DNA from: Verrucomicrobiota bacterium
Lineage (GTDB): Bacteria > Verrucomicrobiota > Verrucomicrobiia > Verrucomicrobiales > Verrucomicrobiaceae
Length of the DNA: 64,000 nt
Direction: 5' to 3'
Assembly: GCA_017301975.1 (NCBI GenBank)
Contig: JAFLEI010000016.1
Location: 58,349-122,348 of the forward strand
Below the pieces are notes generated by a model. That model was not told where the DNA came from, did no database searches, and saw nothing but the letters and a program-made list of their open reading frames with translations. Position numbers and translations under genes: made by a program. This document shows, piece after piece, positions 1-64,000 of this stretch. Positions within the stretch are counted from its first letter, which is position 1; the number at the start of each line of letters is the position of its first letter.

Positions 1-272
1 GCTTTGCGGTCGACGCTGAGTTTGGAAAGGATGGCGTCACGGCTCAGATCGCTGCCGGGTTTGACGATGAGGTCGTAGTTTTCGGCGGGCAGGTCCTCCG
101 TGGCATAGTCAAACCAGATCGCATCGCGGCCCAGATCACGCATGGCCTCATGCAGCGGGCCGACGGCGGTTTGCTCCTTGCCCTCGGCATCCAGATAGAG
201 CACGCGGATGGGGCCGGTGGGTGCAGCATGGGCTAAAACGGCGGTGAAGAGGGTGAGCAGGATCGCTTTCAT
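1..272 (-). CDS. Secreted hypothetical protein, 5' part only (gene runs off the left edge)
   Basis: Absent from the ORF track because no stop lies in the window. The reverse complement reads ATG (272-270) MKAILLTLFTAVLAHAAPTGPIRVLYLDAEGKEQTAVGPLHEAMRDLGRDAIWFDYATEDLPAENYDLIVKPGSD... The N-terminus is hydrophobic and signal-peptide-like. Family not recognised. Confidence 0.5.
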   Translation of the reverse strand, partial: MKAILLTLFTAVLAHAAPTGPIRVLYLDAEGKEQTAVGPLHEAMRDLGRDAIWFDYATEDLPAENYDLIVKPGSDLSRDAILSKLSVDRK

Positions 273-413
273 GGTGGGTGATGTGAAATCTCACTCGAAA
301 TAACGCCTGCTGGCCAGCCTGATGTGCGGACAACTTTTGGGAGGAATCGGACACGGTGAAAATGACGGAATGTACGTTTGGCTTTTCGTCTGGCGACGGC
401 ATGATCCCGGCCC

Positions 414-2108
414 GTGACTGATACCAAAAGACTGCGCCTGTTCATGTTCATTGCCCCGCTGCTCAGCGGGATCATTTTGACATTTGCCTTTCCAGGTTGG
501 AATTCCAATCTCGCAGTGTGGCTCTGGCTCCTGCCTTTGCTGGCCGTCTTGTGGCCATGGAAAAATGCAGAGCATGTCAAAGTGCGTCCGTTTTGGCGCG
601 GCTATCTGGCCGGGCTGGCGTTCTTTCTCATCAATCTGAAGTGGGTGCATCATTCGGCGCGGGTGCGGCTGGGCAATGCCATTGACGACTCATGGTCGGG
701 GTTGCTGCCCGAACTAGCAGGATTTGGGGCGCTGGTGGGCCTGTCTGGATACTGCGCGGTTTACTTTGGTCTGTGGGCCTGGTTCACGCATCGCTTTGCA
801 CGGCCCAATGTGACCACGCTGACCAAAGATGCGTGGTGGCCGAGCACGCTTCACTCGCTTGCATGTTCCTTTCTCGCTGCTTCGGCCTGGGTGGCTTGTG
901 AATGGCTGCGCAGCACGACAGTTTTCACCGGCTTTGGTTGGAACGGTCTCGGAGTGGCGATGCATGGCATGCTTCCTCTCATTCAGGCAGCGGATCTCGT
1001 CGGCGTCTTTGGCCTTTCGTTTCTGCCGGTGTTCGTCGCCTGCACGGCCTGGAACACGCTGACTCGTCTCATCCTTGCCTATCGGGGAGAGGGGACCTGC
1101 AAGACCCGGCTCGACTTCACCGTGGCTTTGATCCTCATGCTCAGCACGGCCGGGTATGGAATGCTGAAGCTGACCGCCAAAGAGAAGGACGACATCACCG
1201 TGCGCACCGTTGTGGTGCAGCCCAACGTGTCGCTGGTGGATGCCGCGACGGGCAGGCTGGCGGAACAAACGTATCAGCACTTGGATCAGTTCACCCGCAT
1301 GTATGGGACGGCGAAGGAAGGCAAGACCTCCACGGATCTCATCATCTGGCCGGAGAGCGCGCTGCCGGTCAATCTGGAGGACCGGTATCATTATCTCCCG
1401 CAGGGCTTCCATCAAAATTACTTCAATGACATGCTGCAGTCTGGAGACTTCAGCCTTTTCTTGGGCACGGATCTGTATGAAAGCGCCGAGATTGGGCATG
1501 TCTCGGCCGTGCTGTTTCGTGGCAGCGCCGAGCGTCGTCAAGAATACCACAAGGTGCATCTGGTGCCCTTTGGCGAATACCTGCCGCTGAAAAGCATCCC
1601 GCCTTTTTCCTTTCTGAGCAGCATGTTTGAAGGGGCCTTCACGCCGGGAGACAAGATAGAGCCCTTGCTGCTGGAGCAGCCGAAGGTGCAGATCATCCCG
1701 CTCATCTGCTTTGAAGACACCGTGGGCAGTCTGGCGCGCAAGTTTGTGCGCGAGGCTCCGCAAATGATCGTGAACATCACCAACGATGGCTGGTTTCTTC
1801 AAAGTGAAGAACCCGAGGTGCACATGATCAACTCCCTCTTTCGCGCCATCGAATTGCGCCGCCCCATGGTGCGCGCCACCAACACGGGCGTGAGCTGCTT
1901 CATCGACACCTGCGGTCGCATCACCTCCAGACTTAAAGATCCAGAGACCGGTTCATCCTTCATCGAGGGCACGCTGCCCGGTGAGGTCAAGGTGCCGCGT
2001 GCGGGGCACGTCACGCTCTATGCACGCTACGGCGACTGGTTTGCGCTGACGCTGCTGGGTGTGTGCGTGATCGTGGCCTTGCTGCCGAAAAAGATAGCGG
2101 GCATGTAG
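414..2108 (+). CDS. lnt: Apolipoprotein N-acyltransferase
   Basis: 564-aa ORF. The N-terminal half is multi-TM. It is followed by a carbon-nitrogen hydrolase domain with IIWPESALP, KVHLVPFGEYLP and IPLICFEDT (Glu/Lys/Cys triad). GTG start at 414; an ATG alternative lies at 444. Confidence 0.9.
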   Translation: MTDTKRLRLFMFIAPLLSGIILTFAFPGWNSNLAVWLWLLPLLAVLWPWKNAEHVKVRPFWRGYLAGLAFFLINLKWVHHSARVRLGNAIDDSWSGLLPELAGFGALVGLSGYCAVYFGLWAWFTHRFARPNVTTLTKDAWWPSTLHSLACSFLAASAWVACEWLRSTTVFTGFGWNGLGVAMHGMLPLIQAADLVGVFGLSFLPVFVACTAWNTLTRLILAYRGEGTCKTRLDFTVALILMLSTAGYGMLKLTAKEKDDITVRTVVVQPNVSLVDAATGRLAEQTYQHLDQFTRMYGTAKEGKTSTDLIIWPESALPVNLEDRYHYLPQGFHQNYFNDMLQSGDFSLFLGTDLYESAEIGHVSAVLFRGSAERRQEYHKVHLVPFGEYLPLKSIPPFSFLSSMFEGAFTPGDKIEPLLLEQPKVQIIPLICFEDTVGSLARKFVREAPQMIVNITNDGWFLQSEEPEVHMINSLFRAIELRRPMVRATNTGVSCFIDTCGRITSRLKDPETGSSFIEGTLPGEVKVPRAGHVTLYARYGDWFALTLLGVCVIVALLPKKIAGM

Positions 2109-2117
2109 GTAAAGGCC

Positions 2118-3478
2118 TCAGTCCCCCCGCCACCAGGAGCGCCAGGTGGGGCGGGGCTTGGGCTCATCCTTGGACTGGAGGGGGCCGGGAAAGTGCGCGT
2201 CCGCCGCTTCATCCGAGGGAGGGGCAAATTTGGACTTGGAGACCACGGCGTTCTGCATGGGCGCGCGTGGACGGAGGACGATCTCAGCTTCGACCAGAGC
2301 GCCTGCAATCTGCGGCGGAAGTTGAGGGGCCGGGGGCGAGGCCATTTCCTCCGGCTGCGGCTGCCAGGGATTGGGCGGTGCGACTTCGAGCGGGGAGTCG
2401 AAAGAGGCCTCGCCGGGAGAGGCCAGCTCCACTTGGATCTCCGGTGCTGCCGGCTCAGACGGGGCTGGAGGAGGGGGAATGCTCTGCAGCGCTGACTCCT
2501 CAGTCACAGGTGGCGGGACTGGTGCTGGAGGCGGTGTCTCCCGGGACAGGGGCTCTTCCGCAGCGGCTGGCGGGACCTGGATCTCGTCTGGAAAGGACGC
2601 ACCCTGAAACACTTCCGTGGCAAAAAACAGCGGCGGGCCAATTTCCTCCTGGCGCACCGGGGCGGTGGAAAAGACGTCGGATCTTGGCGGCTGCTGTGTG
2701 CTGAAGGGGACAGGCGGCGGCTCATGCGGGCTGAAGAAGAGACTGCCGGCAGGGGCCACGTAAGGCGTTGGCGCGGCTTCGTTCAGGCTGGGCATGGGAT
2801 CGACCCCGAGCGTCCACGCTGAATCTGCCACAACCACGGGAGGAGGAGGCGGTGGTGGAGGTGAAGCAGGCGGCGGCCATTCGAACGAAGGAGGCGGAGA
2901 TTCCTGCACCAGCTCCGGAAGGAAAGCTGGCGTGGGCAGGGCGGGCTGTTGAGGCGGTTCATCTGCCTGGATCTCAGACTCCATTTCCTGTTCCAGCTGA
3001 GGCACGGGCTCAGTGAGGACGGCAAAGGAATCGTTGTCGGGCGGTGGTAATGAACCGGGAAATTCATCCCATTCATCCAGAAGAAATGATTCCGGGCGGT
3101 AATCGTCTTCGGGCTCGCTCGGCAGGAGGTCGGTGGTGGGGAAATCAACGACAGGGGCCTGCTCTTCGCGAATGATCTGGCGGGAGAGCCATTCTTCGAC
3201 CTGGCTTTGCGCAGGACTTTCAAGCGGTGGAGGGGGGGGCGGCACCACGCCCAGCTTGGGCATGGCGGGCTCGTGGGGGCTGCCGGTGGGGCGGAGGTAG
3301 TTTTCTGCTTCAGCAGTGCCATGGCTGCGGCCCCTGCCGCGAAGAGCAGGGGGGCTTTTCCAAGACGAGTGGCAAGGACCCCGCCAAGCGCCGTGGCCGC
3401 AAGAATCGCCAACGGGCCAGGCTGATGACTGGTGCGTTGCGGCTGGTCTGACGAAGGGTCCTGGGAAGCCGTGCTCAT
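2118..3478 (-). CDS. Membrane-anchored acidic, proline-rich protein. The reading frame changes between 3290 and 3232 (frameshift at a G8/C8 tract), or the gene starts at ATG 3263.
   Basis: The frame starting at ATG 3478 gives a convincing N-terminus with a TM helix (MSTASQDPSSDQPQRTSHQPGPLAILAATALGGVLATRLGKAPLLFAAGAAAMALLKQK), then turns into Arg/Ser/Leu-rich junk. The other frame (ends 2118) is junk-like upstream of 3263. Downstream it is a coherent Pro/Glu/Asp-rich sequence (PPPPPPLESPAQSQVEEWLSRQIIREEQAPVVDF...). One extra C in the run at 3232-3239 would join the two frames. Confidence 0.5.
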
Positions 3479-3555
3479 TCTTGAATTCGAACGACGTTAA
3501 TTCACCGCAGATGCTGCGGCAAGACTCAACTGCTGCACGGTCATCCTGCTTCTGC

Positions 3556-4659
3556 CTACTTGTTGGCATCGCCACCGCTGGCGACGGCGAGTCCGGCATC
3601 TTCGGGGGGAAGGAAGGCTTTGAAGCGATTCTTGTCGATGGCCTTCATGTAGGCTTCCATTGGAGTGACGTAGCCGTCACGGAGCTTCTGCCAGATGGCT
3701 TCATCCATGAACTGCATGCCTTGGGATTTGCCGCCGATGATGACGTCGTAGAGCTTCTGCGTGGCACCTTCACGAATGATGGCGCCGACGGCGGGATTGG
3801 ACACCATGATTTCATTCACGGCGGCGCGGCCCTTGCCATCAGACTTCTTCATGAGGAGCTGGGCCACCACGCCTTTGAGCGAAGCCGCGAGCATGGTGCG
3901 CACCTGGCTCTGCTGATCGGAGGGGAAGACGTCAATGATACGGTCAACGGTTTTGCGAGCGTTGTTGGTGTGCAGGGTGCCGAAGACGAGCAGGCCGGTC
4001 TCAGCCGCCGTGAGGGCGAGGGAGATGGTTTCAAGGTCGCGCATTTCACCCACGAGCACGATGTCCGCATCCTCACGCAGGGCGGCGCGGAGGCCGTCGG
4101 CGAATGAGGGAGTCTGGATGGGCACTTCACGCTGGGTGATGATGCTCTTCTTGTTGCGGTGCACGAACTCGATCGGTTCTTCGATCGTGATGATGTGGCG
4201 GCGGAAGTTGGTGTTGATGTAATCCAGCAGGGCGGCCAGTGTGGTCGATTTGCCCGACCCGGTGGGGCCGGTGACGAGGACGAGGCCGCTGCGCATGTGG
4301 CCGAACTCCTTGACCACAGGCGGAATGCCGAGCTGTTCCAGACTGGCGATCTTGGTGGGAATGATACGAAACACCGCGCCGTAGCCGTGCTGCTGGCGGA
4401 GGTAGTTGCAGCGGAAGCGGTTGTCCGCATCCATCTCGTAGGCAAAGTCGAGGTCGCCCTTTTCCTTGTAGCGGTCCCAGGCGCGGGGCTCGCAGATCTC
4501 CCGCATCATGGTCTCCATGAGACGCTCGTCCAGGATCTGGTCGGAGATGGGTTTGATGCTGCCATGCACGCGCACTTTGGGCGGCTGCTTCTGGCTGAGG
4601 TGGAGGTCGGATCCGCCCAGTTCGATGAGCTTCTGGAAATATTGATCAATGATTGGCAT
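3556..4659 (-). CDS. pilT: Type IV pilus retraction (twitching motility) ATPase PilT
   Basis: 367 aa. Walker A GPTGSGKSTT, Walker B/Asp box IVLVGEMRDLETI, TGLLVFGTLHTNNA. PilT-like length and N-terminus (GGSDLHL). Confidence 0.9.
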   Translation of the reverse strand: MPIIDQYFQKLIELGGSDLHLSQKQPPKVRVHGSIKPISDQILDERLMETMMREICEPRAWDRYKEKGDLDFAYEMDADNRFRCNYLRQQHGYGAVFRIIPTKIASLEQLGIPPVVKEFGHMRSGLVLVTGPTGSGKSTTLAALLDYINTNFRRHIITIEEPIEFVHRNKKSIITQREVPIQTPSFADGLRAALREDADIVLVGEMRDLETISLALTAAETGLLVFGTLHTNNARKTVDRIIDVFPSDQQSQVRTMLAASLKGVVAQLLMKKSDGKGRAAVNEIMVSNPAVGAIIREGATQKLYDVIIGGKSQGMQFMDEAIWQKLRDGYVTPMEAYMKAIDKNRFKAFLPPEDAGLAVASGGDANK

Positions 4660-4697
4660 GAGACGTTCGCAATGGTCGGTTGGAGTGGCTGAGGACC

Positions 4698-5801
4698 TCA
4701 GGATTCAAAGAACTTCTTCATGATGATCTTGTCCTCGGCACGGAACTCGCATTCTTCGCGGCTGATTTCGCCGGCGGAGTAGAGGTTGCGCAGGGAATCG
4801 TCCATGGTGATCATGCCGACGCCCTTGCCGGTCTGCATGACACCCGCGAGCATGTAGGTCTTGCCTTCACGAATACAGTTGCCGACGGCGGGAGTGTTGA
4901 CGAGCACTTCGAGCGCCATGACGCGGCCGTTGCCGTCGATCCGGGGAACGAGCTGCTGGGAGAGGATGCCACGCAGGGATTCAGAGACCATGATGCGGAT
5001 CTGATCACGCTGATCGATGGGGAACACATCGAGCACACGGTCCAGGGTGCGGGCGGCGCTGCCGGTGTGCAGGGTGCCGAGCACAAGATGTCCCGTTTCC
5101 GCAGCGGTGATGGCCAGCGAGATGGTTTCGAGGTCGCGCATTTCACCGACCATGATGACGTCCGGGTCTTCACGCAGGGCTCCGCGCAGCGCGGCTGCGA
5201 AGGAGGCGGTGTGGGTGTGAACTTCACGCTGGTTCACATGGCAGCCCTTGGGCTCGATGATGTACTCAATCGGGTCTTCCAGGGTGATGATGTGGTCCTG
5301 CCGCTCCTCGTTGATGGAATCTACCAGCGCCGCCAGGGTGGTGGACTTGCCGCAGCCGACCGGGCCGGTGACGAGAATCAGGCCGTTGTGGAAACGGGTG
5401 AGCGTTTTGGCCGTGGGTGGCAGGCCAAGATCTTCGACAGACTTGATCTGGGTCTTGATGACGCGGAAGACCATGTCGATGCCCAGACGCTGCTGAACGA
5501 TGGACGAGCGGAAGCGTCCGAAGCCTGGAGAGTAGGCAAAGTCGACGTCTCCGCGCGCTTCGAGCTGCTTGACCTGGGCCTCTCCCAGGAAACCGTAAGC
5601 GAGCCGGCGGGCGTCTTCAGGAGTGAGGATCGCGGCATTGTCCCAGATGGGCTGGAGGTTTCCGTAGCGCCGCCAGACGGGCTGTGCGCCGGTGGCGAGA
5701 TGCAGGTCAGACGCGTCATACTCCATGCAAAACCGCAGGTAGTCATCCACGGAGCCTAAAACTGGAAGAAGATTGGGTGGGGGTTGGTTGGGATCGGACA
5801 T
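4698..5801 (-). CDS. Second PilT/PilU-family retraction ATPase
   Basis: 367 aa, paralogous to the neighbouring gene. GPVGCGKSTT, VIMVGEMRDLETI, TGHLVLGTLHTGSA. In tandem and on the same strand as pilT. Confidence 0.85.
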   Translation of the reverse strand: MSDPNQPPPNLLPVLGSVDDYLRFCMEYDASDLHLATGAQPVWRRYGNLQPIWDNAAILTPEDARRLAYGFLGEAQVKQLEARGDVDFAYSPGFGRFRSSIVQQRLGIDMVFRVIKTQIKSVEDLGLPPTAKTLTRFHNGLILVTGPVGCGKSTTLAALVDSINEERQDHIITLEDPIEYIIEPKGCHVNQREVHTHTASFAAALRGALREDPDVIMVGEMRDLETISLAITAAETGHLVLGTLHTGSAARTLDRVLDVFPIDQRDQIRIMVSESLRGILSQQLVPRIDGNGRVMALEVLVNTPAVGNCIREGKTYMLAGVMQTGKGVGMITMDDSLRNLYSAGEISREECEFRAEDKIIMKKFFES

Positions 5802-5816
5802 GAAATGAAGATGACG

Positions 5817-6218
5817 CTAGACTGCTTCGGCATCCGAAGCGTTCGGAGAAATTTTCTGGTGCAGATAAGATTGAACCATCTGGGTGCCGTAACTCATCAG
5901 GGATTTACGAGCGAGACCGATCAACGGACTGAGGAGCAGAGCAAACAAACCGCTTCTCTGTGCGCCACTAAGAGAAGCTTCATGATGGCGGGAGGAGTCC
6001 CGGGAAGGCAGGACGGCTTTGATCAGGACCAGTCCTGCGACGGCGGCACCGCCAATCCACAGTGCGCGATGCTTGTGCACGCTACGGGTGATGATGGCCT
6101 TGGGGCTCCACTCCTCCGCTGCATGGGAGGCATGATAGGCCAGAGACCCACGGGCCTCCTCAAGATCATGCAAAGCCTGCTGCTTTGGAGTCAGTTGTTC
6201 TTGTGGCTGGTGAGACAT
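5817..6218 (-). CDS. Small membrane protein, YqjK-like by position
   Basis: 133-aa ORF. Polar N-terminus, one or two hydrophobic segments (ALWIGGAAVAGLVLIKAVL, LFALLLSPLIGLA). Overlaps the upstream gene by 28 nt. It is third in a yqjD-yqjE-yqjK-like arrangement. Confidence 0.45.
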   Translation of the reverse strand: MSHQPQEQLTPKQQALHDLEEARGSLAYHASHAAEEWSPKAIITRSVHKHRALWIGGAAVAGLVLIKAVLPSRDSSRHHEASLSGAQRSGLFALLLSPLIGLARKSLMSYGTQMVQSYLHQKISPNASDAEAV

Positions 6219-6592
6219 TCGCGGTCGCGACGGAATTGGTTGAACGTTTCCTCAAAGAGCTGCATTCCGCGCAGCCTGGTTTTTAACACGATGAGCAGCA
6301 GCAGGCCGATGAAGAGATGAGCGGCAGCGCCCATGAGTGCCACCCGCGTCCAGTGCCAGCCACCGGCTTCGGCGATGATCCAGATCAGGGCGGGAGCCGC
6401 AAGCATCCAGCCAATGACAAAGGCGGCAAAGGCAAGGATGAAAACGCCGGAAAGGTTGACGACGCGGATGCCGGCCTCCTGGGTTTCCAGGTGCAGCAGG
6501 CGGCCCCGTGCTTCAATGTACAGCGCCACGGCACGCAGCAATCCTGTTGCGCTGGCGCGTTCCTCAGTGGCGGGCGGCGTGCCTGAGTTCAT
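6191..6592 (-). CDS. YqjE-like membrane protein (DUF1469 / Holin-X family)
   Basis: 133 aa. Its architecture matches my recollection of E. coli YqjE: an amphipathic segment (ARGRLLHLETQEAGIR), two TM helices, and a basic C-terminal tail (LKTRLRGMQLFEETFNQFRRDRECL). Confidence 0.55.
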   Translation of the reverse strand: MNSGTPPATEERASATGLLRAVALYIEARGRLLHLETQEAGIRVVNLSGVFILAFAAFVIGWMLAAPALIWIIAEAGGWHWTRVALMGAAAHLFIGLLLLIVLKTRLRGMQLFEETFNQFRRDRECLTSHKNN

Positions 6593-6615
6593 GAAAGGTG
6601 GAGCGGAATGGAGTG

Positions 6616-7008
6616 TCAGCGGCGCAGAATGGCCCCGACGACAAAACCAATGCCGAACGCTGTAAGCAACGCATGAAGCGGCTTTTCACGTGTAAATTTT
6701 TCCACCTCGGCACGCAGATCGTCATACCGCACGCGTGCTTCGGTGAAGGTGTGGTCGGCGAATTCGCCGGCCTTTTCCTTGATGTCAGACGCCTTCTGCT
6801 CGGCGGTGCTGCGGAGCTGCTGCGCGCGTGATTCTGCAGCGTTGCGGAATTCGGAGGCCTTCTGCGCTGCTGCGGCACGCAGCTCTTCGGCGGCTTTCAA
6901 GGCGCTGGCTTTCGCCGCCTGAAAGGGATCATGCTGCGGACTGCTGCCAAAGGCGGATTCTGAGGTAGGATTGTCAGTCATAATGCGAAAGGGGTAGGGA
7001 ATTGCCAT
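6616..7008 (-). CDS. ElaB/YqjD/DUF883-family tail-anchored protein
   Basis: Ala/Lys/Glu-rich helical body (AAKASALKAAEELRAAAAQKASEFRNAAESRAQQLRSTAEQKASDIKEKAGE). C-terminal anchor is KPLHALLTAFGIGFVVGAILRR. An alternative start ATG lies at 6981 (MTDNPTSE). Confidence 0.7.
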   Translation of the reverse strand: MAIPYPFRIMTDNPTSESAFGSSPQHDPFQAAKASALKAAEELRAAAAQKASEFRNAAESRAQQLRSTAEQKASDIKEKAGEFADHTFTEARVRYDDLRAEVEKFTREKPLHALLTAFGIGFVVGAILRR

Positions 7009-7095
7009 GCAAGGCCGGAGCCTGCTTTAGACTGCTATTAAAGACGGGTCTCTAACCCTTGGCGAGAGGAAAAAACAGTTGGTCGATTTCTTCGC

Positions 7096-7716
7096 TCAGG
7101 CGTTGCGCGCCGTGGTTCTGGGGGCGCTTTTCCGCATGGCCGTCACGGGCAGTCTGCGCCGTGTGAGAAGCAGGGCGCGGTGCAGTGTGGCGGTCTGCTG
7201 CCTGCTGGTGGCGATTTCCGCCTTGGCCGCAGCAAGTTCAGACTCAAGGGTCTGGATGCGCAACGTGTCCACGGCGGGGAGCGCAGGGACTGGCGGAGGG
7301 GGAGGCTTGGGCAGCGCGGAAGCGACGGGTGCTGCCGGCTTGGCGCCAAGTGCGGCCTCCAGTTCGGAGATTTTGGCCAGCGCCTCTGAGAGCGACTTCT
7401 TGTGGGCCTCATCCAGTCCCTTCAGGGCATGCAGGCCGCCTTGATCAGCCTGCTGCAGGCGGTGCGAGAACTCACTGCGAAGAGCATCAAACTGGCGCTG
7501 GGTTTTGGCCCGCCATGACATGGCGTCGTGGTGGATGGAGGTGACCTCCATTTGCTGCAGCACCGTCTGCTTGGTCATTTTCGCATTTTCTAGACGCAGG
7601 CGGTGGTTTGAGCGCGAGAGCCGGTAGATGCGGATCAAGGAGATCAAAAAGAGTCCGGCGACGATGCTGAGGCCCATAAGCCAGACCTGAATGTCCTGAG
7701 ACAATGCGCTGTTCAT
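7096..7716 (-). CDS. Single-pass membrane coiled-coil protein with proline-rich linker (paralog A)
   Basis: 206 aa. N-terminal TM (VWLMGLSIVAGLFLISLIRIY), then RSNHRLRLENAKMTKQ, WRAKTQRQFDALRSEFSHRL and PKPPPPPVPALP. Alignable with the next gene. Confidence 0.6.
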   Translation of the reverse strand: MNSALSQDIQVWLMGLSIVAGLFLISLIRIYRLSRSNHRLRLENAKMTKQTVLQQMEVTSIHHDAMSWRAKTQRQFDALRSEFSHRLQQADQGGLHALKGLDEAHKKSLSEALAKISELEAALGAKPAAPVASALPKPPPPPVPALPAVDTLRIQTLESELAAAKAEIATSRQQTATLHRALLLTRRRLPVTAMRKSAPRTTARNA

Positions 7717-7811
7717 CCTCGTACAGGGAGCAAATGTTGTTCCAATTCAATCATGGTGGTGTCCTTCGATTGGGCAGATTCAATTCCACGGGCATTCTGC
7801 GCGGGAGTGAT

Positions 7812-8276
7812 TTACGAGATGTTCAGAGCTGGAACAGGCAGAACGGCCTTCTCTTCAGGCTCCTCGGGCTTTGACACCACAAACGGTGCGGGCATCGGTG
7901 GCGCTGGAGGCGGAGGCTGCATCGCAGGCCGGGACGGTTTGCTGATGAGTTCCGCCCGCTTCTGGATGTCCTGATAACGCTGCTCGGATTCATCCAGACG
8001 TTTGGAAAACTCCGCGCGGAATGAATCAAACATGCGCTGGAGCTCTCCGCGCCAGGCATTGGAGTCTGAGCGGACCGAGAGCAGCGCCTGATGCTGGTTG
8101 AGCACCTGCTGCTCCATTTTGGCCGCGTTTTCACGCAGGCGGGCGTTCGTGCGCAGCAGAAACAGAATCCGCACCATCGAGATGAGAAGCAGGCCTCCAA
8201 CGATTGCCAAACTCAATTTTAGTGTAGGGACATCGAGAGCAATTTGGGAAAGGTCCATAAGAAAGGATGGGAGCAT
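7812..8276 (-). CDS. Single-pass membrane coiled-coil protein with proline-rich linker (paralog B)
   Basis: TM (LSLAIVGGLLLISMVRIL), then RTNARLRENAAKMEQQ, WRGELQRMFDSFRAEFSKRL and QPPPPAPPMPAP. The track ORF starts at TTG 8294. The first ATGs are at 8276 and 8258, so the start is uncertain. Confidence 0.6.
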   Translation of the reverse strand: MLPSFLMDLSQIALDVPTLKLSLAIVGGLLLISMVRILFLLRTNARLRENAAKMEQQVLNQHQALLSVRSDSNAWRGELQRMFDSFRAEFSKRLDESEQRYQDIQKRAELISKPSRPAMQPPPPAPPMPAPFVVSKPEEPEEKAVLPVPALNIS

Positions 8277-8290
8277 GTTCCGTTCCAAAA

Positions 8291-10018
8291 TCAATCTGGC
8301 ATGCGCTTGTATTTAGACCGCTTGCCCTTCGCATTTTTGACAGTGTTCGGTTTTTTCCAAGCGCCGACGGGCAGCACTTGCGCGTGTGCCGCCCACGCTT
8401 CCCATGCATCGGCCATGGATTTTACGCGCTCTGGTTCTGCTGCGGCGAGGTCATGCATCTCAGCGCGGTCCTGATCGATGTTATAGAGTTCCCAGGGCTT
8501 GTTTTCCTTGGCCACGAGCTTCCATGGACCGGCGCGGTGTGCGCGGTTGCCTTCATGTTCCCAAAAGATGGAGCGGGTGGCCGGACTCTGGCCCTTGAAG
8601 GCGGGCATCAAACTGATGCCTTCCTTGGGACGGATGGCCTGGCCGTTGAATGCGGCGGGATAGGCTGCCCCGGCCACATCGGAGCAGGTCGCCATGAGAT
8701 CGATGAGATGGCCTGGATGCGTTTCAATTTTGCCATGCTGTGCCTCAGGAATCCCGGCGGGCCAGTGGGCGATGAGCGGTGTGGAGATGCCGCCTTCATG
8801 CACGTAGTGCTTGTACTCGCGGTGCGGTGTGTTGGACACATTGGCCCACGCCTCGCCATAGGCGATGTAGTCGTTCGGACCGCCGGGCATGATGCCCTGG
8901 CCCTGCTTCACGGGCTGGCCGTCGCGGGTTTGTTTGGGAATGACATCCAGGCGGATCGCATCCTGCGCGATGACGGGAAAGGTCTTCTCATTGAAGGCTG
9001 GCGGCGTGGCCTGTCGGCCAATGGGTTCCTGGCAGCCGCCATTGTCCTGGAGAAAAAGAATGAGCGTGTTTTGCAGCAGGCCGCGTTTTTCCAGCGTGCC
9101 CACCACGCGGCCGATGCCCTGGTCCATGCGGTCGATCATCGCGGCATAGGTCTCCATGCAGCGAGTTTCCCACTCCTTGTCTTTGACCTGGGTCCAGTCT
9201 CCAAACGTGGGGGAGAGCTCCGCGTTCTTGGCAATGAGCCCCATCTGCTGCATGCGCAGCAGGCGTGCCTGACGCATGGATTCGTAGCCTGCGTCGTATT
9301 TGCCTTTGTATTTGGCCACGTCTTCCGGCAGCGCGTGCATGGGCCAGTGCGCGGCGGTGTAGGCCATGTACATGAAGAAAGGCTTGTCCTTCTGCGCGGT
9401 GGCATGCTCATCGATGAAGCGAATCGCGTGGTCGCTGATGGCATCGGTGTAGTAGTACTGCTTCGGCTGGTACTCCCGATCCGCGAAGGGGGAGATCATC
9501 GTGTCGTCGCGCGTCAGCGTGCCCGGATCATAGAAGCTGCCTGCGCCGGTGATGGTGCCGTAGAAGCGGTCAAAGCCGCGGTGCAGCGGCCAGTTGAGCT
9601 TGGGGCCTTCCGGCACCGCGTGCTTGGTGACGTGCCATTTGCCCACGGCGTAGGTTCGGTAGCCTGCCGGTTTGAGCACTTCGGCGATGGTCACGCAGCG
9701 GTTGTTCAGATCGCCGCGATAGCCGTCGTGACCGCGATCTTCCATCATGTGCCCGATGCCCGCCTGATGCGGATACAGCCCCGTCAGCAACGATGCCCGC
9801 GTGGGGCAGCAGCGCCCGGCATTGTAAAACTGGCTGAGCCGCACGCCGCCCTTCGCGAGGCGGTCCAGATTCGGCGTCTGGATTTCTCCGCCGTAGCAGC
9901 CGAGGTCGGAAAAGCCCATGTCATCTGACATGATGAGGATGATGTTGGGCTGGGCCGCGCACAGGGAGGCAGCCGACAACAACAGGGACGCGAGGGGAAG
10001 CAGAATGCGGCGGGTCAT
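8291..10018 (-). CDS. Arylsulfatase (formylglycine-dependent sulfatase family)
   Basis: Signal peptide MTRRILLPLASLLLSAASLCAAQ. IILIMSDDMGFSDLGCYGG. Sulfatase signature GRCCPTRASLLTG (C-x-P-x-R). The ORF opens at GTG 10042; ATG 10018 gives the signal peptide. Confidence 0.9.
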   Translation of the reverse strand: MTRRILLPLASLLLSAASLCAAQPNIILIMSDDMGFSDLGCYGGEIQTPNLDRLAKGGVRLSQFYNAGRCCPTRASLLTGLYPHQAGIGHMMEDRGHDGYRGDLNNRCVTIAEVLKPAGYRTYAVGKWHVTKHAVPEGPKLNWPLHRGFDRFYGTITGAGSFYDPGTLTRDDTMISPFADREYQPKQYYYTDAISDHAIRFIDEHATAQKDKPFFMYMAYTAAHWPMHALPEDVAKYKGKYDAGYESMRQARLLRMQQMGLIAKNAELSPTFGDWTQVKDKEWETRCMETYAAMIDRMDQGIGRVVGTLEKRGLLQNTLILFLQDNGGCQEPIGRQATPPAFNEKTFPVIAQDAIRLDVIPKQTRDGQPVKQGQGIMPGGPNDYIAYGEAWANVSNTPHREYKHYVHEGGISTPLIAHWPAGIPEAQHGKIETHPGHLIDLMATCSDVAGAAYPAAFNGQAIRPKEGISLMPAFKGQSPATRSIFWEHEGNRAHRAGPWKLVAKENKPWELYNIDQDRAEMHDLAAAEPERVKSMADAWEAWAAHAQVLPVGAWKKPNTVKNAKGKRSKYKRMPD

Positions 10019-10038
10019 GGCGGAAAAAGCTGGGCGTT

Positions 10039-10665
10039 TCACTTCACCTCCGCCACGTCCACCACATTGAGCTGGATGAACTGGCCGTTGAAAGGCTGCG
10101 GGGCGGGGGAGATTTCGGGGACGACGAGCTTGGCGAAGTTGGTGATCATGTGGCCGTTCTGGCCGTTGCCGTGAAGGGTGAGGGTGGCGCCGCCTTCGAC
10201 TTCAATGGTGGCGGTGTAGTCGATGGTGAAAATCTTGTGGCCCACCTTGTCCTGGCGGTTGAAAAAGAAATGCTGCGCCGGGGCGGAGACGGTGAGCTGG
10301 TAGATGTTGTAGGTGGCGTTGTTGGGTGCGCCGCCGATGTAGAAGTATTCGCCCACCTGCTGGCCGTCTTTGTACATCATGGGCTCCACCACGCCGCGCA
10401 CGCGCAGGGTCACCTTGTAGCGCTTGCCGGGCTCGCCGCCAAACTTGCGCACGTCGGTGAATTTGTCGTTGGTGGCGGGATCGTTCGTCGCACGGGCGGA
10501 GATGCCGTCAGCGCCGGGCTTGGGGTTTTCCGGCATGGGATCCTTGCAGGCGAATTCGAAACGATACCCATCCAGACTGGCGGCGACGGCTTTCAAATCC
10601 TCCGCTTGGGAAGCTGGTGCGATGCAGAGGGTGAGGGCGAGGAGGAGGGAGGAAAGGCGGTGCAT
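10039..10665 (-). CDS. Secreted protein of unknown function, immediately upstream of the sulfatase
   Basis: 208 aa. Signal peptide MHRLSSLLLALTLCIAPASQA. Composition looks beta-rich. The stop lies 20 nt before the sulfatase ATG on the same strand. No family recognised. Confidence 0.6.
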   Translation of the reverse strand: MHRLSSLLLALTLCIAPASQAEDLKAVAASLDGYRFEFACKDPMPENPKPGADGISARATNDPATNDKFTDVRKFGGEPGKRYKVTLRVRGVVEPMMYKDGQQVGEYFYIGGAPNNATYNIYQLTVSAPAQHFFFNRQDKVGHKIFTIDYTATIEVEGGATLTLHGNGQNGHMITNFAKLVVPEISPAPQPFNGQFIQLNVVDVAEVK

Positions 10666-10770
10666 GGTTGTTGGGTTGGGTGGAAACCGACGAAACGCAG
10701 GCTGTGGATGGAATCCACCATCGTTCGTCGAAAAAGTTGAAGTTCTGGTTTATAGCGGGCGCCCCACTTC

Positions 10771-13320
10771 ATGCCTGCCCCCACCGCGCTCCCCATTTGG
10801 AAAATTCACGCCGACATCCTGCGCACGCTGCAAGGCGGCAATCGCCTGGTGCTGGTGGCGCCGACGGGCTCGGGCAAGACGACGCAGGTGCCGCAGATGC
10901 TGCTGGATGCGGGCGTGGCGGGAGACAGGATGATCGTGGTCCTGCAACCGCGCCGCGTGGCCGCACGCACCGTGGCGGCACGTGTGGCCTCGGAGCGCGG
11001 AGGGAAGCTGGGCGCGGAGGTGGGCTATCAGATTCGATTTGATGACCACACCAGCGTGGGCACGCGCATTTGCTTTGTCACGGAAGGGATTCTGCTGCGC
11101 TGGCTGCAGGATGATCGCGCGCTATCGAAGATCGGCGCGGTGGTGTTTGATGAGTTCCATGAGCGCAATCTGCTCAGCGATGTGGCGCTGGCTTTGGTGA
11201 AGCATTTGCAGCAGAGCCAGCGGCCTGATCTGGTGATGCTGGTGATGTCTGCCACGTTGGATGCGGAGCCGGTGGCGGCGTATTTAAACTCGTGCCCCAT
11301 CCTTGTTTCGGAAGGGCAGAGCTTTCCCGTGGAGGTCGGCTATCTGCCGGTGCCTGATCAGCGCCCGCTCACGGTGCAGGCGGCGGAGGCGGTGGAGCAA
11401 ATCTTGTATGAAGGCGAGCCCGGCGACATCCTCGTCTTCATGCCCGGGCGCGGCGAAATCAATGGCACGCTGGACGCACTGAGAGGCATGAGAACGCAGG
11501 AGCGCGTGGCCTGCATTCCCCTGCATGGCGAGCTGGAGCCGCAGGAGCAGGACCGCGCCTTTGCTCCCAATTCACTGCGCAAAGTCATCGTGGCCACCAA
11601 CGTAGCTGAAACCAGCATCACCATCGACGGCATCCGCCATGTGGTGGACAGCGGCGTGGCGCGTGTGGCTCGTTACGATGCCGAGCGCGGGATCGGCACG
11701 CTGCTGCTGGAGCCGATCAGCCGGGCGAGTGCAGACCAGCGCAAAGGCCGTGCGGGCCGTACTGCGCCGGGCACCTGCCATCGTTTGTGGACGTCCATCG
11801 GCCACCAGACCCGCGAGGAGCGCAACACGCCGGAGATTCAGCGCAGCGATCTGGCGGAGGTCGTGCTGCTGCTGCACTCGCTCGGCATTCAGGAAGCCGC
11901 CACGTTTGACTGGCTGGACAAACCCGATCCGCAGGCCGTGGTGCGCGCCGAGAAGCTGCTGACCATGCTGGGCGCCCTGCATGAGGGCAGGGCAGAACTC
12001 ACTCCGGTGGGCCGCCAGATGCTGCGCCTGCCGATGCACCCGCGTTACTCGCGCATGCTGATCGAGGCCAGCCAGCGCGGCTGCGTGCCGGATGCGGCCT
12101 TGTGCGCCGCCCTTGTCAGTGGTCGTGATCTGCTCGCGAGATTGGACCGCGACGATGCGCAAATGAAGGGTTTGCGCGAGATGTTTGAGGACAGTGGAGA
12201 CTCCGATTTCATCACGCTGATGCGGGCCTATGAATTCGCCAAAGAGAACGGCTTCAGCTTTGAGCGCTGCCGCAGCCACGGCATCAATGCGCAGGTGGCG
12301 CGGCAGGTGGAGCAGACCTGCCAGCAGATCCTGCACGCCGCGCAGCAGCAGCGGCTGTATGATCGCGAGGGCGGCACCACGGCCAAAGGTGACGAAGCCC
12401 TGCTGCGCTGCCTCATGGCCGGATTCGTGGATCAACTGGCGAAACGCCGCGTGCCCGGCAAACCCGAGTGCGATCTCACCGAGCAGCGCCAAGGCCAGCT
12501 TGTGCGTGAGAGCGTGGTGCAGGAGGCGACGTTTTTTGTGGCGGCGAACCTGCGTGAAGCGCCGTCGCGAGGCCCGGCGCCGCTGACGCTGCTCAGCCTT
12601 GCCACCGCCGTGCAGCCGGCGTGGATCGCAGAGATGTTTCCCCAGCATCTGAGCACCACGGTGGAGCACCTTTTTGATGCGCAAAACAAGCGTGTGGCCG
12701 CTGTGAAGGTGGTGAGCTACCGCAATCTCGTGATCGAGCAGAAGGCGCAGCAGCGCGACCTTGACCCCATCGCCAGCGGACGCTGTCTCGCTGAGGCACA
12801 GCGAGGGGGAGCCTTTGATCTGCCGCTGATGGATCATCGGCTGAAACAATTCATCGCCAGGGTGGATCTCGTCCATGCCACGCTGCCAGAGCTGGAGTTT
12901 CCGCGCTTTGATGCGGAGGCCGTCACCGCCTGCCTAGCTCGTGCGTTCAAAGGCCTCTCCTTGGTGAAGGAAGCCCAGGCCGCGCCGCTGATGGCTGCCT
13001 TCCATCAGCATCTGGCCCAGGGGCAGGTGAGCTGGCTGGATGAACTGGTGCCGCTCTCCATCCCATGGCCAGCGGGGGGAAGCCTGAAGGTCTCCTATGC
13101 AGGCGAGTCACCGGAGGTGCAGGTGAAGTTGCATGAGTGTTTCGCGCTCACGGAGCACCCGACCCTGTGTGAGGGGAGGCTGCCGGTGCAGCTCATTCTT
13201 TGCACGCCAGATGGCAAGAAGCTGGCCACCACGAAAGACTGGCCGACTTTCCAAACGCGTGAGTGGCCGAAGCATCGGCAGGCCGTGGCGAAGAAGTTTT
13301 CGGGGTTGTTGTGGCGGTAG
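10771..13320 (+). CDS. hrpB: ATP-dependent RNA helicase HrpB (DEAH-box)
   Basis: 849 aa. APTGSGKTT (motif I), VVFDEFHERN (DEAH), SATL, TNVAETSITIDG, QRKGRAGR. The long C-terminal HrpB-type extension is present. Confidence 0.9.
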   Translation: MPAPTALPIWKIHADILRTLQGGNRLVLVAPTGSGKTTQVPQMLLDAGVAGDRMIVVLQPRRVAARTVAARVASERGGKLGAEVGYQIRFDDHTSVGTRICFVTEGILLRWLQDDRALSKIGAVVFDEFHERNLLSDVALALVKHLQQSQRPDLVMLVMSATLDAEPVAAYLNSCPILVSEGQSFPVEVGYLPVPDQRPLTVQAAEAVEQILYEGEPGDILVFMPGRGEINGTLDALRGMRTQERVACIPLHGELEPQEQDRAFAPNSLRKVIVATNVAETSITIDGIRHVVDSGVARVARYDAERGIGTLLLEPISRASADQRKGRAGRTAPGTCHRLWTSIGHQTREERNTPEIQRSDLAEVVLLLHSLGIQEAATFDWLDKPDPQAVVRAEKLLTMLGALHEGRAELTPVGRQMLRLPMHPRYSRMLIEASQRGCVPDAALCAALVSGRDLLARLDRDDAQMKGLREMFEDSGDSDFITLMRAYEFAKENGFSFERCRSHGINAQVARQVEQTCQQILHAAQQQRLYDREGGTTAKGDEALLRCLMAGFVDQLAKRRVPGKPECDLTEQRQGQLVRESVVQEATFFVAANLREAPSRGPAPLTLLSLATAVQPAWIAEMFPQHLSTTVEHLFDAQNKRVAAVKVVSYRNLVIEQKAQQRDLDPIASGRCLAEAQRGGAFDLPLMDHRLKQFIARVDLVHATLPELEFPRFDAEAVTACLARAFKGLSLVKEAQAAPLMAAFHQHLAQGQVSWLDELVPLSIPWPAGGSLKVSYAGESPEVQVKLHECFALTEHPTLCEGRLPVQLILCTPDGKKLATTKDWPTFQTREWPKHRQAVAKKFSGLLWR

Positions 13321-13346
13321 GTGCAGCAGCGCTACCGCGAGCGCGA

Positions 13347-13500
13347 AGCGTCTTGGACTGCGGTGACAAGCCTAAGCGCGGCACCGCTTTCGCAGGCCGG
13401 ACTGCAGGCTGCGGCCAGAGAATACTCGACACCCCACGAAAGCGGTGTCGTCGATGCAGGCTTGCGCCGTGCATCTCTGCCACCGCACTCCAAGACGCTG
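13347..13500. repeat. Nested palindromic (REP-like) intergenic element between convergent genes
   Basis: The outer arms 13347-13365 (agcgtcttggactgcggtg) and 13481-13499 (caccgcactccaagacgct) are complementary at 18 of 19 positions. The inner arms 13382-13392 (caccgctttcg) and 13437-13447 (cgaaagcggtg) are a perfect 11-bp inverted repeat. Confidence 0.6.
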
Positions 13501-13519
13501 CCGCGTGATGGATCACCCC

Positions 13520-14530
13520 TCACACGCGAATGACAATCTTCCCAAAGTGCTTCCCGCTGGCGATGCGCTGGAAGGCTGCGGGGGCGTCTCTGAACTCGAA
13601 GGTAGAGTCGATGACGGGCTGGAGCTTCACGCGCTCCATCTCAGCGAGCATCTGGGCAAACATCTCGCGTGAGCCGACGTAGATGCCGTCCAAGCGGATG
13701 CCTTTGCGCAGAATCTGCACGGTCTGGACCTCGGCGCTGGTGCCGGTGAGCACGCCGATGAGGGCGATGTGTCCTCCAAATCGCGTGGCTTTGAGCGAGC
13801 GGTTGAGCGTTTCCGCGCCGCCGATTTCGATCACTTTGTCCACGCCCAGGCCGCCGGTTTGTTTCACGGCCCATTGGTCCCAGTCGGGATCGGTCTTGTA
13901 GTTGTGCACCGCATCAGCGCCGAGTTTGAGGAGGTGCTGGGCTTTGATGTCACAGCTCGTGGTGGCCAGCACGCGGGCACCGGCCAGCTTGGCAAACTGC
14001 AGGGCGAAGACCGAGACGCCGCCGGTGCCGAGGATGAGAACGGTTTCTCCGGCCTTCAAGCCGCCACGGCAGTGCAGGGCATCCCAGGCGGTGACGGCGG
14101 CGCAGGGCAGGGTGGCGGCGGATTCGGTGGAAAGGTAGCCCGGGATGGGCAGCAGGCTCTCGGTGCGGATGACTGCCAGCTCCCGCAGCAGGCCGTCCAC
14201 GGCACCGCCGAGCGCCCCGGAGGCATGCGCCTGGCTGAATTCCCCGTCCAGCCAGGTGGGCATGAAGGGGCACACGACGCGGTCGCCGGGCTGGAACTGG
14301 GTCACGCCTGCGCCCACGGCCGCCACCTCGCCCGCTCCATCGGAGCAGGGAATGCGTGGGATGGGGCCGGTCACGCCACGGATGCCCATGACATTCATGT
14401 AGTCCCGATAATTGAGGCAGGTGGCGCGGATGCGGACCAGAACCTCCCCCGGGCCGGGCGTGGGGTCTGGCAGGGTCACAGCCCGCAGGGAGTCGAGGCC
14501 GGTGGTTCCGGTGATTTGATAGGCGTGCAT
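13520..14530 (-). CDS. Zinc-type alcohol dehydrogenase / NADPH:quinone oxidoreductase (MDR superfamily)
   Basis: 336 aa. GEVLVRIRATCLNYRD, PCSDGAGEVAAVG, and a Rossmann motif VLILGTGGVSVFALQFAKLAGARV. Confidence 0.85.
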   Translation of the reverse strand: MHAYQITGTTGLDSLRAVTLPDPTPGPGEVLVRIRATCLNYRDYMNVMGIRGVTGPIPRIPCSDGAGEVAAVGAGVTQFQPGDRVVCPFMPTWLDGEFSQAHASGALGGAVDGLLRELAVIRTESLLPIPGYLSTESAATLPCAAVTAWDALHCRGGLKAGETVLILGTGGVSVFALQFAKLAGARVLATTSCDIKAQHLLKLGADAVHNYKTDPDWDQWAVKQTGGLGVDKVIEIGGAETLNRSLKATRFGGHIALIGVLTGTSAEVQTVQILRKGIRLDGIYVGSREMFAQMLAEMERVKLQPVIDSTFEFRDAPAAFQRIASGKHFGKIVIRV

Positions 14531-15274
14531 AAGGGGGAGGGGAGTGCTTGTTTGGCGAGGCTACCGGAACTCACTGCGGCAACAAGGCAGAAGTGCGCCT
14601 TCCAAGGCTTCTCGGAATCAAAGATTTTTGAGGTTTTGCCCAGACAGAAAAAGATTCTCCACATGGGGTGTGAACAATTTGCTTGCGATTCACAGCTAGG
14701 GAGTGCCGGGGCAGTGCGAGAAAGGTCCGATTGTCAAAAATGAAAGTGTTTATGTTGCAAACGAAATAATTGCGCCATGAAATCCATAGGGGGCAAATGT
14801 CGGCTCGCCCGAAGCACAGCATCTCGGCCTGGCAGGGTCGCCTCTAGAAGGGAGTGGAGCTGCAAATGGGAGCAGTAGTGAGCGCTTTTTTTCTGTGTTG
14901 ATGGTCTGTAAACATTTGAAAAACAATGAATTAAAGATGTTATTGGCTGTGTTGATGAAGGACTCCTAGAGTCGGCTGCCTAGCTAGGTGGCTGGCTTAT
15001 TCAGTGTCGAATTCGTTTCACAGCGATCAATCGCTGCACGTTCCACGATTCAAACACAAGGGTTCCACGCTCAAGGTTTTCTTCCAGATCCCTGACAAAC
15101 TCTTGGGGAAAATTTCTAGCTTTTGATTCTGCACGACACAGAAATGAGACTTCTCAATTGTTTGTGAATAACCTGTCAAGAAGTCCCCTTTGCGTAGGGA
15201 GAAACTGCGAACAATCAGATGACCTCCGAGGCAAATGCGATGGATGAAAGGGACCGTCCCCAGCGCGCCCAAGA

Positions 15275-15883
15275 CTAGCGTGCCTCGGCGGCCAGTTTCT
15301 CGATCCATTTGCCCAGATCCGGTGGCCGAAAGGCCTCCATGCGGGCCAGCAGGGCGGCGGCTTGAGTCTCAACCAGGACGCAGGCGGCGTGCTCGGGCTT
15401 GAGGAAGCCGCTGCGGCTCATGTGGGAGATGAATTCGATCAGGCCGTCGAAAAAGCCGCTCACGTTGAGGATGCCCACGGGTTTGTCGTGAAAGGAGAGC
15501 TGCAACCACGTGAGGGTCTCAAACAGCTCGTCCAGCGTACCAAAGCCGCCAGGCAGGGCGATGAAGCCGTCGCTGAGGTCCACCATGAGCTGCTTGCGCT
15601 CGTGCATGCTGCCGACGACGTGAAGCTGCGTCACGCCGCCATGTCCGAGCTCCTTTTCCATGAGGGAGCGGGGGATGACGCCGACGACTTCTCCCTTTTG
15701 AGAAAGAGCCCCGTCCGCGATGGCTCCCATCAGGCCCACATTCCCACCGCCATAGACGAGCCCGATGCCGCTCTCCGCGAGAAACGCACCCAGATCATGC
15801 GCGGCGGCGCGATGGAGGGGATCGCTGCCAGCGGAGGAGCCACAGTAAACACAGATTCGGCGCAGTCGGGACATGCGGGGCAT
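15275..15883 (-). CDS. LOG-family cytokinin riboside 5'-monophosphate phosphoribohydrolase (TIGR00730)
   Basis: ICVYCGSSAG, VYGGGNVGLMG, and PGGFGTLDELFE (the LOG signature). The track ORF extends to 16033, but that extra N-terminus is junk-like. ATG 15883 (MPRMSRL) is the likely start. Confidence 0.85.
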   Translation of the reverse strand: MPRMSRLRRICVYCGSSAGSDPLHRAAAHDLGAFLAESGIGLVYGGGNVGLMGAIADGALSQKGEVVGVIPRSLMEKELGHGGVTQLHVVGSMHERKQLMVDLSDGFIALPGGFGTLDELFETLTWLQLSFHDKPVGILNVSGFFDGLIEFISHMSRSGFLKPEHAACVLVETQAAALLARMEAFRPPDLGKWIEKLAAEAR

Positions 15884-15953
15884 GATGAATGATTTCGCCG
15901 CAGGTGCAAAGGCTTGCGCAAAAGGGAAGTTCTTCGCTACGATTAGTAGGAAC

Positions 15954-16883
15954 ATGAAACACACCCGCCGCTCCTTCCTTGCCTCCTCTGCCGCCGCCCT
16001 CACCGGCTGCCAGCTTCTAGCACCTTCAGGCAAAGGAAGCTGGATCGACGCGCATGTGCATGTGTGGACGCCCGATGTGCAGAAGTATCCGCTGGCCCGC
16101 GGCTATGCCGTCAGCGACATGCAGCCGCCGAGCTTCACCCCGGAGCAGCTCTTTGCCCACTGCAGGCCGGAGGGCGTGAGCCGCATCGTGCTGATCCAGA
16201 TGAACTACTACCAGACGGACAACAGCTACATGCTGGACATGATGCGCACGCATCCCGGTGTCTTCAGCGGCGTGGCCATCGTGGACGAGCAGGCGGCAGG
16301 TCTGGCCGGGACGATGCGCAGCCTGGTGAAGCAGGGCGTGCGCGGCTTCCGCATCTACCCGGACAAGGTGAAGAATCTCTCCGACTGGCTGGGTTCCCCC
16401 GGCATGGCCACGCTGTGGAAAACGGCGGCGGAGCTGAAGGTGAACGTCTGCCCGCTGATCAATCCCGACACGCTGCCGCTGCTGGACAAGATGTGCGAGT
16501 GGTACCCGGACACGGGCGTGGTGGTGGATCACTTCGCACGCCTCGGCATGGCTGGTCCGGCCAAGCCCGAGGAGGTGCAGAACCTGCTGCGCCTGGCACG
16601 CCATGCCAAAACGCACGTGAAGGCCTCCGCCTTCTACGCCCTGGGTGCGAAGAAGGCCCCCTATACCGACATGGGTCCACTGGTCCGGCAGGTCCGGGAC
16701 GCTTTCGGTCCGCAGCGCGTGATGTGGGCCAGCGACTGCCCCTTCCAGGTGGAGCACGGGCACAACTACCACAACGCCATCGCGATCATCCGGGATCGCC
16801 TCGATTTCCTCACGGAGCAGGACAAGGCCTGGATGCTGCGCGGCACGGCTGAGAAGGTGTTCTTCTCCGCGGCGGCGGTGTGA
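15954..16883 (+). CDS. Amidohydrolase-2 family (TIM-barrel metal hydrolase) with Tat-type signal
   Basis: ATG 15954 gives MKHTRRSFLASSAAALTGC (twin-arginine/lipobox-like). WIDAHVHVW metal-binding motif, VVVDHFARLG, WASDCPF. Confidence 0.8.
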   Translation: MKHTRRSFLASSAAALTGCQLLAPSGKGSWIDAHVHVWTPDVQKYPLARGYAVSDMQPPSFTPEQLFAHCRPEGVSRIVLIQMNYYQTDNSYMLDMMRTHPGVFSGVAIVDEQAAGLAGTMRSLVKQGVRGFRIYPDKVKNLSDWLGSPGMATLWKTAAELKVNVCPLINPDTLPLLDKMCEWYPDTGVVVDHFARLGMAGPAKPEEVQNLLRLARHAKTHVKASAFYALGAKKAPYTDMGPLVRQVRDAFGPQRVMWASDCPFQVEHGHNYHNAIAIIRDRLDFLTEQDKAWMLRGTAEKVFFSAAAV

Positions 16884-16892
16884 GTCAACGAA

Positions 16893-17009
16893 TCTTCCAT
16901 CTTCCATCTTCCTCCTCCTCTTACTCTTACTCTTACTCTTCCTCCCCTTTGGATTGGAATCCGAGGTGAGCTTCCGGGAGGAGTATGAGCAAGAGGAGGC
17001 GGAAGATGG
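16893..17009. repeat. Polypyrimidine microsatellite tract plus complementary purine arm (long imperfect hairpin)
   Basis: 16893-16950 is almost pure pyrimidine on the + strand: (cttccat)x2, ctt, (cct)x3, (cttact)x3 and cttcctcccc. 16981-17009 (gagtatgagcaagaggaggcggaagatgg) is complementary to ccatcttcctcctcctcttactc. Confidence 0.6.
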
Positions 17010-17011
17010 CT

Positions 17012-17048
17012 GAAAACAAAAAGCCCCGCCAGCAATGCTGACGGGGCT
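17012..17048 (-). terminator. Rho-independent terminator of the response-regulator gene
   Basis: The minus strand reads agccccgtcagcattgctggcggggct followed by ttttgtttt. It lies 37 nt downstream of the stop at 17085. Confidence 0.65.
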
Positions 17049-17084
17049 GATTGAAGTGGGGAGAGTGACTTGGCCGTGCTAAAC

Positions 17085-17651
17085 TCAGGCGGCGGCTTCG
17101 GCGCCTTTGTGGCCGAGCTGCTTCACGGCGAGATTGAGCTGATCGTATTCGATCGGCTTCTTGATCACCGTCACCGGTCCGTGGCCGAGGATGCGGCTGA
17201 GGATTTCGCTGTCTGGATAGCCGGTGATCACCACGATGGGGAGATCCGGATACAGCGCCTTGAGCTGGGAGTACACCTCGTCCCCGGGAACGTCCGGGAG
17301 CTTGAGATCGAGGAAGACGAAATCAAACTTCTGCTTCTTCGCCATGGTGATGGCTTCAGCACCGGTGCCGACGACGAGGCGTCCGAAACCAGCCTTCTTG
17401 AGGAACTGCTTGAAGAGGGCCTGCAGGGCGGGGTCATCATCCACCACCATGACGGTGGGCTGGCCGGCTTCGTCTTCTTTGCGCAGCACATCGCGGTCAA
17501 GCAGGCTGCGCTTGATGCGCCAGCGGCCGCCGATTTGCACAGCGGGCAATTGTCCACGCTGGACGAGATAATAAACCGTCGGAAGAGGAATGCGGAGGTA
17601 TTCCGCGGTCTCTTTCACGGTCATGAGTTCGGGTGCTGCTAGATCGGCCAT
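17085..17651 (-). CDS. Response regulator with N-terminal excisionase/MerR-type HTH and C-terminal receiver domain
   Basis: ATG 17651. MTVKETAEYLRIPLPTVYYLVQRGQLPAVQIGGRWRI is the excisionase-family HTH. The receiver follows (VMVVDDDPALQ, FDFVFLDLKLPD, PIVVITGY, KKP). Confidence 0.8.
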   Translation of the reverse strand: MADLAAPELMTVKETAEYLRIPLPTVYYLVQRGQLPAVQIGGRWRIKRSLLDRDVLRKEDEAGQPTVMVVDDDPALQALFKQFLKKAGFGRLVVGTGAEAITMAKKQKFDFVFLDLKLPDVPGDEVYSQLKALYPDLPIVVITGYPDSEILSRILGHGPVTVIKKPIEYDQLNLAVKQLGHKGAEAAA

Positions 17652-18091
17652 AAAATTTGGAAGTGTGTCTTGTTGACTGCGATTAACTGTAAAAATCGAA
17701 ACTGAGTCTCGTTGGGGACTTGTTAACAACGCTAATCAATAATTTCTATCATTACGGGGTAAATATCGGGGTGTGGCTAAATGCTTGGTTCCGGATAATT
17801 GGTAGATTTGCGAATTATTGCCACAATTGCAAACCAAAAGTGTGTGGTAGCTAAAAAACTTCGGAAATCCTGAAGAATTTCATACAATTGATATCAATCC
17901 AGAACAGGGAGCATTGAACGTGTGGAATAGAGCCAGTCCACAGGTCTGATTTCTTTCTCCATGGTGGCTACGATGGGTTCTTGTATTCCAATACGTTACG
18001 GCCGCCCATGAGGAGACGGTGTCTTTGCAGTGGTTCTACCCACGGCAACCCATTTGCCAAGTCGCCACCCTTGGCCTAGATCACTCCTCCC

Positions 18092-19519
18092 ATGTCTGAT
18101 TCCATTCCCAATGTCCTCGCTGAACGTTACGCCACCGCCTCCATGCGCGCCCTTTGGTCGCCTGAAGGGAAAGTCAGACTGGAGCGCGATTATTGGATCG
18201 CAGTTCTAAAAGGCCAGCGCGATCTCGGCATTCCGGTGCCGGATGGCGTGATCGAAGCCTATGAGAAGGTGAAGGATCAGGTGAACGTGGCCTCCATCAT
18301 GGAGCGCGAGCGCGTGACGCGGCATGACGTGAAGGCACGCATCGAAGAATTCTGCGACCTCGCGGGCCACGAGCACCTGCACAAAGGCATGACCAGCCGC
18401 GATCTGACTGAGAACGTGGAGCAGCTTCAGGTCTTCCGCTCTCTATTAGAGGTCCGCAACAAATGCGTGGCGGCTCTCGTGGGCCTCGCACGCCGAGCCA
18501 AGGAGACGCGGGACATTCCGCTGACCGCCCGCACGCACAACGTGGCCGCGCAGGTGACCACCCTGGGCAAGCGCCTCGCGATGTTTGGCGAGGAGCTGCT
18601 CGTGGCCTTTGGCGATCTGCAGCATCTCATTTCCAGCTATCCGGCCCGTGGGCTGAAAGGTGCCGTGGGCACCCGGCTGGATCAGATCACTCTCTTTAAT
18701 GGAGACGCGAAAAAAGCGGCGGAGCTGGAGGGCAGCATCCTGAAGCACCTCGGCATGCCGGCGGCCTTCAATACCGTGGGGCAGGTGTATCCGCGCAGTC
18801 TGGACATGCAGGTGGTCGCCTCGCTCTGTCAGCTTGCCAGCGGACCGTCCAGCTTTGCGCGTACACTGCGCCTCATGGCCGGGCAGGAGCTCGCCAGTGA
18901 AGGCTTTGCGAAAGGTCAGGTGGGCTCCTCCGCCATGCCGCACAAGATGAACAGCCGCTCCTGCGAGCGCATCAACGGCCTGCACGTCATCCTCAAAGGC
19001 TACCTCACCATGGCCTCCGGTCTGGCGGGGGATCAGTGGAATGAGGGAGACGTGTCCTGCTCCGTCGTGCGCCGCGTCATGCTGCCGGACGCCTTCCTCG
19101 CCATGGATGGCCTGCTGGAAACGCTGCTCACCGTGCTCAATCAGATGGAAGTCTTCGAGGCTGTCGTGGAACAGGAGCTCATGCGCTACCTGCCTTTCCT
19201 CCTCACCACCACCGTCATGATGGAAGCCGTCAAAGCGGGCGCGGGTCGCGAGACCGCCCACGAAGTGATCAAAGAGCACGCCGTGCAGGTGGCCAGGGAC
19301 ATGCGCACCGGCAAAGTGCGTGAGAACGACCTCCTCGCCCGCCTCGTGGAAGACGTGCGCCTCACCCTCACCGCCGAAGACATGCAGCGCCTCGTGGATG
19401 CCGGCAAAGCCAACGCCGGAGACGCCCCCCAGCAGGTGGACGCCTTCTGCGAACACGTGGCCGCCATCAAGAAGGAGTACCCGCACGCCGCGAAGTATGA
19501 GCCGGGTGTGATTCTGTAG
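18092..19519 (+). CDS. purB: Adenylosuccinate lyase
   Basis: 475 aa. N-terminus LAERYATASMRALWSPEGK. Fumarate-lyase signature GSSAMPHKMNSRSCERI. Confidence 0.92.
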   Translation: MSDSIPNVLAERYATASMRALWSPEGKVRLERDYWIAVLKGQRDLGIPVPDGVIEAYEKVKDQVNVASIMERERVTRHDVKARIEEFCDLAGHEHLHKGMTSRDLTENVEQLQVFRSLLEVRNKCVAALVGLARRAKETRDIPLTARTHNVAAQVTTLGKRLAMFGEELLVAFGDLQHLISSYPARGLKGAVGTRLDQITLFNGDAKKAAELEGSILKHLGMPAAFNTVGQVYPRSLDMQVVASLCQLASGPSSFARTLRLMAGQELASEGFAKGQVGSSAMPHKMNSRSCERINGLHVILKGYLTMASGLAGDQWNEGDVSCSVVRRVMLPDAFLAMDGLLETLLTVLNQMEVFEAVVEQELMRYLPFLLTTTVMMEAVKAGAGRETAHEVIKEHAVQVARDMRTGKVRENDLLARLVEDVRLTLTAEDMQRLVDAGKANAGDAPQQVDAFCEHVAAIKKEYPHAAKYEPGVIL

Positions 19520-19543
19520 GCTTTCAGTCGATCACCCTCACCG

Positions 19544-19574
19544 CGGCGGCTTGTCTCAAGCCGCCGTTTTTTTT
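19544..19574 (+). terminator. Rho-independent terminator after purB
   Basis: gcggcggctt gtct caagccgccg followed by T8 (19567-19574), starting 25 nt after the purB stop. Confidence 0.75.
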
Positions 19575-19619
19575 GTGGCTCCTGCCTGCATCCTAATCCT
19601 GCAATTCTGGAATCTTGTG

Positions 19620-19695
19620 AATCCTGTCCAAATCAGCTTCGAGCAAAGATGAAACTGGAAGTGGCAGGTATTGCAGTGCCTGTTTGGACAGGATT
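19620..19695. promoter_or_regulatory. Inverted repeat upstream of the VOC-family gene (candidate operator or RNA stem)
   Basis: aatcctgtccaaa (19620-19632) and tttggacaggatt (19683-19695) form a perfect 13-bp inverted repeat. The flanking tgtgaatc / gattcaca extend the symmetry. It lies 57 nt upstream of ATG 19752. Confidence 0.35.
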
Positions 19696-19751
19696 AACAG
19701 GATGGCATGATTCACAGAATTATCTCAGAAGACATCCTTTCTACCACGCTC

Positions 19752-20108
19752 ATGAAAGCCTCCTTCCACTCCATCACTCCCATGATCCCCACCGGCAGCA
19801 GCCTGGCGGAGGCTCTGAGCTTTTACGCGGACCACATGGGCTTCGCCATTCTCTGGCAGGGCGAGGGCATGGCCGGCATCGGGCGCGACGGTGTGTCCCT
19901 CAACCTCATCGTGAACGACAACCAGAACTGGGCGGACAATGCGAGCTTCAGCATCGGCGTCTCCGACCTTGAGGCTCTCTACGAGGAGTATCGGGAGCTT
20001 CTCGCCCGGGTCGGCCCGCTCGAACTCAAGCCGTGGGGCAGGCGCGAGTTTCATCTCATCGCGCCCTCAGGCGTGTGCTTCCAGTTTTACCAGCGGGAGG
20101 TCGCCTGA
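19752..20108 (+). CDS. Glyoxalase/bleomycin-resistance (VOC) family protein
   Basis: About 118 aa from ATG 19752. Paired beta-alpha-beta-beta-beta pattern with ITPMIPTGSSLAEALSFYADHMGF and GRREFHLIAPSGVCFQF. Size and pattern resemble bleomycin-binding/VOC proteins. Confidence 0.7.
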   Translation: MKASFHSITPMIPTGSSLAEALSFYADHMGFAILWQGEGMAGIGRDGVSLNLIVNDNQNWADNASFSIGVSDLEALYEEYRELLARVGPLELKPWGRREFHLIAPSGVCFQFYQREVA

Positions 20109-20187
20109 CCCTGCGCTGCACGCGCGTATCCCCCCCGAGGTATTTGGAGAATTTGGCGAAGTTTCTCCCGCTGGCGGCGCGGGGACA

Positions 20188-20266
20188 GGAAAGTACTCTC
20201 GAGCTTTAGCTCGTTCTGGGAGGCTCCGCGCATTCCAGAGGGAGCTAAAGCTCCCGAGTACTTTCC
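20188..20266. repeat. Long intergenic hairpin (25-bp arms)
   Basis: ggaaagtactctcgagctttagctc (20188-20212) pairs with gagctaaagctcccgagtactttcc (20242-20266). The arms are complementary at 23 of 25 positions, with a 29-nt loop. Confidence 0.6.
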
Positions 20267-20314
20267 CAGAGTGAACTGCTGCGCAGCCGCAAAGCCAACC
20301 TCATCAGTGCTTTA

Positions 20315-20400
20315 TTACCCCTCGCTCTCCCCGCTCTTCGGCTCACGCACCACGCGGTCCACGGCGTGCTGCGTCGAGGTTCTCCTTGCACCACATTCCG
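20315..20400 (-). pseudogene. Ghost copy of the 3' end of the parC-like gene
   Basis: 20323-20370 is 48/48 identical to 22809-22856, the true 3' end of the gene at 22802-24835. The minus-strand translation ...TSTQHAVDRVVREPKSGESEG* compares with ...IITKHAVDRVVREPKSGESAE*. Similarity decays outside the 48-bp core. Confidence 0.75.
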
Positions 20401-20434
20401 CAGTCGTGGACTTCTCGGGAGTCGCCCCACTTTC

Positions 20435-21251
20435 ATGCCTCGCCTTGTTCTCACTGAAGCCCAGAAGCAAGCCATCCGTCAGGCTCAATCCCCCGAAGCC
20501 GCGTGCCATCTGGTCTGTGATGTCGCCGACGATGCTTTCTTCTCTGGGAATCCTGACGACGTCGCGGGCTGGATTCGCGATGTGCTTTGCGTCGAGACTT
20601 TCTTCGGGGCCATGTGCGATGGCGGAGTGGTCACCTTGGTTTGACTGGGATCACGGTCGTTTGGCGCACCTGGTGCCAGACGCCCTGCGTGCGGTGGGTC
20701 TTCCCGAGTGTGCGCCCGGTGCGGAAAAGGCATTGGCGGTCCATTTTCAACCTCCTTACCCTGCCACCATTCAGGCGTGGGACGAGGCCATCGAGCACAT
20801 TCGGGATGCTCAGCTCGAGGAGGATTTCGACGCCTCGGCTTATGACGCCATTGAGCAGGAATTCTTTGCCCTCTATCATGCCGACAAAACCTGCTTCCGC
20901 ACGAAGCTGCACCGTTACGTTCTCGATCACTTCGAGACTGAGGACATCGAACTTTTACAGCACGAAATGGATGAACAACTGCGTGCGGGCTATGTCAGCC
21001 GGGATGGGTTTCGAAGGCTGTGTGATGCCGAATGCTATGGAAACGTCTCAAGTCTCGGTGCGCTGAGGAAGTGGTTGAGCTATCTGGAACAGCCATTGAA
21101 TGATGGCAAATGCATCGAGATTGAGGGAGGGCGCTCTCTTTCCACCCGTCCTGAGCTGATGGCATGGATCAAAGAAAACTTCCGCGATGCCTACGCCTGC
21201 TTCTACAAAAATGATGGGACTGGGCAGGTGGATGAGCAGCACAACGCCTGA
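20435..21251 (+). pseudogene. DUF4375/DMP19-like protein with extra C-terminal domain, interrupted by a frameshift near 20625-20645
   Basis: Frame 1 (ATG 20435) reads MPRLVLTEAQKQAIRQAQSPEAACHLVCDVADDAFFSGNPDDVAGWIRDVLCVETFFGAMCDGGVVTLV*. Frame 2 continues WFDWDHGRLAHLVPDALRAVGLPECAPGAEKALAVHF...FDASAYDAIEQEFFALYHADKTCFRTKLHRYVLDHFE. Joined, the two halves resemble the DUF4375 pattern (NGGF.QFF.N..G ... IGA....ll.kA) as I recall it. Confidence 0.45.
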
Positions 21252-21257
21252 TCACTC

Positions 21258-21665
21258 ATGACCGTCCGCTTCGCCAATTCGTATGTGGAAAAGCTCTTTG
21301 CAGAGCGAGACCTGCCCGGACTGCACCACCTTATCGGCGTGGTCGGTGCGGAACGTCAGTTGTCAGAGCAGTTCTGACTTTTCTGCCGCTTGCTCGAATG
21401 GTCCGGCTCCACGAGATCGGGAGTGTGGCAGTATTATGAAGGTTTGTCGGAGGACACGTTTGTGAGGATGAGCCAGGCTTTGGGCCGGTTCGGGCTTTCT
21501 GAGATCTCTCAAAGATACCAGGCCGGCAGGGATGCATGGAACGGCCCAGATCAAGCAGCGAGTCTCGATGCGTGGATGGATGCCCATGAGCAGCAGATCC
21601 ACAGCGCCGCCTTCGAGTTGATCGCGGCAAGAAAGGACGAGTTGTGTTGTGAGGCTGCTGCATAG
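21258..21665 (+). pseudogene. Second DUF4375-like ORF carrying an in-frame TGA at 21375-21377
   Basis: ATG 21258 MTVRFANSYVEKLFAERDLPGLHHLIGVVGAERQLSEQF-TGA-LFCRLLEWSGSTRSGVWQYYEGLSEDTFVRMSQALGRFGLSEISQRYQAG...LDAWMDAHEQQIHSAAFELI. It is one frame throughout; I checked it codon by codon. Confidence 0.45.
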
Positions 21666-21734
21666 AAGTTCGCGATTGCTTCGTTGGGCGCGGTGGCTGA
21701 GCTTGGGGGGAGACGACTCAAGCCTCCCGAAAAC

Positions 21735-22010
21735 ATGAATCCAACGAGAGCATCATCGCTTCCAACACGGATTGGCTGGGGCGTCGCAATCGCTTTCATC
21801 GTCGCCGCGCTCTTGCCGTTTGCTGTCATCGGAGGGACGTGGGGCATGGTTTGGTTCTATCTCACAGCCCCCCTGTCGCTGGCTGTTGAGGCGACATTTG
21901 GGATCGACGGCGAGTCCTGCATTCTGATTGTTCTTACGTCCGTGAGTTGTGCCACAGCATGGGCGGCAGTTGCTTATGCTCTCACCAGGACGATTCAGCG
22001 ATGGAAATGA
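21735..22010 (+). CDS. Small integral membrane protein
   Basis: ATG 21735 MNPTRASSLPTRIGWGVAIAFIVAALLPFAVIGGTWGMVWFYLTAPLSLAV...ILIVLTSVSCATAWAAVAYAL. Three hydrophobic segments. Lies inside the low-GC islet. Confidence 0.5.
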   Translation: MNPTRASSLPTRIGWGVAIAFIVAALLPFAVIGGTWGMVWFYLTAPLSLAVEATFGIDGESCILIVLTSVSCATAWAAVAYALTRTIQRWK

Positions 22011-22120
22011 GCTGCAAATGCTAGGCCTGAATGGCACTTCGGAATGTTTCTGGTACCCAACAAGGTTGTTTGAAGTCCTCGACAGAGACGGGTCGCATCG
22101 AGTAATTTGGCCCAACAAAA

Positions 22121-22729
22121 ATGACACGCTATCGAGTAATCGGACTGGAGATGGGTGCAAAGCGCATCTTGGAATGGTTTGAAGGAGAGTTGATCGGCGA
22201 TGACGACCTCAAAGACCGGTTTCAGAGAATGTGGGAATCGGTCGATCATGGGAAGTATCGCGAAAAATTGCCCGTTCATCTGCGAGAATCCTGGACTTAT
22301 TACCTGGCGAAAGAACTTCTTTCCAAGGTCTTTGAGGAAACACTGGATGTTGAAAGAGCGCACATATCCACAGAGCAAAGACTGCAGGAGTGGGCCGATG
22401 CATGGAATTCACATGGCCGCGACCATCATTATACGATTGATGAAATGCGTAAAATCGAGGAGGAGCAGAATTGGAGTGATCACCACGGTCCACCCTATAA
22501 GTGGAGAGAAATCGAGTCTGTTCTCAGCGGGAAGATCAAAATTTTTGAGGATGTCGGCCAGCCACCCGAAGATCGCCCCAAATGCCTTGAATGCCTGGCT
22601 CCCATGGAATGGATTTACTTTTCAAGCTCCCCGGCAACATGGGCAGGGGACTGTGGAAGAGCAGGCTGGACGGCGATTTGTAAAAAATGCAAAACCTGGA
22701 GAGCATGCCGCGTCTCCGTGATGAATTAA
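22121..22729 (+). CDS. Hypothetical protein with C-terminal zinc-ribbon-like Cys pairs
   Basis: 202-aa ORF in visibly lower-GC DNA. The C-terminus is PKCLECLAPMEW...CGRAGWTAICKKCKTW (CxxC ... CxxC). An overlapping upstream ORF (22018-22182, ...FWYPTRLFEVLDRDG...) may be a displaced 5' part. Confidence 0.5.
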   Translation: MTRYRVIGLEMGAKRILEWFEGELIGDDDLKDRFQRMWESVDHGKYREKLPVHLRESWTYYLAKELLSKVFEETLDVERAHISTEQRLQEWADAWNSHGRDHHYTIDEMRKIEEEQNWSDHHGPPYKWREIESVLSGKIKIFEDVGQPPEDRPKCLECLAPMEWIYFSSSPATWAGDCGRAGWTAICKKCKTWRACRVSVMN

Positions 22730-22801
22730 CCAGACCAGTAAGCGGATGCAGGCAACCGGCGTTCCGCCAGTGCCTGATCCTTGCTGCTGGACGAATCGCT
22801 T

Positions 22802-24835
22802 TTACTCGGCGCTCTCCCCGCTCTTCGGCTCACGCACCACGCGGTCCACGGCGTGCTTCGTGATGATGTTCCCCTGGGACTCGCGGCCTTTGATGGCGAT
22901 GGAGTTGAAGGGGAATTTGATGGAAAGGTTGCGCAGGTAGAGGGCGGGCTTGAGGTGGACGATGACGTTTTGGGCGTTGGAGTCTTCTTCGGTTTCGTGG
23001 CGGATGAAGTACAGGACGTTGCTGCCGGGCGTGCCTTTGGTGAGGACGTATTCCTTGTCGCGGGTGACGCCGCCGATGCGGAAGCGCTTGGCCAGCAGGC
23101 CGCCCTGGCGGCCGTCGCGGTAGATCATGGTATAAACGGCGCTTTCGTCCTTCTTGAAAAGGTTCACGTGGAGCGGGTTCTTGCCCACGAAGAACTTCGC
23201 CGCAGCCTTGGTCACGCTCATGTTGCCCTCGCGGGTGAAGAAGAGCACGTCGTCCAGCGGGGAGCACTTGCAGATCGGGTCGCCTTCGCGCTTGAGGCTG
23301 GTGCCGGCAAAGCCTTCCTTGGCGTTGAGATACAGCGTCTCGCCCTGCACGATGACTTCGGCGGCGGCCACGCGGTCAAAGCCGCTCACCACCGTTTTGC
23401 GCTCGCGGCCGGGGCCGTAGGTCTTTTTGAGCTCTTCAAAGTGGCGGATGGTGTACTTGGTGAGGCCCTTGAGGAACTTCTCGGCCTGATCGATCTCCTC
23501 CTCCAGCTCGCGGATGTGCTCGTCGGCCTCGAAGCTGTTGAACTTGGAGATGCGCTTGATCTTGATCTCGGTCAGGCGCGCCACGTCGTCATTGGTGACT
23601 TCGCGCTTGAGCACATGGAGGTGGGGCTTGAGGCCCTTCCAGATGGCCTCCATCACAGCCTCCCAGGTCTCGGCTTCTTCGATGCGGCGGTAGATGCGGT
23701 TCTCGATGAAGATCTTTTCCAGCGAGCTGAAGTGCCACTTCTCGTTGAGTTCGCCAAGCAGGATGCCCAGCTCTTCGCCGAGGATCTTTTTGGTGTTCTC
23801 CGCGCTGGCCCTGAGCAGGTCGTTCACGTTCATGAACTGCGGCTTGTCGTCCTTGATGACGACGGCGTTCGGTGAGAGTGAGATCTCGCAATCCGTGAAG
23901 GCGTAGAGCGCCTGGATGGTCTGGTCCGTGTCCGTGCCTACGGGGAGATGCACCACGACCTCCACCTTGTCTGAGGTGTTGTCCTCGACGCGGGCGATCT
24001 TGATTTTGCCCTTCTCATTTGCAGCCACGATGCTGTCCATCACGCCGCCCGTGGTGGTGCCGTAGGGGATCTCGGAAATGATGAGGATGTTCTTCTTCGG
24101 GCCTTCCTCGATCTTAGCGCGAATGCGGATGCGGCCGCCGCGCATGCCGCCATTGTAGTCGCTGGCGTCCATGATGCCGCCGGAGATGAAGTCGGGCAGC
24201 AGGTTCACCGGCTCATCCCGCAGTGCGGCGATGCTGGCATCACACAGCTCAATGAAATTGTGCGGGAGGATGCGGCAGGAAAGACCCACGGCGATGCCTT
24301 CCACGCCCTGTGCGAGCAGCAGGGGGAACTTCACCGGCAGCGTCACCGGCTCCTTGTTGCGGCCGTCATACGAGGCCGCCCATTCGGTGACCTTCGGGCT
24401 GAAGACCACATCCAGCGCGAATTTGGACAGGCGCGCTTCGATGTATCGGGGAGCAGCCGCGTTGTCGCCGGTGAGGGTGTTGCCCCAGTTCCCCTGGGTG
24501 TCGATGAGCAGGTCCTTCTGGCCGAGCTGCACCATGGCATCGCCAATGGAGGCATCGCCATGCGGGTGGTATTTCATCGTGTTACCCACCACGTTCGCCA
24601 CCTTGTTGTACCGGCCGTCTTCCAGCTCGTCCATGCTGTGCAGGATGCGGCGGTGAACGGGCTTCAGACCATCATTGATGTGGGGGACGGCGCGCTCAAG
24701 GATGACGTAGCTGGCGTAATCGAGAAACCAATCTCCATAGAGCGTGTCCACCGGCTTGTGCTCCACGGGGGCGGCGGATGGCAGGATGGGGGAGAAGGCT
24801 TCTTCAGCGGATTTTTTGGAGGACTTTTTGGCCAC
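22802..24835 (-). CDS. parC: DNA topoisomerase IV subunit A (Bacteroidetes/PVC-type ParC; GyrA/ParC family)
   Basis: DYASYVILERAVPHINDGLKPVHRRILHSM, KYHPHGDASIGDAMVQLGQ, and AAAPRYIEARL (catalytic Tyr). The likely start is GTG 24835 (VAKKSSKK). The track ORF reaches ATG 25003, but that extra 56 aa looks non-coding and overlaps the divergent giant gene's ORF. Confidence 0.85.
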   Translation of the reverse strand: MAKKSSKKSAEEAFSPILPSAAPVEHKPVDTLYGDWFLDYASYVILERAVPHINDGLKPVHRRILHSMDELEDGRYNKVANVVGNTMKYHPHGDASIGDAMVQLGQKDLLIDTQGNWGNTLTGDNAAAPRYIEARLSKFALDVVFSPKVTEWAASYDGRNKEPVTLPVKFPLLLAQGVEGIAVGLSCRILPHNFIELCDASIAALRDEPVNLLPDFISGGIMDASDYNGGMRGGRIRIRAKIEEGPKKNILIISEIPYGTTTGGVMDSIVAANEKGKIKIARVEDNTSDKVEVVVHLPVGTDTDQTIQALYAFTDCEISLSPNAVVIKDDKPQFMNVNDLLRASAENTKKILGEELGILLGELNEKWHFSSLEKIFIENRIYRRIEEAETWEAVMEAIWKGLKPHLHVLKREVTNDDVARLTEIKIKRISKFNSFEADEHIRELEEEIDQAEKFLKGLTKYTIRHFEELKKTYGPGRERKTVVSGFDRVAAAEVIVQGETLYLNAKEGFAGTSLKREGDPICKCSPLDDVLFFTREGNMSVTKAAAKFFVGKNPLHVNLFKKDESAVYTMIYRDGRQGGLLAKRFRIGGVTRDKEYVLTKGTPGSNVLYFIRHETEEDSNAQNVIVHLKPALYLRNLSIKFPFNSIAIKGRESQGNIITKHAVDRVVREPKSGESAE

Positions 24836-25025
24836 GGCGAAAAGGGGGAAAGAACAGGGGCGGCGAGAATAGACAGTGCCGGTGGGAGTGCAAGGGCTCG
24901 CAGCGCGGATGGGTGAACTATCAAGGTCTGTGAATAGTTCGGAGAACGGTGGCTCTCTTACAATCAACTGAATTGAGGAGCGCCCAGATGGTCGCTTGTT
25001 CACAGCTTTGAAAATCTGCTCATAT

Positions 25026-28000
25026 ATGAAACGCGTAAATGCAAGCTTTCAACTGAGGGGGCGGCGTATCAGGCCCGGCCTTAGGGGTTTGTGTGTCCTG
25101 CTTCTGCTGGGTGTCGGGAATCTCGTAAAAGCGGATAGCGTCAGCCATGCCGAGGCGGATGCCCTGATGGCCGAGGCCGCACGGCTTGCGCCTGCTGCGG
25201 AGGCGGTGGTGATGAGCATCGGCGCTGTTTCCCCGGCGGAATACGTCACGAAGGGAAACTGGAGCGCTGTCATCCCCTGGACGCCGCACATTCCTACATC
25301 GGCCGCCATGCTGCCGGATGGCCGATTGCTGACGTTTGCGTCCAATCAGCGCACCACCTTTCCAGACGGGCCGCAGTTTACCTACGCAGCCGTGTGGGAT
25401 CCGGCCACGGGACTCTTTACCGAGATCAACAACGGGCGGCATGACATGTTCTGCGGCGGGCTTTCGTTTTTGCAGGATGGCCGGCTGCTGGTGAATGGTG
25501 GCAACGGCATCAATGGCACGACGGCGTTTGCCAGCTTGTTTGACTGGCGCACGAATGAGTGGGTGCCCGCACAAACGATGGCGGATGGCCGCTGGTACAA
25601 TACGAGCATCGCTTTGCCCAACGGCGAGGTGCTCACCGCAGGCGGCAACGGCGGCGCGAATGGCAACGGCACCATCGAGCAATGGAATGCCAGCTCCGGC
25701 TGGCGGCGCATGAGCGGCATTTCATGGCAAACGGTGGCGAATCCACCCATCGCGAATGCGATTGAAACGAACTGGCATCCCTTCTTCCTCGTGGCCCCGG
25801 ATGGCCGTGTGGCGCACTTCGGCCCGCATCAGGCGCTGAACTGGATCACCGCCAGCGGCACCGGCGCGATGACTGCGGCAGGAGTCAGCATTCCCGGCAC
25901 GCATTATCCGAAGCAGGGCGCATGGGCCATGTATGCACCGGGCAAGGTGGTGGTGGCTGGTGGATTGACGGCCATTGATGACGGGGTGGTGGTGAACAAA
26001 GCCTTCACCGTGGATCTCAATGGCGCCACACCCGTGGTGGCCCCCACCGCGCCGATGGCGAATGCGCGCTCCTTTTCAAACTCCGTCATGCTGCCAAACG
26101 GCGAAGTGATGGTGGTGGGTGGCAACACCTCCGGGCAGTTCTTCAGTGACCTGGGCGCCGTGTTCACTCCGGAAATCTGGAATCCCACGACGGGGCAATG
26201 GCGTGGTGTGGCGGACATGTCTGTGCCGCGCAATTACCATTCACTCGCGATGCTGCTGCCCGATGGCCGCGTGTGGTCGGGCGGCGGCGGCTTGTCGGGC
26301 GATGCGCTGACGGATCATCAGGATGCACAGGTTTTCACACCGCCGCAGTTGTTCAATGTGGACGGCACACCCGCTGTGCGTCCCGTCATTACGGCAGCAC
26401 CTGATCGCATCGGTCCCGCATCCATCTTCACCGTGAACGCCAGCAACGGCGTACAGTACTTCAGTGCCGTCAGCATGTCTGCGCAGACGCATTCGGTGGA
26501 CACCGGGCTGCGCCATGTGCGCTTCACGCATACGAACCCATCACCAGGCGTGTATGCGGTCACAGCACCCCCGAGCATCAATGTGCTCACTCCGGGCTAT
26601 TGGATGATGTTTGCGGTGGATGCGAACGGCGTGTGGTCCGTGTCGCGCATCATTCAGGTCACGAACTCCACGCTGCCGGTGGTGACGAATCCCGGCCAGC
26701 AGAGCGTGACGCAAAACAGCGTGGTCTCGCTGCCCATCAGCGCCAGCGCCACGGGTGGTACGCTGAGCTATACCGCCAGCGGATTGCCCACGGGACTCGC
26801 CATCGATGCCAGCACCGGCTTGATCTCCGGCTCCGTGACCGCCACACCGGGAACCTACCGCAGCACCATTCTGGTGAGCGCCGCAGGGCAGGTGGCTTCC
26901 GTTTCCTTCAACTGGATCGTGCTGCTGCCCAATCTCGGCAGCGGCCAGATCATGCGTGAGTACTGGACGAACATCAACGGCGCCACGGTGGCCAGCCTGA
27001 CCGGCAACACCGTCTTTCCTGCGAATCCGAATGGCCGCGATCTGCAGCCGTCCTTTGATTCACCTCAAAACTGGGATGACAGCACCGGCCAGCGACTGCG
27101 CGGCTTTCTCTACGTGCCTGTCACCGGCCAGTATCAGTTCTTCATCTCCAGCGATGATGAATCGAGTCTGAAGCTGAGCACCGATGCGAATCCCGCCAAC
27201 GCCGTGGAGATCGCCAGCCAGCCCGGCTACACACCACCTCAAACCTGGACGTGGTATCCGCAGCAGACCTCCGCTCTGATCACCCTGCAGGCCGGCCAAC
27301 GCTACTACATCGAAGCCTTGATGAAGGATGGTACGGGGGACGATCACCTCTCCGTCGGCTGGAAGAAACCGGGAGACGCAGCGGTCTCCATCATCGCGGG
27401 CACCTATCTCTCGCCTTATCTCCCCATCGAAAATCCGGTGGTCGCTTGGAACTTCGATGAAGCGAGCTGGAACGGCACAGCGGGCGAAGTGAAATCCACC
27501 GCCTCAGGTTTGGTGGCCATCAATGGCACGGCAAGTGGCGGAGCGAACACGACGAGCGACAATCCCGCGCTCAGCGGCAATCCTGGCACAGGCAGCAGCG
27601 CGTTGTTCAATGGCACCACTCAAAGCGTTGTGATGCCTTACAGTGCATCGCTCAATCCGAACGACTTCACCATCGCCGCCTGGGTGCGCAGTGATGCGGC
27701 TCTGGGCACAGCGCGCTGCGTCCTCACTTCGCGGGATGAATCCACCGCCACCAAGAAAGGCTACGGCCTGTGGGTGACTACGGATGGTTTTTGGCAGCTT
27801 CGCACGGGCGCGGATGCATCGGCATTGAAAGGCGGCGCCGTCACCGTGGGGCAGTGGACGCATGTGGCGGCCACCTTCCGCACGACGACTGCTGTCGGTT
27901 CATTATTGACTGGCGTGCGCCGCCTTTACATCAATGGCATTCTCGTCAACGAAGACACCGGCACCTACGTGCCAAACGCTTCCAAACCCTTCATCGTGGG

Positions 28001-31000
28001 CGCAGCCGACAGCCCCGGCACGGCCTTCTTTGCAGGTGCGGTGGATGAAGTCACGCTGCATCAGGCCCCCTTGTCCCAGCCCGACATCCTTGCGCTGCGC
28101 GATCTGCGCCACGCCACCAGTATCGTGCCGCAGAATCTCTCGCCACAGATCACAAACCCGGGTGCGCAAGCTTCGCTCATCGGCGCGGTGGTGTCCTTGC
28201 CCGTCACGGCGAATGATCCAGAGAACGATCCCATCACCTTCAGCGCCACGGGGTTGCCCACCGGACTTTCGATCTCGCCGGGTTCCGGAGTCATCTCGGG
28301 TTCTGTGACGGTGGCTGGCACGTTTAATGCCACCGTTATGGCCAGCGATGGCATCAGCGCACCTGCCACCGCCGCCTTCGCCTGGAACGTCTCCGCAGGG
28401 CTCACGCTGCAGCCACTGGCCGCCGCACCGAAAGCCACAGGCTCTGCGCTCACCTTCACCGCGCAATCCGCGAACGGCATCAATACGCGCTACAAATGGA
28501 ACTTTGGCGATGGCACGCCTGAGACCGCATGGCTCACGACCACGAGCATCGCGCACACCTACGCCGGACCGGGCCGCTATCTGGTGACTCTCACCGCCAC
28601 CGATGACACCGGCATCACGATCACCAGTACCTTCTATCAGGCGGTGTATGCCGCACTCACCACACGCAAGCCCGCCGCCTCCAGCAGCATCGTCTATGAG
28701 CATCCAGCCACCGGCAATGACCGCGTCTGGTGTGTGAATCCGGACAACAACAGCGTCACCGCCTTTGATGTGGTGACGCGTGCACGCTATGCCGAGATCA
28801 CCGTGGGCACCGCTCCACGCAGCCTGGCGCTGGCACCGGACGGCAGGCTGTGGGTGACGAATGTGGAGACGGGAACGATCAGCATCATCAACACCACGAC
28901 TCGTGCAGTCGCCGCCACGGTGACGCTTGCCTATGGATCACGTCCGTTCGGCATCGTCTTTGATCCTGCGGGCACGGCCGCATGGGTGACTCTGGAAAGC
29001 TCTGGGCGCGTGCTGAAGCTGAACCCCAGCACCGGAGCCCAACTCGCTTCGATCGATGCCGGCGGCCCTGTGCGGCATCTCTCCATTTCCGCCGACAGCG
29101 CACGCGTGTATGCCTCACGCTTCATCACGCCACGCGTGGCCGGTGAAAACACCGCCACACCGATGCTCACGGGCGCAGGTGGTCAGGTGGTCGTCATCGG
29201 CACGGTGGCGCTTGCAGTGGAACGCACGATTTTGCTCAATCCCAGCACCGCTGCGGACACCTCCACTTCCGCACGTGGTCTGCCAAACTATCTTGGTGCT
29301 GCCGTCATCTCCCCCGACGGTCTCTCCGCCTGGGTGCCTTCAAAGCAGGACAATATCCAGCGTGGCATGCTGCGCGATGGCCAGCCTTTGAACCATGAAA
29401 ACAGCGTGCGTGCCATCGTCTCGCGCCTTGATCTCACTGCGCAGACGGAGCACCTGCCTTCACGCGTGGACATCGACAACGCGGGCATGCCCAGCGCCGC
29501 AGCGTTTGATCCGTATGGCATCTACGTCTTCACCGCGCTCGAAGCCAGCCGCGAGGTCGCGATTCTCGATGCGTGGTCACATCAAGAAATCACCCGCTTT
29601 CCCGCAGGCCGCGCACCGCAGGGCGTCGTCACCTCGCCGGATGGCAGCACGCTGTATGTGCAGAACTTCATGGATCGCACGATCACCGTGCACGATGTCA
29701 GTGGCATCACTCAGGGCGGCAACATCGCGCCAGTAACCACGGCCACGCTCAATGCCGTCACCACGGAAAAACTCACCGCCCAGGTGCTGAAGGGGAAACA
29801 GCTCTTCTACGATGCGCAGGACCCGCGCCTCGCGCTGCAGCAGTACATCAGCTGCGCCGTCTGCCACAACGATGCCGGACACGATGGCCGCGTGTGGGAT
29901 CTCACCGGCTTCGGTGAAGGCCTGCGCAACACCATCACGCTGAAAGGCCACGCCACTCACGGCATGCTGCACTGGACCGGCAACTTCGATGAAGTGCAGG
30001 ATTTCGAAGGGCAGATCCGTGCCCTGGCCGGCGGCACCGGACTCATGACAGACACGCAGCTCAACACCGGCACGCGCAACCAGCCGCTCGGCGATGCGAA
30101 GGCGGGAGTGAGCGCCGATCTCGATGCGCTGGCCGCGTATGTAAAATCCCTCACCGTCAACGGCAACAGCCCGAGCCGCACCAGCAGCGGCGCACTGACC
30201 ACGGCAGCCACAGCGGGGCAACAGGTCTTCCGCTCGCAAAACTGCGCCTCCTGCCACAGCGGGGTGAACTTCACCAACAGCGCGCTCAATGTCTTTGCCA
30301 ATATCGGCACCATCAAACCCGCCAGCGGCAAACGCCTCGGCGCGGCGCTCACCGGTCTGGATGTGCCCACGCTGCGCGGGAGCTGGGCCACGGGGCCGTA
30401 TTTGCACGATGGCTCTGCGGCCACGCTTTCCGACGCCATCACCGCGCACAGCGGCGTGACGCTGACGGCCACGGACTTGTCCAACCTCGCTGCGTTTGTC
30501 GCCAGCATTGACGATGCCCCCACCACGGCACCTTTGCCATTCACCGTCGCACTCACCACCGCCGCCACGAATGTGACCACCTCATTCAACGTCACGGTGG
30601 CCTTCAGTTCCTCGGCCTCAGGTTTCACGCTCAGCGATGTCGTCGTCACGAATGGCGTTGCCTCCACCTTCAGCGGCAGCGGCGCGAGTTATACCTTCAG
30701 GGTCACCCCCACCGCTGCAGGTTTGGTCACCGTCAGTGTTCCAGCCAGTGCGGCCACAGACAGCACGAGCCTGGGCAACTCCGTCTCCAATCTGCTCAGC
30801 GTGACTTATACGGACACCACGCCGCCGACAGTCGCGCTCACCACTCCGGCCACCACCGTTGCCACGCCCTTTGTCGTCACCGCCACCTTCAGTGAAAACG
30901 TCACCGGCCTGCTCGCTGCCGAATTCGCCGTCACCAATGGCAGCGTCACCGCCTTGTCATCCGCTGGTATGGTGTGGTCTGCCACCGTCACACCCACCGC

Positions 31001-34000
31001 TGCAGGAGCCGTGACTGTGAGGCTTCCCGCAGGCATGGCGCAGGATGCCTCGGGCAATCCGAACACGATTTCCAACTTGCTGACGGTCACCTACGCTCCG
31101 GTCATCGTGGGGCAGACCGTGAGAATCCAGGCGGAGGATTTTGACGAAGGCGGGGAAGGGGTGGCCTATCACGATGCTGAAACCATCAACATCGGCGAGG
31201 TTGTTTCCGGCCTGCATTACCGCACCACCGGAGTCGACATCGAACCTTCCAAAGACACGGATGGCACGCCCTCCATCGGCTGGATCACGCCTGGCGAATG
31301 GCTGCGCTACACCACCATTCTCCCATCAGGGAGCTACAACTTCAGCGTGCGCGTGGCCACATCCTATGCAGGTCCGGTTCCGGTCCGCGTGCTGATCAAC
31401 GGCACTCTCGCCACGACGATCAATGTCACCGATACGGGGGGCTTTTATTCCTGGAAAACCTTCTCCGCCACAGGACTCACCCTGCCTGCGTCTGCCGTCG
31501 TTCGCATCGAGTTTCCAAACGGCAATCTCAACTTCAACTGGATGGAGTTCGTCAACACCAGCAGCCCGCCCGACACCACGCCACCAGCGGTCACACTCGC
31601 CACGGGTTCCGCCAGTGTGTCTGCGCCATTCACCGTGAGCGCCGCCTTCAGTGAAGCCGTCACCGGAGTCGCGTTGACTGATTTCACAGTCACCAATGGC
31701 GTGGCTTCAGCGTTGAGCGGCAGTGGTGCAACCTACAGCGTCACCGTCACACCCACAGCCAATGGAGCTGTGACCGTGGCCATGCCCGCGGGTGCTGCTG
31801 CAGACGCCGCCAACAATGCGAGCCTCGCGTCAAACACCCTGAGCGTGACCTACACCGCGCCCGTGCCTGCGCCTACGATTCAGCTCAGCACTGCCTCGTC
31901 GAATGTAACAGGTCCCTTCACGGTGAACGCAGTCTTCAGTCAATCCGTCACCGGCGTGGCTTTGAATGATTTCATCATCACCAATGGGGCGGCCTCAGCT
32001 CTCAGCGGCAGCGGCGCCACCTACAGCATTCTTGTCACACCCACGGCGGCTGGAGCCGTCACCGTCAGTGTGCCCGCCAATGCTGCCACCAACGCCACGG
32101 GCGGAGCCAACACGGCTTCGAATCTGCTCACCGCCACTTACACACCTCTGGACACCACGCCGCCTTCAGTCGCGCTAACAACTCCGGCCAGCAGCGTCAC
32201 CGCGCCGTTTGTGGTCACGGCCACTTTCAGTGAATCCGTCACCGGAGTCGCCTTGAATGACTTCACGCTCACCAATGGCGTTGCTTCCGCTTTGAGCGGC
32301 AGCGGCACGACCTACAGTGTCACCATCACACCCGCAGCCAATGGCGCTGTGACCGTGGCACTGCCTGTCGGCGCGGCCTTTGACGCCGCCAGCAATGCGA
32401 GCCTGGCTTCCAACACCCTCAGCGTGACCTACACCGCGCCCCTGCCTGCGCCCACGGTGTTGCTCAGCACCGCCTCGTCCAATGTGACGGGTGCCTTCAC
32501 GGTCAATGCCGTTTTCAGTCAATCCGTCACCGGCGTCGCATTGAATGATTTCACCATCACCAATGGTGCGGCCTCCGCACTGAGCGGCAGCGGTGCCACC
32601 TACAGCATTCTGGTCACTCCTGCGGCGGCTGGAGCCGTCACTGTCAGAGTGCCTGCCAATGCGGCCACCAACGCCACGGGCGGAGCCAACACGGCTTCGA
32701 ATCTGCTCACCACCACTTATACGCCTCTGGACACCACGCCGCCTTCAGTCGCGCTGACCACTCCGGTCAGCAGCGTCACCGGGCCGTTTGTCGTCAATGC
32801 CACGTTCAGCGAGAGCGTCACTGGTCTGCTCGCTTCCGAGTTCACCGTTACCAACGGCACAGTCACTGCCTTGTCCTCCGCCGGGGCTGCATGGGCAGCC
32901 ACGGTCACGCCCACGGCAGCGGGCAATGTCACCGTCAGAATCCCCGCAGGCGTGGCGCAGGATGCCGCTGGCAATCCGAACACAGTGTCCAATCTCATCA
33001 CTGTGAGCTACACACCTGTGGTCAACACCAACGGCCTCACCGGAGACTACTACATCGGTAAAAACTTCGAGCAGTTCAGCTTCACGCGCATGGAGTCCAC
33101 GGTCAATTACACCTGGGGCACCGGCAGTCCAGATCCACGCATTCCTGCCGATGGCTACAGCGTGCGCTGGCATGGATACCTCATTCCTCGCTTCACCCGG
33201 ACCTACACCATCATCCCTGTCACCGATGACGGCGTGCGTCTCTGGGTCAATGGCCAGCAGGTCGTCAATGATTGGAATAATCACGGCGACACCTGGAACA
33301 ACGGCGTCATCGCTCTGCAGGCCGGCGTGGCCGTCCCTGTCGTCATGGAGTACTACGAAAGCACTGGCGGCGCCACCGCCCGGCTGCTCTGGGAATGCCC
33401 CGGCCAGACGCGCGAGGTGATCCCGCAAAGCCAGTGGCTCGTCAATGCGCCTGCGGCTCCGGCGGCCTCGCCGAACACCATCGTGCTTGCCTCCATCATT
33501 CCCGGCACCATCGGTCTCCCTAACAACCTCGCCACGACCAACAGCGATGAAGACAGCGCTTCGGACCTTCTTGAAGTCGCGCTCGGCACCGCGCTCACCA
33601 GCGGCATCACCCGCCCCGGTGAAGGCTTGCAGTTGGTCACGCGCGGCAACAGCAGCGTCGATGCCACCCTGCTGCGCCCGTCAGGTCAGGGCACCTTCAC
33701 CTTCAGGCTCGAAAGCAGTGGCGATTTGATCAACTGGTCCCCGCTGGTGGCGGCACCGGCAGTCTTCGCTGAAGGCAATGGATGGGAGCGGGTGACGTGG
33801 CCGGATCTCCAGTCTCTCCCCGGGCAGAGCATTGAGCGTGGCATCATCCGTCTGCGCATCACTCAAACCAACGGCGGCAGCGCCACCAGTTTGCCGTTGG
33901 GCTGGCAGCAGACCACGCTCAATTCGGGCACCCAGACCTATGGCCTCAATCTCAACCATGAGGCGCTCTTCACCGGTTCGGTCAGCAGCGCCACCGCCGC

Positions 34001-34835
34001 CAGCGTCACGCTCAGCGAGCAGGCGTCCGTGGCCTCCGCCATGGATCCCGCGCAGCATTACTATCTTGAAATCATCAGCGGTCCTCAGGCCGGGCATCGC
34101 CTGGATCTGCAGAGCATCACCGGCGTCGCGTGCCTCGTGGCGGATGACTCCCTCCATACCACGCTCCCGGCTTCCGCAGTGGCCGGCTTGTCCGGCGCGC
34201 GTGTGATCCTGCGCCCGCACCGCACGCTGGGCGAGATTTTTAATCCCGCATTCTTTCAGGGTTCCTCCACTGCCACGGGCGCAGATCAGATCTTGTTTCA
34301 CACCGCATCGGATTACATCACTTACTGGCTCTATGAGCTTGGAGGCACCCGCAACTGGGTCTTGAACGGAGGCACCGCGGCCAGCATGAATGACACCCTC
34401 ATTCCACCTGGCACAGGCGTGATGCTTCAAATCGCCAGCGCCAGCCCCTCCGCATTGCTCAGCACCGGCAGTGTGCGCACCACTCCCTTCGCCCGCCCGC
34501 TGCAGGCTGGCTACAATCTCTTCGCCAATCCCTGGCCGCTCGACGCCACGCCTGCCCAGGCCGGGATGATCTCTTCCGCCTTTGTTGCCAGCACTTCGAT
34601 TTCCGCTTCCTCTCAATTGCAGCTTTGGAAAGGTGATGCCACGGGGGGGCTGAGCGGATATCTGGCCCACTGGCTCTTGCAGAGGTCAGGGCAGCCCGTT
34701 CCCGTCTGGATCTCTGCGAGCTCTGCCTCCATCATTTCTCAGAACAATGTCCCGCTGCTGCGCGCGGGTCGCGCCACCTTCATCAAAATGCCGCCTGCGG
34801 GCAGCCCGGTTGTATGGATCATTCCTCCGCCGTGA
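25026..34835 (+). CDS. Giant secreted multidomain protein (3,269 aa) combining a copper-radical oxidase, a beta-propeller, a di-haem cytochrome c peroxidase, lectin-like modules and Ig-like repeats
   Basis: ATG 25026 gives the signal peptide MKRVNASFQLRGRRIRPGLRGLCVLLLLGVGNLVKA. Approximate domain map in nt: 25250-26670 galactose/glyoxal-oxidase-like kelch propeller + DUF1929 (HDMFCGG, RWYNTS, NYHSLAMLLPDGRVWSGGGG, THSVD). 26680-26930 He_PIG/cadherin-like Ig. 26940-27420 PA14-like. 27430-28100 LamG/ConA-like. 28130-28400 He_PIG. 28400-28650 PKD (WNFGDG). 28660-29760 YVTN/YncE-type beta-propeller. 29770-30480 di-haem CCP/MauG-like (CAVCH 29853-29867, CASCH 30243-30257, VPTLRGSWATGPYLHDGS). 30520-31100 two Ig-like units. 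31100-31560 CBM6-like. 31560-33010 five Ig-like units. 33030-33440 PA14 (GLTGDYY...RLLWE). 33440-34832 unassigned C-terminal region. Confidence 0.9.
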   Translation: MKRVNASFQLRGRRIRPGLRGLCVLLLLGVGNLVKADSVSHAEADALMAEAARLAPAAEAVVMSIGAVSPAEYVTKGNWSAVIPWTPHIPTSAAMLPDGRLLTFASNQRTTFPDGPQFTYAAVWDPATGLFTEINNGRHDMFCGGLSFLQDGRLLVNGGNGINGTTAFASLFDWRTNEWVPAQTMADGRWYNTSIALPNGEVLTAGGNGGANGNGTIEQWNASSGWRRMSGISWQTVANPPIANAIETNWHPFFLVAPDGRVAHFGPHQALNWITASGTGAMTAAGVSIPGTHYPKQGAWAMYAPGKVVVAGGLTAIDDGVVVNKAFTVDLNGATPVVAPTAPMANARSFSNSVMLPNGEVMVVGGNTSGQFFSDLGAVFTPEIWNPTTGQWRGVADMSVPRNYHSLAMLLPDGRVWSGGGGLSGDALTDHQDAQVFTPPQLFNVDGTPAVRPVITAAPDRIGPASIFTVNASNGVQYFSAVSMSAQTHSVDTGLRHVRFTHTNPSPGVYAVTAPPSINVLTPGYWMMFAVDANGVWSVSRIIQVTNSTLPVVTNPGQQSVTQNSVVSLPISASATGGTLSYTASGLPTGLAIDASTGLISGSVTATPGTYRSTILVSAAGQVASVSFNWIVLLPNLGSGQIMREYWTNINGATVASLTGNTVFPANPNGRDLQPSFDSPQNWDDSTGQRLRGFLYVPVTGQYQFFISSDDESSLKLSTDANPANAVEIASQPGYTPPQTWTWYPQQTSALITLQAGQRYYIEALMKDGTGDDHLSVGWKKPGDAAVSIIAGTYLSPYLPIENPVVAWNFDEASWNGTAGEVKSTASGLVAINGTASGGANTTSDNPALSGNPGTGSSALFNGTTQSVVMPYSASLNPNDFTIAAWVRSDAALGTARCVLTSRDESTATKKGYGLWVTTDGFWQLRTGADASALKGGAVTVGQWTHVAATFRTTTAVGSLLTGVRRLYINGILVNEDTGTYVPNASKPFIVGAADSPGTAFFAGAVDEVTLHQAPLSQPDILALRDLRHATSIVPQNLSPQITNPGAQASLIGAVVSLPVTANDPENDPITFSATGLPTGLSISPGSGVISGSVTVAGTFNATVMASDGISAPATAAFAWNVSAGLTLQPLAAAPKATGSALTFTAQSANGINTRYKWNFGDGTPETAWLTTTSIAHTYAGPGRYLVTLTATDDTGITITSTFYQAVYAALTTRKPAASSSIVYEHPATGNDRVWCVNPDNNSVTAFDVVTRARYAEITVGTAPRSLALAPDGRLWVTNVETGTISIINTTTRAVAATVTLAYGSRPFGIVFDPAGTAAWVTLESSGRVLKLNPSTGAQLASIDAGGPVRHLSISADSARVYASRFITPRVAGENTATPMLTGAGGQVVVIGTVALAVERTILLNPSTAADTSTSARGLPNYLGAAVISPDGLSAWVPSKQDNIQRGMLRDGQPLNHENSVRAIVSRLDLTAQTEHLPSRVDIDNAGMPSAAAFDPYGIYVFTALEASREVAILDAWSHQEITRFPAGRAPQGVVTSPDGSTLYVQNFMDRTITVHDVSGITQGGNIAPVTTATLNAVTTEKLTAQVLKGKQLFYDAQDPRLALQQYISCAVCHNDAGHDGRVWDLTGFGEGLRNTITLKGHATHGMLHWTGNFDEVQDFEGQIRALAGGTGLMTDTQLNTGTRNQPLGDAKAGVSADLDALAAYVKSLTVNGNSPSRTSSGALTTAATAGQQVFRSQNCASCHSGVNFTNSALNVFANIGTIKPASGKRLGAALTGLDVPTLRGSWATGPYLHDGSAATLSDAITAHSGVTLTATDLSNLAAFVASIDDAPTTAPLPFTVALTTAATNVTTSFNVTVAFSSSASGFTLSDVVVTNGVASTFSGSGASYTFRVTPTAAGLVTVSVPASAATDSTSLGNSVSNLLSVTYTDTTPPTVALTTPATTVATPFVVTATFSENVTGLLAAEFAVTNGSVTALSSAGMVWSATVTPTAAGAVTVRLPAGMAQDASGNPNTISNLLTVTYAPVIVGQTVRIQAEDFDEGGEGVAYHDAETINIGEVVSGLHYRTTGVDIEPSKDTDGTPSIGWITPGEWLRYTTILPSGSYNFSVRVATSYAGPVPVRVLINGTLATTINVTDTGGFYSWKTFSATGLTLPASAVVRIEFPNGNLNFNWMEFVNTSSPPDTTPPAVTLATGSASVSAPFTVSAAFSEAVTGVALTDFTVTNGVASALSGSGATYSVTVTPTANGAVTVAMPAGAAADAANNASLASNTLSVTYTAPVPAPTIQLSTASSNVTGPFTVNAVFSQSVTGVALNDFIITNGAASALSGSGATYSILVTPTAAGAVTVSVPANAATNATGGANTASNLLTATYTPLDTTPPSVALTTPASSVTAPFVVTATFSESVTGVALNDFTLTNGVASALSGSGTTYSVTITPAANGAVTVALPVGAAFDAASNASLASNTLSVTYTAPLPAPTVLLSTASSNVTGAFTVNAVFSQSVTGVALNDFTITNGAASALSGSGATYSILVTPAAAGAVTVRVPANAATNATGGANTASNLLTTTYTPLDTTPPSVALTTPVSSVTGPFVVNATFSESVTGLLASEFTVTNGTVTALSSAGAAWAATVTPTAAGNVTVRIPAGVAQDAAGNPNTVSNLITVSYTPVVNTNGLTGDYYIGKNFEQFSFTRMESTVNYTWGTGSPDPRIPADGYSVRWHGYLIPRFTRTYTIIPVTDDGVRLWVNGQQVVNDWNNHGDTWNNGVIALQAGVAVPVVMEYYESTGGATARLLWECPGQTREVIPQSQWLVNAPAAPAASPNTIVLASIIPGTIGLPNNLATTNSDEDSASDLLEVALGTALTSGITRPGEGLQLVTRGNSSVDATLLRPSGQGTFTFRLESSGDLINWSPLVAAPAVFAEGNGWERVTWPDLQSLPGQSIERGIIRLRITQTNGGSATSLPLGWQQTTLNSGTQTYGLNLNHEALFTGSVSSATAASVTLSEQASVASAMDPAQHYYLEIISGPQAGHRLDLQSITGVACLVADDSLHTTLPASAVAGLSGARVILRPHRTLGEIFNPAFFQGSSTATGADQILFHTASDYITYWLYELGGTRNWVLNGGTAASMNDTLIPPGTGVMLQIASASPSALLSTGSVRTTPFARPLQAGYNLFANPWPLDATPAQAGMISSAFVASTSISASSQLQLWKGDATGGLSGYLAHWLLQRSGQPVPVWISASSASIISQNNVPLLRAGRATFIKMPPAGSPVVWIIPPP
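31572..32729 (+). repeat. Intragenic tandem duplication, 2 x 579 bp (two Ig-like units per copy)
   Basis: The landmark gacaccacgcc recurs at 31572, 32151 and 32730, an exact period of 579. B units are about 92% identical at the aa level (VPAPTIQLSTASSNVTGPFTVNAVFSQSVTGVALNDF... vs LPAPTVLLSTASSNVTGAFTVNAVFSQSVTGVALNDF...). A units are about 80% identical. Confidence 0.8.
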
Positions 34836-34868
34836 AACGGGGCGGGATCAGATGCTTGAGCACAGCAA

Positions 34869-37800
34869 TCACTGACCTGCCGGTGGCCTCCGTATAGATG
34901 CTGATGGCGGTCCGTTGATGCGCGTGTTTTCGCGAATGAGGCGAATGCGTTTGAAGAGTGGCTCCGCTTCAGTGTCGCGCTTCTGGGCTCTGAGCATGGA
35001 GCCCAGACTGGTGAGCCGGGGGATCAGGACCGGGTGATCTGCACCATGGATTTTTTCTTCGATCGCCAAGGCGCGGCGGTAGAGCTGCTCTGCTTCCTGG
35101 CTTGTGTCATCGGTATTGAGTTGAAAGGCCAGCCGTCCCACACTGAGCGCCACTTCTCGATCCATGGGGCCCAGAAGTTTCTCGCGGATGGCCAGCGACC
35201 GGCGGAGCAACGGAGTCGCCTCCCTGCCGTTTTTCGTCGGAGCCAGAGCCAGGGCAACGCGATCAAGGCAGTCGGCGGTTTTCAGACTCTCCGGCCCGTG
35301 TTCTTTTTCGCACAGCTCCAGCGAGCGCCGGTAGAGCGCCGCAGCGTCCTCATCGCGGTGGGTGCGGTGAAGCACAGCCGCGAGGGCGTCCAGGGCTGCG
35401 ATGAGATCGGCCTGCTGAGGGCCGGGATTTTCCTCCGCCAGTTTCACCACGCGCAGCAGCAGTTGCTCCGCCTGGTCGAACAGGGGCGCGGCCTTGGAGT
35501 AGAGCGCCTTGTATTGCAAAAACTCGGCGCAGTCATTGAGCAGGCTGCGTGTGACCTGCGCGTCTCCGGCCTTGTCATGGAACTGACGCTGAAACTCCAG
35601 CACCCTGGACACATGGGGAAGGGCAGGCTCCCAAACCTCCCGCGGCCGCACGCGCTGTGTGGCCGGATCTTTGGCCATAAGGGCATGCATCAGTGAGGTG
35701 GCACGGCCAAGAAACCCAGCTCCACCCTGAAAGCGCAAGACCGCCTGCAACTGCGGAGGACAACTGATGCTCATCGGCTCCTGCGTGATGAGGGCATGGC
35801 GCTCCAGTTCATCGAACGCTGCTTCCACCTGGGTGCCGGGTGATTTCTCATTTGCGGCATCCGCCACAAGCCTCGCCTGCTCGGTGAAAAAAGGCAGGGG
35901 CACAGCTTCCTCGGCGAGCCATGGCAGCAGGGCCATGAGCGCACGCGCCGTGGGTGTCAGGCGCTTCGCTGAAAGCTGCCATGTCGTGACCAAGATCTTG
36001 TCCGGGGAAGTCTCGTTCGGTGCCGTCGTTCCCTTGAGTCCGGCTGACGCCTGATCCCATCGCTTCACATACTCGGTCAATGTCAGTTTTTGCTCCGTGA
36101 TGCATGCCGCCGCCATGGCAAGCGAGAGAGAGTTTCCTTTCATCTGCTGCACCACCTTTGCCGCATCAGGCTCCGTGAACTTGGCCGCAGGGAGATGGGA
36201 CAACTGCTCTTTGAGAAACGCGACAGCCGTGCGCTCATCCCAGATCTTGCCATTCAGTTTCAGGACGGCGCGCAGGCCTTCGTCCTCAGCCTCTTTCTTT
36301 TTCAAGGTCTGCCGCAGGGCCTCGTAACTCTCGAAGGTGTCCTTGGTAAAAGGATGTCCTGCTCCCAGCGTCTTTTTGCTGATCGTGATCGCACGCAGAT
36401 ACAGCTTTTTCGCTTCCTCCGGCCGCTGTTCATTCACGAGGAAACGGGCGTAGTGACTCAAGGTGACAGCCACCTGGACATCTTCCGGACCTTTGCGCTT
36501 TTCCAGAATGGCCAGGGAGCGGAGCAGCAGCTGCTCAGGCTCCTGGTGCTCTCCTGCTTCGACCAGGTAACCTGCCAGCCCTCTGAGATCCACCGCCACC
36601 GTTTCATGCTCTTTTCCCAGATGTTTCTCATGGATCGCCAGTTCACGGCGCAGCAGAGGCACGGCCTCCTCCCAGCGGTTCATGTCACTCAGGCACTGGG
36701 CGATCATGGCCAGTGAGCCGGTGAGGATGCGGGCGTCCATGCCGTAGTTCTTTTCCGCCACATGCAGCTCTTTGCGGTAGGCTGCTTCTGCCTCAGGATA
36801 ACGGCTGAGCGATCTCAGTGCGTTGGCAAGGTTGCTCAAAGGCACGAAAAGACTCTGGTCATCAGGTCCCTTGGTCCGCTCGATGGTGGCGATGCACTTC
36901 TCCAAAACATCCAGGGATCGGATCAGCAGTTGCTTTCGCTCCTTGGAGTCTCCTGCTTCTCCCACAAAATCCGCCAGCCTGGCGAGATCGGCAGCCACGG
37001 TTTCACGATCCTCTCCCAGAAGTTTCTCATGAATCGCCAGCTCACGACGCAGCAGAGGCACGGCCTCCTTCACGCGCTTCAACGTACGCAAAGTCTGGGC
37101 GAGGCGGATCAGAGGATCGACAAGGCTGAGGTCTTCCGGGCCTTTCGTTCTCTCAATGTTTTCGACGATGCGCTGCTGCAAGGGCTCTGCCTCTTGATGC
37201 AGGTTTTGCTCGCTGAGCAGTTGCGCCAGTTGAACACGGCATGCGCAGGTGGTGGCAGCATCGGGCCCCAATGCTTTCTCCTGCACGGGCAAAGATAGGC
37301 GGTAGAGTGGCAGGGCTTCCTTCCTGCGCTGGGTTCGCTCCAGCACCTCCGCCAAAGTGTAGGCCACCTGGGCGGTGAGCGGATGCTTCGGCCCCATGAT
37401 TGCGGTGCGAATTTCCAGCGCGCGGCGGAGCACGGGCTCTGCTTCGGTATTGCGCGCTTGGGAGAGCAGCAGACCCGCGATGATCGCGTGGCAGGTGGCA
37501 AGGTCGCCATGCTCGGCGCCGACGGCCTCCTCGTGAATCTGAAGCGCCTGCTGGTAGAGCAGTATGTTGCCACGACCTGTCAGAATGATTTCCCGCAGGT
37601 CTTGCGCTTTGTTGAGCTTGGAACTGACCGCAAGATGCCTGAGTCCTGAGAGACTTTCATGAAGCTTCAGCAGTTCGACGTACTCGACAAACGCGGAGTG
37701 AGATTGGTGCATGCTCAACAGCAGCTCCGCTTTGCTTCCCAGAAAGGTGGCCGCTTCCAGGGAGGCTGCTCCAGCCGGGCGCTGTTCAAGGCATGTCAGC

Positions 37801-38138
37801 AGCCGCTCATAGAGCTCCAGCGCCTCTTTCTCCCGGCCTGTTTGCCGCAGCAGGTCGGCGAGATTGTTCAGACTCGATTCAAGCTCGGCAGAAGTCACGC
37901 CTCCGGCTTTCTCCCGAATCGCCAGCGCTAGCCGGTAGAGCGCCTCGGCCTCCTGAAAGCTGTCTGCCGCTTCGAGGTGGCTCGCCAGTTCGCTGAGGCG
38001 TGCCGCCACCTCGGGTGCGGCCTTTCCATGTTCCTGCTCAGCCTTCGCCAATGCCTCACGCAGCCGCGACATGCCGGCTGATTCCGCCGCATGCGCAGCG
38101 CAGAGTGCACTGAGGAGAAAAAAGACGATGAATCTCAC
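34869..38138 (-). CDS. Signal-peptide TPR protein (1,089 aa) with an internal P-loop-less NB-ARC-like (ARC/winged-helix) remnant
   Basis: MRFIVFFLLSALCAAHAAES is the signal. It is followed by about 600 aa of TPR_12-like repeats, including an internal duplication (AVPLLRRELAIHEKLLGEDRETVAADLARLADFVGEAG / AVPLLRRELAIHEKHLGKEHETVAVDLRGLAGYLVEAG). Next comes LKLNGKIWDERTAVAFLKEQL...GNSLSLAMAAACI...LTEYVKRW...ILVTTWQLSAKRL...LMALLPWLAEEAVPLPFF...AFDELERHALI, which is like the GLPL and winged-helix parts of NB-ARC. About 250 aa of TPR follow. No Walker A seen. Confidence 0.75.
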   Translation of the reverse strand: MRFIVFFLLSALCAAHAAESAGMSRLREALAKAEQEHGKAAPEVAARLSELASHLEAADSFQEAEALYRLALAIREKAGGVTSAELESSLNNLADLLRQTGREKEALELYERLLTCLEQRPAGAASLEAATFLGSKAELLLSMHQSHSAFVEYVELLKLHESLSGLRHLAVSSKLNKAQDLREIILTGRGNILLYQQALQIHEEAVGAEHGDLATCHAIIAGLLLSQARNTEAEPVLRRALEIRTAIMGPKHPLTAQVAYTLAEVLERTQRRKEALPLYRLSLPVQEKALGPDAATTCACRVQLAQLLSEQNLHQEAEPLQQRIVENIERTKGPEDLSLVDPLIRLAQTLRTLKRVKEAVPLLRRELAIHEKLLGEDRETVAADLARLADFVGEAGDSKERKQLLIRSLDVLEKCIATIERTKGPDDQSLFVPLSNLANALRSLSRYPEAEAAYRKELHVAEKNYGMDARILTGSLAMIAQCLSDMNRWEEAVPLLRRELAIHEKHLGKEHETVAVDLRGLAGYLVEAGEHQEPEQLLLRSLAILEKRKGPEDVQVAVTLSHYARFLVNEQRPEEAKKLYLRAITISKKTLGAGHPFTKDTFESYEALRQTLKKKEAEDEGLRAVLKLNGKIWDERTAVAFLKEQLSHLPAAKFTEPDAAKVVQQMKGNSLSLAMAAACITEQKLTLTEYVKRWDQASAGLKGTTAPNETSPDKILVTTWQLSAKRLTPTARALMALLPWLAEEAVPLPFFTEQARLVADAANEKSPGTQVEAAFDELERHALITQEPMSISCPPQLQAVLRFQGGAGFLGRATSLMHALMAKDPATQRVRPREVWEPALPHVSRVLEFQRQFHDKAGDAQVTRSLLNDCAEFLQYKALYSKAAPLFDQAEQLLLRVVKLAEENPGPQQADLIAALDALAAVLHRTHRDEDAAALYRRSLELCEKEHGPESLKTADCLDRVALALAPTKNGREATPLLRRSLAIREKLLGPMDREVALSVGRLAFQLNTDDTSQEAEQLYRRALAIEEKIHGADHPVLIPRLTSLGSMLRAQKRDTEAEPLFKRIRLIRENTRINGPPSASIRRPPAGQ

Positions 38139-38217
38139 CCCGGCATTCCGTCAGAAATCGGATGCCGTGGAAAGTAAAAAATGGCGAGCTCATGAAACGA
38201 GCTCGGCATCTCAGTCC

Positions 38218-38332
38218 TCAAGGCTCCTTCAAAGCCGGTGGCCGATGACTCTGGATCTGCGCCTTAAAGTCTCCGAGGCTGTTCCAATGCGTGGGCGCAT
38301 TGAGGTCGACCTCAGCGATGGCCAGCGTGCCA
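38218..38332 (-). pseudogene. Ghost copy of the 3' end of the carbon-nitrogen hydrolase gene
   Basis: 38251-38332 matches 39397-39478 at 78 of 82 positions. The minus-strand translation GTLAIAEVDLNAPTHWNSLGDFKAQIQSHRPPALKE(P)* equals the last 38 aa of the intact gene. All 11 nucleotide differences I counted are synonymous. Confidence 0.8.
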
Positions 38333-38391
38333 CCTTCATCAAGATGCCGCAGAGGGCCAGCCCTTCCATCTGGATCATTCCAGCGCCGTGA
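38327..38391 (+). pseudogene. Ghost copy of the 3' end of the giant gene, abutting the hydrolase ghost
   Basis: 38327-38391 matches 34771-34835 at 50 of 65 positions, in the same frame and with the same TGA. RATFIKMPQRASPSIWIIPAP* compares with RATFIKMPPAGSPVVWIIPPP*. Confidence 0.65.
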
Positions 38392-38475
38392 GTATCTGAA
38401 TCCAGCTTTCGGGCCTGCGGTGGGCAGAGTTTTATCTTGCGACATGACGCATGATTTTTTAGTCTGCGTGAGGTC

Positions 38476-39333
38476 ATGCAGCTCACGCTCCATCGTACGC
38501 TATTGATTCACACCCTGCTCTTGGTTGGCATCGGTGGATATCTGGTGTCGCATCGTCGAGTTCCAGACAAGACGGTTCCTGTCAAACACGTGCGCATGCC
38601 CACCCAGGCGGAGCTTCTGGAGATCGAGCGTTTGGGAGCAGAACTGAGAGGACAAAGCGCCGAGCACTTGGGAGGCCTTAGCAGAGATCCTGAGGATTTG
38701 GATCGGCGCTACCGTCATTTGATCGATCTTCAGTTGGGCTATATGCTGCCGGAACATCCAGAGGTCGTAAACAACCGCAAAGATCTTGCTCGTGTATTGA
38801 AGCGCAAAGGTGCGTATGCGGAAGCGGCGGAGCAGTATCGTATTTTGTTGAAAGTCTATCAGCGTGTCATGGGGACGGATGATCCAGATACATTGAGCTG
38901 TCAGAAAGATTTGAAGGAGGCGATGTGGCATGTGACCCAGGCTGAGGAGGCTGAGCAGAGACTTCGTGAAGAGTACAAGCGGCAGTCGGTTGCCCGAGGA
39001 AAAGAGGATGGCCGGGTATTGATGATTCAGGCGAAGATTGCGGATCAACTGATGAATCAATCGAAGTGCTCTGAGGCTGAGGGGGAATTGCGTGCTATGG
39101 TGAATATTCTGCTCAAGAAGCAGGAAAACACTTTTCCGCCAGTTCTCTTGTACATGGTCAAATTGATCATGTGTCTCGAAGTCCAGGGCAAACGGAAAGA
39201 GGCTTTGGAATTTGTCCAGGAGATGGAGTGGCTGCAGGCCGATACTCCTGGGCTAGAGCTTTTACGGACGGACGGTGCGACCAGGCTGCGTGCAGAAATC
39301 AATTCCGGACGGCTCAAGCCCCGCATGAAGTAA
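38476..39333 (+). CDS. Membrane-anchored TPR-like protein
   Basis: 285 aa. N-terminal TM LLIHTLLLVGIGGYLV, then TPR-like helical repeats (KDLARVLKRKGAYAEAAEQYRILLKVYQRVMGTDDPDTLSCQKDL). GC is visibly lower than the surroundings. Confidence 0.6.
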   Translation: MQLTLHRTLLIHTLLLVGIGGYLVSHRRVPDKTVPVKHVRMPTQAELLEIERLGAELRGQSAEHLGGLSRDPEDLDRRYRHLIDLQLGYMLPEHPEVVNNRKDLARVLKRKGAYAEAAEQYRILLKVYQRVMGTDDPDTLSCQKDLKEAMWHVTQAEEAEQRLREEYKRQSVARGKEDGRVLMIQAKIADQLMNQSKCSEAEGELRAMVNILLKKQENTFPPVLLYMVKLIMCLEVQGKRKEALEFVQEMEWLQADTPGLELLRTDGATRLRAEINSGRLKPRMK

Positions 39334-39366
39334 GTGGGTATGCTGAAGCGAAGTGCGGACTTCGCC

Positions 39367-40695
39367 TCACTCCTTCAGCGCAGGAGGCCGGTGGCTCTGG
39401 ATTTGCGCCTTAAAGTCTCCGAGGCTGTTCCAATGCGTGGGCGCATTGAGATCGACTTCCGCGATGGCCAGCGTGCCAAACACATCCGCCTTTGCCAGCA
39501 CATCGCCATAGTGATCAAAGATGCCTGAGATCATCCACTGGTTCTTGGTGGCGTCCGTGTAGGTGCTGCTGACGATGTAGACGTGATTTTCGCAAGCGCG
39601 TGCAGCGGCGAGCATGGGATTGCAGCCCCACACCGGCCAGGCGATGACTTCGGCTCCCTTGATCGTGAGCGCGCGGGCGACTTCAGGGAAGAAGCCGTCG
39701 TAGCAGACCATCATGCCCACTTTGCCAAAGCGCGTGTCGAAAACCGGGTAGTCATGGCCGGGCGTGATGCCAGACTCGATCTCGCCACGCGGCAGGGTCA
39801 CCTTCCGATACTTGCCCACCAGCGTGCCATCCGGGCCCAGCAGCGCAGAGGTATTGTACAGCGTCTTGCCCTCACGCTCCACGAGGCCGGCGACGATGTA
39901 GAGATTGTGCTCCTTCGCCAGCTTGCCGAAGTACTCCGTGCTGGGCCCGGGCACCGTCTCGGCACAATCGGCCATCGTCTTGCCTGTGCCGTAGTAGGTG
40001 AGCGTCTCGCCGAGCACCACAAGATCAGCCTTCTGCCTGGCGGCCTCGGCAATGAGCGGCGCATACTGCGGCGGCTTGTCAGCAGGGTTCTTACCGTCTT
40101 TGGGCTGAAGGTGAATCGTGGCCAGTTTGACCTTGCGTGGCGCAGGGGCTGGCACGGCGGCGAGTGAGACATCACTCCACTCCACCCGAGCATTCGCCGC
40201 CCATTGCAGGTAGAGCTCGATCTTCGCCTGCCTGGCCTTTACCGGCGCACGCAGGGTGCTTCCGCAATGAATCCACTGGTTCGCTTCGCCCTCAGGCACA
40301 TGCGGGTACTCAGGCTCGGCGCGTGGGATGCTGCCCTTCGCGTAGCCTTGCTTCGCAGGTTCCTCCCAGCTCACGGGCTTGCCGTTCTCATCCTGCCACA
40401 AAATGCGGGCATACACGCTGCGACGCGCCGTGGGCATGGCGCTGGCTTTTTTCCATCCGCTGAACTGGTAGTGCTGACCGCCTTCCACCGGCAGCGTGCG
40501 CGTCCAGCAGCCGATCCATTGCTCACCCTCGCCCGTCTCCAAAATGAGCGCGCCTTTGCCCGCATGGCCGCCGTCCTGGCTTTGCACTGCGGAGGGCTTT
40601 GCTTCATCGCGTGGAGACCAAAGCGACCAGCCTTCGGAGACAGCCGCATGGGAAGCGGCGGCGAGGAGACAGAGGACAAGAGTCTGAAGTTTCAT
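39367..40695 (-). CDS. Secreted carbon-nitrogen hydrolase (nitrilase superfamily) with N-terminal beta-sandwich-like domain
   Basis: ATG 40695 gives the signal MKLQTLVLCLLAAASHAAV. CN-hydrolase triad context: DLVVLGETL (Glu), GKYRKVTLP (Lys), MMVCYDGFFPE (Cys). Confidence 0.85.
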   Translation of the reverse strand: MKLQTLVLCLLAAASHAAVSEGWSLWSPRDEAKPSAVQSQDGGHAGKGALILETGEGEQWIGCWTRTLPVEGGQHYQFSGWKKASAMPTARRSVYARILWQDENGKPVSWEEPAKQGYAKGSIPRAEPEYPHVPEGEANQWIHCGSTLRAPVKARQAKIELYLQWAANARVEWSDVSLAAVPAPAPRKVKLATIHLQPKDGKNPADKPPQYAPLIAEAARQKADLVVLGETLTYYGTGKTMADCAETVPGPSTEYFGKLAKEHNLYIVAGLVEREGKTLYNTSALLGPDGTLVGKYRKVTLPRGEIESGITPGHDYPVFDTRFGKVGMMVCYDGFFPEVARALTIKGAEVIAWPVWGCNPMLAAARACENHVYIVSSTYTDATKNQWMISGIFDHYGDVLAKADVFGTLAIAEVDLNAPTHWNSLGDFKAQIQSHRPPALKE

Positions 40696-40778
40696 GCGGG
40701 AGGGTACGGTGGCTGGTGCCACAGTCTTGTGCAGCACCAGCACGCTCCCTCTGAATATTTGACCCGGCTTCGAGCCAG

Positions 40779-43532
40779 TCACTTCTCATCCAGCCCGCGC
40801 CGGATGCGGTACTTGATCGCAAGCTGATGCGCCGGGGAATTGGCAAACGTCAGGCCTTTGATGCGTTCGAGCTGCAGCAGGGCCTCGCTCTGCACGGCGG
40901 GGTAGTAGCTGTTGCTGTGGGAGACGTACAGCAGGCGGGTGATGTAATCGAGCTGCAGGTTCTGGCGCATGATGCTCACGGGCTTGGTGGGATCATCGCC
41001 GGTGCAGATGGCGGTGGTGAGGGTGTCCATGACTTCATTCAGGCTCACCTCATTGCCATAGAGGGCTGTGTCCTCGATGCGCTTCAACGTATGGGAATGC
41101 ATGAGCTGGTCGAGCAGGGCATGGTGGACCTGAAAGAGGCGATCGTGGAGCTTGGGGTCTTCGCCTTCGTCACGATGGTCAAAGCCACGGCGCTGAAGCT
41201 GGAGGTGCGCGTAGAGTTCCGGCGGTCCGGCGAGGGCATCCGGGGCAAAGGCATACTTGGCCAGCGCGGCGAGGGCCTGGCGCTGCTTGGCAGCCTCCAC
41301 GGGTCTGAACGGCACCACGCCTGGGGCCTGGCCCTGCACGGCGCGTTCGACATACACTCCGCCAACGTAGCGTGAAATCGCGTTCAGCGAGCCGCTGGCC
41401 TCCTTGGTCAAAGAGGCGAAGGCCTGCGCGACCTCCTGCCAGCTCCTGCCAGGATCGGACACATCCTTGAAGATGTTGGCGATCTCTCCTCGCACGATTT
41501 CACAACGCTGCTCGCCGTACTGGATGGCATCGCTGCTCATGTCATAGAGCATGGCGCGGGGATCAATAGCCTTGCCGGGATAGCGCATGTCATCGGCGTC
41601 GTTGGCAAAGGCGAGCTCAGGCTTGTGCGAAAGCGCAGCGATGGCTTCCAGGCGCTTCGTTTCTTCAACCGGGTCTTCCAGCGCTTCGCTGTAGCCATAT
41701 TTGATCACCCAGTGGTCATACGGGCCCGGCTTGGTGGTGAAGTACTGGCCCTGCTTCACGCCCTTGGGCGCGATGTTGACGGGCGGATAGTCCATCACAG
41801 AACCGGTCAGTCCGGTCTTCTCCGTGAGCTCGGCATTGTGGATGTCCTTGAGGCTGTGAAGCTGGCTGCCACGGAAGTTGTGGTTCAAGCCGAGCGTGTG
41901 GCCGACTTCATGCAGGCAGAGGTAGTAGAGGGACTCCTTGATGAGGCGGTCCACTTCCACGCGGTCGCTCTTCTGCAGGCGCAGCATGGTCTGGCCAAAC
42001 ATGAGACCGTTGCGGGCGGAGCCGCAGGCATCGCAAGCGTGCGGGTTGAAGGCCTTGGCCGTGTCCGCCGTTTCAGCCGCCCCCGTGCCGAGATCGGCAA
42101 AGAGCTTCTTGGTGAGGAGGCGCTTGGTGATGAAGCTGTACTCCAGCATGATGTCCGCGCCGAGGATCTCGCCGGTGCGTGGATTGGCAAAGCTGGGGCC
42201 GTAGCCGCCGAAAGGCGGATTCACGCTGCTGGTCCAGCGCAGCACGTTGTGCTCGATGTCACCGGCGTCCCACTTGGCATCCTCGGGCTGCTGCTTGACG
42301 ACGACGGCGTCTTTGAACCCGGCCGTCTCGAAGGCTTCATTCCACTTGAGGACGGCGCTGCGGATGGTGTCGCGGAATTCAATGGGGGTGGTGTTTTCGA
42401 TCCAGAAGACGATCGGTGTCACAGGCTCGCTGAGGGCGGTGCCGGGTTTCTGCTTCACCAGGCGCCAGCGGTGGATGACATCGCGGTAGGGGGCGACATC
42501 GGTGCTGGTCATGTCGGTGATCTGATGGGTGAAATAGCCAATGCGCGGGTCGTCAGCGCGCGGCTTGTAATCACTCTCTGGCATGGCGATGAGGGTATGC
42601 TGCACCTGGACGGTGATGTAGCGGGGGTTGGCCACATCGGCCTCCGTTTGCCAGGTCGGCGAGGGGTTTTCAAAGACATACTCGGCCGTGATGGCGGTGT
42701 TCTTCGGGTAGCCCATCACGCGCAGGACTTTGGACTTCGGTTCAGAGAGGCGGCCGAGCACGGCCTTGTCGCCGCCCAGATTGCTGAATTTCACTGGCGT
42801 CAGGTTTTCCCGCAGAAACAGGTTGGTGCAGGAGATGAGATAGGCGTCGGGATCCTCCGCCACGATGATCTCGCTGTTGAGAATGGCGCTGCTGGTGTTG
42901 GCCGTGTGGGCTTTCGACAGGGCGTTTTGCGGGTCGAAGTAGAGCTTGGTGTTTTGCTCGATCAGTTCGATGCGGTCGAACATCTTGCGGATCGTGAAGA
43001 CGAGCGAGTCGCCGTATCGGCCGCGGTTGTGACCGGAGGCCACCGGGCCGTCCACACTGTGGTTGAAATAGATGAATTCAGGTCCGCACTGGTTCTTGGC
43101 AACGACCAGCCAGGGGTTGCCACGTTCAACATCCAGATAGACGCGGAACAGACCGTCGATGCGTTTGAAGCCCTTGGTGAACTCGTCGATGGACTTGCGC
43201 TTGGGCTTGTTGTCGTCGCTGCTCTTGGTCAGGGAGGTGGTCCGGGCAGGCTGCGTCGGCGGCGGACTGGAGGGCGCGGGTGGTGTGGGGGCAGGCGCGG
43301 GTTTGACGGGCTCAGGCTTTGTGGGCTCTGGCTTGGGTTCAGGCTGCGGCTCAGGTTTTGGCTGTGGCTTTGGCTCGGGTTTTGCTGGATCAGGCTTGGC
43401 AGGGTTCGGCTCGGGCAGCGGTCTGACAGGAGCCGGCTGAGGCTCTGGTTTAGAGGGCGCTGCCGGTGCTGCGGGCGCGGGAGCCAGGGGCAGGAGCAAG
43501 GCTGAGCAGACTATCAGGATGCGGCGCGACAT
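40779..43532 (-). CDS. Secreted zinc metalloprotease (DUF4953/DUF5117-type) with Pro/Lys/Glu-rich N-terminal linker
   Basis: 917 aa. Signal peptide, then a (K)PEP-rich low-complexity stretch (PKPQPKPEPQPEPKPEPTKPEP). Zincin motif LCLHEVGHTLGLNHNF. Confidence 0.85.
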   Translation of the reverse strand: MSRRILIVCSALLLPLAPAPAAPAAPSKPEPQPAPVRPLPEPNPAKPDPAKPEPKPQPKPEPQPEPKPEPTKPEPVKPAPAPTPPAPSSPPPTQPARTTSLTKSSDDNKPKRKSIDEFTKGFKRIDGLFRVYLDVERGNPWLVVAKNQCGPEFIYFNHSVDGPVASGHNRGRYGDSLVFTIRKMFDRIELIEQNTKLYFDPQNALSKAHTANTSSAILNSEIIVAEDPDAYLISCTNLFLRENLTPVKFSNLGGDKAVLGRLSEPKSKVLRVMGYPKNTAITAEYVFENPSPTWQTEADVANPRYITVQVQHTLIAMPESDYKPRADDPRIGYFTHQITDMTSTDVAPYRDVIHRWRLVKQKPGTALSEPVTPIVFWIENTTPIEFRDTIRSAVLKWNEAFETAGFKDAVVVKQQPEDAKWDAGDIEHNVLRWTSSVNPPFGGYGPSFANPRTGEILGADIMLEYSFITKRLLTKKLFADLGTGAAETADTAKAFNPHACDACGSARNGLMFGQTMLRLQKSDRVEVDRLIKESLYYLCLHEVGHTLGLNHNFRGSQLHSLKDIHNAELTEKTGLTGSVMDYPPVNIAPKGVKQGQYFTTKPGPYDHWVIKYGYSEALEDPVEETKRLEAIAALSHKPELAFANDADDMRYPGKAIDPRAMLYDMSSDAIQYGEQRCEIVRGEIANIFKDVSDPGRSWQEVAQAFASLTKEASGSLNAISRYVGGVYVERAVQGQAPGVVPFRPVEAAKQRQALAALAKYAFAPDALAGPPELYAHLQLQRRGFDHRDEGEDPKLHDRLFQVHHALLDQLMHSHTLKRIEDTALYGNEVSLNEVMDTLTTAICTGDDPTKPVSIMRQNLQLDYITRLLYVSHSNSYYPAVQSEALLQLERIKGLTFANSPAHQLAIKYRIRRGLDEK

Positions 43533-43736
43533 GATCAGGGTGAAGACTGGTGAAAGGGTCAGGGCGATGATACCTGATAGAACGTGCGACCGGAGAGATC
43601 ATTGTATTTAAATTTTGGGCTTTTTGGCGGACGGGCGTGGGATCGGTGTCGCGGTAGCCGCCATGTTGTTTTCACATTTAATGGTAAGAATCCGGAAAGC
43701 CCCTCGTTTTCGCGGCTGGTAGCCCCCCTTTCCCCT

Positions 43737-45899
43737 ATGAACGCCCCCCGCCTCATCCTCATGTGCCTGCTTGCCTCGGCCACTCTGCAAGCCGCCCCGC
43801 TGCCGGAAAGTCAGAAAATCGACCAGCTTCTTGGCAAGGACTGGGAAAAAGCAGGGCTGAAGCCCAACCCGCCCGCCAGTGACGAGGTGCTGGTGCGCAG
43901 GCTGTACCTCGACATCGCCGGACGCATCCCCACCCTGGAGGAGTCGCAGTCCTACATCAGCTCCAAGGACCCGCAAAAGCGCGCGAAGCTTATCGACACC
44001 CTGCTCGCCTCCGACGGCTACACCAGCCACATGTTCAACTACTGGGCCGATGTCCTGCGCCTGACGGACAACGTGAAGGGCCGCATCACTGCCGAGGCCT
44101 ACGAGGAATGGCTCAAGCAGCAGGTCAAAGCCAACGTGCCCTATGACAAGTTCGTGAAAAACCTCCTCACCACCGACGGCGGCGTGTGGGACAGCGGCAG
44201 CATCGGCTTCTGGCAGCGGGACGAGAACAAGCTCGACCACCTGGCCTACACCGTGCAGGTCTTTCTGGGCACCAGCATCGTCTGCGCCCAGTGTCACAAC
44301 CACCCCTTCGACAAGTGGTCGCAGATGGACTACTACCACATGGCCGCCTTCACCTACGGCATGGACACCAAGAGCCGGGGCGTGGATTTCAAAGCCAAAG
44401 CCGGCAGCAAATCTATGCAGCTCGACAAGAAAGCGCTGCAGGCCATGAGCGCCGCAGAAAAGAAAGCCTACCGTGCCAAGATGCAGGCGGAGAAGAAGGC
44501 GGAAGAGTCCAAGATCAGCAAGGAAGACATGGCGCAGGTCAAACGTGCGATGCAGGATGTGATGAAGCCGCTGCGCTACACCAGCGCCGAGTGGCAGGAA
44601 GGCAAACAGCCCTCTCTTCCTGCGGACTACAAATACCCCGATGCCAAGCCCGGCGCGAAGGTCGAGCCCAAGACCATGTTTGGCCAGGATGCCGTGGTCA
44701 AACCCGGTGAGACCCAGTTGCAAGCCTTCGCCGACTGGATGACCAGCCCGGAGAATCCGCGCTTCACCACGGTCATCGCCAATCGCATGTGGAAGAAGGC
44801 CTTCGGCGTCGGCTTGATCGAGCCCGTCGATGAAATGACCGACAGCACCGTGGCCAGCAATCCGGCACTGATGGACTACCTCGGCCAGCTCATGATCGAG
44901 AAACAATACTCGCTCAAGTCCTTCCTGCGGGTGCTTTACAATACCGACACCTACCAGCGCGCCACCACCACTGAGGAGGTGCCGCTGGGAGAGACCTATC
45001 ACTTCACCGGCCCCATCCTCCGCCGCATGAGCGCGGAGCAGATCTGGGACTCTTTTGTCACGCTCTCCAAGGGCAACGTGGACGACACCGTCGATGATGA
45101 AAACTCCCGCCTGCACCAGTATCTCGACGATCTCTCCATGTTCCTCGGCACGATCAAATCCAAGGGCGCTGAAGGCCTGGTGCAGGTCGCCAAGGAAGGC
45201 CGCGCCAAACTGGATGCCAATCAGAAACAGATCGACGCCATGAAAGCCAAGCTCGAAGCGGACAAGGCGAAAGGCATTGATGTCACCGCCGAGTCCAAGG
45301 CGCTCGCCCGACAGGCCGCCACGCTGCGCAAAGCTTCTGAAAAGGACATCCTTGTCGCCCTGCTGGGCAAAGATCGCGCGGACGACCTGCGCCAGGGCTA
45401 CCGCCCGGAGAAGCCTGAAAAACGCCCGCAGATTGATCCCAAGACGCTGGAATCCATGACCAAGCAGCAGCGCAAGGAGTTCCTGAAGGCCTATCAGCGC
45501 AACGGCGGTGGCAAGGACGGCATGGGCCTCACCTCCCGCGCCTCCGAGCAGCCCAGCCCCGCACGCCCCGGCACCTTCCTGCGCACCTTTGGCCAGAGCG
45601 ACCGCGAGCTGATCCAGAACGCCAGCGACGACGCCTCCGTGCCGCAGGCGCTCACCCTGCTCAACGGACCTGCCGCAGACGTCATCAACAACCCGGCCTC
45701 CAAGCTGAATCAGGCCATCGCCCAGGCCGGCACACCCGCCCAGAAGATCGCCACCCTCTACCATTCGCTGCTGAGCCGCGCGCCCACGGCGAATGAGCAG
45801 GCCATCCTCGACACCGTCATCAAGGAACGCGGAGACAAGGCTGTGGCGGATGTCACGCACGCGCTCATCACCGGTTCCCAGTTTCTCTTCGTCCAATAA
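43737..45899 (+). CDS. DUF1549/DUF1553 (PSD1-type) protein
   Basis: ATG 43737 gives the signal MNAPRLILMCLLASATLQAAP. RRLYLDIAGRIPTLEE and FNYWADVLRL (DUF1549). CAQCHNHPFDKWSQMDYY. DUF1553-like C-terminus. This is the typical PVC partner of DUF1501. Confidence 0.85.
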   Translation: MNAPRLILMCLLASATLQAAPLPESQKIDQLLGKDWEKAGLKPNPPASDEVLVRRLYLDIAGRIPTLEESQSYISSKDPQKRAKLIDTLLASDGYTSHMFNYWADVLRLTDNVKGRITAEAYEEWLKQQVKANVPYDKFVKNLLTTDGGVWDSGSIGFWQRDENKLDHLAYTVQVFLGTSIVCAQCHNHPFDKWSQMDYYHMAAFTYGMDTKSRGVDFKAKAGSKSMQLDKKALQAMSAAEKKAYRAKMQAEKKAEESKISKEDMAQVKRAMQDVMKPLRYTSAEWQEGKQPSLPADYKYPDAKPGAKVEPKTMFGQDAVVKPGETQLQAFADWMTSPENPRFTTVIANRMWKKAFGVGLIEPVDEMTDSTVASNPALMDYLGQLMIEKQYSLKSFLRVLYNTDTYQRATTTEEVPLGETYHFTGPILRRMSAEQIWDSFVTLSKGNVDDTVDDENSRLHQYLDDLSMFLGTIKSKGAEGLVQVAKEGRAKLDANQKQIDAMKAKLEADKAKGIDVTAESKALARQAATLRKASEKDILVALLGKDRADDLRQGYRPEKPEKRPQIDPKTLESMTKQQRKEFLKAYQRNGGGKDGMGLTSRASEQPSPARPGTFLRTFGQSDRELIQNASDDASVPQALTLLNGPAADVINNPASKLNQAIAQAGTPAQKIATLYHSLLSRAPTANEQAILDTVIKERGDKAVADVTHALITGSQFLFVQ

Positions 45900-45920
45900 T
45901 CCTCCTCACGCTGCATCTTC

Positions 45921-47216
45921 ATGAAAACTCTGCTCAACTCCTGTGACGATGTCACCCGCCGTGACTTTGCCAAAACCATCGCCAAGACCTGTCTCGGCGT
46001 CACCGTAATGAGCGCTCTGGCGCCACGCGGCTATGCGGCGTTTGAAGGCTCCAGCAAGGCGAAGCAGGCGGCCACCGCCAAGCGCGTCATCTATCTTTAC
46101 ATGTCCGGCGGCATGACGCATCTCGACACCTTTGGCTGCGTTCCCGGCGCAGACACCATGGGCGGCACCAAGACCATCGCCACCAGCGCGGACGGTGTGC
46201 AGATCGGCGAACTCCTGCCGCATACAGCGAAGATGATGCATCGCGGGGCCATCATCAATTCACTCTCCTCCACCCAGGGCGCACATGCGCAGGGCAATTA
46301 CTTCCAGCACACCAGCTACACCATGCGCGGTGCCACTAGGCATCCCACGCTGGGCGCATGGATGCAGAAATTCCAAGGCAAGGGCAATGCCGACCTGCCC
46401 GGCTCCGTCATCATCACAGGAGACAGCAAGCATCCCGGCGGCGGTTTCTTCGAGGCCGCCTGCCAGCCGCTCATTCTCAACGACCCCGCCAAAGGTTTGC
46501 AAAACAGCCATCGCCCCGGCTCGCTGAGCGAGGGCGATTTCGATTACCGCCTCGGCCTCTCCGCCAAGCTCGATCAGGGCTTTCAGCAGGCCTACAACTA
46601 CAAGAACGTCAAAGCTTACGCTGATGTCTATAAAGACGCCATCCAGGTGATGAAGAGCGAAGACCTTGAAGCCTTCGACCTCAGCAAAGAATCCGCCGAA
46701 ACCCACGCGGAATACGGCTCAGGCAACTTCGCCCAGGGCTGCCTTCTGGCGCGTCGCCTCGTTGAGCATGGCGTGCGCTTTGTGGAGGTGAACCTCGGTG
46801 GCTGGGATATGCATCAGGACATCGGGGCCCGCCTGCCGGAACGCTGCGGCGATCTCGACCAGGCTCTCGGCACACTGCTCCCCGATCTCGAACGCCGTGG
46901 CCTGCTTGACGACACCCTCGTTGTCCTCACTTCCGAGTTCGGACGCACGCCGAAGATCAATCAGAACGAAGGCCGCGACCACTACCCCAAAGCCTTCAGC
47001 TCCGTCCTCTGGGGCGGCGGCATCGCCGGTGGTCAGGTCTATGGCAAGACGGACAAAGGCATCGAAGTCACCGAAAACAAAGTCAGCGTCCCCGACTTCA
47101 ACGCCACCATCGCCTACGCCCTCGGTCTTCCGCTGGACCTGGTGCTGTATTCCAGCACCAAGCGCCCCTTCACGGTGACGGACAAGGGGCAGCCGATTAC
47201 GAGCTTGTTTGCGTGA
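45921..47216 (+). CDS. DUF1501 (sulfatase-fold) protein with Tat-like signal
   Basis: 431 aa. TRRDFAKTIAKTCLGVTVMSAL, IYLYMSGGMTHLDTF, GGWDMHQD, LTSEFGRTP. Starts 21 nt downstream of the DUF1549/1553 gene. Confidence 0.9.
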   Translation: MKTLLNSCDDVTRRDFAKTIAKTCLGVTVMSALAPRGYAAFEGSSKAKQAATAKRVIYLYMSGGMTHLDTFGCVPGADTMGGTKTIATSADGVQIGELLPHTAKMMHRGAIINSLSSTQGAHAQGNYFQHTSYTMRGATRHPTLGAWMQKFQGKGNADLPGSVIITGDSKHPGGGFFEAACQPLILNDPAKGLQNSHRPGSLSEGDFDYRLGLSAKLDQGFQQAYNYKNVKAYADVYKDAIQVMKSEDLEAFDLSKESAETHAEYGSGNFAQGCLLARRLVEHGVRFVEVNLGGWDMHQDIGARLPERCGDLDQALGTLLPDLERRGLLDDTLVVLTSEFGRTPKINQNEGRDHYPKAFSSVLWGGGIAGGQVYGKTDKGIEVTENKVSVPDFNATIAYALGLPLDLVLYSSTKRPFTVTDKGQPITSLFA

Positions 47217-47222
47217 CGTAGT

Positions 47223-47241
47223 CCAGTTGCGCCGCAACTGG
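47223..47241. terminator. Candidate hairpin terminator between convergent genes
   Basis: ccagttg cgccg caactgg (7-bp stem) begins 7 nt after the DUF1501 stop. There is only a weak T-rich tail (cctttcttc). Confidence 0.4.
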
Positions 47242-47310
47242 CTCAGGCCTTTCTTCACAGGGTGTCTTTAAAAAGATGCTGTCGTAGCGCGCTGATCTTC
47301 AGGACTCACT

Positions 47311-47745
47311 TCAGGGCTGCAGCGGGTTGATCCAGCGGAGGCCGGGGAATTTGGCAAAGTCAGTGTCGCAGGAGGCGAGTTCGAGATCGTGCTCGATGGC
47401 AAGTGCGGCGAGGTGGGCATCGGTAACGAGGTTGCCATGTGCTTTGGTGGCGTGGCAGATCGCTTCAAAATGATGCGCATGACCGGTGCCCGGTTCAATG
47501 AGCCGGACAGCGGGCAGGGTCAGCCACGCATTCACCAACTGCAGAGCCTCGTCCAGCGAACGAGGTGCGACAATGATTCGGGAATTCGTGATGATGCGGA
47601 CAAAAGCGACCAAGGAAAACCAGCTCAGCGCCACAGGGCCCCGGTGGCCGTTTAAAGTTTCTTGAACCCATGTCTTCGCCTGGAGGTGCAGTGGAGCGTC
47701 GGCGTTGACAGCGTAAATGAGGAGATTGGCGTCAATGAAGATCAT
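47311..47745 (-). CDS. vapC: Type II toxin VapC (PIN-domain ribonuclease)
   Basis: 144 aa. MIFIDANLLIYA (first acidic residue), LVTDAHLAALAIEHDLELASCDTDF (C-terminal PIN acidic residues). Starts 6 nt after a small upstream ORF. Confidence 0.8.
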   Translation of the reverse strand: MIFIDANLLIYAVNADAPLHLQAKTWVQETLNGHRGPVALSWFSLVAFVRIITNSRIIVAPRSLDEALQLVNAWLTLPAVRLIEPGTGHAHHFEAICHATKAHGNLVTDAHLAALAIEHDLELASCDTDFAKFPGLRWINPLQP

Positions 47746-47751
47746 GGCCGG

Positions 47752-47985
47752 TTACTCGGGCAGGTCGTCTTCATCTGCATGGGCCAGCTTGGTCAGATCC
47801 AAGCCTGAACGCACCCCTAGGTTCCAACTAGGCAGTGTGTAGGGGGCACCTTTTGGCATGACTGATCTGTCCGATTTTTTGCGCGCCAGCTTCAGCATCT
47901 CCAGCAGCGCACGCTGAATGCTCTGCGCGTCCTCCGGTTCAAGGGCTTCTATCTCCTTTTCGAAGTTCAGGGTGACGGTGCTCAT
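47752..47985 (-). CDS. Cognate antitoxin (VapB-position small protein)
   Basis: 77 aa from ATG 47985 (MSTVTLNFEKEIEALEPEDAQSIQRALLEMLKLARKK...). Acidic C-terminus. Assigned by position and size only. Confidence 0.6.
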   Translation of the reverse strand: MSTVTLNFEKEIEALEPEDAQSIQRALLEMLKLARKKSDRSVMPKGAPYTLPSWNLGVRSGLDLTKLAHADEDDLPE

Positions 47986-48145
47986 GACAGCAAAATAGAC
48001 TGACTCGGCGACTAAAGCAATGCAGGGAAAGGACGGCAATCAGGGCGGACAGGCTGTCCTCGGGACACATGCGCGTCTTTCATCTTTCCTTTCCACGCAG
48101 GCACAACTCGTGCGAGAATCGGGTGTTCGGCCACGATTTGAATCC

Positions 48146-50683
48146 ATGCGCCTGCTTTCCTTTCTTCTGATCCTTCTGAGCATCTCGATCTCGGATGCGC
48201 AGCAGATCGACCTCGAAAAGATCTTTGAGGAGAAGAACCTGGGGCCGGTGGGGGAGCTGCTGGCACGCGGGGATTATGAGCTGGTGGCCCGCATTGGCGA
48301 GGCGGCGGCGGAGAAGGGACTGAAGTCCCCCGAGTGGCGGATTCTACGGTTCAAGGCGCTGCGGGAGATGGGGCAGATCGACACGGCGCTGGAGGAAATC
48401 CAGAAGGCGCTGGTGCTGTATCCCGGTCATTTCGAAATGCTCATGCTGCGGCATGATCTGGCAAAACTGCTGGGCAGAGACGAGATCGCGTCGGCGGCGC
48501 TGAAGGGCATCAATGAAGCGGCCAAAGCGAAGGCGGCGAAGGATCGTTCGGCGCTCGAGTCGGTGATTCTGGGGCGGGCCGCCGTGGTGCTCGGCGCCGA
48601 TGCGCAGAAGGTCATCGCACAGTATTTCAAGGTGGCGCAAGGCAAGGATGCGAAGCTGGAGGCGGCATATCTGGCCGAAGGAAATCTGGCGCTGGAGAAA
48701 GACGACGCCAAACGCGCGGCGGATGTGTTTCGTGCCGGCCTGAAGGCGCATGGTGAGACGGCGGACCTGCGGCTGGGGCTGGCGCGGGCGTTTCAATCCG
48801 GTGATCGTGAAAAGGCGACGGAGAGCCTGAAGAAGGCGCTGGAACTCAACCCCCACCATCACGCCGCCCACCTTCTGCGCGCGGAGCAGTTGATTGGAGG
48901 GGAGAAATTTGTCGAGGCCGAGGCGGCCATCCAGCAGGTGCTGGATCTGGATGAGCAGCACCCGGTCGCCTGGTCGCTGCGGGCGGTGGTGGCGTATCTC
49001 TTCCAGGCGGATGCGTCCAAGATGGAGGCTGCGCGGCAGCAGGCCTTGCAGCGCTGGGACAGAAACCCCGAGGTGGATCACACCATCGGGCGATGCTTGT
49101 CGCGGGCGTATCGGTTTGCGGAGAGCGCGGCGCATCAACGCAAGTCGCTGGAGTTTGATCCCAAATATCTGCCCGCCAAAGTGCAGCTCTGCCACGATCT
49201 GCTCCGCCTTGGGGAGGAAGAGGAGGCCTGGAAGCTGGCGGATGCCATCCGCAAAGAAGACGGCTACAACATCCAGGCGCACAATCTGGGCCTGCTGGAA
49301 AAAGAGATGGGCAGGTACACCACCCAGGCCTTTCCTGATTTCGTGCTGAAGATGCCGAAGCGCGACTGGCCCATCTACGGCGCGCGTGCACTGGCCCTGC
49401 TGCGGGATGCGAAGGCTGTGCTCGGCGTGAAGTACGGTCTGGATCTTCAGCGCCCCGTGCTGGTGGAGTTCTTCGGTGCGCAGCAGGACTTTGCCATCCG
49501 CACCTTCGGGGCACTGGGCGGGCAGGGGATGCTGGGCGTGTGTTTTGGCACCGTGGTCACAATGAACAGTCCCGGCAGTCTCGCCCATGGCCGCAACAAC
49601 TGGGAGAGCACGCTGTGGCACGAGTTCTGCCACGTCATCACGCTGACGGTGACGCACAACCGCATGCCGCGCTGGCTGAGCGAGGGCATCAGCGTGTATG
49701 AAGAACGGCAGCGCGATCCGGCCTGGGGCATGTCGATGGATGCGAAACATCGTGAGATGGTGCTGGACGAGGAGACGCTCACACCGATGTCGCGTCTCAG
49801 CGGGGCCTTCATGAATCCCAAGACACAGGAGCATCTGATGTTTGCCTATTATGAGTCGAGTCAGGCGGTGGAGTTTCTGCTCACGACCTTCGGCAAGGAC
49901 AAGTTCCAGGGCATTCTGCATGACCTCGCGGCGGGAAAACGGATCAACGATGCCATCGCAGCGAACGCGGGCGACATCGACAAGGTTGAAAAGGATTTCG
50001 CGCACTACATCACGGCGAAGGCCAGGGCATTTGGGGCATTGGCGGAATGGGAGGAGCCCAAGGCGGAACAGTTGAATCCCTTCGAGCCCGGTTCATTCAC
50101 GGAGTTTTTGAAGCAGCATCCGAACAACCTGTGGGCGCTGCGCAAGGAGGCTGAAACCCTGTCCCAGGCCAAAAAATGGGCCGAGGTGCTGCCGCTGGCG
50201 GACAAGCTGATCAAACTGCTGCCGGAAAGCTATGACGCGGACAGCGGCTACGCTTTGAAAGTTCAGGCACTGCGGCAGTTGAAGCGCACGGAAGAGGAGG
50301 TTGCCGTGCTGCGGCAGATCGCGGCGAAGTCCTCCAGCGCACAAAGTGCCTTCCTGCGCTTGATCGAACTCGATGTGCCCGCCAGGCGCTGGGCAGAAGT
50401 GAAGGCCAATGCCCTGCGTTCAATGGCCTTGAATCCATTTCTGGTCACACCGCAAAGAGCGCTCGCAGATGCCTGCGCAGCGCTGAACGAAGTGCCCGAA
50501 GCAGTCGCGGCATACGAGCGCGTGCTGGTGCTCGATCCCAGCGGAGGCGCGCAGACGCATTTCAAGCTGGCTGGATTGCTCCGGGCTTCCGATGCCCCGA
50601 AGGCGAAGCGGCATCTGCTGGATTCACTGGCGCTCGCACCGAGGAATCGTGAAGGACTGGTGATGCTGCAGGAGTGGAAGTGA
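48146..50683 (+). CDS. Secreted TPR protein with peptidase-MA-like (HExxH) domain
   Basis: ATG 48146 gives the signal MRLLSFLLILLSISISDAQQ. N- and C-terminal TPR-like repeats. The central domain has LWHEFCHVITL ... WLSEGISVYEE (Peptidase_MA_2-like pattern). Confidence 0.75.
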   Translation: MRLLSFLLILLSISISDAQQIDLEKIFEEKNLGPVGELLARGDYELVARIGEAAAEKGLKSPEWRILRFKALREMGQIDTALEEIQKALVLYPGHFEMLMLRHDLAKLLGRDEIASAALKGINEAAKAKAAKDRSALESVILGRAAVVLGADAQKVIAQYFKVAQGKDAKLEAAYLAEGNLALEKDDAKRAADVFRAGLKAHGETADLRLGLARAFQSGDREKATESLKKALELNPHHHAAHLLRAEQLIGGEKFVEAEAAIQQVLDLDEQHPVAWSLRAVVAYLFQADASKMEAARQQALQRWDRNPEVDHTIGRCLSRAYRFAESAAHQRKSLEFDPKYLPAKVQLCHDLLRLGEEEEAWKLADAIRKEDGYNIQAHNLGLLEKEMGRYTTQAFPDFVLKMPKRDWPIYGARALALLRDAKAVLGVKYGLDLQRPVLVEFFGAQQDFAIRTFGALGGQGMLGVCFGTVVTMNSPGSLAHGRNNWESTLWHEFCHVITLTVTHNRMPRWLSEGISVYEERQRDPAWGMSMDAKHREMVLDEETLTPMSRLSGAFMNPKTQEHLMFAYYESSQAVEFLLTTFGKDKFQGILHDLAAGKRINDAIAANAGDIDKVEKDFAHYITAKARAFGALAEWEEPKAEQLNPFEPGSFTEFLKQHPNNLWALRKEAETLSQAKKWAEVLPLADKLIKLLPESYDADSGYALKVQALRQLKRTEEEVAVLRQIAAKSSSAQSAFLRLIELDVPARRWAEVKANALRSMALNPFLVTPQRALADACAALNEVPEAVAAYERVLVLDPSGGAQTHFKLAGLLRASDAPKAKRHLLDSLALAPRNREGLVMLQEWK

Positions 50684-50710
50684 GAGATGCTGCGGGGGCT
50701 GAGCTCTGGC

Positions 50711-51667
50711 CTACATCATGAAGCGCAGTTTTTCGGCGGCTCGCTGCTCACGAGGGGCGTCTTCGACGGCCTCCAGCAGCTCTTCGAAGCCATACATGGT
50801 TTTCACGCGGTGGGTGAGCAGAGCGTGGTCGTAGGACACCTTGCCGGATGTCCAGTAGGCGGCGGTGTAGGGGCTGTGTTCAGCAAAAGGAGCCGGTCCG
50901 AGTTCATCAACCAAGTTCGGCAGGTTCCGCCACAGGCGCATGTGGTGGCGGTGAGACTGGACCGCCCTGGGAACGAGGGCATCATATCCATATTTGGCGA
51001 GATCTGAGATCGCGGCGGCGTGGTTGTTCACATGGACGAGGCCGCCGTAGCCCTCACGGTTGATTTGCGGATCCTGCTTGATGACCTCATCAAGCACGGC
51101 TTTGGCCATCCCCTCCACGTCCGTGTAGGGCGGTGTGTCATCCTCCTCGGGAAGCGTGATCTTGTCCCCATGAATGCGCCCCTTGGCCTTGCTGTAGTTG
51201 CCGCTCCCGGGGTGGGCGTTGTTGAAGAGGGCGATCAGCTTGCGAATGCCATCGACGATGGCAGGTGTGGCAAATTCAGGGTGCTCTTTGAGCGCGCGAA
51301 TGGCGAGCGAGGCAAAAATCACATTGTGGCCGGATTCGCGCGGCTTGCTGATGTTCTTCTCCAGGGCCTCGGCAATGCCGTCGATCAGGATTTCATTCGG
51401 CAGTTGTTTGGGAAAGGCGGCAAACAGTTCCGAGTCCGTGATCTTCGCGTTCTTCATCATCTTCTTGCCGAAGACCGACTCGCCACGCATGACCCGTTCC
51501 AGGTCGCCTTCGATCCCCTGGCAGACTTCAGGGTCGAGATCCGGACGTTGTTCCCCGACGAAGTAGCCGGCCACCACGGAAGCCCCCAGATGCCCGGACA
51601 TGGCGCTCATCTGGTGGGCGCGCGCCAGCGCATTGAGCCCTTTGGACAGGTAATCAAAGTTGATCAT
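50711..51667 (-). CDS. Hypothetical protein (318 aa)
   Basis: Long ORF with coding-like composition (MINFDYLSKGLNALARAHQMSAMSGHLGASVVAGYFVGEQ...). No family recognised with confidence. Confidence 0.6.
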   Translation of the reverse strand: MINFDYLSKGLNALARAHQMSAMSGHLGASVVAGYFVGEQRPDLDPEVCQGIEGDLERVMRGESVFGKKMMKNAKITDSELFAAFPKQLPNEILIDGIAEALEKNISKPRESGHNVIFASLAIRALKEHPEFATPAIVDGIRKLIALFNNAHPGSGNYSKAKGRIHGDKITLPEEDDTPPYTDVEGMAKAVLDEVIKQDPQINREGYGGLVHVNNHAAAISDLAKYGYDALVPRAVQSHRHHMRLWRNLPNLVDELGPAPFAEHSPYTAAYWTSGKVSYDHALLTHRVKTMYGFEELLEAVEDAPREQRAAEKLRFMM

Positions 51668-51737
51668 AGCTGCATTCTAAGACGTCTGCCCAGTGGGAGT
51701 CCTAACGGGAATGTCATCTATCAAGCTGGCCAGCTTT

Positions 51738-52124
51738 TCACTTCCTGGCAACAAGCTCGGGGTTCCCGTGTGCATCTCTCGAAATTCGATAACGCACTCC
51801 TTTCTCAATCGTTGTTCGAAACTCGACCAGCTCTCCCTTCTCGGACGGACGCGGTCTAACGGATAGTTTAATGACCCGCTCGCCTGGCTCCAGGAGAGCG
51901 AAGGGAACCCTTGAAATCACCGATCCATGTTGAATTCGATCTGTGGGTTTCCCATCAACTGCTACTATCCAAAAATCGGCTCCAACCACTCCATCCTCAA
52001 CAATGGATCGTGAATCAAATGCTCGCTGAAGGATGCCAAGCTCAATTCCGACAACGGTCACCAGCCACGCTCCAAGAAGCGCCATGAATATCAAGTGCCA
52101 GCGCGTATTGGGATTTCCTTGCAT
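51738..52124 (-). CDS. Small membrane-anchored protein
   Basis: ATG 52124 MQGNPNTRWHLIFMALLGAWLVTVVGIELGIL..., one TM. Lower-GC stretch. Sits between the apbE gene and the gene at 50711-51667. Confidence 0.45.
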   Translation of the reverse strand: MQGNPNTRWHLIFMALLGAWLVTVVGIELGILQRAFDSRSIVEDGVVGADFWIVAVDGKPTDRIQHGSVISRVPFALLEPGERVIKLSVRPRPSEKGELVEFRTTIEKGVRYRISRDAHGNPELVARK

Positions 52125-52155
52125 TTTTGTCACCGCACTTTTAGACGCCGTTGCG

Positions 52156-53022
52156 CTACATCTCCAGCTCCAGCGCCTCCACTCCCTCATACCTCGCGCA
52201 GAGCGCATCGATCTCGCTTGGCTCCATCACCATGAATGCGGTCGAGAGCGCATCTGACAAAGCCGCTGTCGGCGCGAGCGCATAGGTGCGGCGGTTGCGG
52301 AGGGGGACGGGCATGAAGAGGCGCGGGTTCATGATGTGCGAGCCTTTGACGGCAAAGCCGGAGCCGCTGACGGCTCGATTGAGAAGAGGGGTGCGTTTTT
52401 CACCACCACCCAGCGTGATGGACCACGCTTCTTTGCCGCCCGGGGCACCGATGGCGAGGATGGTGCTGTCTCCTGCGTTGAGGACGAAGTTGCTGATCTT
52501 CCAGTCCTGCAGCACGTCGGCGGCTTGATCCAGAGCGTAGCCTTTGCCCATGGCGCCGAGGTCGAAGATCATACCGGTGGCATGCACGGTGGCGCTCATG
52601 GTTTCTTCATCAAGGTCGAAGCGGTGGCTGCCGATGATCTGGCGCGCCTGCTCCAGCACGTCTTTGTTCACCTGGCGTGGCTCGCCTTCGGACGTGATGA
52701 AGAGATTCATGAGCGGCCCGATGGTGATGTCAAAAGCTCCTGCTGTCTCCTGATGCATGGCCTTCGCCAGCGAGAGGCAGTCCCACGCCGCCATGCCGAC
52801 GCGGATGCTCTCGCCTGCTTTGAGCTGCCCGAGGCGGTAGATGTCGCTGGTGGCGCGGAAGCGGCTCAGCTCGTCTTCGAGGCGGGCGATCTCCTGAAAC
52901 ACCGCCTGCGCGGCCTGGGCGGCGTAAGTTTCATCCGCATCCTCATGATTGATGATGACGTCGAAGGTGGTGGCCATCGCATTGCAGGTGAAGCGATGGT
53001 GCTGCGGGGCGGGGGTGCTCAC
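52156..53022 (-). CDS. apbE: FAD:protein FMN transferase (ApbE family)
   Basis: 288 aa. FTCNAMATTFDVII, SDIYRL, FDITIGPL, FDLGAMGKGYALD, NAGDS. Its start overlaps the stop of the upstream gene by 4 nt. Confidence 0.85.
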   Translation of the reverse strand: MSTPAPQHHRFTCNAMATTFDVIINHEDADETYAAQAAQAVFQEIARLEDELSRFRATSDIYRLGQLKAGESIRVGMAAWDCLSLAKAMHQETAGAFDITIGPLMNLFITSEGEPRQVNKDVLEQARQIIGSHRFDLDEETMSATVHATGMIFDLGAMGKGYALDQAADVLQDWKISNFVLNAGDSTILAIGAPGGKEAWSITLGGGEKRTPLLNRAVSGSGFAVKGSHIMNPRLFMPVPLRNRRTYALAPTAALSDALSTAFMVMEPSEIDALCARYEGVEALELEM

Positions 53023-54614
53023 GGTTTGGCAGATTCCTGCTGCTTGCGCAGGCTGTGGCGTTCCCAGAGGGATTGTTCAATCCAGAGGTTCAGCATCACG
53101 CCGGGGCGGAGGCCGAAAAGATCTGGCGAGGTGTAGGTTTTGCCTGAGAATTTCGCCTCCAGAGAGGTCTTCATTTCGGGCTCGGCAATGATGACGCGGG
53201 CATCGAGAGTTTCAGGAATGGTGGTGGCGTAATGGACGCTTTTGATGTCGCGCCAGTACCAGGGCAGCGGCCAGCCTGCGTCACGATTGATGACGAGAAC
53301 ATTGAAGGCATCATCCGGCGCCGTCTTCTGCAGATCCCGTACCAGCGGCAGCAGCCGCATGAGATTGGGGGACGTATGCGAGTAAACGTAGGGATTGCGC
53401 GAGTCGGCAGCGTAGAGGTGGATGGCGTGGTTGGTCTGCGCAATGAGATGGTACATGCCGAGGGCGAAGGCGACTCTGAAAATGATCCGCGAGAAGCTGC
53501 CCGTGAGCGCGCCCGCTATCGCCGCAGCACCCACTCCGGCCAGCAGCGTCAGCGCATGCTGGGCGCTGAGAATGGACCACGGGGTCTTGTAGGCGAGGAA
53601 GGAGTAGATGAAGAAAAGGGCGAGGGTGTAAACGGAGAGAAAAACGAGAAAGGCCTGCCGTGCGGGCTGCTTGGCGTGATTTCCCAGAAACGCATACAGC
53701 ATGCCGACGATGCCGAGCCCGCCGATCATCGCCTCACTCCACACGAGGCCGTCTTTGCGCCAGAAGATGAGCGTGAGGTAGTAGTGCCAGGGCTTCTCGT
53801 GGCCGCTGCCGCCGGAGCGCTCGAAGTAGTTCAGATAGGTCAGGGCGCTGTCCTTCACGGCCTGCCAGTCTTTGAAGCCACCGGAATAGATCGTGACGCT
53901 GGTCACGATGGCGGCGATGATGACCCACAGCCACGGAGATCCCGCACGGCGCTTGCCTGCGCCGATGTCATAGCCGCTGCGCCGAGGTGCGAAGTCCCCG
54001 ATCATCATTTTAGTCACGACGAATCCGGCCAGCCCTGCGACGACATTGATCACGAAGGTCTCCTTCGTGGCGTGCTGCATGCCGAAGGCAAACCCCGCCA
54101 CCACCAGCCACCAGCGCCCACCCCCCTGGGAGTAGTGCCAGAGCGCGGCAATGCTGAGGGTGATGAGAAGCACAAACGGCACCTCCATGATGAAGTACCG
54201 TGAGTAATAGACCTCCATCGGCGAGATGGAGATGAGCAGCATCGCGAACCCCGTGGCCAGACGGCCGATCGCATTGCGCAGCAGCAGCGTGGCAAGCAGG
54301 AGCAGCAGTCCGCAGACCACGGGCACCGTGCGCAACTGGGCCTCCGTCCACGTGGACGAGTCCCCCCAGCCGGCGAGCCTGGACCAGATGCGCGTCAGGT
54401 AATGGAGGCCTGGACCGTGGAAATCTTTGGGATCGTACTGGAAATGACCGGTGGCTTGAAATTCAGCGGACTTCATCGCGAGGATGGCCTCATCGGTGTG
54501 CATGGGGCGTTCGCCGAGTGTGGGAAAGCGGTAATAGCCACCGAGGAAAAGAGAGACTAGGGCGAAGATGATCAGGCCGATGTGGCTGAGGGACTTTTTC
54601 TGGGGAGGAGGCAT
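53019..54614 (-). CDS. ArnT/PMT-like (GT39/GT83-type, TIGR03663-like) polytopic membrane glycosyltransferase
   Basis: 531 aa with more than 10 predicted TM segments. The N-terminal loop is RFPTLGERPMHTDEAILAMKS...DPKDFHGPGLHYL, typical of the family. Confidence 0.7.
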   Translation of the reverse strand: MPPPQKKSLSHIGLIIFALVSLFLGGYYRFPTLGERPMHTDEAILAMKSAEFQATGHFQYDPKDFHGPGLHYLTRIWSRLAGWGDSSTWTEAQLRTVPVVCGLLLLLATLLLRNAIGRLATGFAMLLISISPMEVYYSRYFIMEVPFVLLITLSIAALWHYSQGGGRWWLVVAGFAFGMQHATKETFVINVVAGLAGFVVTKMMIGDFAPRRSGYDIGAGKRRAGSPWLWVIIAAIVTSVTIYSGGFKDWQAVKDSALTYLNYFERSGGSGHEKPWHYYLTLIFWRKDGLVWSEAMIGGLGIVGMLYAFLGNHAKQPARQAFLVFLSVYTLALFFIYSFLAYKTPWSILSAQHALTLLAGVGAAAIAGALTGSFSRIIFRVAFALGMYHLIAQTNHAIHLYAADSRNPYVYSHTSPNLMRLLPLVRDLQKTAPDDAFNVLVINRDAGWPLPWYWRDIKSVHYATTIPETLDARVIIAEPEMKTSLEAKFSGKTYTSPDLFGLRPGVMLNLWIEQSLWERHSLRKQQESAKP

Positions 54615-54638
54615 TGGAAAAAACGAATGTCGAATGGG

Positions 54639-55136
54639 CTAGATGAGTTCGCGACGTTCGACCTGGAGACTTTGCTGGCGGGTGCGGCGCAGATGGAAGC
54701 GCTCGCGCGTGGGCCCCAGGGTTTCACTGCCGCCATGCTCGACGAGCACAGTGACATACTGAGGATGCACGGACATTTCGAGAAAGCGCAGCACGGGGGT
54801 GCCGCGCGTGCGGAAGAAGCAGTAAAGCGGCACATGCGGATGCGCGGCGTTCCACAGCCAGCGCGCCGGGGCAAAACGTTCCTCATCCATCAGGGCGCAG
54901 AGGATTTCACGCATCACCATCTCGCCGTGCTTGCGCGACCACTTCCAGGCCTCGCGGCGGTTCATGAGCTCATTGAACTTGGCGACGAGCGGATTGGCAT
55001 GCGCCTGCTCCATCTCCTGGATGAGCTCGCCCGTGTGCACGGCCATGGCCTTGCGGAATTCCTCCCGCGAGATGTGGCCGCTGTCCAGCCAGCGAAACAG
55101 CTGCTGCGGAGTAGGGACTGGGTCGGGCGAAAGCAT
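54639..55136 (-). CDS. Hypothetical protein (165 aa)
   Basis: ATG 55136 MLSPDPVPTPQQLFRWLDSGHISREEFRKAMAVHTGE... The longer track ORF would overlap the upstream gene. No family recognised. Confidence 0.5.
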   Translation of the reverse strand: MLSPDPVPTPQQLFRWLDSGHISREEFRKAMAVHTGELIQEMEQAHANPLVAKFNELMNRREAWKWSRKHGEMVMREILCALMDEERFAPARWLWNAAHPHVPLYCFFRTRGTPVLRFLEMSVHPQYVTVLVEHGGSETLGPTRERFHLRRTRQQSLQVERRELI

Positions 55137-55198
55137 GGCGAATCGCCCAAGTTTGGCGCGTTCGCGGACGTTCGCAAATTCGCTGTTGCCCGGCCTGA

Positions 55199-57628
55199 TT
55201 ATTCTTCGCCGGCCTTGATGTTCTGCGGGATGTTGAGAATGCGGAGCAGATTGTGATAGCGGTCGGTCCACAGCCGGACGTCATGCTTCAGCTCGGTCTC
55301 GTTGCCCAGAACGTCCGGCGGGGTGGCTTTGAGGAATCCTTCGTTGCGGGTCACCAGGATGTAGTCGGTCGAATCATGGTCGCCTTCGGCATCAGTGGCG
55401 ATTCGGGTGGTTTTGAAGCCGGTAGCCGCAGCGATCTTTTCGATGACCGGCGCGAGCACGAGATAACTGTTGGTGATGTGCACGGCGATGATGCCGTCCG
55501 GCTTCATGTGACGATCATAGATGTCAAAGGCCTCCTTGGTCAGCAGGTGCACGGGCACGGAGTCACCACTGAAGGCATCGAGCAGCAGCACATCAAACTG
55601 CTGCGACTGCTCACGATCAAGAGCCAGACGTGCGTCGGAGATGACGATCTCCACCTTGGCACCGCGTTTTTTCGCATCCTCAAGGTAGAAAAACCACTTC
55701 TCCGCTATGCGCATCACATCGGGATTGATGTCATAAAAGCGGAAGGTCTGGCCGCTTTTGGCGTAGCAGGCCACCGTGCCCGCGCCCATGCCCACCACGC
55801 CGACACGCGCGTCCGGCCGGTCCTTGATGCTGTCGAGCGCTTTGCCAATGCCTGTCGGGTGGCCATAGTAGCTGGTGGGCTCCTCGCGCAGTCCCGCTGC
55901 CAGGTTTTGCATGCCGTGGACGATGCCTCCATTGGTGAGCTCGCGGTATTGCAGGGTCTCGCCGCCGCTCTCGTAATCATCTTCCGAGACGGAGAGCATG
56001 CCGTAGAAATTGCGCACGCGTTCAATGAGCTTGTCGTTCTTCTTGACGCCGTAGTCTTTCATCATCAGCAGGATCAAGGTGAAGTACATGCCCAGCAGGG
56101 TGATGGAAACCAAGCCGGGCCGCATGCGCCCACGCCGGCTCAGTCGGAAAATGAGCACACCCAGGCAGAGGCCGATGGTACCTAGGGCGCCGTAGATCGC
56201 CGCAGCCGGTGGCATGTCTTTTTGCTTCATCAATTCCCGCAACTTCTCAAGGGTCAGGATGCCTCTTTGATGGAGCTCCCAGCCAATCCAGCAAGTCACC
56301 CCTGTGATGACGAGTGCCAGCAGCCATTCCCAAACATGCTTCACTCTCAGCACAGAGCGCAGCAAGATGTAGCAGGCCAGGGCGGCCACCACGATGAGGC
56401 TGATCGGCCATTCGGCAAAGGAGGTGAACAGGTGAGGTGCCCCCAGGCTGACGAACAATCCGCCCAGCGCACCGCCGAAGGACATAAGGAGATAAAACTC
56501 CGTGAGCCGACGCGGGGAGGGTTTCAGCCGTGTGAGTTCGCCATGGCAGAGCATGCAGGCGATGAACATGGCGCTGAAGGACCAGCCCAGCTCCCAGATG
56601 AAATTCGGGGTGAGGTCGATGTTGCTCAGGTGGAAAGTGTGCCCCGTCAGCCGGTTAAGAGTCGGCTCCACTTGGTTGTGCAGCATCGTTTCAAACTCCG
56701 TCCAGAAGCTCTGCTCCTGCAGGAGCTTTTCCGTGCAGGTGAGAAACAGCACGGGCAGCGCCAGCAGCGCCCACAGCGCGCAGATGCGCGAATACCAGCG
56801 CTCATGCTCAAAGCAGATGATGAAGGTGAGCAGATAGAGGCTCAGCGGCACGACCCACAGAAAGGGGATCACCGCCACGTCCTGGCAGACGTGGTTCGTC
56901 GCGGAAAGCAGCACGCAGCTTGCCAGCGCAGGCAGCAGCACCCACTGAATTCTCTTCAGCCAGCCGGGGTGGTCTGCCGCCCTGTCGATCACCTCGACGG
57001 GCTTGGACTCTGCCGCGATGGCGTGGCTGCGGTCGAGCCAGATGCCCGCCAGAGAGAGCACCACAAAGGCGCCAAAGCCCACCGCCCATAGCGTCGTCTG
57101 CTCCACCACATCCCAGTGCACTTCAAAGAACAGCGGATAGCTCAGCAGCGCCGCCAGCGAGCCGATGTTGGACAGCGCATACAACCGCCACGGACTGGCT
57201 CCGTTGGTGGTGCGGGTGAACCACACCTGCACCAGCGGGCTGGTGCTGGAGAGCACGAAGTAAGGCAGGCCCACGCTGACAAACAGCAGCAGCAAAATGC
57301 GCAGTGCCGGATCTTCCGCCCCTGTGGGCTTCCACATCTCACTCGGCGCGATGGGCAGCATGGCGATCGCCGCTCCGAGCAGCATGCCATGCAGGATGCC
57401 CTGCCAGCGCCGGGGCAGCAGCGTCAGCGTGTGCGCATAGGCATACCCCGCAAACAGCACCACCTGGAAAAAAAGCATGCACGTCGTCCACACGCCCGGG
57501 CTGCCACCAAACCACGGCAGGATGAATTTGCTGATGATCGGCTGCACCTGAAACAGCAGAAAAGCGCTCAGCAGGCTCAGTGCCGCGAGGATGATACCTG
57601 GGACGACACGGGAAGGGGAGGTGGACAT
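55199..57628 (-). CDS. Fused polytopic membrane domain + spermidine-synthase-like (class I MTase fold) protein
   Basis: ATG 57628. About 500 aa of TM segments, then VGVVGMGAGTVACYA, FYDINPDV, DVLLLDAFSGDSVPVHLLT and PDGIIAVHITN (aminopropyltransferase-like). Confidence 0.8.
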   Translation of the reverse strand: MSTSPSRVVPGIILAALSLLSAFLLFQVQPIISKFILPWFGGSPGVWTTCMLFFQVVLFAGYAYAHTLTLLPRRWQGILHGMLLGAAIAMLPIAPSEMWKPTGAEDPALRILLLLFVSVGLPYFVLSSTSPLVQVWFTRTTNGASPWRLYALSNIGSLAALLSYPLFFEVHWDVVEQTTLWAVGFGAFVVLSLAGIWLDRSHAIAAESKPVEVIDRAADHPGWLKRIQWVLLPALASCVLLSATNHVCQDVAVIPFLWVVPLSLYLLTFIICFEHERWYSRICALWALLALPVLFLTCTEKLLQEQSFWTEFETMLHNQVEPTLNRLTGHTFHLSNIDLTPNFIWELGWSFSAMFIACMLCHGELTRLKPSPRRLTEFYLLMSFGGALGGLFVSLGAPHLFTSFAEWPISLIVVAALACYILLRSVLRVKHVWEWLLALVITGVTCWIGWELHQRGILTLEKLRELMKQKDMPPAAAIYGALGTIGLCLGVLIFRLSRRGRMRPGLVSITLLGMYFTLILLMMKDYGVKKNDKLIERVRNFYGMLSVSEDDYESGGETLQYRELTNGGIVHGMQNLAAGLREEPTSYYGHPTGIGKALDSIKDRPDARVGVVGMGAGTVACYAKSGQTFRFYDINPDVMRIAEKWFFYLEDAKKRGAKVEIVISDARLALDREQSQQFDVLLLDAFSGDSVPVHLLTKEAFDIYDRHMKPDGIIAVHITNSYLVLAPVIEKIAAATGFKTTRIATDAEGDHDSTDYILVTRNEGFLKATPPDVLGNETELKHDVRLWTDRYHNLLRILNIPQNIKAGEE

Positions 57629-57735
57629 GGGAGAAAGGGCGTGAGGCTGGCATATCACCCGGACCGAGGGAAGATAAAAGTAAGGACATTGTGCAGAGCC
57701 GCTGGCAATTTACGCCCGCCGCGACATCATGCCGC

Positions 57736-58707
57736 ATGCCACAGCCGCCCCGCCGCCCGTTCCGTCCACGCCCCTCACCGACCCGTGAGCCGGGCAGTCG
57801 TGAGCAGGAGGATCGTCAGCAAGCCAGCCCGAAGCAAGGGGCGCGCCCGCAGGGGCATAATGCGCAAGGCGCTCGTCCGCTGGGCAATCGTGAACAGTTC
57901 AAGCGTGATCCGGGCAACCGCGCCCAGCGCAAGCTCAATCGTGCGCAGGGCGGCCACACCCATGGCACCTCATGGGAAAAATCCGCCGACTGGTACGATG
58001 GCATCATCGGAGAGCGCGGCTCCGAATTGTATCAAGCCGTCGTCATTCCCGGCGCGCTCAATCTGCTGGCACCGAAGCGCGGTGAACGCGTGCTCGACCT
58101 CGGCTGCGGGCAGGGTGTGTTTTCACGCGCTCTCGCGCAGGCTGGCTGCCAGGTCACAGGGGTGGATGCTGCGCCGACGCTGATCCAAAAAGCACGCACT
58201 TATCCCGTCAAGCCGCCGGTGCGTTACCTCGCCCGCGATGCCGCGCAGATCGAAGACCTCGGCGAGTTCGATGCCGCCTCCGCCATCCTTTGCGTGCAAA
58301 ACATGGAGCACCTCGATGTCGTCAGCGCCGCCGCCGCGAAAGTGCTCAAGCCCGGCGGCCGCATGCTCTGGGTGGTCAATCACCCCGCCTTTCGCATCCC
58401 GCGTCAGACGAGCTGGGGCAATGATGAAGCCACCAAGATTCAGTACCGCCGCATCGATGCCTACAGCAGCACCCTGAGCATCCCCATCATCATGCACCCC
58501 GGCAGGCCCGACAGCGAGACCACCACGTCCTTCCACCGCAGCCTGCAAACCCTCACCGGCACCGGCTTCAGCGCGGGCCTGCGGCTCGCTGGCATGGAAG
58601 AATGGTACTCCCACAAGGAGAGCCAGCCGGGGCCGAGAGCGGGAGCAGAGAACCGTGCCCGCAAAGAATTTCCCCTCTTCCTGGCGCTGCTGTGGGAGAA
58701 GCGGTGA
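57736..58707 (+). CDS. Class I SAM-dependent methyltransferase with about 75-aa basic low-complexity N-terminal extension
   Basis: SAM motif VLDLGCGQGVFS; PGGRMLWVVNHPAF. The only in-frame ATGs upstream of the MTase core are 57691 and 57736, so the Arg/Pro/Gln-rich leader appears to be translated. Confidence 0.7.
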   Translation: MPQPPRRPFRPRPSPTREPGSREQEDRQQASPKQGARPQGHNAQGARPLGNREQFKRDPGNRAQRKLNRAQGGHTHGTSWEKSADWYDGIIGERGSELYQAVVIPGALNLLAPKRGERVLDLGCGQGVFSRALAQAGCQVTGVDAAPTLIQKARTYPVKPPVRYLARDAAQIEDLGEFDAASAILCVQNMEHLDVVSAAAAKVLKPGGRMLWVVNHPAFRIPRQTSWGNDEATKIQYRRIDAYSSTLSIPIIMHPGRPDSETTTSFHRSLQTLTGTGFSAGLRLAGMEEWYSHKESQPGPRAGAENRARKEFPLFLALLWEKR

Positions 58708-58955
58708 CTTCCGTTGAGTGAAGTCTTTATCATTGCCATGAACAATCCGCTGATCCAGGAAGTTTGTGCGGCCAGAGAGATATAGGCAGCCCAATTCGAT
58801 TTTGATCTGCACCGAATCTTCGCAGACGCCATTCAGCGGCAGGGCAAAGATACGGTCAATCGCCAGTCAGCGACACGTAAAGAGCCCCTTGCAGTCGAGG
58901 CGATGGCTTCAGCGCAGGCGAGCTTTTGATGTCCAGGCTCCGCGGCGCGGGACAT

Positions 58956-59879
58956 TCATTCTTTGCTCCAGCTTGGGCTGTAGGAGCAATCACCGTCTTT
59001 GTTGGAAGTGAGGGGGCGCTGCTGGGTTCCATCACTTTTCATGATCCAGATGTCCATCGCATTGGAATCCTTGGGGGTGCGGGTGAAGGCGATCCATTGG
59101 CCGTCCGGGGACCACGCGGGTTCTGAATCACGGACTTTACCCTGGCTGACATTCTTCTTGGCAGAGCCGTCGCGATTCATGGTGAAGATGGCGCCGTGGT
59201 CCATGTAGGCGATGTGTTTTCCATCGGGAGACAGAGCCGGATGATGGCCGTAGGAGTTCTTGGTCAGATTGGTTTGATTCTGGCCGTCGGCATCCATCAC
59301 GTAGATGTCGCGGTGGCCGCCGCCGCCTGAAGTGCCCGGAGTTTCATTGCGGGTGGTTTCAAACAGAAGCTGCTTGCCGTCAGGCGACCAGCTTGGAGTC
59401 CAGTTGTAGTATTCGCCCGAGGTCAGTTCTTTGAAATTTTTCCCATCGATGTCTGCCGTCATGATGTGTGAACTGGTTGGATGGTAGATGACAAAGGCGA
59501 TCCGCTTGCCGTCCGGAGAGATGGAAGGTGCATCCACTCGTTCACCAGGCGTGAGGATCGGAGTATTGGTGTGCTGAGTCAGATCGTAGAGGTGGATGCC
59601 GCTGGCCCTAAGATCATTGGCTGCATAGATGATTTGTCTGCCATCGGGTGAAAATTCAGAATCCCGTGTTTTATACGCCAGCGTCATGCTACGGAAGTCA
59701 TCCGTCATGACAAAAACGTCTCCAGAACTGCCGAAGCCCGCGCTGGTCACAAAGGCGAGCTTACCGACAGGAATCGTGACGGGAGATTCAGCCCCGGCTT
59801 TCTCCTGGGCGGAAAGAGGTTGGTTGGTGAGAGCTAAAACAGCAGTCAGAAAAAGGAGAGGCGTTCTCATGGTCAACAA
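58956..59879 (-). CDS. TolB-like periplasmic beta-propeller protein (PD40 repeats)
   Basis: Signal MRTPLLFLTAVLALTNQPLSA. Repeated SPDG motifs (FSPDGRQIIY, ISPDGKRIAF, WSPDGKQLLF, LSPDGKHIAY, WSPDGQWIAF). Confidence 0.8.
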   Translation of the reverse strand: MLTMRTPLLFLTAVLALTNQPLSAQEKAGAESPVTIPVGKLAFVTSAGFGSSGDVFVMTDDFRSMTLAYKTRDSEFSPDGRQIIYAANDLRASGIHLYDLTQHTNTPILTPGERVDAPSISPDGKRIAFVIYHPTSSHIMTADIDGKNFKELTSGEYYNWTPSWSPDGKQLLFETTRNETPGTSGGGGHRDIYVMDADGQNQTNLTKNSYGHHPALSPDGKHIAYMDHGAIFTMNRDGSAKKNVSQGKVRDSEPAWSPDGQWIAFTRTPKDSNAMDIWIMKSDGTQQRPLTSNKDGDCSYSPSWSKE

Positions 59880-59929
59880 AATGTCTCGAGTGCCAATGAA
59901 TTGCTGGAGTCAGGGATAGTTCTCAGTTC

Positions 59930-60394
59930 TCACTGCGACCGGGCGATGGAAAGATCCAAAAAAGCCGCAGGGTCCAATGCGAAGTGGGCGGCGAGCGCTT
60001 TGGCTTGCGGGACCGTGAAGGGACGGGTGCCATTGAGCAGGCGGGTGATGACGGAGCGGTCTGCCCCAATCGCACGAGCCACGGCGGCGGCGGTCTGACC
60101 GGACTCTTCCAGCAGAAGCCGCAGCAATGCCGCAGGCGCAAGGTCAGCAGCGGCGGGAGAGTGGGCCTCATCCCAGAGGGTGAGTACTTCGTTGAGCATT
60201 TCCAAGTAATCACGTTGATCGGCGGAGAGACGGCGTTCATCTACCGCGAGCGCGTCGATCATGGCTTCGACCTCGGCGGCCTGAGCGCGGGAATGAATGG
60301 GACGGGGAAGCAGCAACTGGCAGAGGCTGAGGTAATCCTTGGGCAGTTGTGCAAAAGGCGGCGGAGTGAAGCTGGTGCGCGAGGTGGTTTTCAT
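59930..60394 (-). CDS. higA: HigA-type antitoxin (XRE-family HTH at C-terminus)
   Basis: 154 aa. LRLLLEESGQTAAAVARAIGADRSVITRLLNGTRPFTVPQAKALAAHF. Its start overlaps the toxin stop by 4 nt. The toxin-first order is typical of higBA. Confidence 0.75.
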   Translation of the reverse strand: MKTTSRTSFTPPPFAQLPKDYLSLCQLLLPRPIHSRAQAAEVEAMIDALAVDERRLSADQRDYLEMLNEVLTLWDEAHSPAAADLAPAALLRLLLEESGQTAAAVARAIGADRSVITRLLNGTRPFTVPQAKALAAHFALDPAAFLDLSIARSQ

Positions 60395-60699
60395 AGCTCT
60401 TGTTTCCAGGTGTCCTTCGAGTAGCTGGCATGAGTCAGCAGTCGCAGAATGAAGATGTTTTGAGTGCGGTAATGAATGGCGGTGATCAAACGGAAGGCAT
60501 TGCCGCCGAGATTGAACACGGTGACGGTGTTGCCGCTGGCGACTGCCACGGCATCTGCATGCGGGAAGACGCGCCGAACATCAGCAAGGTGCTGCCAGCG
60601 CGCGTGCCTGACAAGCAGCAGCCATTTTTCCATGGCTGGCTGCGAGGTCGGATGTTTCGATGCCAGCTTGCGAAGATGGGACTGCTTGATGACACGCAC
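60391..60699 (-). CDS. higB: HigB-family toxin (mRNA interferase)
   Basis: 102 aa. MRVIKQSHLRKLASKHPTSQPAMEKWLLLVRHARWQHLADVRRVFPHADAV...FNLGGNAFRLITAIHY...ILRLLTHASY matches the HigB (PF09907-like) pattern as I recall it. Confidence 0.8.
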   Translation of the reverse strand: MRVIKQSHLRKLASKHPTSQPAMEKWLLLVRHARWQHLADVRRVFPHADAVAVASGNTVTVFNLGGNAFRLITAIHYRTQNIFILRLLTHASYSKDTWKQEL

Positions 60700-60736
60700 G
60701 CATCATCTGTGCCGTGTGTTGACAAATTGTCAACGA

Positions 60737-61837
60737 TCAAACCAGCCTCACATACCTCCGCCCCGGCAGCGCACGTATCAGCCGCTTCATCTCCAGCCGC
60801 ATCAAGGTGGATGACACCGTCGCCAGCGTCAGACCTGAAGTCGAGGTGATGTCATTGATGTGGGCTTCGTCGGTGCTGATGGCCTTGTAGAGGATCTCCT
60901 CCTCCAGCGTGAGCGTCACGGACGGGCGGGATTCCTGTAGCACGGGCGCCTTGGGCGCGGTGGGAAAGAGGGTCATCAAATCATCCAGCACGTCGGCTCC
61001 ATCCATGATGAGCTTGGCACCCTGCTGGATGAGGCGGTTGCAACCGGCGGAGGTGGGTTTGTCGATGGGGCCGGGCACGGCATAGACCGTGCGGCCCTGC
61101 TCGGTGGCCTGCTGTGCGGTGATGAGGGAGCCGCTGCGCAAAGGGGCCTCCACGACGATCAAGCCGCAGGTCCAGCCCGCGACGATGCGGTTGCGGTAGG
61201 GAAAGGTCTGTTTGTCCGCCATGCGGTCCACGGGGTACTCGCTGATCACTGCACCGTTTTGCGCGATGCGCTCGGCCAGCGCCATGTTCTCCGGCGGGTA
61301 CAATTTGCCGATGCCTGAGCCGATGACGGCGACCGTGCGGCCCTTCGCTGCGAGTGCCGCCTCATGCGCGGCGGTGTCGATGCCACGGGCGAGCCCGCTC
61401 ACGACTGTGTAACCGGCATAGGCGATCTGAAAGCTGAGCTTCTTCGCCGTGCTGAGGCCATAGTGCGTGGCGTGGCGGCTGCCCACGACGCCAAGGGCGT
61501 TGTGATCCCTCTTGGTGAGTTCTCCCCAAACGGTGAGGACCAGTGGCGGGTTGTAGATCTCACGCAGCAGCGGCGGGTAGAGTTCATCCTCCTGCGTGAG
61601 CAGGGTGAGATCGCGCTCCTGGATCTTCTTGAGCTCGCCTGCGAGATCGACCTGAGACTCCCACGCGGCGATGCTCTCCGCCTGCGTCAGTCCGAAGCCT
61701 TCGATCTGGAGAATGTCGCTGCTTTTCGCGCTGAGGATGCGCTCAGGACTCCCGAAGTGCTGCAGCAGTTTGCGCACTCGAACGGGGCCGACCTGGGGAA
61801 GCAGGTTCAGCACAAGCCAGGCCTCGGTGCGGGTCAT
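60737..61837 (-). CDS. dprA: DNA-processing protein DprA (Smf)
   Basis: LGVVGSRHATHYG, VVSGLARGIDTAAHEAAL, VAVIGSGIGKLYPPEN, and the C-terminal winged-helix part. ATG 61837 avoids overlap with the upstream gene; the track ORF starts at 61918. Confidence 0.9.
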   Translation of the reverse strand: MTRTEAWLVLNLLPQVGPVRVRKLLQHFGSPERILSAKSSDILQIEGFGLTQAESIAAWESQVDLAGELKKIQERDLTLLTQEDELYPPLLREIYNPPLVLTVWGELTKRDHNALGVVGSRHATHYGLSTAKKLSFQIAYAGYTVVSGLARGIDTAAHEAALAAKGRTVAVIGSGIGKLYPPENMALAERIAQNGAVISEYPVDRMADKQTFPYRNRIVAGWTCGLIVVEAPLRSGSLITAQQATEQGRTVYAVPGPIDKPTSAGCNRLIQQGAKLIMDGADVLDDLMTLFPTAPKAPVLQESRPSVTLTLEEEILYKAISTDEAHINDITSTSGLTLATVSSTLMRLEMKRLIRALPGRRYVRLV

Positions 61838-61850
61838 TGCACGCTGAGGC

Positions 61851-62363
61851 TCAGGCGATGGAAGCAGCGGCTTCGCCGTTTTTCGCGGCAGCGGCGGCGG
61901 ATTCGGGCAGCGCGACATTGGTCTGCACGGAGCCGGAGCCGATCAGTTTGCGGAAGATTTTCGAAGGGAAGGACTGGCCCTTCTCCTCGTTTTCAAGCTG
62001 GCCCAGGGCCGCCGATTTGGCCATTTCCCACGCAGGGGCAAACCCCGGTGCGCTGATGATCATCTGCTTCTCGGCGCGGGCCAGGATTTCCAGTTCGCGC
62101 TGCATCTTGTTGTCCGGGCGCTCGTTGAGGCGGGCGATCTGCATGCGCAGGTTTTCGTTCTCCTGCTTCAGCGCCGCGCGCTCTTTGTTGATGTCCTGGC
62201 TCTGCTTGGAGTCGAGATCCAGTTTGTCACTCAACATGCCCTTGTAGCGCTTGAGCTCGCGTTTGGTCTTCCAGTGGCCCCACAGGGACTGGACGAGGAA
62301 AATGCCGCAGAGCACGACGCCGTAGATGAAGGTGTTCTGGGGGGAGAGGAGGTCTTTGAACAT
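61851..62363 (-). CDS. Membrane-anchored coiled-coil protein
   Basis: 170 aa. TM FIYGVVLCGIFLVQSLW, then a heptad-like region (KERAALKQENENLRMQIARLNERPDNKMQRELEILARAEKQ). Ends 13 nt upstream of dprA. Confidence 0.55.
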   Translation of the reverse strand: MFKDLLSPQNTFIYGVVLCGIFLVQSLWGHWKTKRELKRYKGMLSDKLDLDSKQSQDINKERAALKQENENLRMQIARLNERPDNKMQRELEILARAEKQMIISAPGFAPAWEMAKSAALGQLENEEKGQSFPSKIFRKLIGSGSVQTNVALPESAAAAAKNGEAAASIA

Positions 62364-62496
62364 AGCTGAAGAAAACTAACTCATGCCCCGCTGTGTGCAA
62401 CCGGGCAAAGCGCTGGCGCGATGGGCATTCCACCCCGCGACTCCCTCAGTTTACGAGCCTCCGGCTGAAAAGGAGCTCTTTTGGGCATGGTTTATT

Positions 62497-62537
62497 ATTA
62501 CCCGGATAATATTCGTGTTGATTTTTATCCGGGTAAT
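62497..62537. promoter_or_regulatory. Perfect 13-bp inverted repeat (candidate operator) upstream of the DUF2239 gene
   Basis: attacccggataa (62497-62509) and ttatccgggtaat (62525-62537), separated by 15 nt, in an AT-rich stretch ending 17 nt before ATG 62554. Confidence 0.5.
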
Positions 62538-62553
62538 ATTATGAGTCGAATCT

Positions 62554-63180
62554 ATGACCGAACCAACACCGCTCCTTACTTTTACCACCTTTGATGGCCA
62601 CCGGCGGATCGCCACGGGGGCATGGCGCGAAAACGCACTGGTACTTAAAAGAGCGCTCGAAAGCGGCTCCCTCAGCCCTGTTTTCATGTTTGACGATTCC
62701 ACGGGCCGCACCGTCGAAGTGGATACCCGAGGCACCGACGAAGAGTGCTGCGCCCGCCTGGAAGCGCGCTTCCCATCCGATGAGGCCGTTCTGATGGACA
62801 TGCCAGCGGAGGAGGCCACCCAGCCTCGGGGCAGGGGAAGGCCTAGGCTTGGCGTGGTGGCCCGTGAGATCACCCTGCTTCCCCGGCACTGGGACTGGCT
62901 GGACGCACAGTCTGGAGGCTCCTCCGTGGCGCTGCGGAAGCTCGTCGAGGAAGCCCGGCGCCAGAGTTCGGAGAAAGACAAAGTGCGAAAAGCCCACGAA
63001 CGGGCCTACCAATTCATGGTCACCCTTGCCGGCGACCTTCCCGGTTTTGAGGAAGCCTCGCGCGCGCTCTTCGCCAACGATGCGGAGAGGCTGCGCGGCA
63101 TCCTTGCCGGCTGGCCGCGTGATGTCGGCGACCATGTGATGCGCCTTGCGTGGGGAGACGCGGCACCTGGCCTTCTCTGA
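62554..63180 (+). CDS. DUF2239-family protein
   Basis: 208 aa. FDDSTGRTVEVDTRG, GRGRPRLGVVAREITLLPRHWDWL, GGSSVALRKLVEEARR, and PGFEEASRALFAND match my recollection of DUF2239 proteins. Confidence 0.65.
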   Translation: MTEPTPLLTFTTFDGHRRIATGAWRENALVLKRALESGSLSPVFMFDDSTGRTVEVDTRGTDEECCARLEARFPSDEAVLMDMPAEEATQPRGRGRPRLGVVAREITLLPRHWDWLDAQSGGSSVALRKLVEEARRQSSEKDKVRKAHERAYQFMVTLAGDLPGFEEASRALFANDAERLRGILAGWPRDVGDHVMRLAWGDAAPGLL

Positions 63181-63373
63181 CACCGGGCGGCTGCTGTCGA
63201 GGTCTCCCGCCTTCTGCCCCTGAGCCGGATCTGCGGCGCGTGGTCCGTATAAATCCGCCATTTCGGCTGAGCCTGCCGCGATATTTGCGGAGGGCAGGGG
63301 AATGGAACTGCGGACTGCGTGGATGTCTGGTTGCATCCCGCTGCGGCTTCGCCTAGATGCGGGTTCGTTTCCC

Positions 63374-64000
63374 ATGCCCCACGCCCTTCTTCTCAAATTT
63401 CCTGGAACCAATTGCGATGCCGAAACCGCTCGTGCCTTGGAGGCGGCGGGTTTTACTGCGGAGGTGCTGCCAGTGGCTTTGCTGGAGGCCAGCTCGCTCG
63501 ACAAGGCGCAGATGATCGTGTTCTCCGGCGGCTTCAGCTACGGTGACTACGTGATGTCCGGCCGCATCGCCCAGCTCATCACGAAATCCAAGCTTGGCGA
63601 TCAGTTGAAAACCTTCGTGGACAAAGGCGGCTACGCCCTTGGCATCTGCAACGGCTTCCAAATCCTGACTCAGCTTGATCTTCTGCCGAAGGGCAGCCTG
63701 ATCCACAACACCAGCGGCAAATTCATCTGCCGCTGGGTGGGACTCAAGAAAACCAAGGGCAAGGCCAGCCCCTACCTCAGCAAGCTGCCTGAGAACTTCG
63801 AGCTTCCCGTCGCCCATGCGGAAGGGCGCCTCGTGACCGAGGGGGACGCCGCTGCGGGCTATGTGAAGTCCGGCCATGCCGCCCTGCTTTACGCCACCAA
63901 TGTGAACGGCTCCACCAACGCCATTGCCGGACTGCAGGACGACACGGGCCGTGTGTTTGGCCTGATGCCGCACCCGGAGCGCTTCATCTTCAAGAGCCAG
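63374..64000 (+). CDS. purQ: Phosphoribosylformylglycinamidine synthase, glutaminase subunit PurQ (3' end outside window)
   Basis: Absent from the ORF track because no stop lies in the window. ATG 63374 MPHALLLKFPGTNCDAETARALEAAGF...FSGGFSYGDY...GGYALGICNGFQIL (catalytic Cys)...GLMPHPERF (His/Glu). The frame stays open to the window end. Confidence 0.9.
   Translation, partial: MPHALLLKFPGTNCDAETARALEAAGFTAEVLPVALLEASSLDKAQMIVFSGGFSYGDYVMSGRIAQLITKSKLGDQLKTFVDKGGYALGICNGFQILTQLDLLPKGSLIHNTSGKFICRWVGLKKTKGKASPYLSKLPENFELPVAHAEGRLVTEGDAAAGYVKSGHAALLYATNVNGSTNAIAGLQDDTGRVFGLMPHPERFIFKSQ

What the first reader, a model, noticed from the sequence alone, without database searches (positions are those of the whole stretch)
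20315..22856. 2.4-kb low-GC islet inserted at the 3' end of the parC-like gene, bracketed by a perfect 48-bp direct repeat
20323-20370 and 22809-22856 are identical (48/48). The right copy is the genuine C-terminal coding sequence (…HAVDRVVREPKSGES…). The left copy is a truncated ghost with its own stop (20315) and decaying similarity beyond the core.

The DNA between them has visibly lower GC, especially 21.9-22.7 kb. It holds only small or disrupted genes:
- two DUF4375-like ORFs;
- a 3-TM protein;
- a zinc-ribbon protein.

No integrase or transposase is present. It is therefore either a decayed integrative element that used the gene's 3' end as its att site, or a second product of the mechanism behind the ghost at 38.2 kb.
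Basis: seen in the sequence. Interest (0 to 1): 0.65.

Follow-up and report, generated by a model that had tools for sequence, protein, structure and literature searches.

The report
Old parC-end ghost bounding gene slot
A 48-base perfect repeat of the end of the topoisomerase gene parC brackets a small, low-GC set of accessory genes, but comparison with relatives shows an old, clade-wide variable gene slot reshuffled by ordinary recombination, not a recently arrived mobile element.

Summary
The right copy is the real parC 3' end and the left is a 60-nt ghost with its own stop. The DNA between them has the lowest GC in the window and carries no integrase.

The organism is a Prosthecobacter-like verrucomicrobium. 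In about ten related genomes and metagenome strains, the ghost and the adjacent DMP19/DUF4375 gene are shared by a whole clade (parC at least 91% identical). Their divergence parallels that of the core genes. The ghost is decayed or truncated everywhere except here. One relative has two ghosts. A related roughly 40-nt leader follows each ghost, in front of three different cargo genes.

The genes between DMP19 and parC differ from lineage to lineage. No relative carries a recombinase there.

Best reading (about 0.5): an old displaced parC end now serves, together with parC, as homology arms for cargo gain, loss and exchange. The perfect 48-mer is a recent refresh from a genuine parC end.

Rival (about 0.25): ancient accretion of integrase-less site-specific elements.

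This is an ordinary kind of variable locus, and interest is low to moderate.

The parts
19752..20108 (+). VOC/glyoxalase-family gene forming the left flank. The longest ORF starts at 19707; relatives start at the Met corresponding to 19752.
   Evidence: PF00903 hit. Orthologs sit in the same position in L096, L098 and L099. GC3 is 0.82, native-like.
20121..20177 (.). 's1' short repeat element downstream of VOC.
   Evidence: It is orthologous to L098 8827-8883, where it abuts the ghost remnant. Related copies flank the DUF7832 gene of L096 in inverted orientation.
20188..20266 (.). Palindromic hairpin with 37-nt arms; a dispersed REP-like repeat.
   Evidence: Inverted repeat I1, 84% complementary. 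Metagenome contigs give it many different flanks and a depth spike, 732 against about 20-30 in X9. In L002, L048, L084, L096, L098 and L103 a homologous hairpin lies next to the real parC end.
20267..20314 (.). 48-nt spacer between the hairpin and the ghost stop codon.
   Evidence: Hairpin, spacer and repeat core (window 20172-20370) align as one block at 80-81% with the DNA that flanks the REAL parC end in L096 and L098.
20315..20374 (-). Ghost of the last 19 codons plus stop of parC. The exact 48-nt core is 20323-20370.
   Evidence: Orthologous ghosts adjoin DMP19 in L001, L096, L098 (scrambled), L099 (16 nt left) and the X9 strain (4 substitutions plus 1 indel).
20375..20434 (+). Leader 1, between the ghost edge and the DMP19a start. 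Contains CTTGCACCA at 20385-20393.
   Evidence: Conserved in L096, L098, L099 and L103. This is the only occurrence of the motif in the window. A related leader follows the second ghost in L096 and X13.
20435..21251 (+). DMP19/DUF4375-family gene 'a', a pseudogene here through a +1 frameshift (extra T at 20636/7).
   Evidence: PF14300 hit. Intact 266-271-aa orthologs at 85% identity sit at the same locus. The frameshift is shown in alignment A2 and by strains lacking 1 nt at 20636.
21258..21665 (+). 135-codon reading frame 'DMP19b', interrupted by an in-frame TGA at 21375-21377.
   Evidence: Only a faint PF14300 hit (E 0.076) and no BLASTP similarity to DMP19a. Position 21377 A>G gives TGG in X13, X15 and X17. 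X9 has a 307-nt deletion here.
21653..21715 (+). Remnant of a second ghost-edge plus leader unit (leader 2), upstream of the membrane-protein gene.
   Evidence: It aligns with the ghost-edge and leader of ghost 1 and of L096 ghost 2 (A3). In an X13 contig a parC-end ghost plus TGCACCGATCGCT joins directly to window 21690.
21735..22010 (+). 91-aa small hydrophobic protein with about 3 predicted membrane spans.
   Evidence: ORF. No family hit. The hydrophobic segments were judged by eye only.
22121..22729 (+). 202-aa protein with C-terminal CxxC...CxxC (zinc-ribbon-like) and the lowest GC in the islet (49%).
   Evidence: ORF. The family is rare, with 11 homologues. L048 has an 84% ortholog in a different position in its slot. 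Elsewhere it lies beside restriction-modification and toxin-antitoxin genes.
22802..22861 (-). Genuine 3' end of parC, the right repeat copy. The exact core is 22810-22857.
   Evidence: The tail ...SGESAE* is identical to that of the closest relatives L084, L086 and L089.
22802..24835 (-). parC-like gene (DNA topoisomerase IV/gyrase subunit A family). The longest ORF runs to 25003; the likely GTG start is 24835.
   Evidence: PF00521 E 1e-105. The start is inferred from the L048 ortholog. Sequence identity to individual relatives varies in blocks along the gene.

Best explanation
The two repeat copies mark the ends of a clade-wide accessory-gene slot downstream of parC in a Prosthecobacter-like lineage.

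**Origin.** In the ancestor of the clade, an insertion carrying a DMP19/DUF4375 gene displaced the last ~20 codons of parC, leaving a non-functional 'ghost'. How that first ghost formed is not determined. It could have been one-sided homologous plus illegitimate recombination, as at 38.3 kb, or something else.

**Turnover.** Since then the ghost on one side and parC on the other have acted as homology arms. Ordinary RecA-type recombination, within a genome or with DNA from related strains, adds, deletes, duplicates and swaps cargo genes between them. Occasional illegitimate joins bring in new genes.

**This window.** The ghost looks pristine because its repeat core, tail, 48-nt spacer and hairpin were recently copied or recombined in from a genuine parC end of an islet-free type allele. 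The crossover ended at the old ghost edge, at 20371-20374. No dedicated recombinase is involved. The cargo is now decaying: DMP19a is frameshifted and the next ORF has a nonsense codon.

**Shown:** the repeat; the shared, decaying ghost; a second ghost; the variable cargo; the pseudogenes; the composition shift.

**Inferred:** recombination as the driver; the direction of the transfers; the origin of the first ghost.
For: 1. **The ghost-leader-DMP19 junction is orthologous** in the window, L001, L096, L098, L099, L103 and the X9 strain. DMP19 is 84-89% identical at the nucleotide level, and parC in the same loci is 91-94% identical. All these lineages fall in one parC clade, while L002, L048 and L003 lack the junction.
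2. **The ghost decays elsewhere.** L099 keeps 16 nt, L098 is scrambled, L001 has indels, and X9 has 4 substitutions plus 1 indel. Real parC copies in the clade match the window core at only 41-47 of 48 positions. A 48/48 match in an old ghost therefore requires later homogenisation.
3. **The ghost-side block is a real parC-end context.** Window 20172-20370 (hairpin, spacer, core) is one block orthologous to what flanks the REAL parC end in L096 and L098.
4. **Ghosts recur and come from other alleles.** L096 has two ghosts. Its second ghost matches its own parC end at 36/48 but an L001-type allele at 43/48. X13 has a ghost directly upstream of the membrane-protein gene. The window keeps a remnant of that unit.
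5. **Cargo between DMP19 and parC differs in every lineage**.
6. **Recombination between lineages is visible in parC.** One 150-nt block is 100% identical to L048 against a 90% background.
7. **There is no recombinase or mobile-element signal.** No recombinase was found in any islet, there were no phage, plasmid or viral matches, and no other lineage among 91 loci has a parC-end duplicate.
8. **A second locus in the same window shows the same kind of product.** The site at 38.2-38.4 kb is an allele-fusion ghost junction with GCCA microhomology. Empty and single-insert alleles of it exist in other strains.
9. **There is a published precedent.** Sequential displacement leaving 3' remnants and orphan genes has been described, with homology-facilitated illegitimate recombination proposed as the mechanism (PMC5361080).
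Against: - A related ~40-nt leader with CTTGCACC follows both independent ghost types and precedes three different cargo genes. A conserved site-adjacent arm is also what a family of site-specific elements would show.
- The ghost 5' edges lie within about 12 nt of each other. That is unexpected for independent random illegitimate joins, although it is expected if ghost 2 arose from ghost 1 by unequal crossing-over.
- The islet-free allele with the ...SEG* tail that this model needs was not seen directly. The only candidate is one low-depth X7 contig, which may be a k-mer artefact.
- No experiment or read-level data shows recombination happening.
- Natural competence of these bacteria is not established here.
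Confidence: 0.5

Rival explanations
1. Ancient accretion of integrase-less site-specific elements, comparable to CIMEs (cis-mobilizable elements, which have att sites but no integrase of their own).

In this reading the parC 3' end is an attB. Small elements that share an att core plus an adjacent arm (the leader) integrated one after another, mobilised by a recombinase encoded elsewhere or since lost. The ghosts are old attL-type sites, and the present structure is their decayed remnant.
For: - Direct repeats of a gene's 3' end with a restored reading frame are the classic footprint of such elements.
- Two ghosts occur in tandem in L096.
- A homologous leader lies next to each ghost and precedes different cargo: DMP19a, the membrane protein, and a 107-aa gene.
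- All cargo genes share one orientation.
- The cargo has low GC.
Against: - No recombinase was found in the window's islet or in any of about ten related islets.
- No phage, plasmid or viral contig carries the core or the islet.
- No other lineage among 91 loci has a parC-end duplicate.
- The ghosts decay freely.
- No conserved arm is present on the tail side.
- The oldest ghost is the perfect one, so later homologous exchange is needed under this model as well.
- Cargo differs at single-gene scale rather than as whole elements.
Confidence: 0.25
2. A purely internal origin. Tandem duplication or unequal crossing-over within one genome duplicated the parC end and adjacent DNA, and divergence and deletions followed. 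No horizontally acquired DNA was involved.
For: - Leader 1 and leader 2 are paralogous.
- The window has two adjacent ORFs with DMP19 hits, one of them faint.
- Unequal crossing-over between ghost and real copies predicts exactly such tandem units.
Against: - The cargo has clearly lower GC and GC3 than the core genes.
- The zinc-ribbon family is scattered across phyla.
- L096 ghost 2 resembles another lineage's parC allele more than its own.
- The cargo sets of different lineages are unrelated to one another.
Confidence: 0.1
3. An assembly artefact. The chromosome would have an empty site, and the 2.49-kb segment would be a separate circle or lie elsewhere, wrongly threaded through the 48-bp repeat.
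For: With k=31 the assembly graph is ambiguous. Logan contigs break at the repeat, and the middle piece is exactly 20341-22839.
Against: - The islet and its flanks have equal depth in three independent runs: 8.5 vs 7.2-7.4, 14.3 vs 13.3-15.1, and 6.4 vs 6.4.
- In relatives whose repeats are imperfect, contigs span ghost-to-DMP19 and cargo-to-parC (X9; L001, L096, L098 and L099).
Confidence: 0.03

Closest known systems
Sequential (C-terminal) displacement arrays: Vibrio cholerae T6SS effector-immunity clusters and rhs loci (PMC5361080, and Jackson et al. 2009 as cited there)
   Same: - An incoming module is anchored by homology in the conserved 5' part of a gene.
- The old 3' end is pushed downstream as a remnant.
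- Repeated events build arrays of remnants plus orphan small genes.
- No integrase is involved.
[quoted passage not shown]
   Different: - The displaced gene here is a housekeeping topoisomerase subunit, not a polymorphic toxin.
- The new and old ends encode essentially the same peptide, so nothing functional is swapped.
- The ghosts are only ~60-75 nt long.
- The cargo genes are not demonstrable immunity genes, although SUKH-1, DUF7832 and DMP19-type genes do occur in the slot in relatives.
Minimal mobile elements of Neisseria (Saunders & Snyder 2002, cited in PMC1538595; description from my own knowledge)
   Same: - A site between two conserved genes holds different genes in different strains.
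- There are no mobility genes.
- Exchange is attributed to homologous recombination in the conserved flanks.
   Different: - One 'flank' here is a short duplicated fragment of the other flank gene.
- That gives direct repeats, and so allows duplication, deletion and insertion into naive sites.
- Competence and uptake in this organism are unknown.
Integrase-mediated genomic islands and cis-mobilizable elements (CIMEs) at the 3' ends of genes (description from my own knowledge)
   Same: - Direct repeats derive from a gene's 3' end.
- The gene is restored by element-borne sequence.
- Tandem accretion is possible.
- Cargo has lower GC.
- Elements without their own integrase exist.
   Different: - No integrase was found in any member or relative.
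- The repeats are not maintained.
- The element boundaries are not discrete.
- The structure is as old as the clade.
Integron gene-cassette arrays
   Same: Single-gene-scale cargo, all in one orientation, each preceded by a recurring boundary sequence.
   Different: - There is no intI or attI nearby.
- The boundary is a fragment of a host gene plus a leader, not a palindromic attC.
- At most two units were seen.

Membership tests
Site-specific integrative element / genomic island at a gene 3' end (including CIME) | Direct repeats (att) derived from the target gene's 3' end flank the element | tested here: met
   48/48 exact repeat, and a 60-nt pair that includes the stop codons.
Site-specific integrative element / genomic island at a gene 3' end (including CIME) | A tyrosine or serine recombinase is encoded in or beside the element, or is demonstrably acting in trans | tested here: not met
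   No such domain was found in the window's islet or in the slots of L001, L048, L096, L098, L099 and L103. A trans-acting enzyme cannot be tested with these tools.
Site-specific integrative element / genomic island at a gene 3' end (including CIME) | A discrete element: all-or-none presence with the same boundaries in different strains | tested here: not met
   Relatives share the ghost and DMP19 but differ gene by gene in the remaining cargo. The zinc-ribbon gene sits at a different position in L048. The hairpin lies on different sides of the cargo in different lineages.
Site-specific integrative element / genomic island at a gene 3' end (including CIME) | Excision products: an empty site and a circular junction | tested here: inconclusive
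   One X7 contig joins 20322 to 22810 at depth 2.5. With k=31, shorter than the 48-nt repeat, and near-zero depth at the islet edges, it may be an artefact. No circular junction was seen. No raw reads were available.
Sequential displacement / homology-facilitated illegitimate recombination arrays | A 5'-truncated remnant of the gene's 3' end lies downstream of the intact gene, separated by inserted genes | tested here: met
   Ghost at 20315-20374. Its similarity to parC ends abruptly at 20371-20374.
Sequential displacement / homology-facilitated illegitimate recombination arrays | Successive events give more than one remnant | tested here: met
   L096 has two ghosts. An X13 contig has a ghost upstream of the membrane-protein gene. 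The window keeps a remnant of that unit at 21653-21715.
Sequential displacement / homology-facilitated illegitimate recombination arrays | The remnant derives from a different allele than the resident gene end | tested here: met
   L096 ghost 2 matches its own parC end at 36/48 and the L001 allele at 43/48. The window ghost tail is ...SEG*, whereas the clade-typical real tail is ...SAE*.
Sequential displacement / homology-facilitated illegitimate recombination arrays | Microhomology at the illegitimate junction | not testable with these tools
   The donor sequence for the parC ghost junction is unknown. At the 38.3-kb ghost pair in the same window, a 4-nt GCCA overlap is visible.
Minimal-mobile-element-type hotspot | Conserved flanking genes with different gene content between them in different strains, and no mobility genes | tested here: met
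   The parC and purB (or VOC) flanks are conserved. Contents differ in L001, L003, L048, L096, L098, L099, L103 and the window.
Minimal-mobile-element-type hotspot | Exchange by homologous recombination after DNA uptake | not testable with these tools
   Only indirect evidence: mosaic identity blocks in parC.
Integron-like cassette array | An adjacent integron integrase and palindromic attC sites at cassette ends | tested here: not met
   No integrase was found. No inverted repeats lie at the cassette boundaries. The boundary unit is a parC fragment plus a leader.
DMP19 / DUF4375 (PF14300) protein family, for ORF 20435-21251 | A significant match to the family profile | tested here: met
   The broken ORF scores 23.9 bits against a cut-off of 25. 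The read-through protein finds 37 homologues, all carrying PF14300, with full-length orthologs at 85% identity.

The most novel reading that the evidence does not exclude
The unit 'last ~60-75 nt of parC plus a ~40-nt leader with CTTGCACC' is the recombination site of a family of small, integrase-less gene cassettes. A recombinase encoded elsewhere would insert them one after another at the 3' end of parC. This would be a host-gene-targeted, integron-like cassette system in Verrucomicrobia.
Probability: 0.08. Interest if true: 0.7.

Novelty: new member of a known kind. Interest (0 to 1): 0.3.

Why it matters
This case shows that a perfect direct repeat at a gene's 3' end around low-GC DNA is not, on its own, evidence of a recent mobile element. 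Here the structure is as old as the clade, and the perfection is secondary.

It also illustrates how a short duplicated gene end can act as a portable homology arm. That arm lets accessory genes be added to, lost from or swapped at a housekeeping locus without any dedicated recombinase. The same genome has a second such site at 38.3 kb.

If the conserved ghost-plus-leader unit turned out to be a true recombination site, the locus would be a new cassette-capture system. The present evidence makes that unlikely.

Tried and rejected
- **Phage, defence and curated family libraries.** PHROGs and PADLOC gave no hits for the islet proteins. The NCBIfam call failed on a bad frame and was not repeated.
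- **Mobile-element collections.** The islet has no blastn match in phage or plasmid collections, and the repeat core is absent from viral contigs.
- **RNA families.** Rfam gave only a sub-threshold suhB/mmgR hit on the purB terminator. The promoter and terminator scan was at chance level.
- **Ghost extension.** Extension of the ghost beyond 20374 is not significant against shuffles, and alignment of GGTGCAAG to the parC sequence AGTCCCAG is weak.
- **Hairpin as an empty-site marker.** I rejected this because the hairpin is a dispersed repeat. In L098 and L103 it lies between DMP19 and parC, so a parC-hairpin adjacency (L002, L084) does not prove an empty site.
- **X7 'empty-site' contig.** Kept only as inconclusive, because of k-mer ambiguity.
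- **First model tried.** I initially proposed that the real end was donor-derived and the ghost native. I dropped this firm direction after the closest relatives all showed the ...SAE* tail.
- **Other lineages.** A self-ghost scan of 91 loci found none outside this clade.
- **Second DMP19-like ORF.** It shows no similarity to DMP19a by BLASTP.

Full report
**1. The observation**

The exact 48-mer CGCTCTCCCCGCTCTTCGGCTCACGCACCACGCGGTCCACGGCGTGCT occurs at 20323-20370 and 22810-22857 and nowhere else in the window. The gap-free pair 20315-20374 / 22802-22861 is 56/60 identical.

The right copy is the end of a 677-733-aa ORF on the minus strand. That ORF has a full DNA_topoisoIV domain (PF00521, E 1e-105) and ends ...TKHAVDRVVREPKSGESAE*. 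The left copy closes a 64-codon ORF ending ...TQHAVDRVVREPKSGESEG*.

Similarity stops abruptly 4 nt past the core. Anything further is no better than shuffled sequence. Each of the two tails is one codon deletion away from a ...SAEG* allele seen in other strains.

The DNA between the copies is 54.7% GC against 60.6% for the window, the lowest of all 2.4-kb windows. Its GC3 is 0.53-0.66 against 0.75-0.87 in core genes.

**2. Gene content**

All islet genes lie on the plus strand, convergent with parC.

| Coordinates | Gene | Evidence |
|---|---|---|
| 20435-21251 | DMP19/DUF4375 gene 'a', broken by an extra T at 20636/7 | |
| 21258-21665 | ORF with an in-frame TGA that is TGG in related strains; only a faint DMP19 hit | |
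| 21735-22010 | 91-aa hydrophobic protein | |
| 22121-22729 | 202-aa CxxC...CxxC protein of a rare, phylum-scattered family; elsewhere it sits beside restriction and toxin-antitoxin genes | |

There is no integrase or transposase. There were also no phage, defence, plasmid or viral matches.

To the left of the ghost lie a 48-nt spacer, a 79-nt hairpin, a short repeat element ('s1'), a VOC/glyoxalase gene and then purB (adenylosuccinate lyase).

**3. Is the arrangement real?**

The sequence comes from activated-sludge and wastewater metagenomes. Logan k=31 contigs break at the 48-mer, so that assembly graph alone cannot separate 'integrated' from 'empty site plus circle'.

Two lines of evidence settle it:

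- The islet has the same depth as its flanks in three independent runs.
- In relatives whose repeats are imperfect, single contigs span ghost-to-DMP19 and cargo-to-parC.

The arrangement is therefore chromosomal.

**4. Relatives**

The organism is Prosthecobacter-like (Verrucomicrobiaceae). The region downstream of parC is highly variable.

| Locus or strain | Arrangement downstream of parC |
|---|---|
| L003 | parC abuts purB |
| L048 | hairpin, a lipoprotein, the zinc-ribbon gene, a SUKH-1 gene, purB |
| L098 | VOC, s1, scrambled ghost, intact DMP19, hairpin, spacer, parC |
| L099-L102 | VOC, a 16-nt ghost remnant, DMP19, a 123-aa gene, parC |
| L103 | DMP19, a 130-aa gene, hairpin, parC |
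| L001 | a decayed ghost beside a truncated DMP19, plus TPR, DUF7832 and other genes |
| L096 | VOC, DUF7832, truncated ghost 1, DMP19, a 112-aa gene, ghost 2, a 107-aa gene, hairpin, spacer, parC |
| X9 strain (groundwater) | the window's architecture, with a ghost carrying 4 substitutions and an indel |

On a parC tree, all ghost-and-DMP19 carriers form one clade (parC at least 91% identical). The sister lineages lack both. DMP19 is 84-89% identical at the nucleotide level across these lineages, and parC in the same loci is 91-94% identical.

The ghost-DMP19 junction is therefore old and inherited. Only the stretch between DMP19 and parC is the fast-changing slot.

**5. Why is the old ghost perfect here?**

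Real parC ends within the clade match the window core at only 41-47 of 48 positions, and every other ghost is decayed. A 48/48 match therefore needs recent exchange with a genuine parC end.

In support, window 20172-20370 (hairpin, spacer, core) is a single block orthologous to the DNA that flanks the REAL parC end in L096 and L098. The simplest history is a homologous crossover in the core. It would have joined an old ghost edge (with its leader and cargo) to the real parC end of an allele reading VOC, s1, hairpin, spacer, parC.

That crossover could have been a gene conversion or replacement of the ghost side. Equally, it could have been the insertion of the whole cargo array into a naive chromosome, using the donor's ghost as the left arm and parC as the right arm. 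In both cases the outcome is the structure seen in the window.

A low-depth X7 contig joins 20322 to 22810 and may be that naive allele. It could also be a k-mer artefact.

**6. Recurrence and the boundary unit**

L096 ghost 2 is closer to another lineage's parC allele (43/48) than to its own (36/48). It is thus a displaced foreign or former end.

An X13 contig has a parC-end ghost followed by TGCACCGATCGCT and then window 21690, the leader of the membrane-protein gene. The window keeps a remnant of this unit at 21653-21715.

The leaders after ghost 1 and ghost 2 are paralogous. They share CTTGC and GCTGAG.TTG.GG, match at 23 of 34 positions, and the shuffle test gives p of about 0.002. The ghost-plus-leader unit therefore precedes at least three different cargo genes.

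Unequal crossing-over between the ghost and real copies explains a duplicated unit. A family of site-specific elements sharing an att arm would explain it as well, so this remains the main open point.

**7. The 38.2-kb ghost**

At 38224-38332 there is a ghost of the 3' end of the CN-hydrolase gene, 91% identical to 39370-39478. It abuts, back to back, a ghost of the 3' end of the giant gene at 38326-38391, which is 77% identical to 34770-34835. The two overlap by 4 nt (GCCA).

Other strains carry different alleles of this locus. One has the two genes directly convergent (X9). Another has only the 1089-aa TPR gene between them, and its giant gene has the ghost-type end (X11).

This is an illegitimate fusion of two alleles, the kind of event that could also have created the first parC ghost.

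**8. Comparison with what is known**

The closest published pattern is sequential displacement in V. cholerae T6SS clusters and rhs loci. [quoted passage not shown]

The locus also resembles neisserial minimal mobile elements, in which variable genes sit between conserved flanks and are exchanged by homologous recombination (Saunders & Snyder 2002, cited in PMC1538595; the description is from my own knowledge).

It fails two defining tests for an integrase-borne island: it has no recombinase and no discrete boundaries.

**9. Verdict**

The ghost is a displaced parC end, and the DNA is an insertion relative to outgroups. It is not, however, a recently decayed integrative element.

It is a new member of a known kind of recombination hotspot. 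Interest is about 0.3.

Noticed in passing
window 38224-38391, with partners at 34770-34835 and 39370-39478: Two 5'-truncated gene-end ghosts lie fused back to back with a 4-nt GCCA overlap, between two TPR genes. One is the CN-hydrolase 3' end (91% identical); the other is the giant-protein 3' end (77%). Other strains have an empty allele (X9), or only the 1089-aa TPR gene with a giant gene whose real end is of the ghost type (X11).
   Followed up: partly
window 20188-20266; also L002, L048, L084, L096, L098, L103: The 79-nt hairpin is a high-copy dispersed palindromic (REP-like) repeat. Metagenome contigs give it many different flanks, and depth spikes about 25-fold in X9. Its position relative to the cargo differs between lineages.
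   Followed up: partly
window 20121-20177; L096 7365-7420 and 8410-8465; L098 8827-8883: A second short repeat family ('s1', ...GAAGTTTC...CCCCCC...) is present. In L096, inverted copies bracket the DUF7832 gene. X13 and X15 contigs show an opposite-strand joint at 20119/20165.
   Followed up: no
window 19595-19712: An inverted repeat between purB and VOC (arms 19603-19632 and 19683-19712) also has multiple different flanks in metagenome contigs. It is another dispersed repeat.
   Followed up: no
window 20435-21251 and 22802-24835; L096, L098, L099-L103: A DMP19-family gene is conserved convergent to parC across the whole clade, while its neighbours change. DMP19 of Neisseria is a DNA-mimic protein (PMC3384305). 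A functional link between a DNA mimic and topoisomerase IV is conceivable but untested.
   Followed up: no
window 22802-22815 and the equivalent positions in relatives: The last few codons of parC are hypervariable among close relatives: SAE*, SAEG*, SEG*, TEG*, SE*, SA*, TA*, SS*, AAS*. The differences are mostly whole-codon indels in a GAG/GGG/GCC-rich stretch.
   Followed up: partly
window 22802-24850 compared with L048 and L084: Identity along parC is mosaic. One 150-nt block is 100% identical to L048 against a background of about 90%, and another is 100% identical to L084. This indicates recent recombination between lineages.
   Followed up: partly
L048 13477-14070; L001 14648-15187; L096 7786-8325: The same slot in relatives holds a SUKH-1/SMI1_KNR4 gene and DUF7832 genes. 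These are families often annotated as immunity-type proteins, so the slot may collect orphan immunity-like genes.
   Followed up: partly
window 30812-33019: The 3279-aa giant protein gene contains four or more tandem repeats of about 290 nt at 60-79% identity. It begins with a galactose-oxidase-like N-terminus and carries many Ig-like domains.
   Followed up: no
window 19512-19581: There is a sub-threshold Rfam hit to suhB/mmgR (26.7 bits against a gathering score of 41). It overlaps the strong intrinsic terminator of purB at 19543-19567 and is probably chance.
   Followed up: no

Follow-up and report, generated by a model that had tools for sequence, protein, structure and literature searches.

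The 64,000-nucleotide window (the whole stretch of DNA analysed) carries on its forward strand an open frame that runs without interruption from 24996 to 34835 and, from the ATG at 25026, encodes 3,269 residues (aa). The features of this gene are listed below, with Pfam matches of the full protein counted at or above the gathering score.

25026..34835, + strand: whole gene, stop codon included, for a multidomain exported protein of 3,269 aa (uninterrupted ORF)
25026..25130, + strand: Sec-type signal peptide, aa 1-35, predicted cleavage after VKA (read from the translation)
25248..26378, + strand: seven-bladed Kelch propeller of the copper-radical oxidase, aa ~75-451 (Pfam Glyoxal_oxid_N and Kelch; PDB; fold)
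25452-25454, + strand: thioether Cys, Cys143 in HDMFC
25596-25598, + strand: first Tyr ligand, Tyr191 in RWYNTS
26235-26240, + strand: Tyr-His pair, Tyr404-His405 in NYHS
26379..26660, + strand: GO-like E-set domain, aa 452-545, site of the fourth copper ligand (Pfam PF09118, 55.3 bits)
26490-26492, + strand: last His, His489 in THSVD
26676..26921, + strand: He_PIG Ig-like domain 1, aa 551-632 (Pfam PF05345)
27084..27392, + strand: PA14/GLEYA lectin-like domain 1, aa ~687-789 (PA14 27.4 bits, GLEYA 28.4 bits, sub-sequence scan)
27609..28088, + strand: Laminin_G_3 (concanavalin-like) domain, aa 862-1021 (Pfam PF13385, 88.9 bits)
28143..28394, + strand: He_PIG Ig-like domain 2, aa 1040-1123 (Pfam PF05345, 50.6 bits, sub-sequence scan)
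28425..28631, + strand: PKD domain, aa 1134-1202 (Pfam PF00801 and PF18911)
28668..29765, + strand: seven-bladed YVTN beta-propeller, aa ~1215-1580 (TIGR02276; PDB 1l0q, E 8e-28; model)
29763..30515, + strand: CCP/MauG-superfamily di-haem c domain, aa 1580-1830 (Pfam CCP_MauG, Cytochrom_C, RoxA-like_Cyt-c; PDB)
29853-29867, + strand: haem site CAVCH, aa 1610
30243-30257, + strand: haem site CASCH, aa 1740
aa 1780 and aa 1791, within the di-haem domain: VPTLRG and PYLHDGS, respectively
30537..31088, + strand: Big_12 Ig-like units 1-2 (Pfam PF19078)
31221..31553, + strand: CBM6/CBM35-like carbohydrate-binding module, aa 2066-2176 (CBM_35_2 52.6 bits, CBM_6 47.1 bits)
31572..33029, + strand: Big_12 Ig-like units 3-7 (Pfam, 7 stretches in total; four of these five units re-scanned singly)
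33030..33431, + strand: PA14 domain 2, aa 2669-2802 (Pfam PF07691, best stretch)
33513..34832, + strand: C-terminal region of ~440 aa, no known family

The N-terminus is of the Sec type, reading MKRVNASFQLRGRRIRPGLRGLCVLLLLGVGNLVKA before and DS after the predicted cleavage site, with a positive n-region, a hydrophobic core, and an AxA-like site inferred from the translation without a predictor. Inspection of the translation revealed no lipobox in this N-terminus; one is present in many Burkholderiales members of the family described below. The host is a Prosthecobacter-like bacterium. An orthologue with 96% identity occurs in Prosthecobacter MAGs, and the identical architecture is found again in independent assemblies. 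The Ig-like repeats are 60–79% identical at the DNA level and TRF detected no tandem array in their DNA, making a repeat-collapse artefact unlikely. Lectin-like and Ig-like modules, together with the unknown C-terminal domain, make up more than half of the protein, with ~1,000 residues of lectin and Ig domains lying between the oxidase and haem sites. The C-terminal ~440 residues gave no Pfam or NCBIfam match, and are kept only in verrucomicrobial homologues, at their C-terminus, with 32–88% identity. A first-pass annotation made from the sequence alone had proposed a single exported polypeptide with lectin-like and Ig-like modules, which holds for one unbroken ORF that begins with a signal peptide, and the residues and motifs it had named all lie at the codons listed above. 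Its two PA14, LamG, CBM6-like, PKD, and seven Ig-like units were likewise recovered, with seven Big_12 and two He_PIG domains among the Ig-like matches, and its own proviso, that the ORF might be split by assembly errors in the repeats, is not borne out, with the frame intact and the repeats diverged. Its description of the protein as glycan-anchored remains an inference.

By sequence and fold, the N-terminal domain is a bona fide AA5-type copper-radical oxidase (CRO), with copper binding, the cross-link, the radical, and substrate oxidation with H2O2 release being inferred. Glyoxal_oxid_N scores 38.7 bits against a cut-off of 37.5 and GO-like_E_set 55.3 bits, with a PDB sequence search retrieving galactose oxidases at E 2e-96 (9g8h/9g43) and 3e-65 (1gof). 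HDMFC, RxY, and YHS are all matched up in the alignment to 9g8h, THSVD lines up with THTVN/THSVN of galactose oxidases, and Tyr191, Tyr404, His405, and His489 align with the copper ligands of 9g8h and 6ryv, which in FgGalOx are Tyr272, Tyr495, His496, and His581, with Cys228 as the thioether cysteine. None of the five cofactor residues (Cys, Tyr, Tyr-His, and His) varies among 119 close and 38 distant relatives. The oxidase model (pLDDT 90.7) matches 9g43 with an RMSD of 1.9 Å in Foldseek, 1gof with a TMq of 0.76, and 5c92 with a TMt of 0.92, and sequence identity is 39% to 9G43 (Pseudoarthrobacter, the closest) and 32% to 1GOF, with an RMSD of ~2 Å. The Kelch propeller, the E-set finger giving the last His, the thioether Cys, the equatorial Tyr, and the axial Tyr-His pair are thus common to this domain and the AA5_2 oxidases 1GOF and 9G43/9G8H (Pseudoarthrobacter siccitolerans). 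In contrast to these enzymes, the protein lacks the N-terminal CBM32, and its oxidase domain is joined to ~2,700 further residues that include a haem enzyme.

The strict criteria for an AA5_2 galactose 6-oxidase, Trp290 and Arg330, are not fulfilled in the alignment. The stacking Trp290 is absent, with the loop GGNGGANG containing no aromatic residue where galactose oxidase has GGSWSGG, and the galactose-binding Arg330 aligns with Glu247, which makes free D-galactose an improbable substrate; both residues are likewise absent from the family consensus. The initial claim that every residue context of Fusarium galactose oxidase is kept was therefore too strong, with the cofactor residues upheld and the Trp290 loop and Arg330 failing. 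The profile and structure comparison with galactose oxidase that had been proposed as a check supports the copper site, with the Cys, Tyr, and His residues not misplaced.

The YVTN propeller matches NCBIfam TIGR02276 (YVTN repeat), and its model (pLDDT >90) matches 1l0q and, as the second-best fold match, hydrazine synthase (HZS) beta, 5c2v_B (TMt 0.76, RMSD 3.1), in Foldseek. One loop of this propeller, PNYLGAAxISPDGxxAWVPSKQDNIxRG, is strikingly invariant. For the haem part, model confidence is low (pLDDT 45–60). CCP_MauG scores 32.7 bits against a cut-off of 25.6, Cytochrom_C and Cytochrome_CBB3 matches give the C-terminal haem cytochrome-c features, and the PDB sequence search retrieves di-haem peroxidases and HZS-gamma at E 2e-16 to 1e-10 (CcpA 3o5c 2e-16; HZS-gamma 9e-14). 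A profile search of the domain places HZS-gamma first (2.7e-21), followed by CcpA (3.8e-21), MbnH (6e1c, 4e-12), and MauG (3e-9). Shared with the bacterial CCPs (CcpA 3O5C, 1EB7, and 1IQC), MauG, MbnH, and BthA are two CxxCH motifs at equal spacing, the inter-haem Trp, the Ca-site Asn (LRNT), and PTLR...PY(F/L)HDG. Trp1650 aligns with the inter-haem Trp of FWDGR, which is Trp94 in Pa CCP and Trp93 in MauG, and Asn1635 aligns with the Ca-site Asn of RNSPT, being Asn in 37 of 39 relatives. Across the 119 close and 38 distant relatives, neither CxxCH motif shows any variation, nor do Trp1650 and His1808.

The di-haem domain belongs on sequence to the CCP_MauG superfamily but is not a canonical CCP, and its reactivity towards peroxide is inferred. 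The sixth ligand of the C-terminal haem is predicted to be His1808, which aligns with the Met of 3o5c and 1iqc; in bacterial CCPs (bCCPs) this ligand is Met, and in MauG and BthA it is Tyr. P. aeruginosa CCP has a distal His71 and catalytic Gln104 and Glu114 that have no counterpart here: alignment to 1eb7 and 3o5c, of low confidence in this stretch, puts Gly, Asp, or a gap at these positions, and an invariant acidic NFDEVQDFE stands in for them. Unlike in the bacterial CCPs and MauG, the di-haem domain of the family is always preceded by a propeller. Identity with MauG itself was rejected, with His rather than Tyr at the ligand position, a match restricted to a 35-residue stretch, and no mau genes in the window. 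A CCP/MauG-like module with two CxxCH sites and VPTLRG...PYLHDGS, following a YVTN-type propeller, had been predicted at the outset and is upheld by Pfam, PDB, and codon positions for the module and by TIGR02276 and fold for the propeller. Its naming as a cytochrome c peroxidase held only in part, the superfamily being right, with the Met ligand replaced by His1808 and the distal residues not conserved.

Rather than being a spacer, the propeller forms one unit with the di-haem domain, resembling hydrazine synthase beta-gamma. In HZS beta/gamma (5C2V; fused beta-gamma in Scalindua), a seven-bladed YVTN-type propeller likewise precedes a CCP-like di-haem domain. Domain order and folds agree, within the limits of the low-confidence haem model, and HZS-gamma has a bis-His-type C-terminal haem, with His1808 aligning with the His of DMHGR (PMC12758564). 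Hydrazine-synthase-like chemistry without peroxide, acting on a nitrogen oxide, hydroxylamine, or another small molecule with the Kelch/copper domain in the place of HZS alpha, would be supported by the first rank of HZS-gamma in the profile search, the superposition of the propeller on HZS-beta, a match to NCBIfam hydrazine_BC at 7.6e-19, the DGRVWD motif common to the di-haem domain and HZS-gamma, and the reported prevalence in environmental bacteria of homologues of the fused beta-gamma subunit (PMC12758564). This reading is nevertheless very unlikely, as the NCBIfam scores lie far below the family cut-offs (67 against 1,250 bits), the inter-haem Trp of CCP/MauG is retained in the family at a position taken by His144 in HZS-gamma (PMC12758564), and no HZS-alpha-like gene was found in the window or the family loci. 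Furthermore, the fused partner is a complete peroxide-producing copper oxidase, and the hosts are aerobic heterotrophs, not anammox bacteria.

The 3,269-aa protein is not unique, being a member of a large, generically annotated family with the core order copper-radical oxidase, Ig-like linkers, YVTN propeller, and di-haem c domain. Hundreds of bacterial species from several phyla carry the fusion, with 1,494 clusters at E<=1e-30 in a 50%-identity representative library and at least 598 matching stretches in GTDB species genomes. Both parts are carried by 120 of the 150 best clusters, most others being N-terminal fragments, and the domain order is identical in all of the best 120 protein matches. 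Co-occurrence of the two catalytic domains in one ORF, a check suggested by the first-pass annotation, was confirmed in 80/80 loci that can be judged, covering at least six phylum-/order-level groups (Verrucomicrobia, Acidobacteriota, Chloroflexota, Planctomycetota, Burkholderiales, Steroidobacteraceae, and Methylophilaceae). The full-text literature searched contains no publication describing the oxidase/di-haem fusion, in agreement with the earlier statement that no characterised example is known. Strong purifying selection acts on both catalytic centres, and each is intact. Cross-phylum identity is 55–59% for the propeller-di-haem unit and 27–48% for the oxidase domain, an inequality that fits a constant small-molecule partner, such as H2O2, combined with a variable organic substrate. 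Sco1/SenC adjoins the gene in ~18–20 proteobacterial or planctomycete loci and an MbnP-MbnH fusion lies directly upstream in ~19 verrucomicrobial loci, being translationally coupled in many paralogues. Neither lies beside the 25026–34835 gene in the neighbourhood checked, and no small cytochrome or cupredoxin gene recurs among the neighbours of family loci.

That the protein is mainly an adhesin or surface-layer protein, with degenerate or structural enzyme-like domains, is suggested by its large share of lectin-like, Ig-like, and unassigned sequence, and by the joint presence of YVTN and PKD domains in an archaeal S-layer protein (1l0q). This is all but excluded by the invariance across phyla of the catalytic residues of both centres, by minimal members of ~1,450 aa that are almost only catalytic core, and by the copper-chaperone genes that adjoin family members.

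The reading we favour, to which we assign a probability of roughly 0.5, is that the haem module uses the H2O2 of the oxidase in cis and maintains the Cys-Tyr radical in its oxidised state; this is inferred, with no biochemical data on any family member. Following Sec export, the Ccm system would attach both haems, copper would be inserted, and the Cys143-Tyr191 cross-link would form. The oxidase would then act on a primary alcohol (or aldehyde) of a glycan or other envelope or environmental substrate, held nearby by the variable PA14, LamG, and CBM modules, reducing O2 to H2O2. The propeller-di-haem unit would take this H2O2 at the N-terminal five-coordinate haem, with the high-valent haem discharging via Trp1650 and the bis-His C-terminal haem, so that peroxide would be removed at source and a one-electron oxidant would maintain or restore the Cu(II)-tyrosyl radical. 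On this reading, the gene would encode a bifunctional redox enzyme located in the cell envelope or outside the cell, one of a widespread family without characterised members, and probably a self-contained oxidase-peroxidase machine, its function being inferred. The original idea of cooperation between the two catalytic parts has strong evolutionary support, without biochemical data, and the suggestion that the protein self-detoxifies or couples the two reactions remains an inference.

By analogy, these roles would correspond to those that DtpA fills in trans for Streptomyces GlxA, the tandem peroxidase for fungal AlcOx, and HRP and catalase in vitro. The Streptomyces lividans GlxA/DtpA/Sco system likewise combines a copper-radical oxidase with Sco dependence and a haem peroxidase, DtpA, that consumes GlxA-made H2O2 (PMC4736821), and Sco genes also flank proteobacterial members of the fusion family. 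In contrast to the single Sec-exported polypeptide with a c-type di-haem enzyme described here, that system consists of three separate proteins, with DtpA a Tat-exported DyP-type b-haem enzyme and GlxA anchored in the membrane, with a cellulose-synthase-like protein as its partner. The relationship to GlxA is no more than distant, PDB 4unm matching only aa 311–542 (E 6e-27). The alcohol oxidase-peroxidase pair of Colletotrichum/Magnaporthe (PMC9770985, PMC12951238) is also a natural, co-secreted CRO and haem peroxidase, the latter activating AlcOx through a specific protein-protein electron-transfer contact (PMC9770985, PMC12951238, PMC11611005), whereas the genes are adjacent head-to-head and unfused, the peroxidase, a class II b-haem enzyme, is unrelated, and the hosts are eukaryotic. 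Genetic linkage of CRO and haem peroxidase, the criterion of the GlxA-DtpA and AlcOx-PerOx pairs, is met here within the same ORF at every judged locus. Additionally, W290 variants require a much stronger oxidant for radical formation (PMC11611005), so that a built-in strong oxidant would be useful in a protein without Trp290.

Several observations argue against coupling. H2O2 would be formed once per turnover and radical re-activation needed only occasionally, so that most haem oxidising equivalents must be passed to a reductant or second substrate that has not been identified. By alignment, the domain is without the distal Gln, Glu, and His of canonical bCCPs, and the best PDB profile match is HZS-gamma; hydrazine synthase gamma reduces NO, not H2O2. 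DtpA gave GlxA no rate gain over HRP, with no stable complex observed (PMC4736821). The two sites are separated by ~1,000 residues, with a haem model of low confidence and no spatial data relating them, and the gene studied here has no neighbouring Sco or MbnPH.

The haems may instead be a built-in electron-transfer module that does not handle oxidase-made peroxide, either carrying electrons from the Cu(I)-tyrosine site to periplasmic acceptors and bypassing O2, or, fed by periplasmic cytochromes, reducing ambient H2O2 in a bCCP-like manner independent of the oxidase. This is consistent with the cytochrome-c features of the C-terminal haem, the conserved inter-haem Trp, canonical bCCPs scoring nearly as high as HZS-gamma, and the use of acquired cytochrome domains as built-in mediators in other oxidoreductases (PMC6472588). 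We consider it unlikely, as the predicted bis-His ligation would imply a low potential, and thus a poor acceptor from high-potential cytochromes or cupredoxins, an argument that rests on the known behaviour of His/Met and His/His haems. Genes for small cytochromes or cupredoxins do not recur beside the family, an independent detoxifying CCP would need no fusion, yet all judged loci are fused, and no copper-radical oxidase is known to use a physiological acceptor other than O2.

A MauG- or MbnH-like maturase in cis is similarly improbable. Here, a bis-Fe(IV)-type oxidant formed from H2O2/O2 would carry out a one-off modification by long-range hole transfer, either of the Cys-Tyr cofactor or of residues in the YVTN propeller or oxidase that would become a new cofactor, and the haems would not be turnover partners. 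In its favour are the CCP_MauG superfamily membership with MbnH and MauG among the profile matches, the conserved inter-haem Trp with a non-Met sixth ligand, as in MauG (Tyr), the MbnP-MbnH fusion coupled upstream in many paralogues, the invariant propeller loop, and the requirement of DtpA for GlxA maturation (PMC4736821). However, the Cys-Tyr cross-link of galactose oxidase forms autocatalytically with copper and O2 (PMC11611005), MauG and BthA stabilise bis-Fe(IV) via His/Tyr ligation where the ligand here is His, and a 270-residue haem domain and 365-residue propeller at 55–59% identity would be costly for a single maturation event.

A bolder version of the coupling reading, which we regard as unlikely, is that the copper-radical Kelch propeller, YVTN propeller, and di-haem domain form one catalytic chamber, as in alpha-beta-gamma hydrazine synthase. 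H2O2 would never be released, passing instead through a tunnel, for which the invariant propeller loop would be the gate, and reaching the N-terminal haem, where the aldehyde product or another C-H or phenolic group on the bound polymer would undergo a second oxidation. If true, O2 would be converted to two H2O with two successive oxidations on a glycan or other polymer, and the family would be a new class of peroxide-tight ‘oxidase-peroxygenase’, preserving the ancestral context of a beta-gamma module later recruited by anammox bacteria.

Copper-radical oxidases are valued biocatalysts that in practice need a peroxidase for activation and catalase for protection, and to our knowledge their natural partners and roles are not known beyond Streptomyces GlxA-DtpA-Sco and the fungal appressorial AlcOx-peroxidase pair. 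The cross-phylum covalent fusion is the strongest genomic evidence so far for CRO-peroxidase coupling as a general biological principle, would offer a self-activating, self-protecting oxidase scaffold for biocatalysis if the inferred function is correct, and provides a direct experimental handle on intramolecular electron transfer between copper radical and haem. It also gives a probable context for a large unstudied CCP/MauG branch, the hydrazine-synthase beta-gamma-like proteins, and a tie to copper trafficking (Sco, MbnPH). Furthermore, the lectin modules vary while the catalytic core that they surround stays constant, which suggests that the Verrucomicrobia and Burkholderiales abundant in freshwater and soil possess a family of targeted enzymes for oxidising polysaccharides or surfaces.

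The giant gene encodes two intact redox centres on one exported polypeptide, in a fixed order and with copper-trafficking genes as neighbours in other branches of the family, the activities of both centres being inferred. The interval 24996-34835 (+) is an open frame whose translation contains no internal stop, with the ATG at 25026 giving 3,269 residues. The N-terminus (MKRVNASFQLRGRRIRPGLRGLCVLLLLGVGNLVKA followed by DS) resembles a Sec signal peptide, as judged by eye from the translation without a predictor. The first-pass annotation had located the oxidase residues and haem motifs within this frame, and scripted mapping placed every one at the codon it had been assigned.

Catalytic residues and motifs of the giant protein, placed by scripted mapping
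25452, + strand: Cys143, in HDMFC
25596, + strand: Tyr191, in RWYNTS
26235-26240, + strand: Tyr404-His405, in NYHS
26490, + strand: His489, in THSVD
29853-29867, + strand: first CxxCH motif, CAVCH
30243-30257, + strand: second CxxCH motif, CASCH
aa 1780: VPTLRG motif
aa 1791: PYLHDGS motif

Pfam searches identified the domains, with Glyoxal_oxid_N, Kelch, and GO-like_E_set matched in the oxidase part, CCP_MauG, Cytochrom_C, and RoxA-like_Cyt-c in the haem part, and He_PIG (two), PA14 (two, the first also a GLEYA match), Laminin_G_3 and PKD (one region each), Big_12 (seven), and CBM_6/CBM_35_2 also present; YVTN repeats are an additional NCBIfam match. The C-terminal ~440 aa (33513-34832, aa 2830-3269) match no family in Pfam or NCBIfam, recur C-terminally in verrucomicrobial homologues (32-88% identity), are absent from proteobacterial ones, and may represent a lineage-specific anchoring or secretion domain. 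An ORF split by assembly errors in the repeat region would have refuted the fusion, and this was checked and not borne out. The Ig-like repeats share merely 60-79% DNA identity and TRF reported no tandem array, making collapse or mis-joining there unlikely; with the frame open and the architecture present in many independent assemblies, an assembly artefact was rejected.

Residues ~52-546 match galactose oxidases of the PDB (9g8h/9g43, E = 2e-96; Fusarium 1gof, E = 3e-65), with HDMFC, R-x-Y, Y-H-S, and T-H-(S/T)-V aligned with the galactose oxidase cofactor residues. A model of this domain built on 42 family members (mean pLDDT 90.7) was found by Foldseek to superpose on Pseudoarthrobacter siccitolerans galactose oxidase 9g43 with an rmsd of 1.9 Å at 39% identity, on 1gof with a TM of 0.76, and on Colletotrichum AlcOx 5c92 with a TMt of 0.92, with GlxA and glyoxal oxidase ranked below the galactose oxidase and AlcOx matches. 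Judged by its metal and radical site, the domain is a complete copper-radical oxidase in sequence and fold, as had been claimed, with oxidase activity inferred; however, it lacks two second-shell features of galactose 6-oxidase. In the alignment, the stacking Trp290 is absent, the equivalent loop (GGNGGANG) holding no aromatic residue, and the position of Arg330 is occupied by Glu247. Loss of both features makes specificity for D-galactose improbable, and the domain is likely not a D-galactose-specific enzyme.

Residues 1580-1830 match di-haem peroxidases and the gamma subunit of hydrazine synthase (HZS). A di-haem profile built from 22 phylogenetically spread members (alignment A3) and run against the PDB retrieved HZS-gamma 5c2v_C (E = 2.7e-21), Shewanella CcpA (E = 3.8e-21), MbnH (E = 4e-12), and MauG (E = 3e-9), and together with the Pfam CCP_MauG match these upheld the proposed CCP/MauG-like assignment of the CxxCH region. 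The domain keeps Trp1650 as the inter-haem Trp, and also the Ca-site Asn, whereas the Met-ligand position of CcpA and NeCCP is occupied by an invariant His1808, which also aligns with a His of HZS-gamma; the second haem of HZS-gamma is bis-His (PMC12758564). The alignment shows no conserved counterparts of the distal P. aeruginosa CCP residues His71, Gln104, and Glu114, with an invariant acidic stretch, NFDEVQDFE, found in their place. The YVTN propeller (aa ~1215-1580) was modelled with pLDDT >90, and resembles both the archaeal YVTN propeller 1l0q and HZS-beta (TMt 0.76, rmsd 3.1 Å). The haem lobes were modelled weakly (pLDDT 45-60), and haem ligand geometry is therefore not established; furthermore, the oxidase half and the propeller-haem half were modelled separately without a joint model, and no inter-site distance was obtained. 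Nitrogen chemistry of the HZS type has the HZS-beta and HZS-gamma likenesses in its favour and the retained inter-haem Trp and fused oxidase against it, and we regard it as very unlikely. A MauG-like maturase acting in cis would draw on the MbnH and MauG matches, and is also unlikely.

The fusion is a family. A protein search with residues 1-1850 gave 1,230 matches, and the 120 best follow the order oxidase, variable lectin/Ig stretch, propeller, and di-haem domain, the single exception being a truncated entry. These matches come from Prosthecobacter (96% identity, a level that identifies the source of the window), Brevifollis, Chthoniobacteraceae, and Chloroflexota, and carry only generic annotations such as “PA14 domain-containing” or “YVTN family beta-propeller”. 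A GTDB scan, in which each species was represented by a single genome and the propeller-di-haem alignment served as query, gave at least 598 matching stretches, with the 80 loci fetched including Verrucomicrobia, Acidobacteriota, Chloroflexota, Planctomycetota, Steroidobacteraceae, Methylophilaceae, and many Burkholderiales (Rhizobacter, Methylibium, Variovorax, Ideonella, and Rubrivivax). Co-occurrence of both catalytic domains in one ORF, a search the first-pass annotation had proposed, holds throughout: of 84 loci (the 80 from the scan and four obtained otherwise), 80 encode an oxidase domain ahead of the propeller-di-haem unit without a break in the frame, and the remaining four end too early to judge, giving 80 of 80 judgeable loci. 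A minimal member from Steroidobacter agaridevorans (L045 7913-12301, 1,462 aa) comprises oxidase, He_PIG, PKD, propeller, di-haem, and PA14 domains, and a Variovorax member (L075) is similarly short at about 1,450 aa.

No variation was seen among 119 close and 38 distant members in the five oxidase residues, either CxxCH motif, Trp1650, or His1808. A mostly structural adhesin, as the lectin- and Ig-like modules might suggest, is extremely unlikely beside this invariance. Across phyla (loci L038-L084), the propeller-di-haem unit retains 55-59% identity to window 28668-30575, with the oxidase domain falling to 27-48% against window 25203-26675; the seemingly accessory propeller-di-haem half is thus under tighter constraint than the oxidase half. 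In a representative library of 1,494 clusters (E ≤ 1e-30), 120 of the best 150 contain the oxidase domain, and most of the other 30 are fragments whose sequence starts inside He_PIG or PKD. By their appearance, two to four clusters are likely genuine stand-alone propeller-di-haem proteins, such as the lipoprotein P0228. Library representatives P0228 (681 aa) and P0251 (934 aa) lack an oxidase domain and possess a signal peptide or lipobox of their own. A lipobox (LAACGGG) is present in many members from Burkholderiales, identifying them as envelope lipoproteins. Single genomes also hold tandem or multiple paralogues bearing different lectin modules. Tandem oxidase-propeller-di-haem copies were seen in loci L057 (3443-7276 and 8042-11875) and L050 (9-3956 and 6077-11863), and the modules differing among paralogues of several genomes are PA14/LamG, DUF1349, legume-lectin, and F5/8-C.

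On one side of the giant gene in the window lies a divergent topoisomerase IV/gyrase A-like gene, shared with a 75%-identical orthologue, and on the other a convergent TPR gene. Candidate operon partners (Sco, MbnP, a cytochrome, or a glycan-metabolism gene) were not found in the window, where the sole tblastn match to the MbnP-MbnH fusion (MbnPH) was the giant gene's own haem domain and a tRNA scan found no tRNA genes. Other genes of the window were observed as follows.

34869-38138, - strand: the convergent TPR gene, 1,089 aa, nearly all TPR_12/TPR_10 (NPHP3-like) repeats
38476-39333, + strand: smaller TPR protein adjoining it
39367-40782, - strand: carbon-nitrogen hydrolase (471 aa), downstream of the Met-zincin gene with a 4 bp overlap; locus L010 has a similar CN_hydrolase downstream of its orthologue of the giant gene
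40779-43532, - strand: DUF5117 and DUF4953 Met-zincin (917 aa)
43584-45899, + strand: PSCyt2/PSD1 (DUF1549/DUF1553) gene
45921-47216, + strand: DUF1501 gene

The PSCyt2/PSD1-DUF1501 pair is a “planctomycete cytochrome-like” cassette typical of Planctomycetes and Verrucomicrobia.

In all-against-all clustering of neighbours across 64 loci, the only recurrent ones were MbnPH and Sco (with their shadows on the opposite strand), the syntenic topoisomerase gene, and a Pfam-less ORF of ~150 aa. No recurrent small cytochrome or cupredoxin that could serve as electron donor was found among these neighbours. An electron-transfer or respiratory module, for which the c-type haems might speak, is unlikely beside this result. 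The MbnPH gene, in which MbnP is fused to an MbnH-type CCP_MauG di-haem domain, immediately precedes the fusion gene on the same strand in ~19 verrucomicrobial loci, being found upstream of paralogous fusion genes in L001 (8247-10004) and L003 (8118-10004), and also in L013, L014, L016, L021, L022, L024-L027, L029, L030, L032, L034, L037, L070, and L074. It overlaps the fusion gene by 4 bp in L001 and L003, the two loci whose gene calls were inspected, and is absent from the window and from the window gene's orthologue group. A Sco1/SenC gene adjoins the fusion gene, mostly downstream and occasionally upstream, in ~18-20 proteobacterial or planctomycete loci, such as L045 of S. agaridevorans (12291-12887, overlapping the fusion-gene stop codon) and L077 (12651-13235), which parallels the dependence of Streptomyces GlxA on Sco. 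Both neighbours are copper-handling systems. Between the fusion gene and Sco, five Burkholderiales loci share the conserved ~150-aa ORF, which has no Pfam family and is possibly an unrecognised copper chaperone or accessory protein; examples are given below.

L069, 12341-12835: ~150-aa ORF
L072, 12268-12735: ~150-aa ORF
L084, 13189-13617: ~150-aa ORF

Our main reading is that H2O2 from the oxidase is coupled in cis to the propeller-di-haem unit, an inference without experiment on any member, to which we assign a probability of roughly 0.5. The oxidase domain would convert an alcohol (or aldehyde) and O2 to a carbonyl and H2O2, the propeller-di-haem unit would react with this H2O2, and the oxidising equivalents at the haems would maintain the Cu(II)-tyrosyl radical state, the remainder passing to an unidentified reductant or second substrate. 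Peroxidases are known to activate copper-radical oxidases, as with HRP, lignin peroxidase and glyoxal oxidase, and a tandem fungal peroxidase (review PMC11611005), with activation in a fungal oxidase-peroxidase pair occurring via direct protein-protein electron transfer (PMC12951238). In Streptomyces, GlxA-generated H2O2 converts DtpA to compound I, and GlxA maturation depends on DtpA and Sco (PMC4736821). By analogy with W290H, for which radical potential data are cited (PMC11611005), a domain without the Trp290 stack would be expected to require a higher potential for radical formation, so that a tethered strong oxidant would be advantageous. The coupling reading is weakened by the production of one H2O2 per turnover against rare activation events, an unresolved electron balance, the non-canonical distal pocket, and an inter-site distance that is not established. 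A bolder reading, in which a channelled chamber like that of hydrazine synthase would keep the peroxide inside the enzyme and drive a second oxidation, is unlikely, though not excluded.

No description of an oxidase-di-haem fusion was found in the full-text literature searched; it goes unmentioned in the bCCP/MauG sequence-network paper (PMC6405878), and the word “galactose” does not occur in the HZS-evolution paper (PMC12758564). The family's sequences are public and generically annotated. Its parts belong to known superfamilies, the AA5 copper-radical oxidases and the CCP/MauG proteins with an HZS-beta-gamma-like propeller association, and known systems already pair such an oxidase in trans with a peroxidase and a copper chaperone. 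The novelty lies in the covalent fusion, across a broad phylogenetic range, of a copper-radical oxidase to a c-type di-haem enzyme of an unstudied subtype.

Follow-up and report, generated by a model that had tools for sequence, protein, structure and literature searches.

A chimeric junction of two gene ends in a Prosthecobacter lineage as the probable scar of a microhomology join between two haplotypes

According to PMC6382021, homology-facilitated illegitimate recombination (HFIR) produces joints of 3-10 bp that have been documented experimentally in S. pneumoniae, A. baylyi and P. stutzeri, the sources cited there being from 2002 (de Vries and Wackernagel; Prudhomme et al.) and 2003 (Meier and Wackernagel). 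The locus described here resembles the HFIR products of these three species in being a one-sided addition joined at a short GC-rich microhomology (7 bp in our case), in having flanking genes that are intact, as homologous exchange leaves them, and in carrying a short duplicated fragment at the novel joint. It differs from them in being a natural scar only, in having a homologous anchor side for which there is a candidate only, and in that its partners would be allelic versions of one locus rather than unrelated foreign DNA. The join point of a tandem duplication has a similar appearance, with the end of a downstream gene followed by the end of an upstream gene and microhomology at the joint; here, however, diverged haplotypes with different cargo appear to have been brought together, the repeats are 91% and 77% identical, and the differences in the hydrolase piece are all synonymous.

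Chromosomal integration hotspots between conserved core genes are a concept of comparative genomics, and the locus shares with them a single intergenic site between conserved convergent core genes at which the accessory content varies. Unlike such hotspots, this one holds two TPR genes of fixed position, plus a 123-nt tandem repeat in one genome, and no mobile-element genes. A further likeness is to the orphan C-terminal/immunity modules of Rhs and CdiA systems, in which, likewise, a small variable gene comes after a 3' fragment displaced from a very large gene. In contrast to these modules, the fragment seen here is a conserved 21-codon tail rather than a variable toxin domain, it has no toxin or immunity signature, and it occurs a single time, joined to part of the gene that flanks the site on the other side.

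In the window, by which we mean the whole 64-kb stretch of DNA that was analysed, genes were identified by Pfam and found in the order giant gene, TPR1, a junction of two ghost gene ends (hyd' and giant'), TPR2 and hydrolase, which is unique among the loci compared. We consider it quite likely that the junction, at positions 38218-38391, is a functionless scar left when one illegitimate recombination event, probably of the HFIR type, joined two diverged haplotypes of the same Prosthecobacter site. The genes concerned are as follows.

24996..34835, plus strand: giant gene, 3279 aa, intact, assigned by Pfam, orthologues found
34869..38138, minus strand: TPR1 (cargo 1), a TPR_12/TPR_10 repeat protein of 1089 aa, assigned by Pfam
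38476..39333, plus strand: TPR2 (cargo 2), a TPR protein of 285 aa with a hydrophobic N-terminal stretch, assigned by Pfam
39367..40782, minus strand: intact CN-hydrolase gene, ending ...ALKE-stop (Pfam CN_hydrolase)
40779-43532, minus strand: DUF4953 Met-zincin gene (Pfam), its stop overlapping the hydrolase start

The other neighbours scanned look, by Pfam, like ordinary core genes (topoisomerase subunit A, adenylosuccinate lyase, PSCyt2/PSD1 and DUF1501). The Pfam domains of the giant protein (glyoxal/galactose-oxidase-like, seven Big_12, PA14, LamG, CBM6/35, PKD and di-haem cytochrome c peroxidase) are of adhesin, carbohydrate-binding and oxidase types only, and its tail, GRATFIK...WIIPPP-stop, is conserved across species. 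The glyoxal/galactose-oxidase-like domain lies at its N-terminus, and the protein also has a di-haem cytochrome c peroxidase/cytochrome c segment. Written as a pattern, the C-terminal tail that is kept across species reads GRATFIK-(variable 8-9 aa)-W[IVM][IV]P[PA]P-stop, and such a motif could have a sorting or recognition role. Orthologues of TPR1 are present in six of the related loci (L002, L004, L007, L009, L082 and L085), with similarity that is mosaic along the length of the gene. Within TPR1 there are internal repeats of 250 nt that are 72% identical (36494-36743 and 36893-37142), and a segment of ~270-300 nt (36836-37136 in the window) is missing from L002, L004 and L007, from which the repeat number appears to vary inside the gene.

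TPR2 belongs to a tiny family (eight clusters in 5.8 billion proteins), and all of the contexts that were looked up have the giant gene on one side of it and the hydrolase or TPR1 on the other. Its hydrophobic N-terminal stretch resembles a membrane anchor and lies within the first ~50 residues, which are conserved; the TPR part diverges fast (43-70% aa identity). We considered its low GC content (52.6%, vs about 61%) as a sign of recent foreign origin and rejected this, because low GC is a trait of the family: all orthologues are at 51-57%, and the composition of TPR2 thus gives no indication of a recent foreign origin. A perfect hairpin, GCGAAGT-GCGG-ACTTCGC, lies at 39348-39365 between the convergent stops of TPR2 and the hydrolase; conserved in part in L008, it is probably a bidirectional terminator.

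To place this arrangement among its relatives we compared 21 related Prosthecobacter loci, the closest genomes being those of Prosthecobacter species. Loci were drawn with the hydrolase from species-representative genomes and with TPR2 from metagenome and Logan contigs. Most of the relatives are metagenome-assembled genomes (MAGs); L082 was the one useful locus that the metagenome scan with TPR2 gave, and L085 is a Logan contig. The site between the giant gene and the hydrolase was found in each of the following states.

Neither TPR gene, spacer of 1-54 nt: L001, L003, L006
Neither TPR gene, spacers of 122-855 nt: L018, L037, L010, L005
TPR1 only: L002, L004, L007, L009 (four genomes)
TPR2 only: L008, L084, L086/L087, L088-L091
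Both TPR genes, giant -> TPR2 -> <- TPR1 <- hydrolase, with single gene ends and no ghost: L082, L085

The comparison with related genomes that the earlier note had called for thus turned up all four states, with at least seven genomes free of either cargo gene. The note's description of the site as a cargo-swapping hotspot holds as far as variability is concerned; free swapping does not describe what was found, since the site has two fixed-position genes that are present or absent. Where TPR2 occurs it follows directly after the giant gene on the same strand, and TPR1, where it occurs, follows directly after the hydrolase on the same strand. The intergenic DNA of L001, L003, L005, L009, L010, L018 and L037 held no TPR2 remnants. 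The ghost itself was found once among the 21 related loci. A pre-event haplotype of the same species was not recovered, the exact hydrolase, TPR1 and the two ghost-ORF products being without a record; the parents of the junction are therefore deduced from other species, at 80-97% identity. Two relatives have spacers of note in their own right. In L005 (Prosthecobacter fluviatilis) a 123-nt tandem repeat of 4.1 copies with 94% matches (11532-12030) stands in place of a TPR gene. About 490 extra nt lie between the giant stop and the TPR1 stop of L009 (at about 8830-9100), and these showed no similarity to TPR2 or to other spacers.

The junction and its flanks are made up of these parts.

38139..38217, minus strand: spacer from hydrolase stop to TPR1 start, native, colinear with TPR1-type haplotypes
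38218..38332, minus strand: hyd', the ghost hydrolase 3' end, 36 codons plus an extra Pro codon and a TGA stop (38218-38220)
38326..38332, no strand assigned: junction microhomology, exact 7-nt CGTGCCA, located by three-way alignment
38326..38391, plus strand: giant', the ghost giant 3' end, 21 codons (RATFIKMPQRASPSIWIIPAP) plus a TGA stop
38392..38475, plus strand: spacer from giant stop to TPR2 start, native, homologous to the spacer between giant gene and TPR2 in L008 and L082

On the hydrolase side, 38224-38332 is 90.8% identical over 109 nt to 39370-39478 (E=2e-39, blastn within the window) with an exact core of 47 nt (38258-38304), and the 78 identities of 82 reported earlier between 38251-38332 and 39397-39478 were obtained again on recomputing. 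The minus-strand translation of hyd' is GTLAIAEVDLNAPTHWNSLGDFKAQIQSHRPPALKEP, followed by the stop. The earlier note had counted 11 differences over 38 codons, every one synonymous; the synonymy stands, but the recomputed figure is 10 nt over 36 codons. The dN/dS of the ghost against the intact hydrolase, which the note had proposed to compute, comes to dN=0 with dS about 0.57 (10/10 differences synonymous), and the probability that all ten would be synonymous under neutrality is 4e-7. Compared with L007, hyd' has three differences, read from the alignment and again all synonymous, and its amino-acid sequence is that of the orthologues. As dN is zero and the protein identical to those of the orthologues, the divergence appears to be older than the join, with little decay since.

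The stop-proximal 33 nt of hyd' are more diverged, as had been remarked, and the alignment of the relatives identifies them as the ending of the TPR1-linked allele. They do encode ...ALKE as stated, except that the ghost has one further codon and reads ...ALKEP-stop against the ...ALKE-stop of the intact gene. The ending ...ALKEP-stop followed by GGACTG..GCTCGTT is common to the ghost, L002, L004, L007 and L009; ...ALKE-stop is the ending of the cargo-free and TPR2-only alleles in the alignment, and the window's intact hydrolase is among these. The spacer and hyd' together (38139-38332, 194 nt) are colinear with the corresponding spacer and hydrolase 3' end in TPR1-bearing haplotypes, at 92-94% identity to L002, L007 and L009 and 89% to L004, and the spacer on the TPR1 side has a terminator-like hairpin after hyd' (38205-38185, minus strand). 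With 34900-38332 colinear with TPR1-type haplotypes, the window is TPR1-type up to 38332.

The giant side gives the complementary picture. Positions 38326-38391 match 34770-34835, where the giant gene has its final 21 codons and its stop (77% over 66 nt, E=5e-9). The previous count of 50/65 between 38327-38391 and 34771-34835 was reproduced, and both the frame and the TGA stop agree. The match to the window's own giant tail is only 51/66; to the giant tails of L002, L007, L009 and L082 it is 62-63/66 (94-95%). No other match to 38139-38475 within the 64-kb window was better than E=0.2. The spacer that follows (38392..38475) is 88-89% identical to that of L008, and holds the conserved block upstream of TPR2 (TTTTATCTTG...GATTTTTTAG) and, after giant', a terminator-like hairpin (38413-38425, plus strand). 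Further to the right, the spacer between the TPR2 and hydrolase stops is homologous to that of L008 and colinear with L084, the hairpin at 39348-39365 included. A sigma-70 promoter scan gave nothing above the shuffled expectation, leaving terminator-like hairpins only, and an Rfam scan of 38000-38600 gave no match. Judged by the colinearity of 38326-39579, both spacers included, with L008, L082 and L084, the window is TPR2-type from 38326 onward.

A TPR1-type left side and a TPR2-type right side make the ghost a join of two haplotypes. That two different alleles were joined follows likewise from the KEP-stop ending of hyd' where the local hydrolase has KE-stop, from the 94-95% identity of giant' to the clade against 77% to the local tail, and from the dN of zero. 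The proposal that the ghost derives from functional, diverged alleles and not from a recent local copy is thus borne out on both sides: by the KEP-stop ending with its TPR1 spacer, and by the closer match of giant' to the clade than to the window's own tail.

The joint was located by a three-way alignment of the ghost with the hydrolase and giant sequences of L002, L004, L007, L009 and L082. The heptamer CGTGCCA is present in both parents, that is, in the hydrolase sequences and in giant sequences of the L002/L007/L009/L082 type, and homology to either parent ends exactly at it. The hydrolase parent reads ...GGCCAG-CGTGCCA-AACACATC and the clade-type giant parent ...ACCGGT-CGTGCCA-CCTTCATC. 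A GC-rich microhomology of 7 nt is a signature of illegitimate, microhomology-mediated joining. The similarities of the two ghost halves to their source genes are, with the counts recomputed, far above chance.

From these parts a sequence of events can be proposed. One parent would have been of the type giant -> <- TPR1 <- hydrolase (...KEP-stop) and the other of the type giant -> TPR2 -> <- hydrolase (...KE-stop). The TPR1-linked hydrolase, 112 nt short of its stop, would have been joined on CGTGCCA to the TPR2-linked giant gene, 66 nt short of its stop, and the product would be giant - TPR1 - hyd'/giant' - TPR2 - hydrolase with both flanking genes intact. HFIR of DNA taken up from a related strain would account for this with a homologous crossover in a flanking gene at one end and the microhomology at the other. 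Upstream of TPR1 and of TPR2 alike, 150 nt or more of the native DNA has been retained, and with it the terminator-like hairpins that belonged to the genes formerly upstream. The unchanged protein of hyd' and the intact state of the whole structure suggest that the event was recent. Natural competence is not known for Prosthecobacter or for the Verrucomicrobiota, and the same scar could have come from end joining or from slippage of replication between sister chromosomes carrying an imported copy.

The order of the two halves, hydrolase end before giant end, had been taken in the earlier note to suit either a tandem duplication or the integration of incoming DNA by HFIR, and the comparison with relatives supports an HFIR-type join of two haplotypes and disfavours a plain local duplication. 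A duplication would have to have arisen in an ancestor with both cargo genes (giant-TPR2-TPR1-hydrolase), followed by loss of TPR2 from the first unit and of TPR1 from the second. The order is indeed that of a duplication join point, haplotypes with both cargo genes (L082 and L085) exist in the same clade, and both ghost halves are clade-like. Yet three events are needed, two of them precise losses. Single-cargo haplotypes of other species, moreover, have giant-TPR1 and TPR2-hydrolase junctions homologous to those in the window, which therefore look inherited rather than newly deleted. The intact hydrolase ends in KE-stop, vs KEP-stop in every both-cargo or TPR1 haplotype checked (a set without L085), and the dS and zero dN of hyd' are not what a dead copy decaying in place would show. 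Since its units also differ (TPR1 against TPR2) and its repeats are far from identical, the structure lacks the marks of a simple tandem duplication, and we regard this origin as unlikely. An assembly chimera of co-occurring TPR1-type and TPR2-type strains is much less probable still. The relatives are mostly MAGs, and the 47-nt exact repeat of hyd' and hydrolase could mislead short-read assemblers, but the junction itself shares only 7 nt, far under any assembler k-mer. The Logan contig L081 (SRR13786856, seen in three samples) runs through the junction and is 100% identical to the window over 38275-39433, ending only within the 47-nt exact repeat, as a real repeat would make it do in a de Bruijn graph. 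L081 is an independent read assembly that contains the junction, which excludes an assembler artefact; its source may be the strain, or the study, that also gave the window, and hence it is no biological replicate.

It is also feasible to read the chimeric open reading frames (38071-38391, plus strand, 106 aa; 38218-38493, minus strand, 91 aa) as small genes under selection, because both frames are open through the junction and a fragment of the plus-strand one was called by the gene caller on L081. We give this reading very little credence. The products have no Pfam match and neither is on record, the plus-strand frame overlaps the start of TPR1 on the opposite strand, and the frames are open simply because the two gene ends they come from were functional until recently. 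The junction is absent from all of the related loci compared, and so is the 38071-38391 frame, conservation of which in related genomes would have spoken for a functional gene; the frames are thus without conservation. Programmed exchange of cassettes, of the integron, shufflon or orphan-module type with gene 3' ends as recombination sites, is brought to mind by ghost 3' ends beside small variable genes, which recall the displaced orphan C-terminal modules of Rhs/CDI systems, and by a site that is repeatedly polymorphic. Against it, no integrase, recombinase or transposase domain was found in the 11 genes scanned from 18 to 51 kb, and the cassette borders, which lie at gene stops and are non-repetitive, have neither att-like nor inverted repeats. 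A lone ghost in the 21-locus comparison does not fit an exchange system either, and the giant protein has no toxin domain, the ghost being only its conserved last 21 codons. Such an exchange is, in our judgment, highly improbable.

In the join of two haplotypes, our preferred explanation, either of the two could have been the resident one, and the following part of the giant gene bears on this.

34550..34835, plus strand: foreign patch forming the giant 3' end, continuing into the TPR1 3' third, to about 36000

As far as about 34550 the window's giant gene groups within the L002/L007/L009/L082 clade (91-94%, as between its members). A sharp break follows, and the remainder, to the giant stop, is 78-82% identical to these four, which are themselves 89-97% identical to one another. 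Over the whole of 34550-36000 the identity to the clade is 78-87%, vs 91-98% in the flanks. The nearest tail to the window's working giant tail is that of L085 (59/66 and 188/220). On these comparisons the working tail is an imported foreign patch, and giant' is the clade-typical tail that this patch displaced or with which it coexists. The extra-clade signal fades at about 36000, inside TPR1 and not at the junction, and the rest of TPR1 and hyd' are clade-like, in part L082-like. The donor may therefore itself have been mosaic, or the patch at 34550-36000 may be a separate homologous import rather than the anchor of the HFIR event.

We slightly favour, from the pattern of identities along the locus, a TPR2-type resident with a clade-typical giant tail that would have imported the segment from the foreign giant tail through TPR1 to hyd'; the homologous crossover would then lie near 34550, the illegitimate joint being that at 38326-38332. 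Should the 34550-36000 patch be a separate import, a TPR1-type resident importing giant', TPR2 and the hydrolase 3' end would be equally possible. A crossover was also looked for in the hydrolase and the zincin, where the similarity declines gradually and no break could be resolved. The 3' end of the zincin gene (40779-41159) is 96% identical to L082 (12455-12835) and 78-92% identical to the other relatives, and the adjacent hydrolase is only 87% identical to L082; this contrast is a further sign of fine-scale mosaic recombination along the locus.

The junction leaves two pairs of diverged direct repeats, hyd' with the hydrolase (109 nt, with the 47-nt exact core) and the giant tail with giant' (66 nt), by which the structure could in principle revert to one single-cargo haplotype or the other. 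The loss of giant' and TPR2 would follow from recombination between hyd' and the hydrolase, and that of TPR1 and hyd' from recombination between the giant tail and giant'. A bolder reading, which we hold to be doubtful, is that the locus is a standing merodiploid-like "heterozygote" of both cargo alleles, in which the scar would serve as an inherent switch that decides which TPR gene the strain keeps. If true, this would also be the first sequence-level evidence of DNA uptake and HFIR-type integration in free-living Verrucomicrobiota.

The mechanism and the general phenomenon are already known, and the finding illustrates them without changing anything or amounting to a new system. As a natural footprint it is unusually legible: both parents can be reconstructed from relatives, the joint is placed to 7 nucleotides, and the flanking genes are intact. 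For annotation it carries a warning, as the ORFs of 106 aa and 91 aa are artefacts of the scar. For the organisms themselves, it is evidence that mosaic recombination between Prosthecobacter lineages has been heavy at the locus of the zincin, hydrolase, TPR and giant genes, and it shows how a second accessory gene can be gained at a polymorphic site of the core genome without a mobile element.
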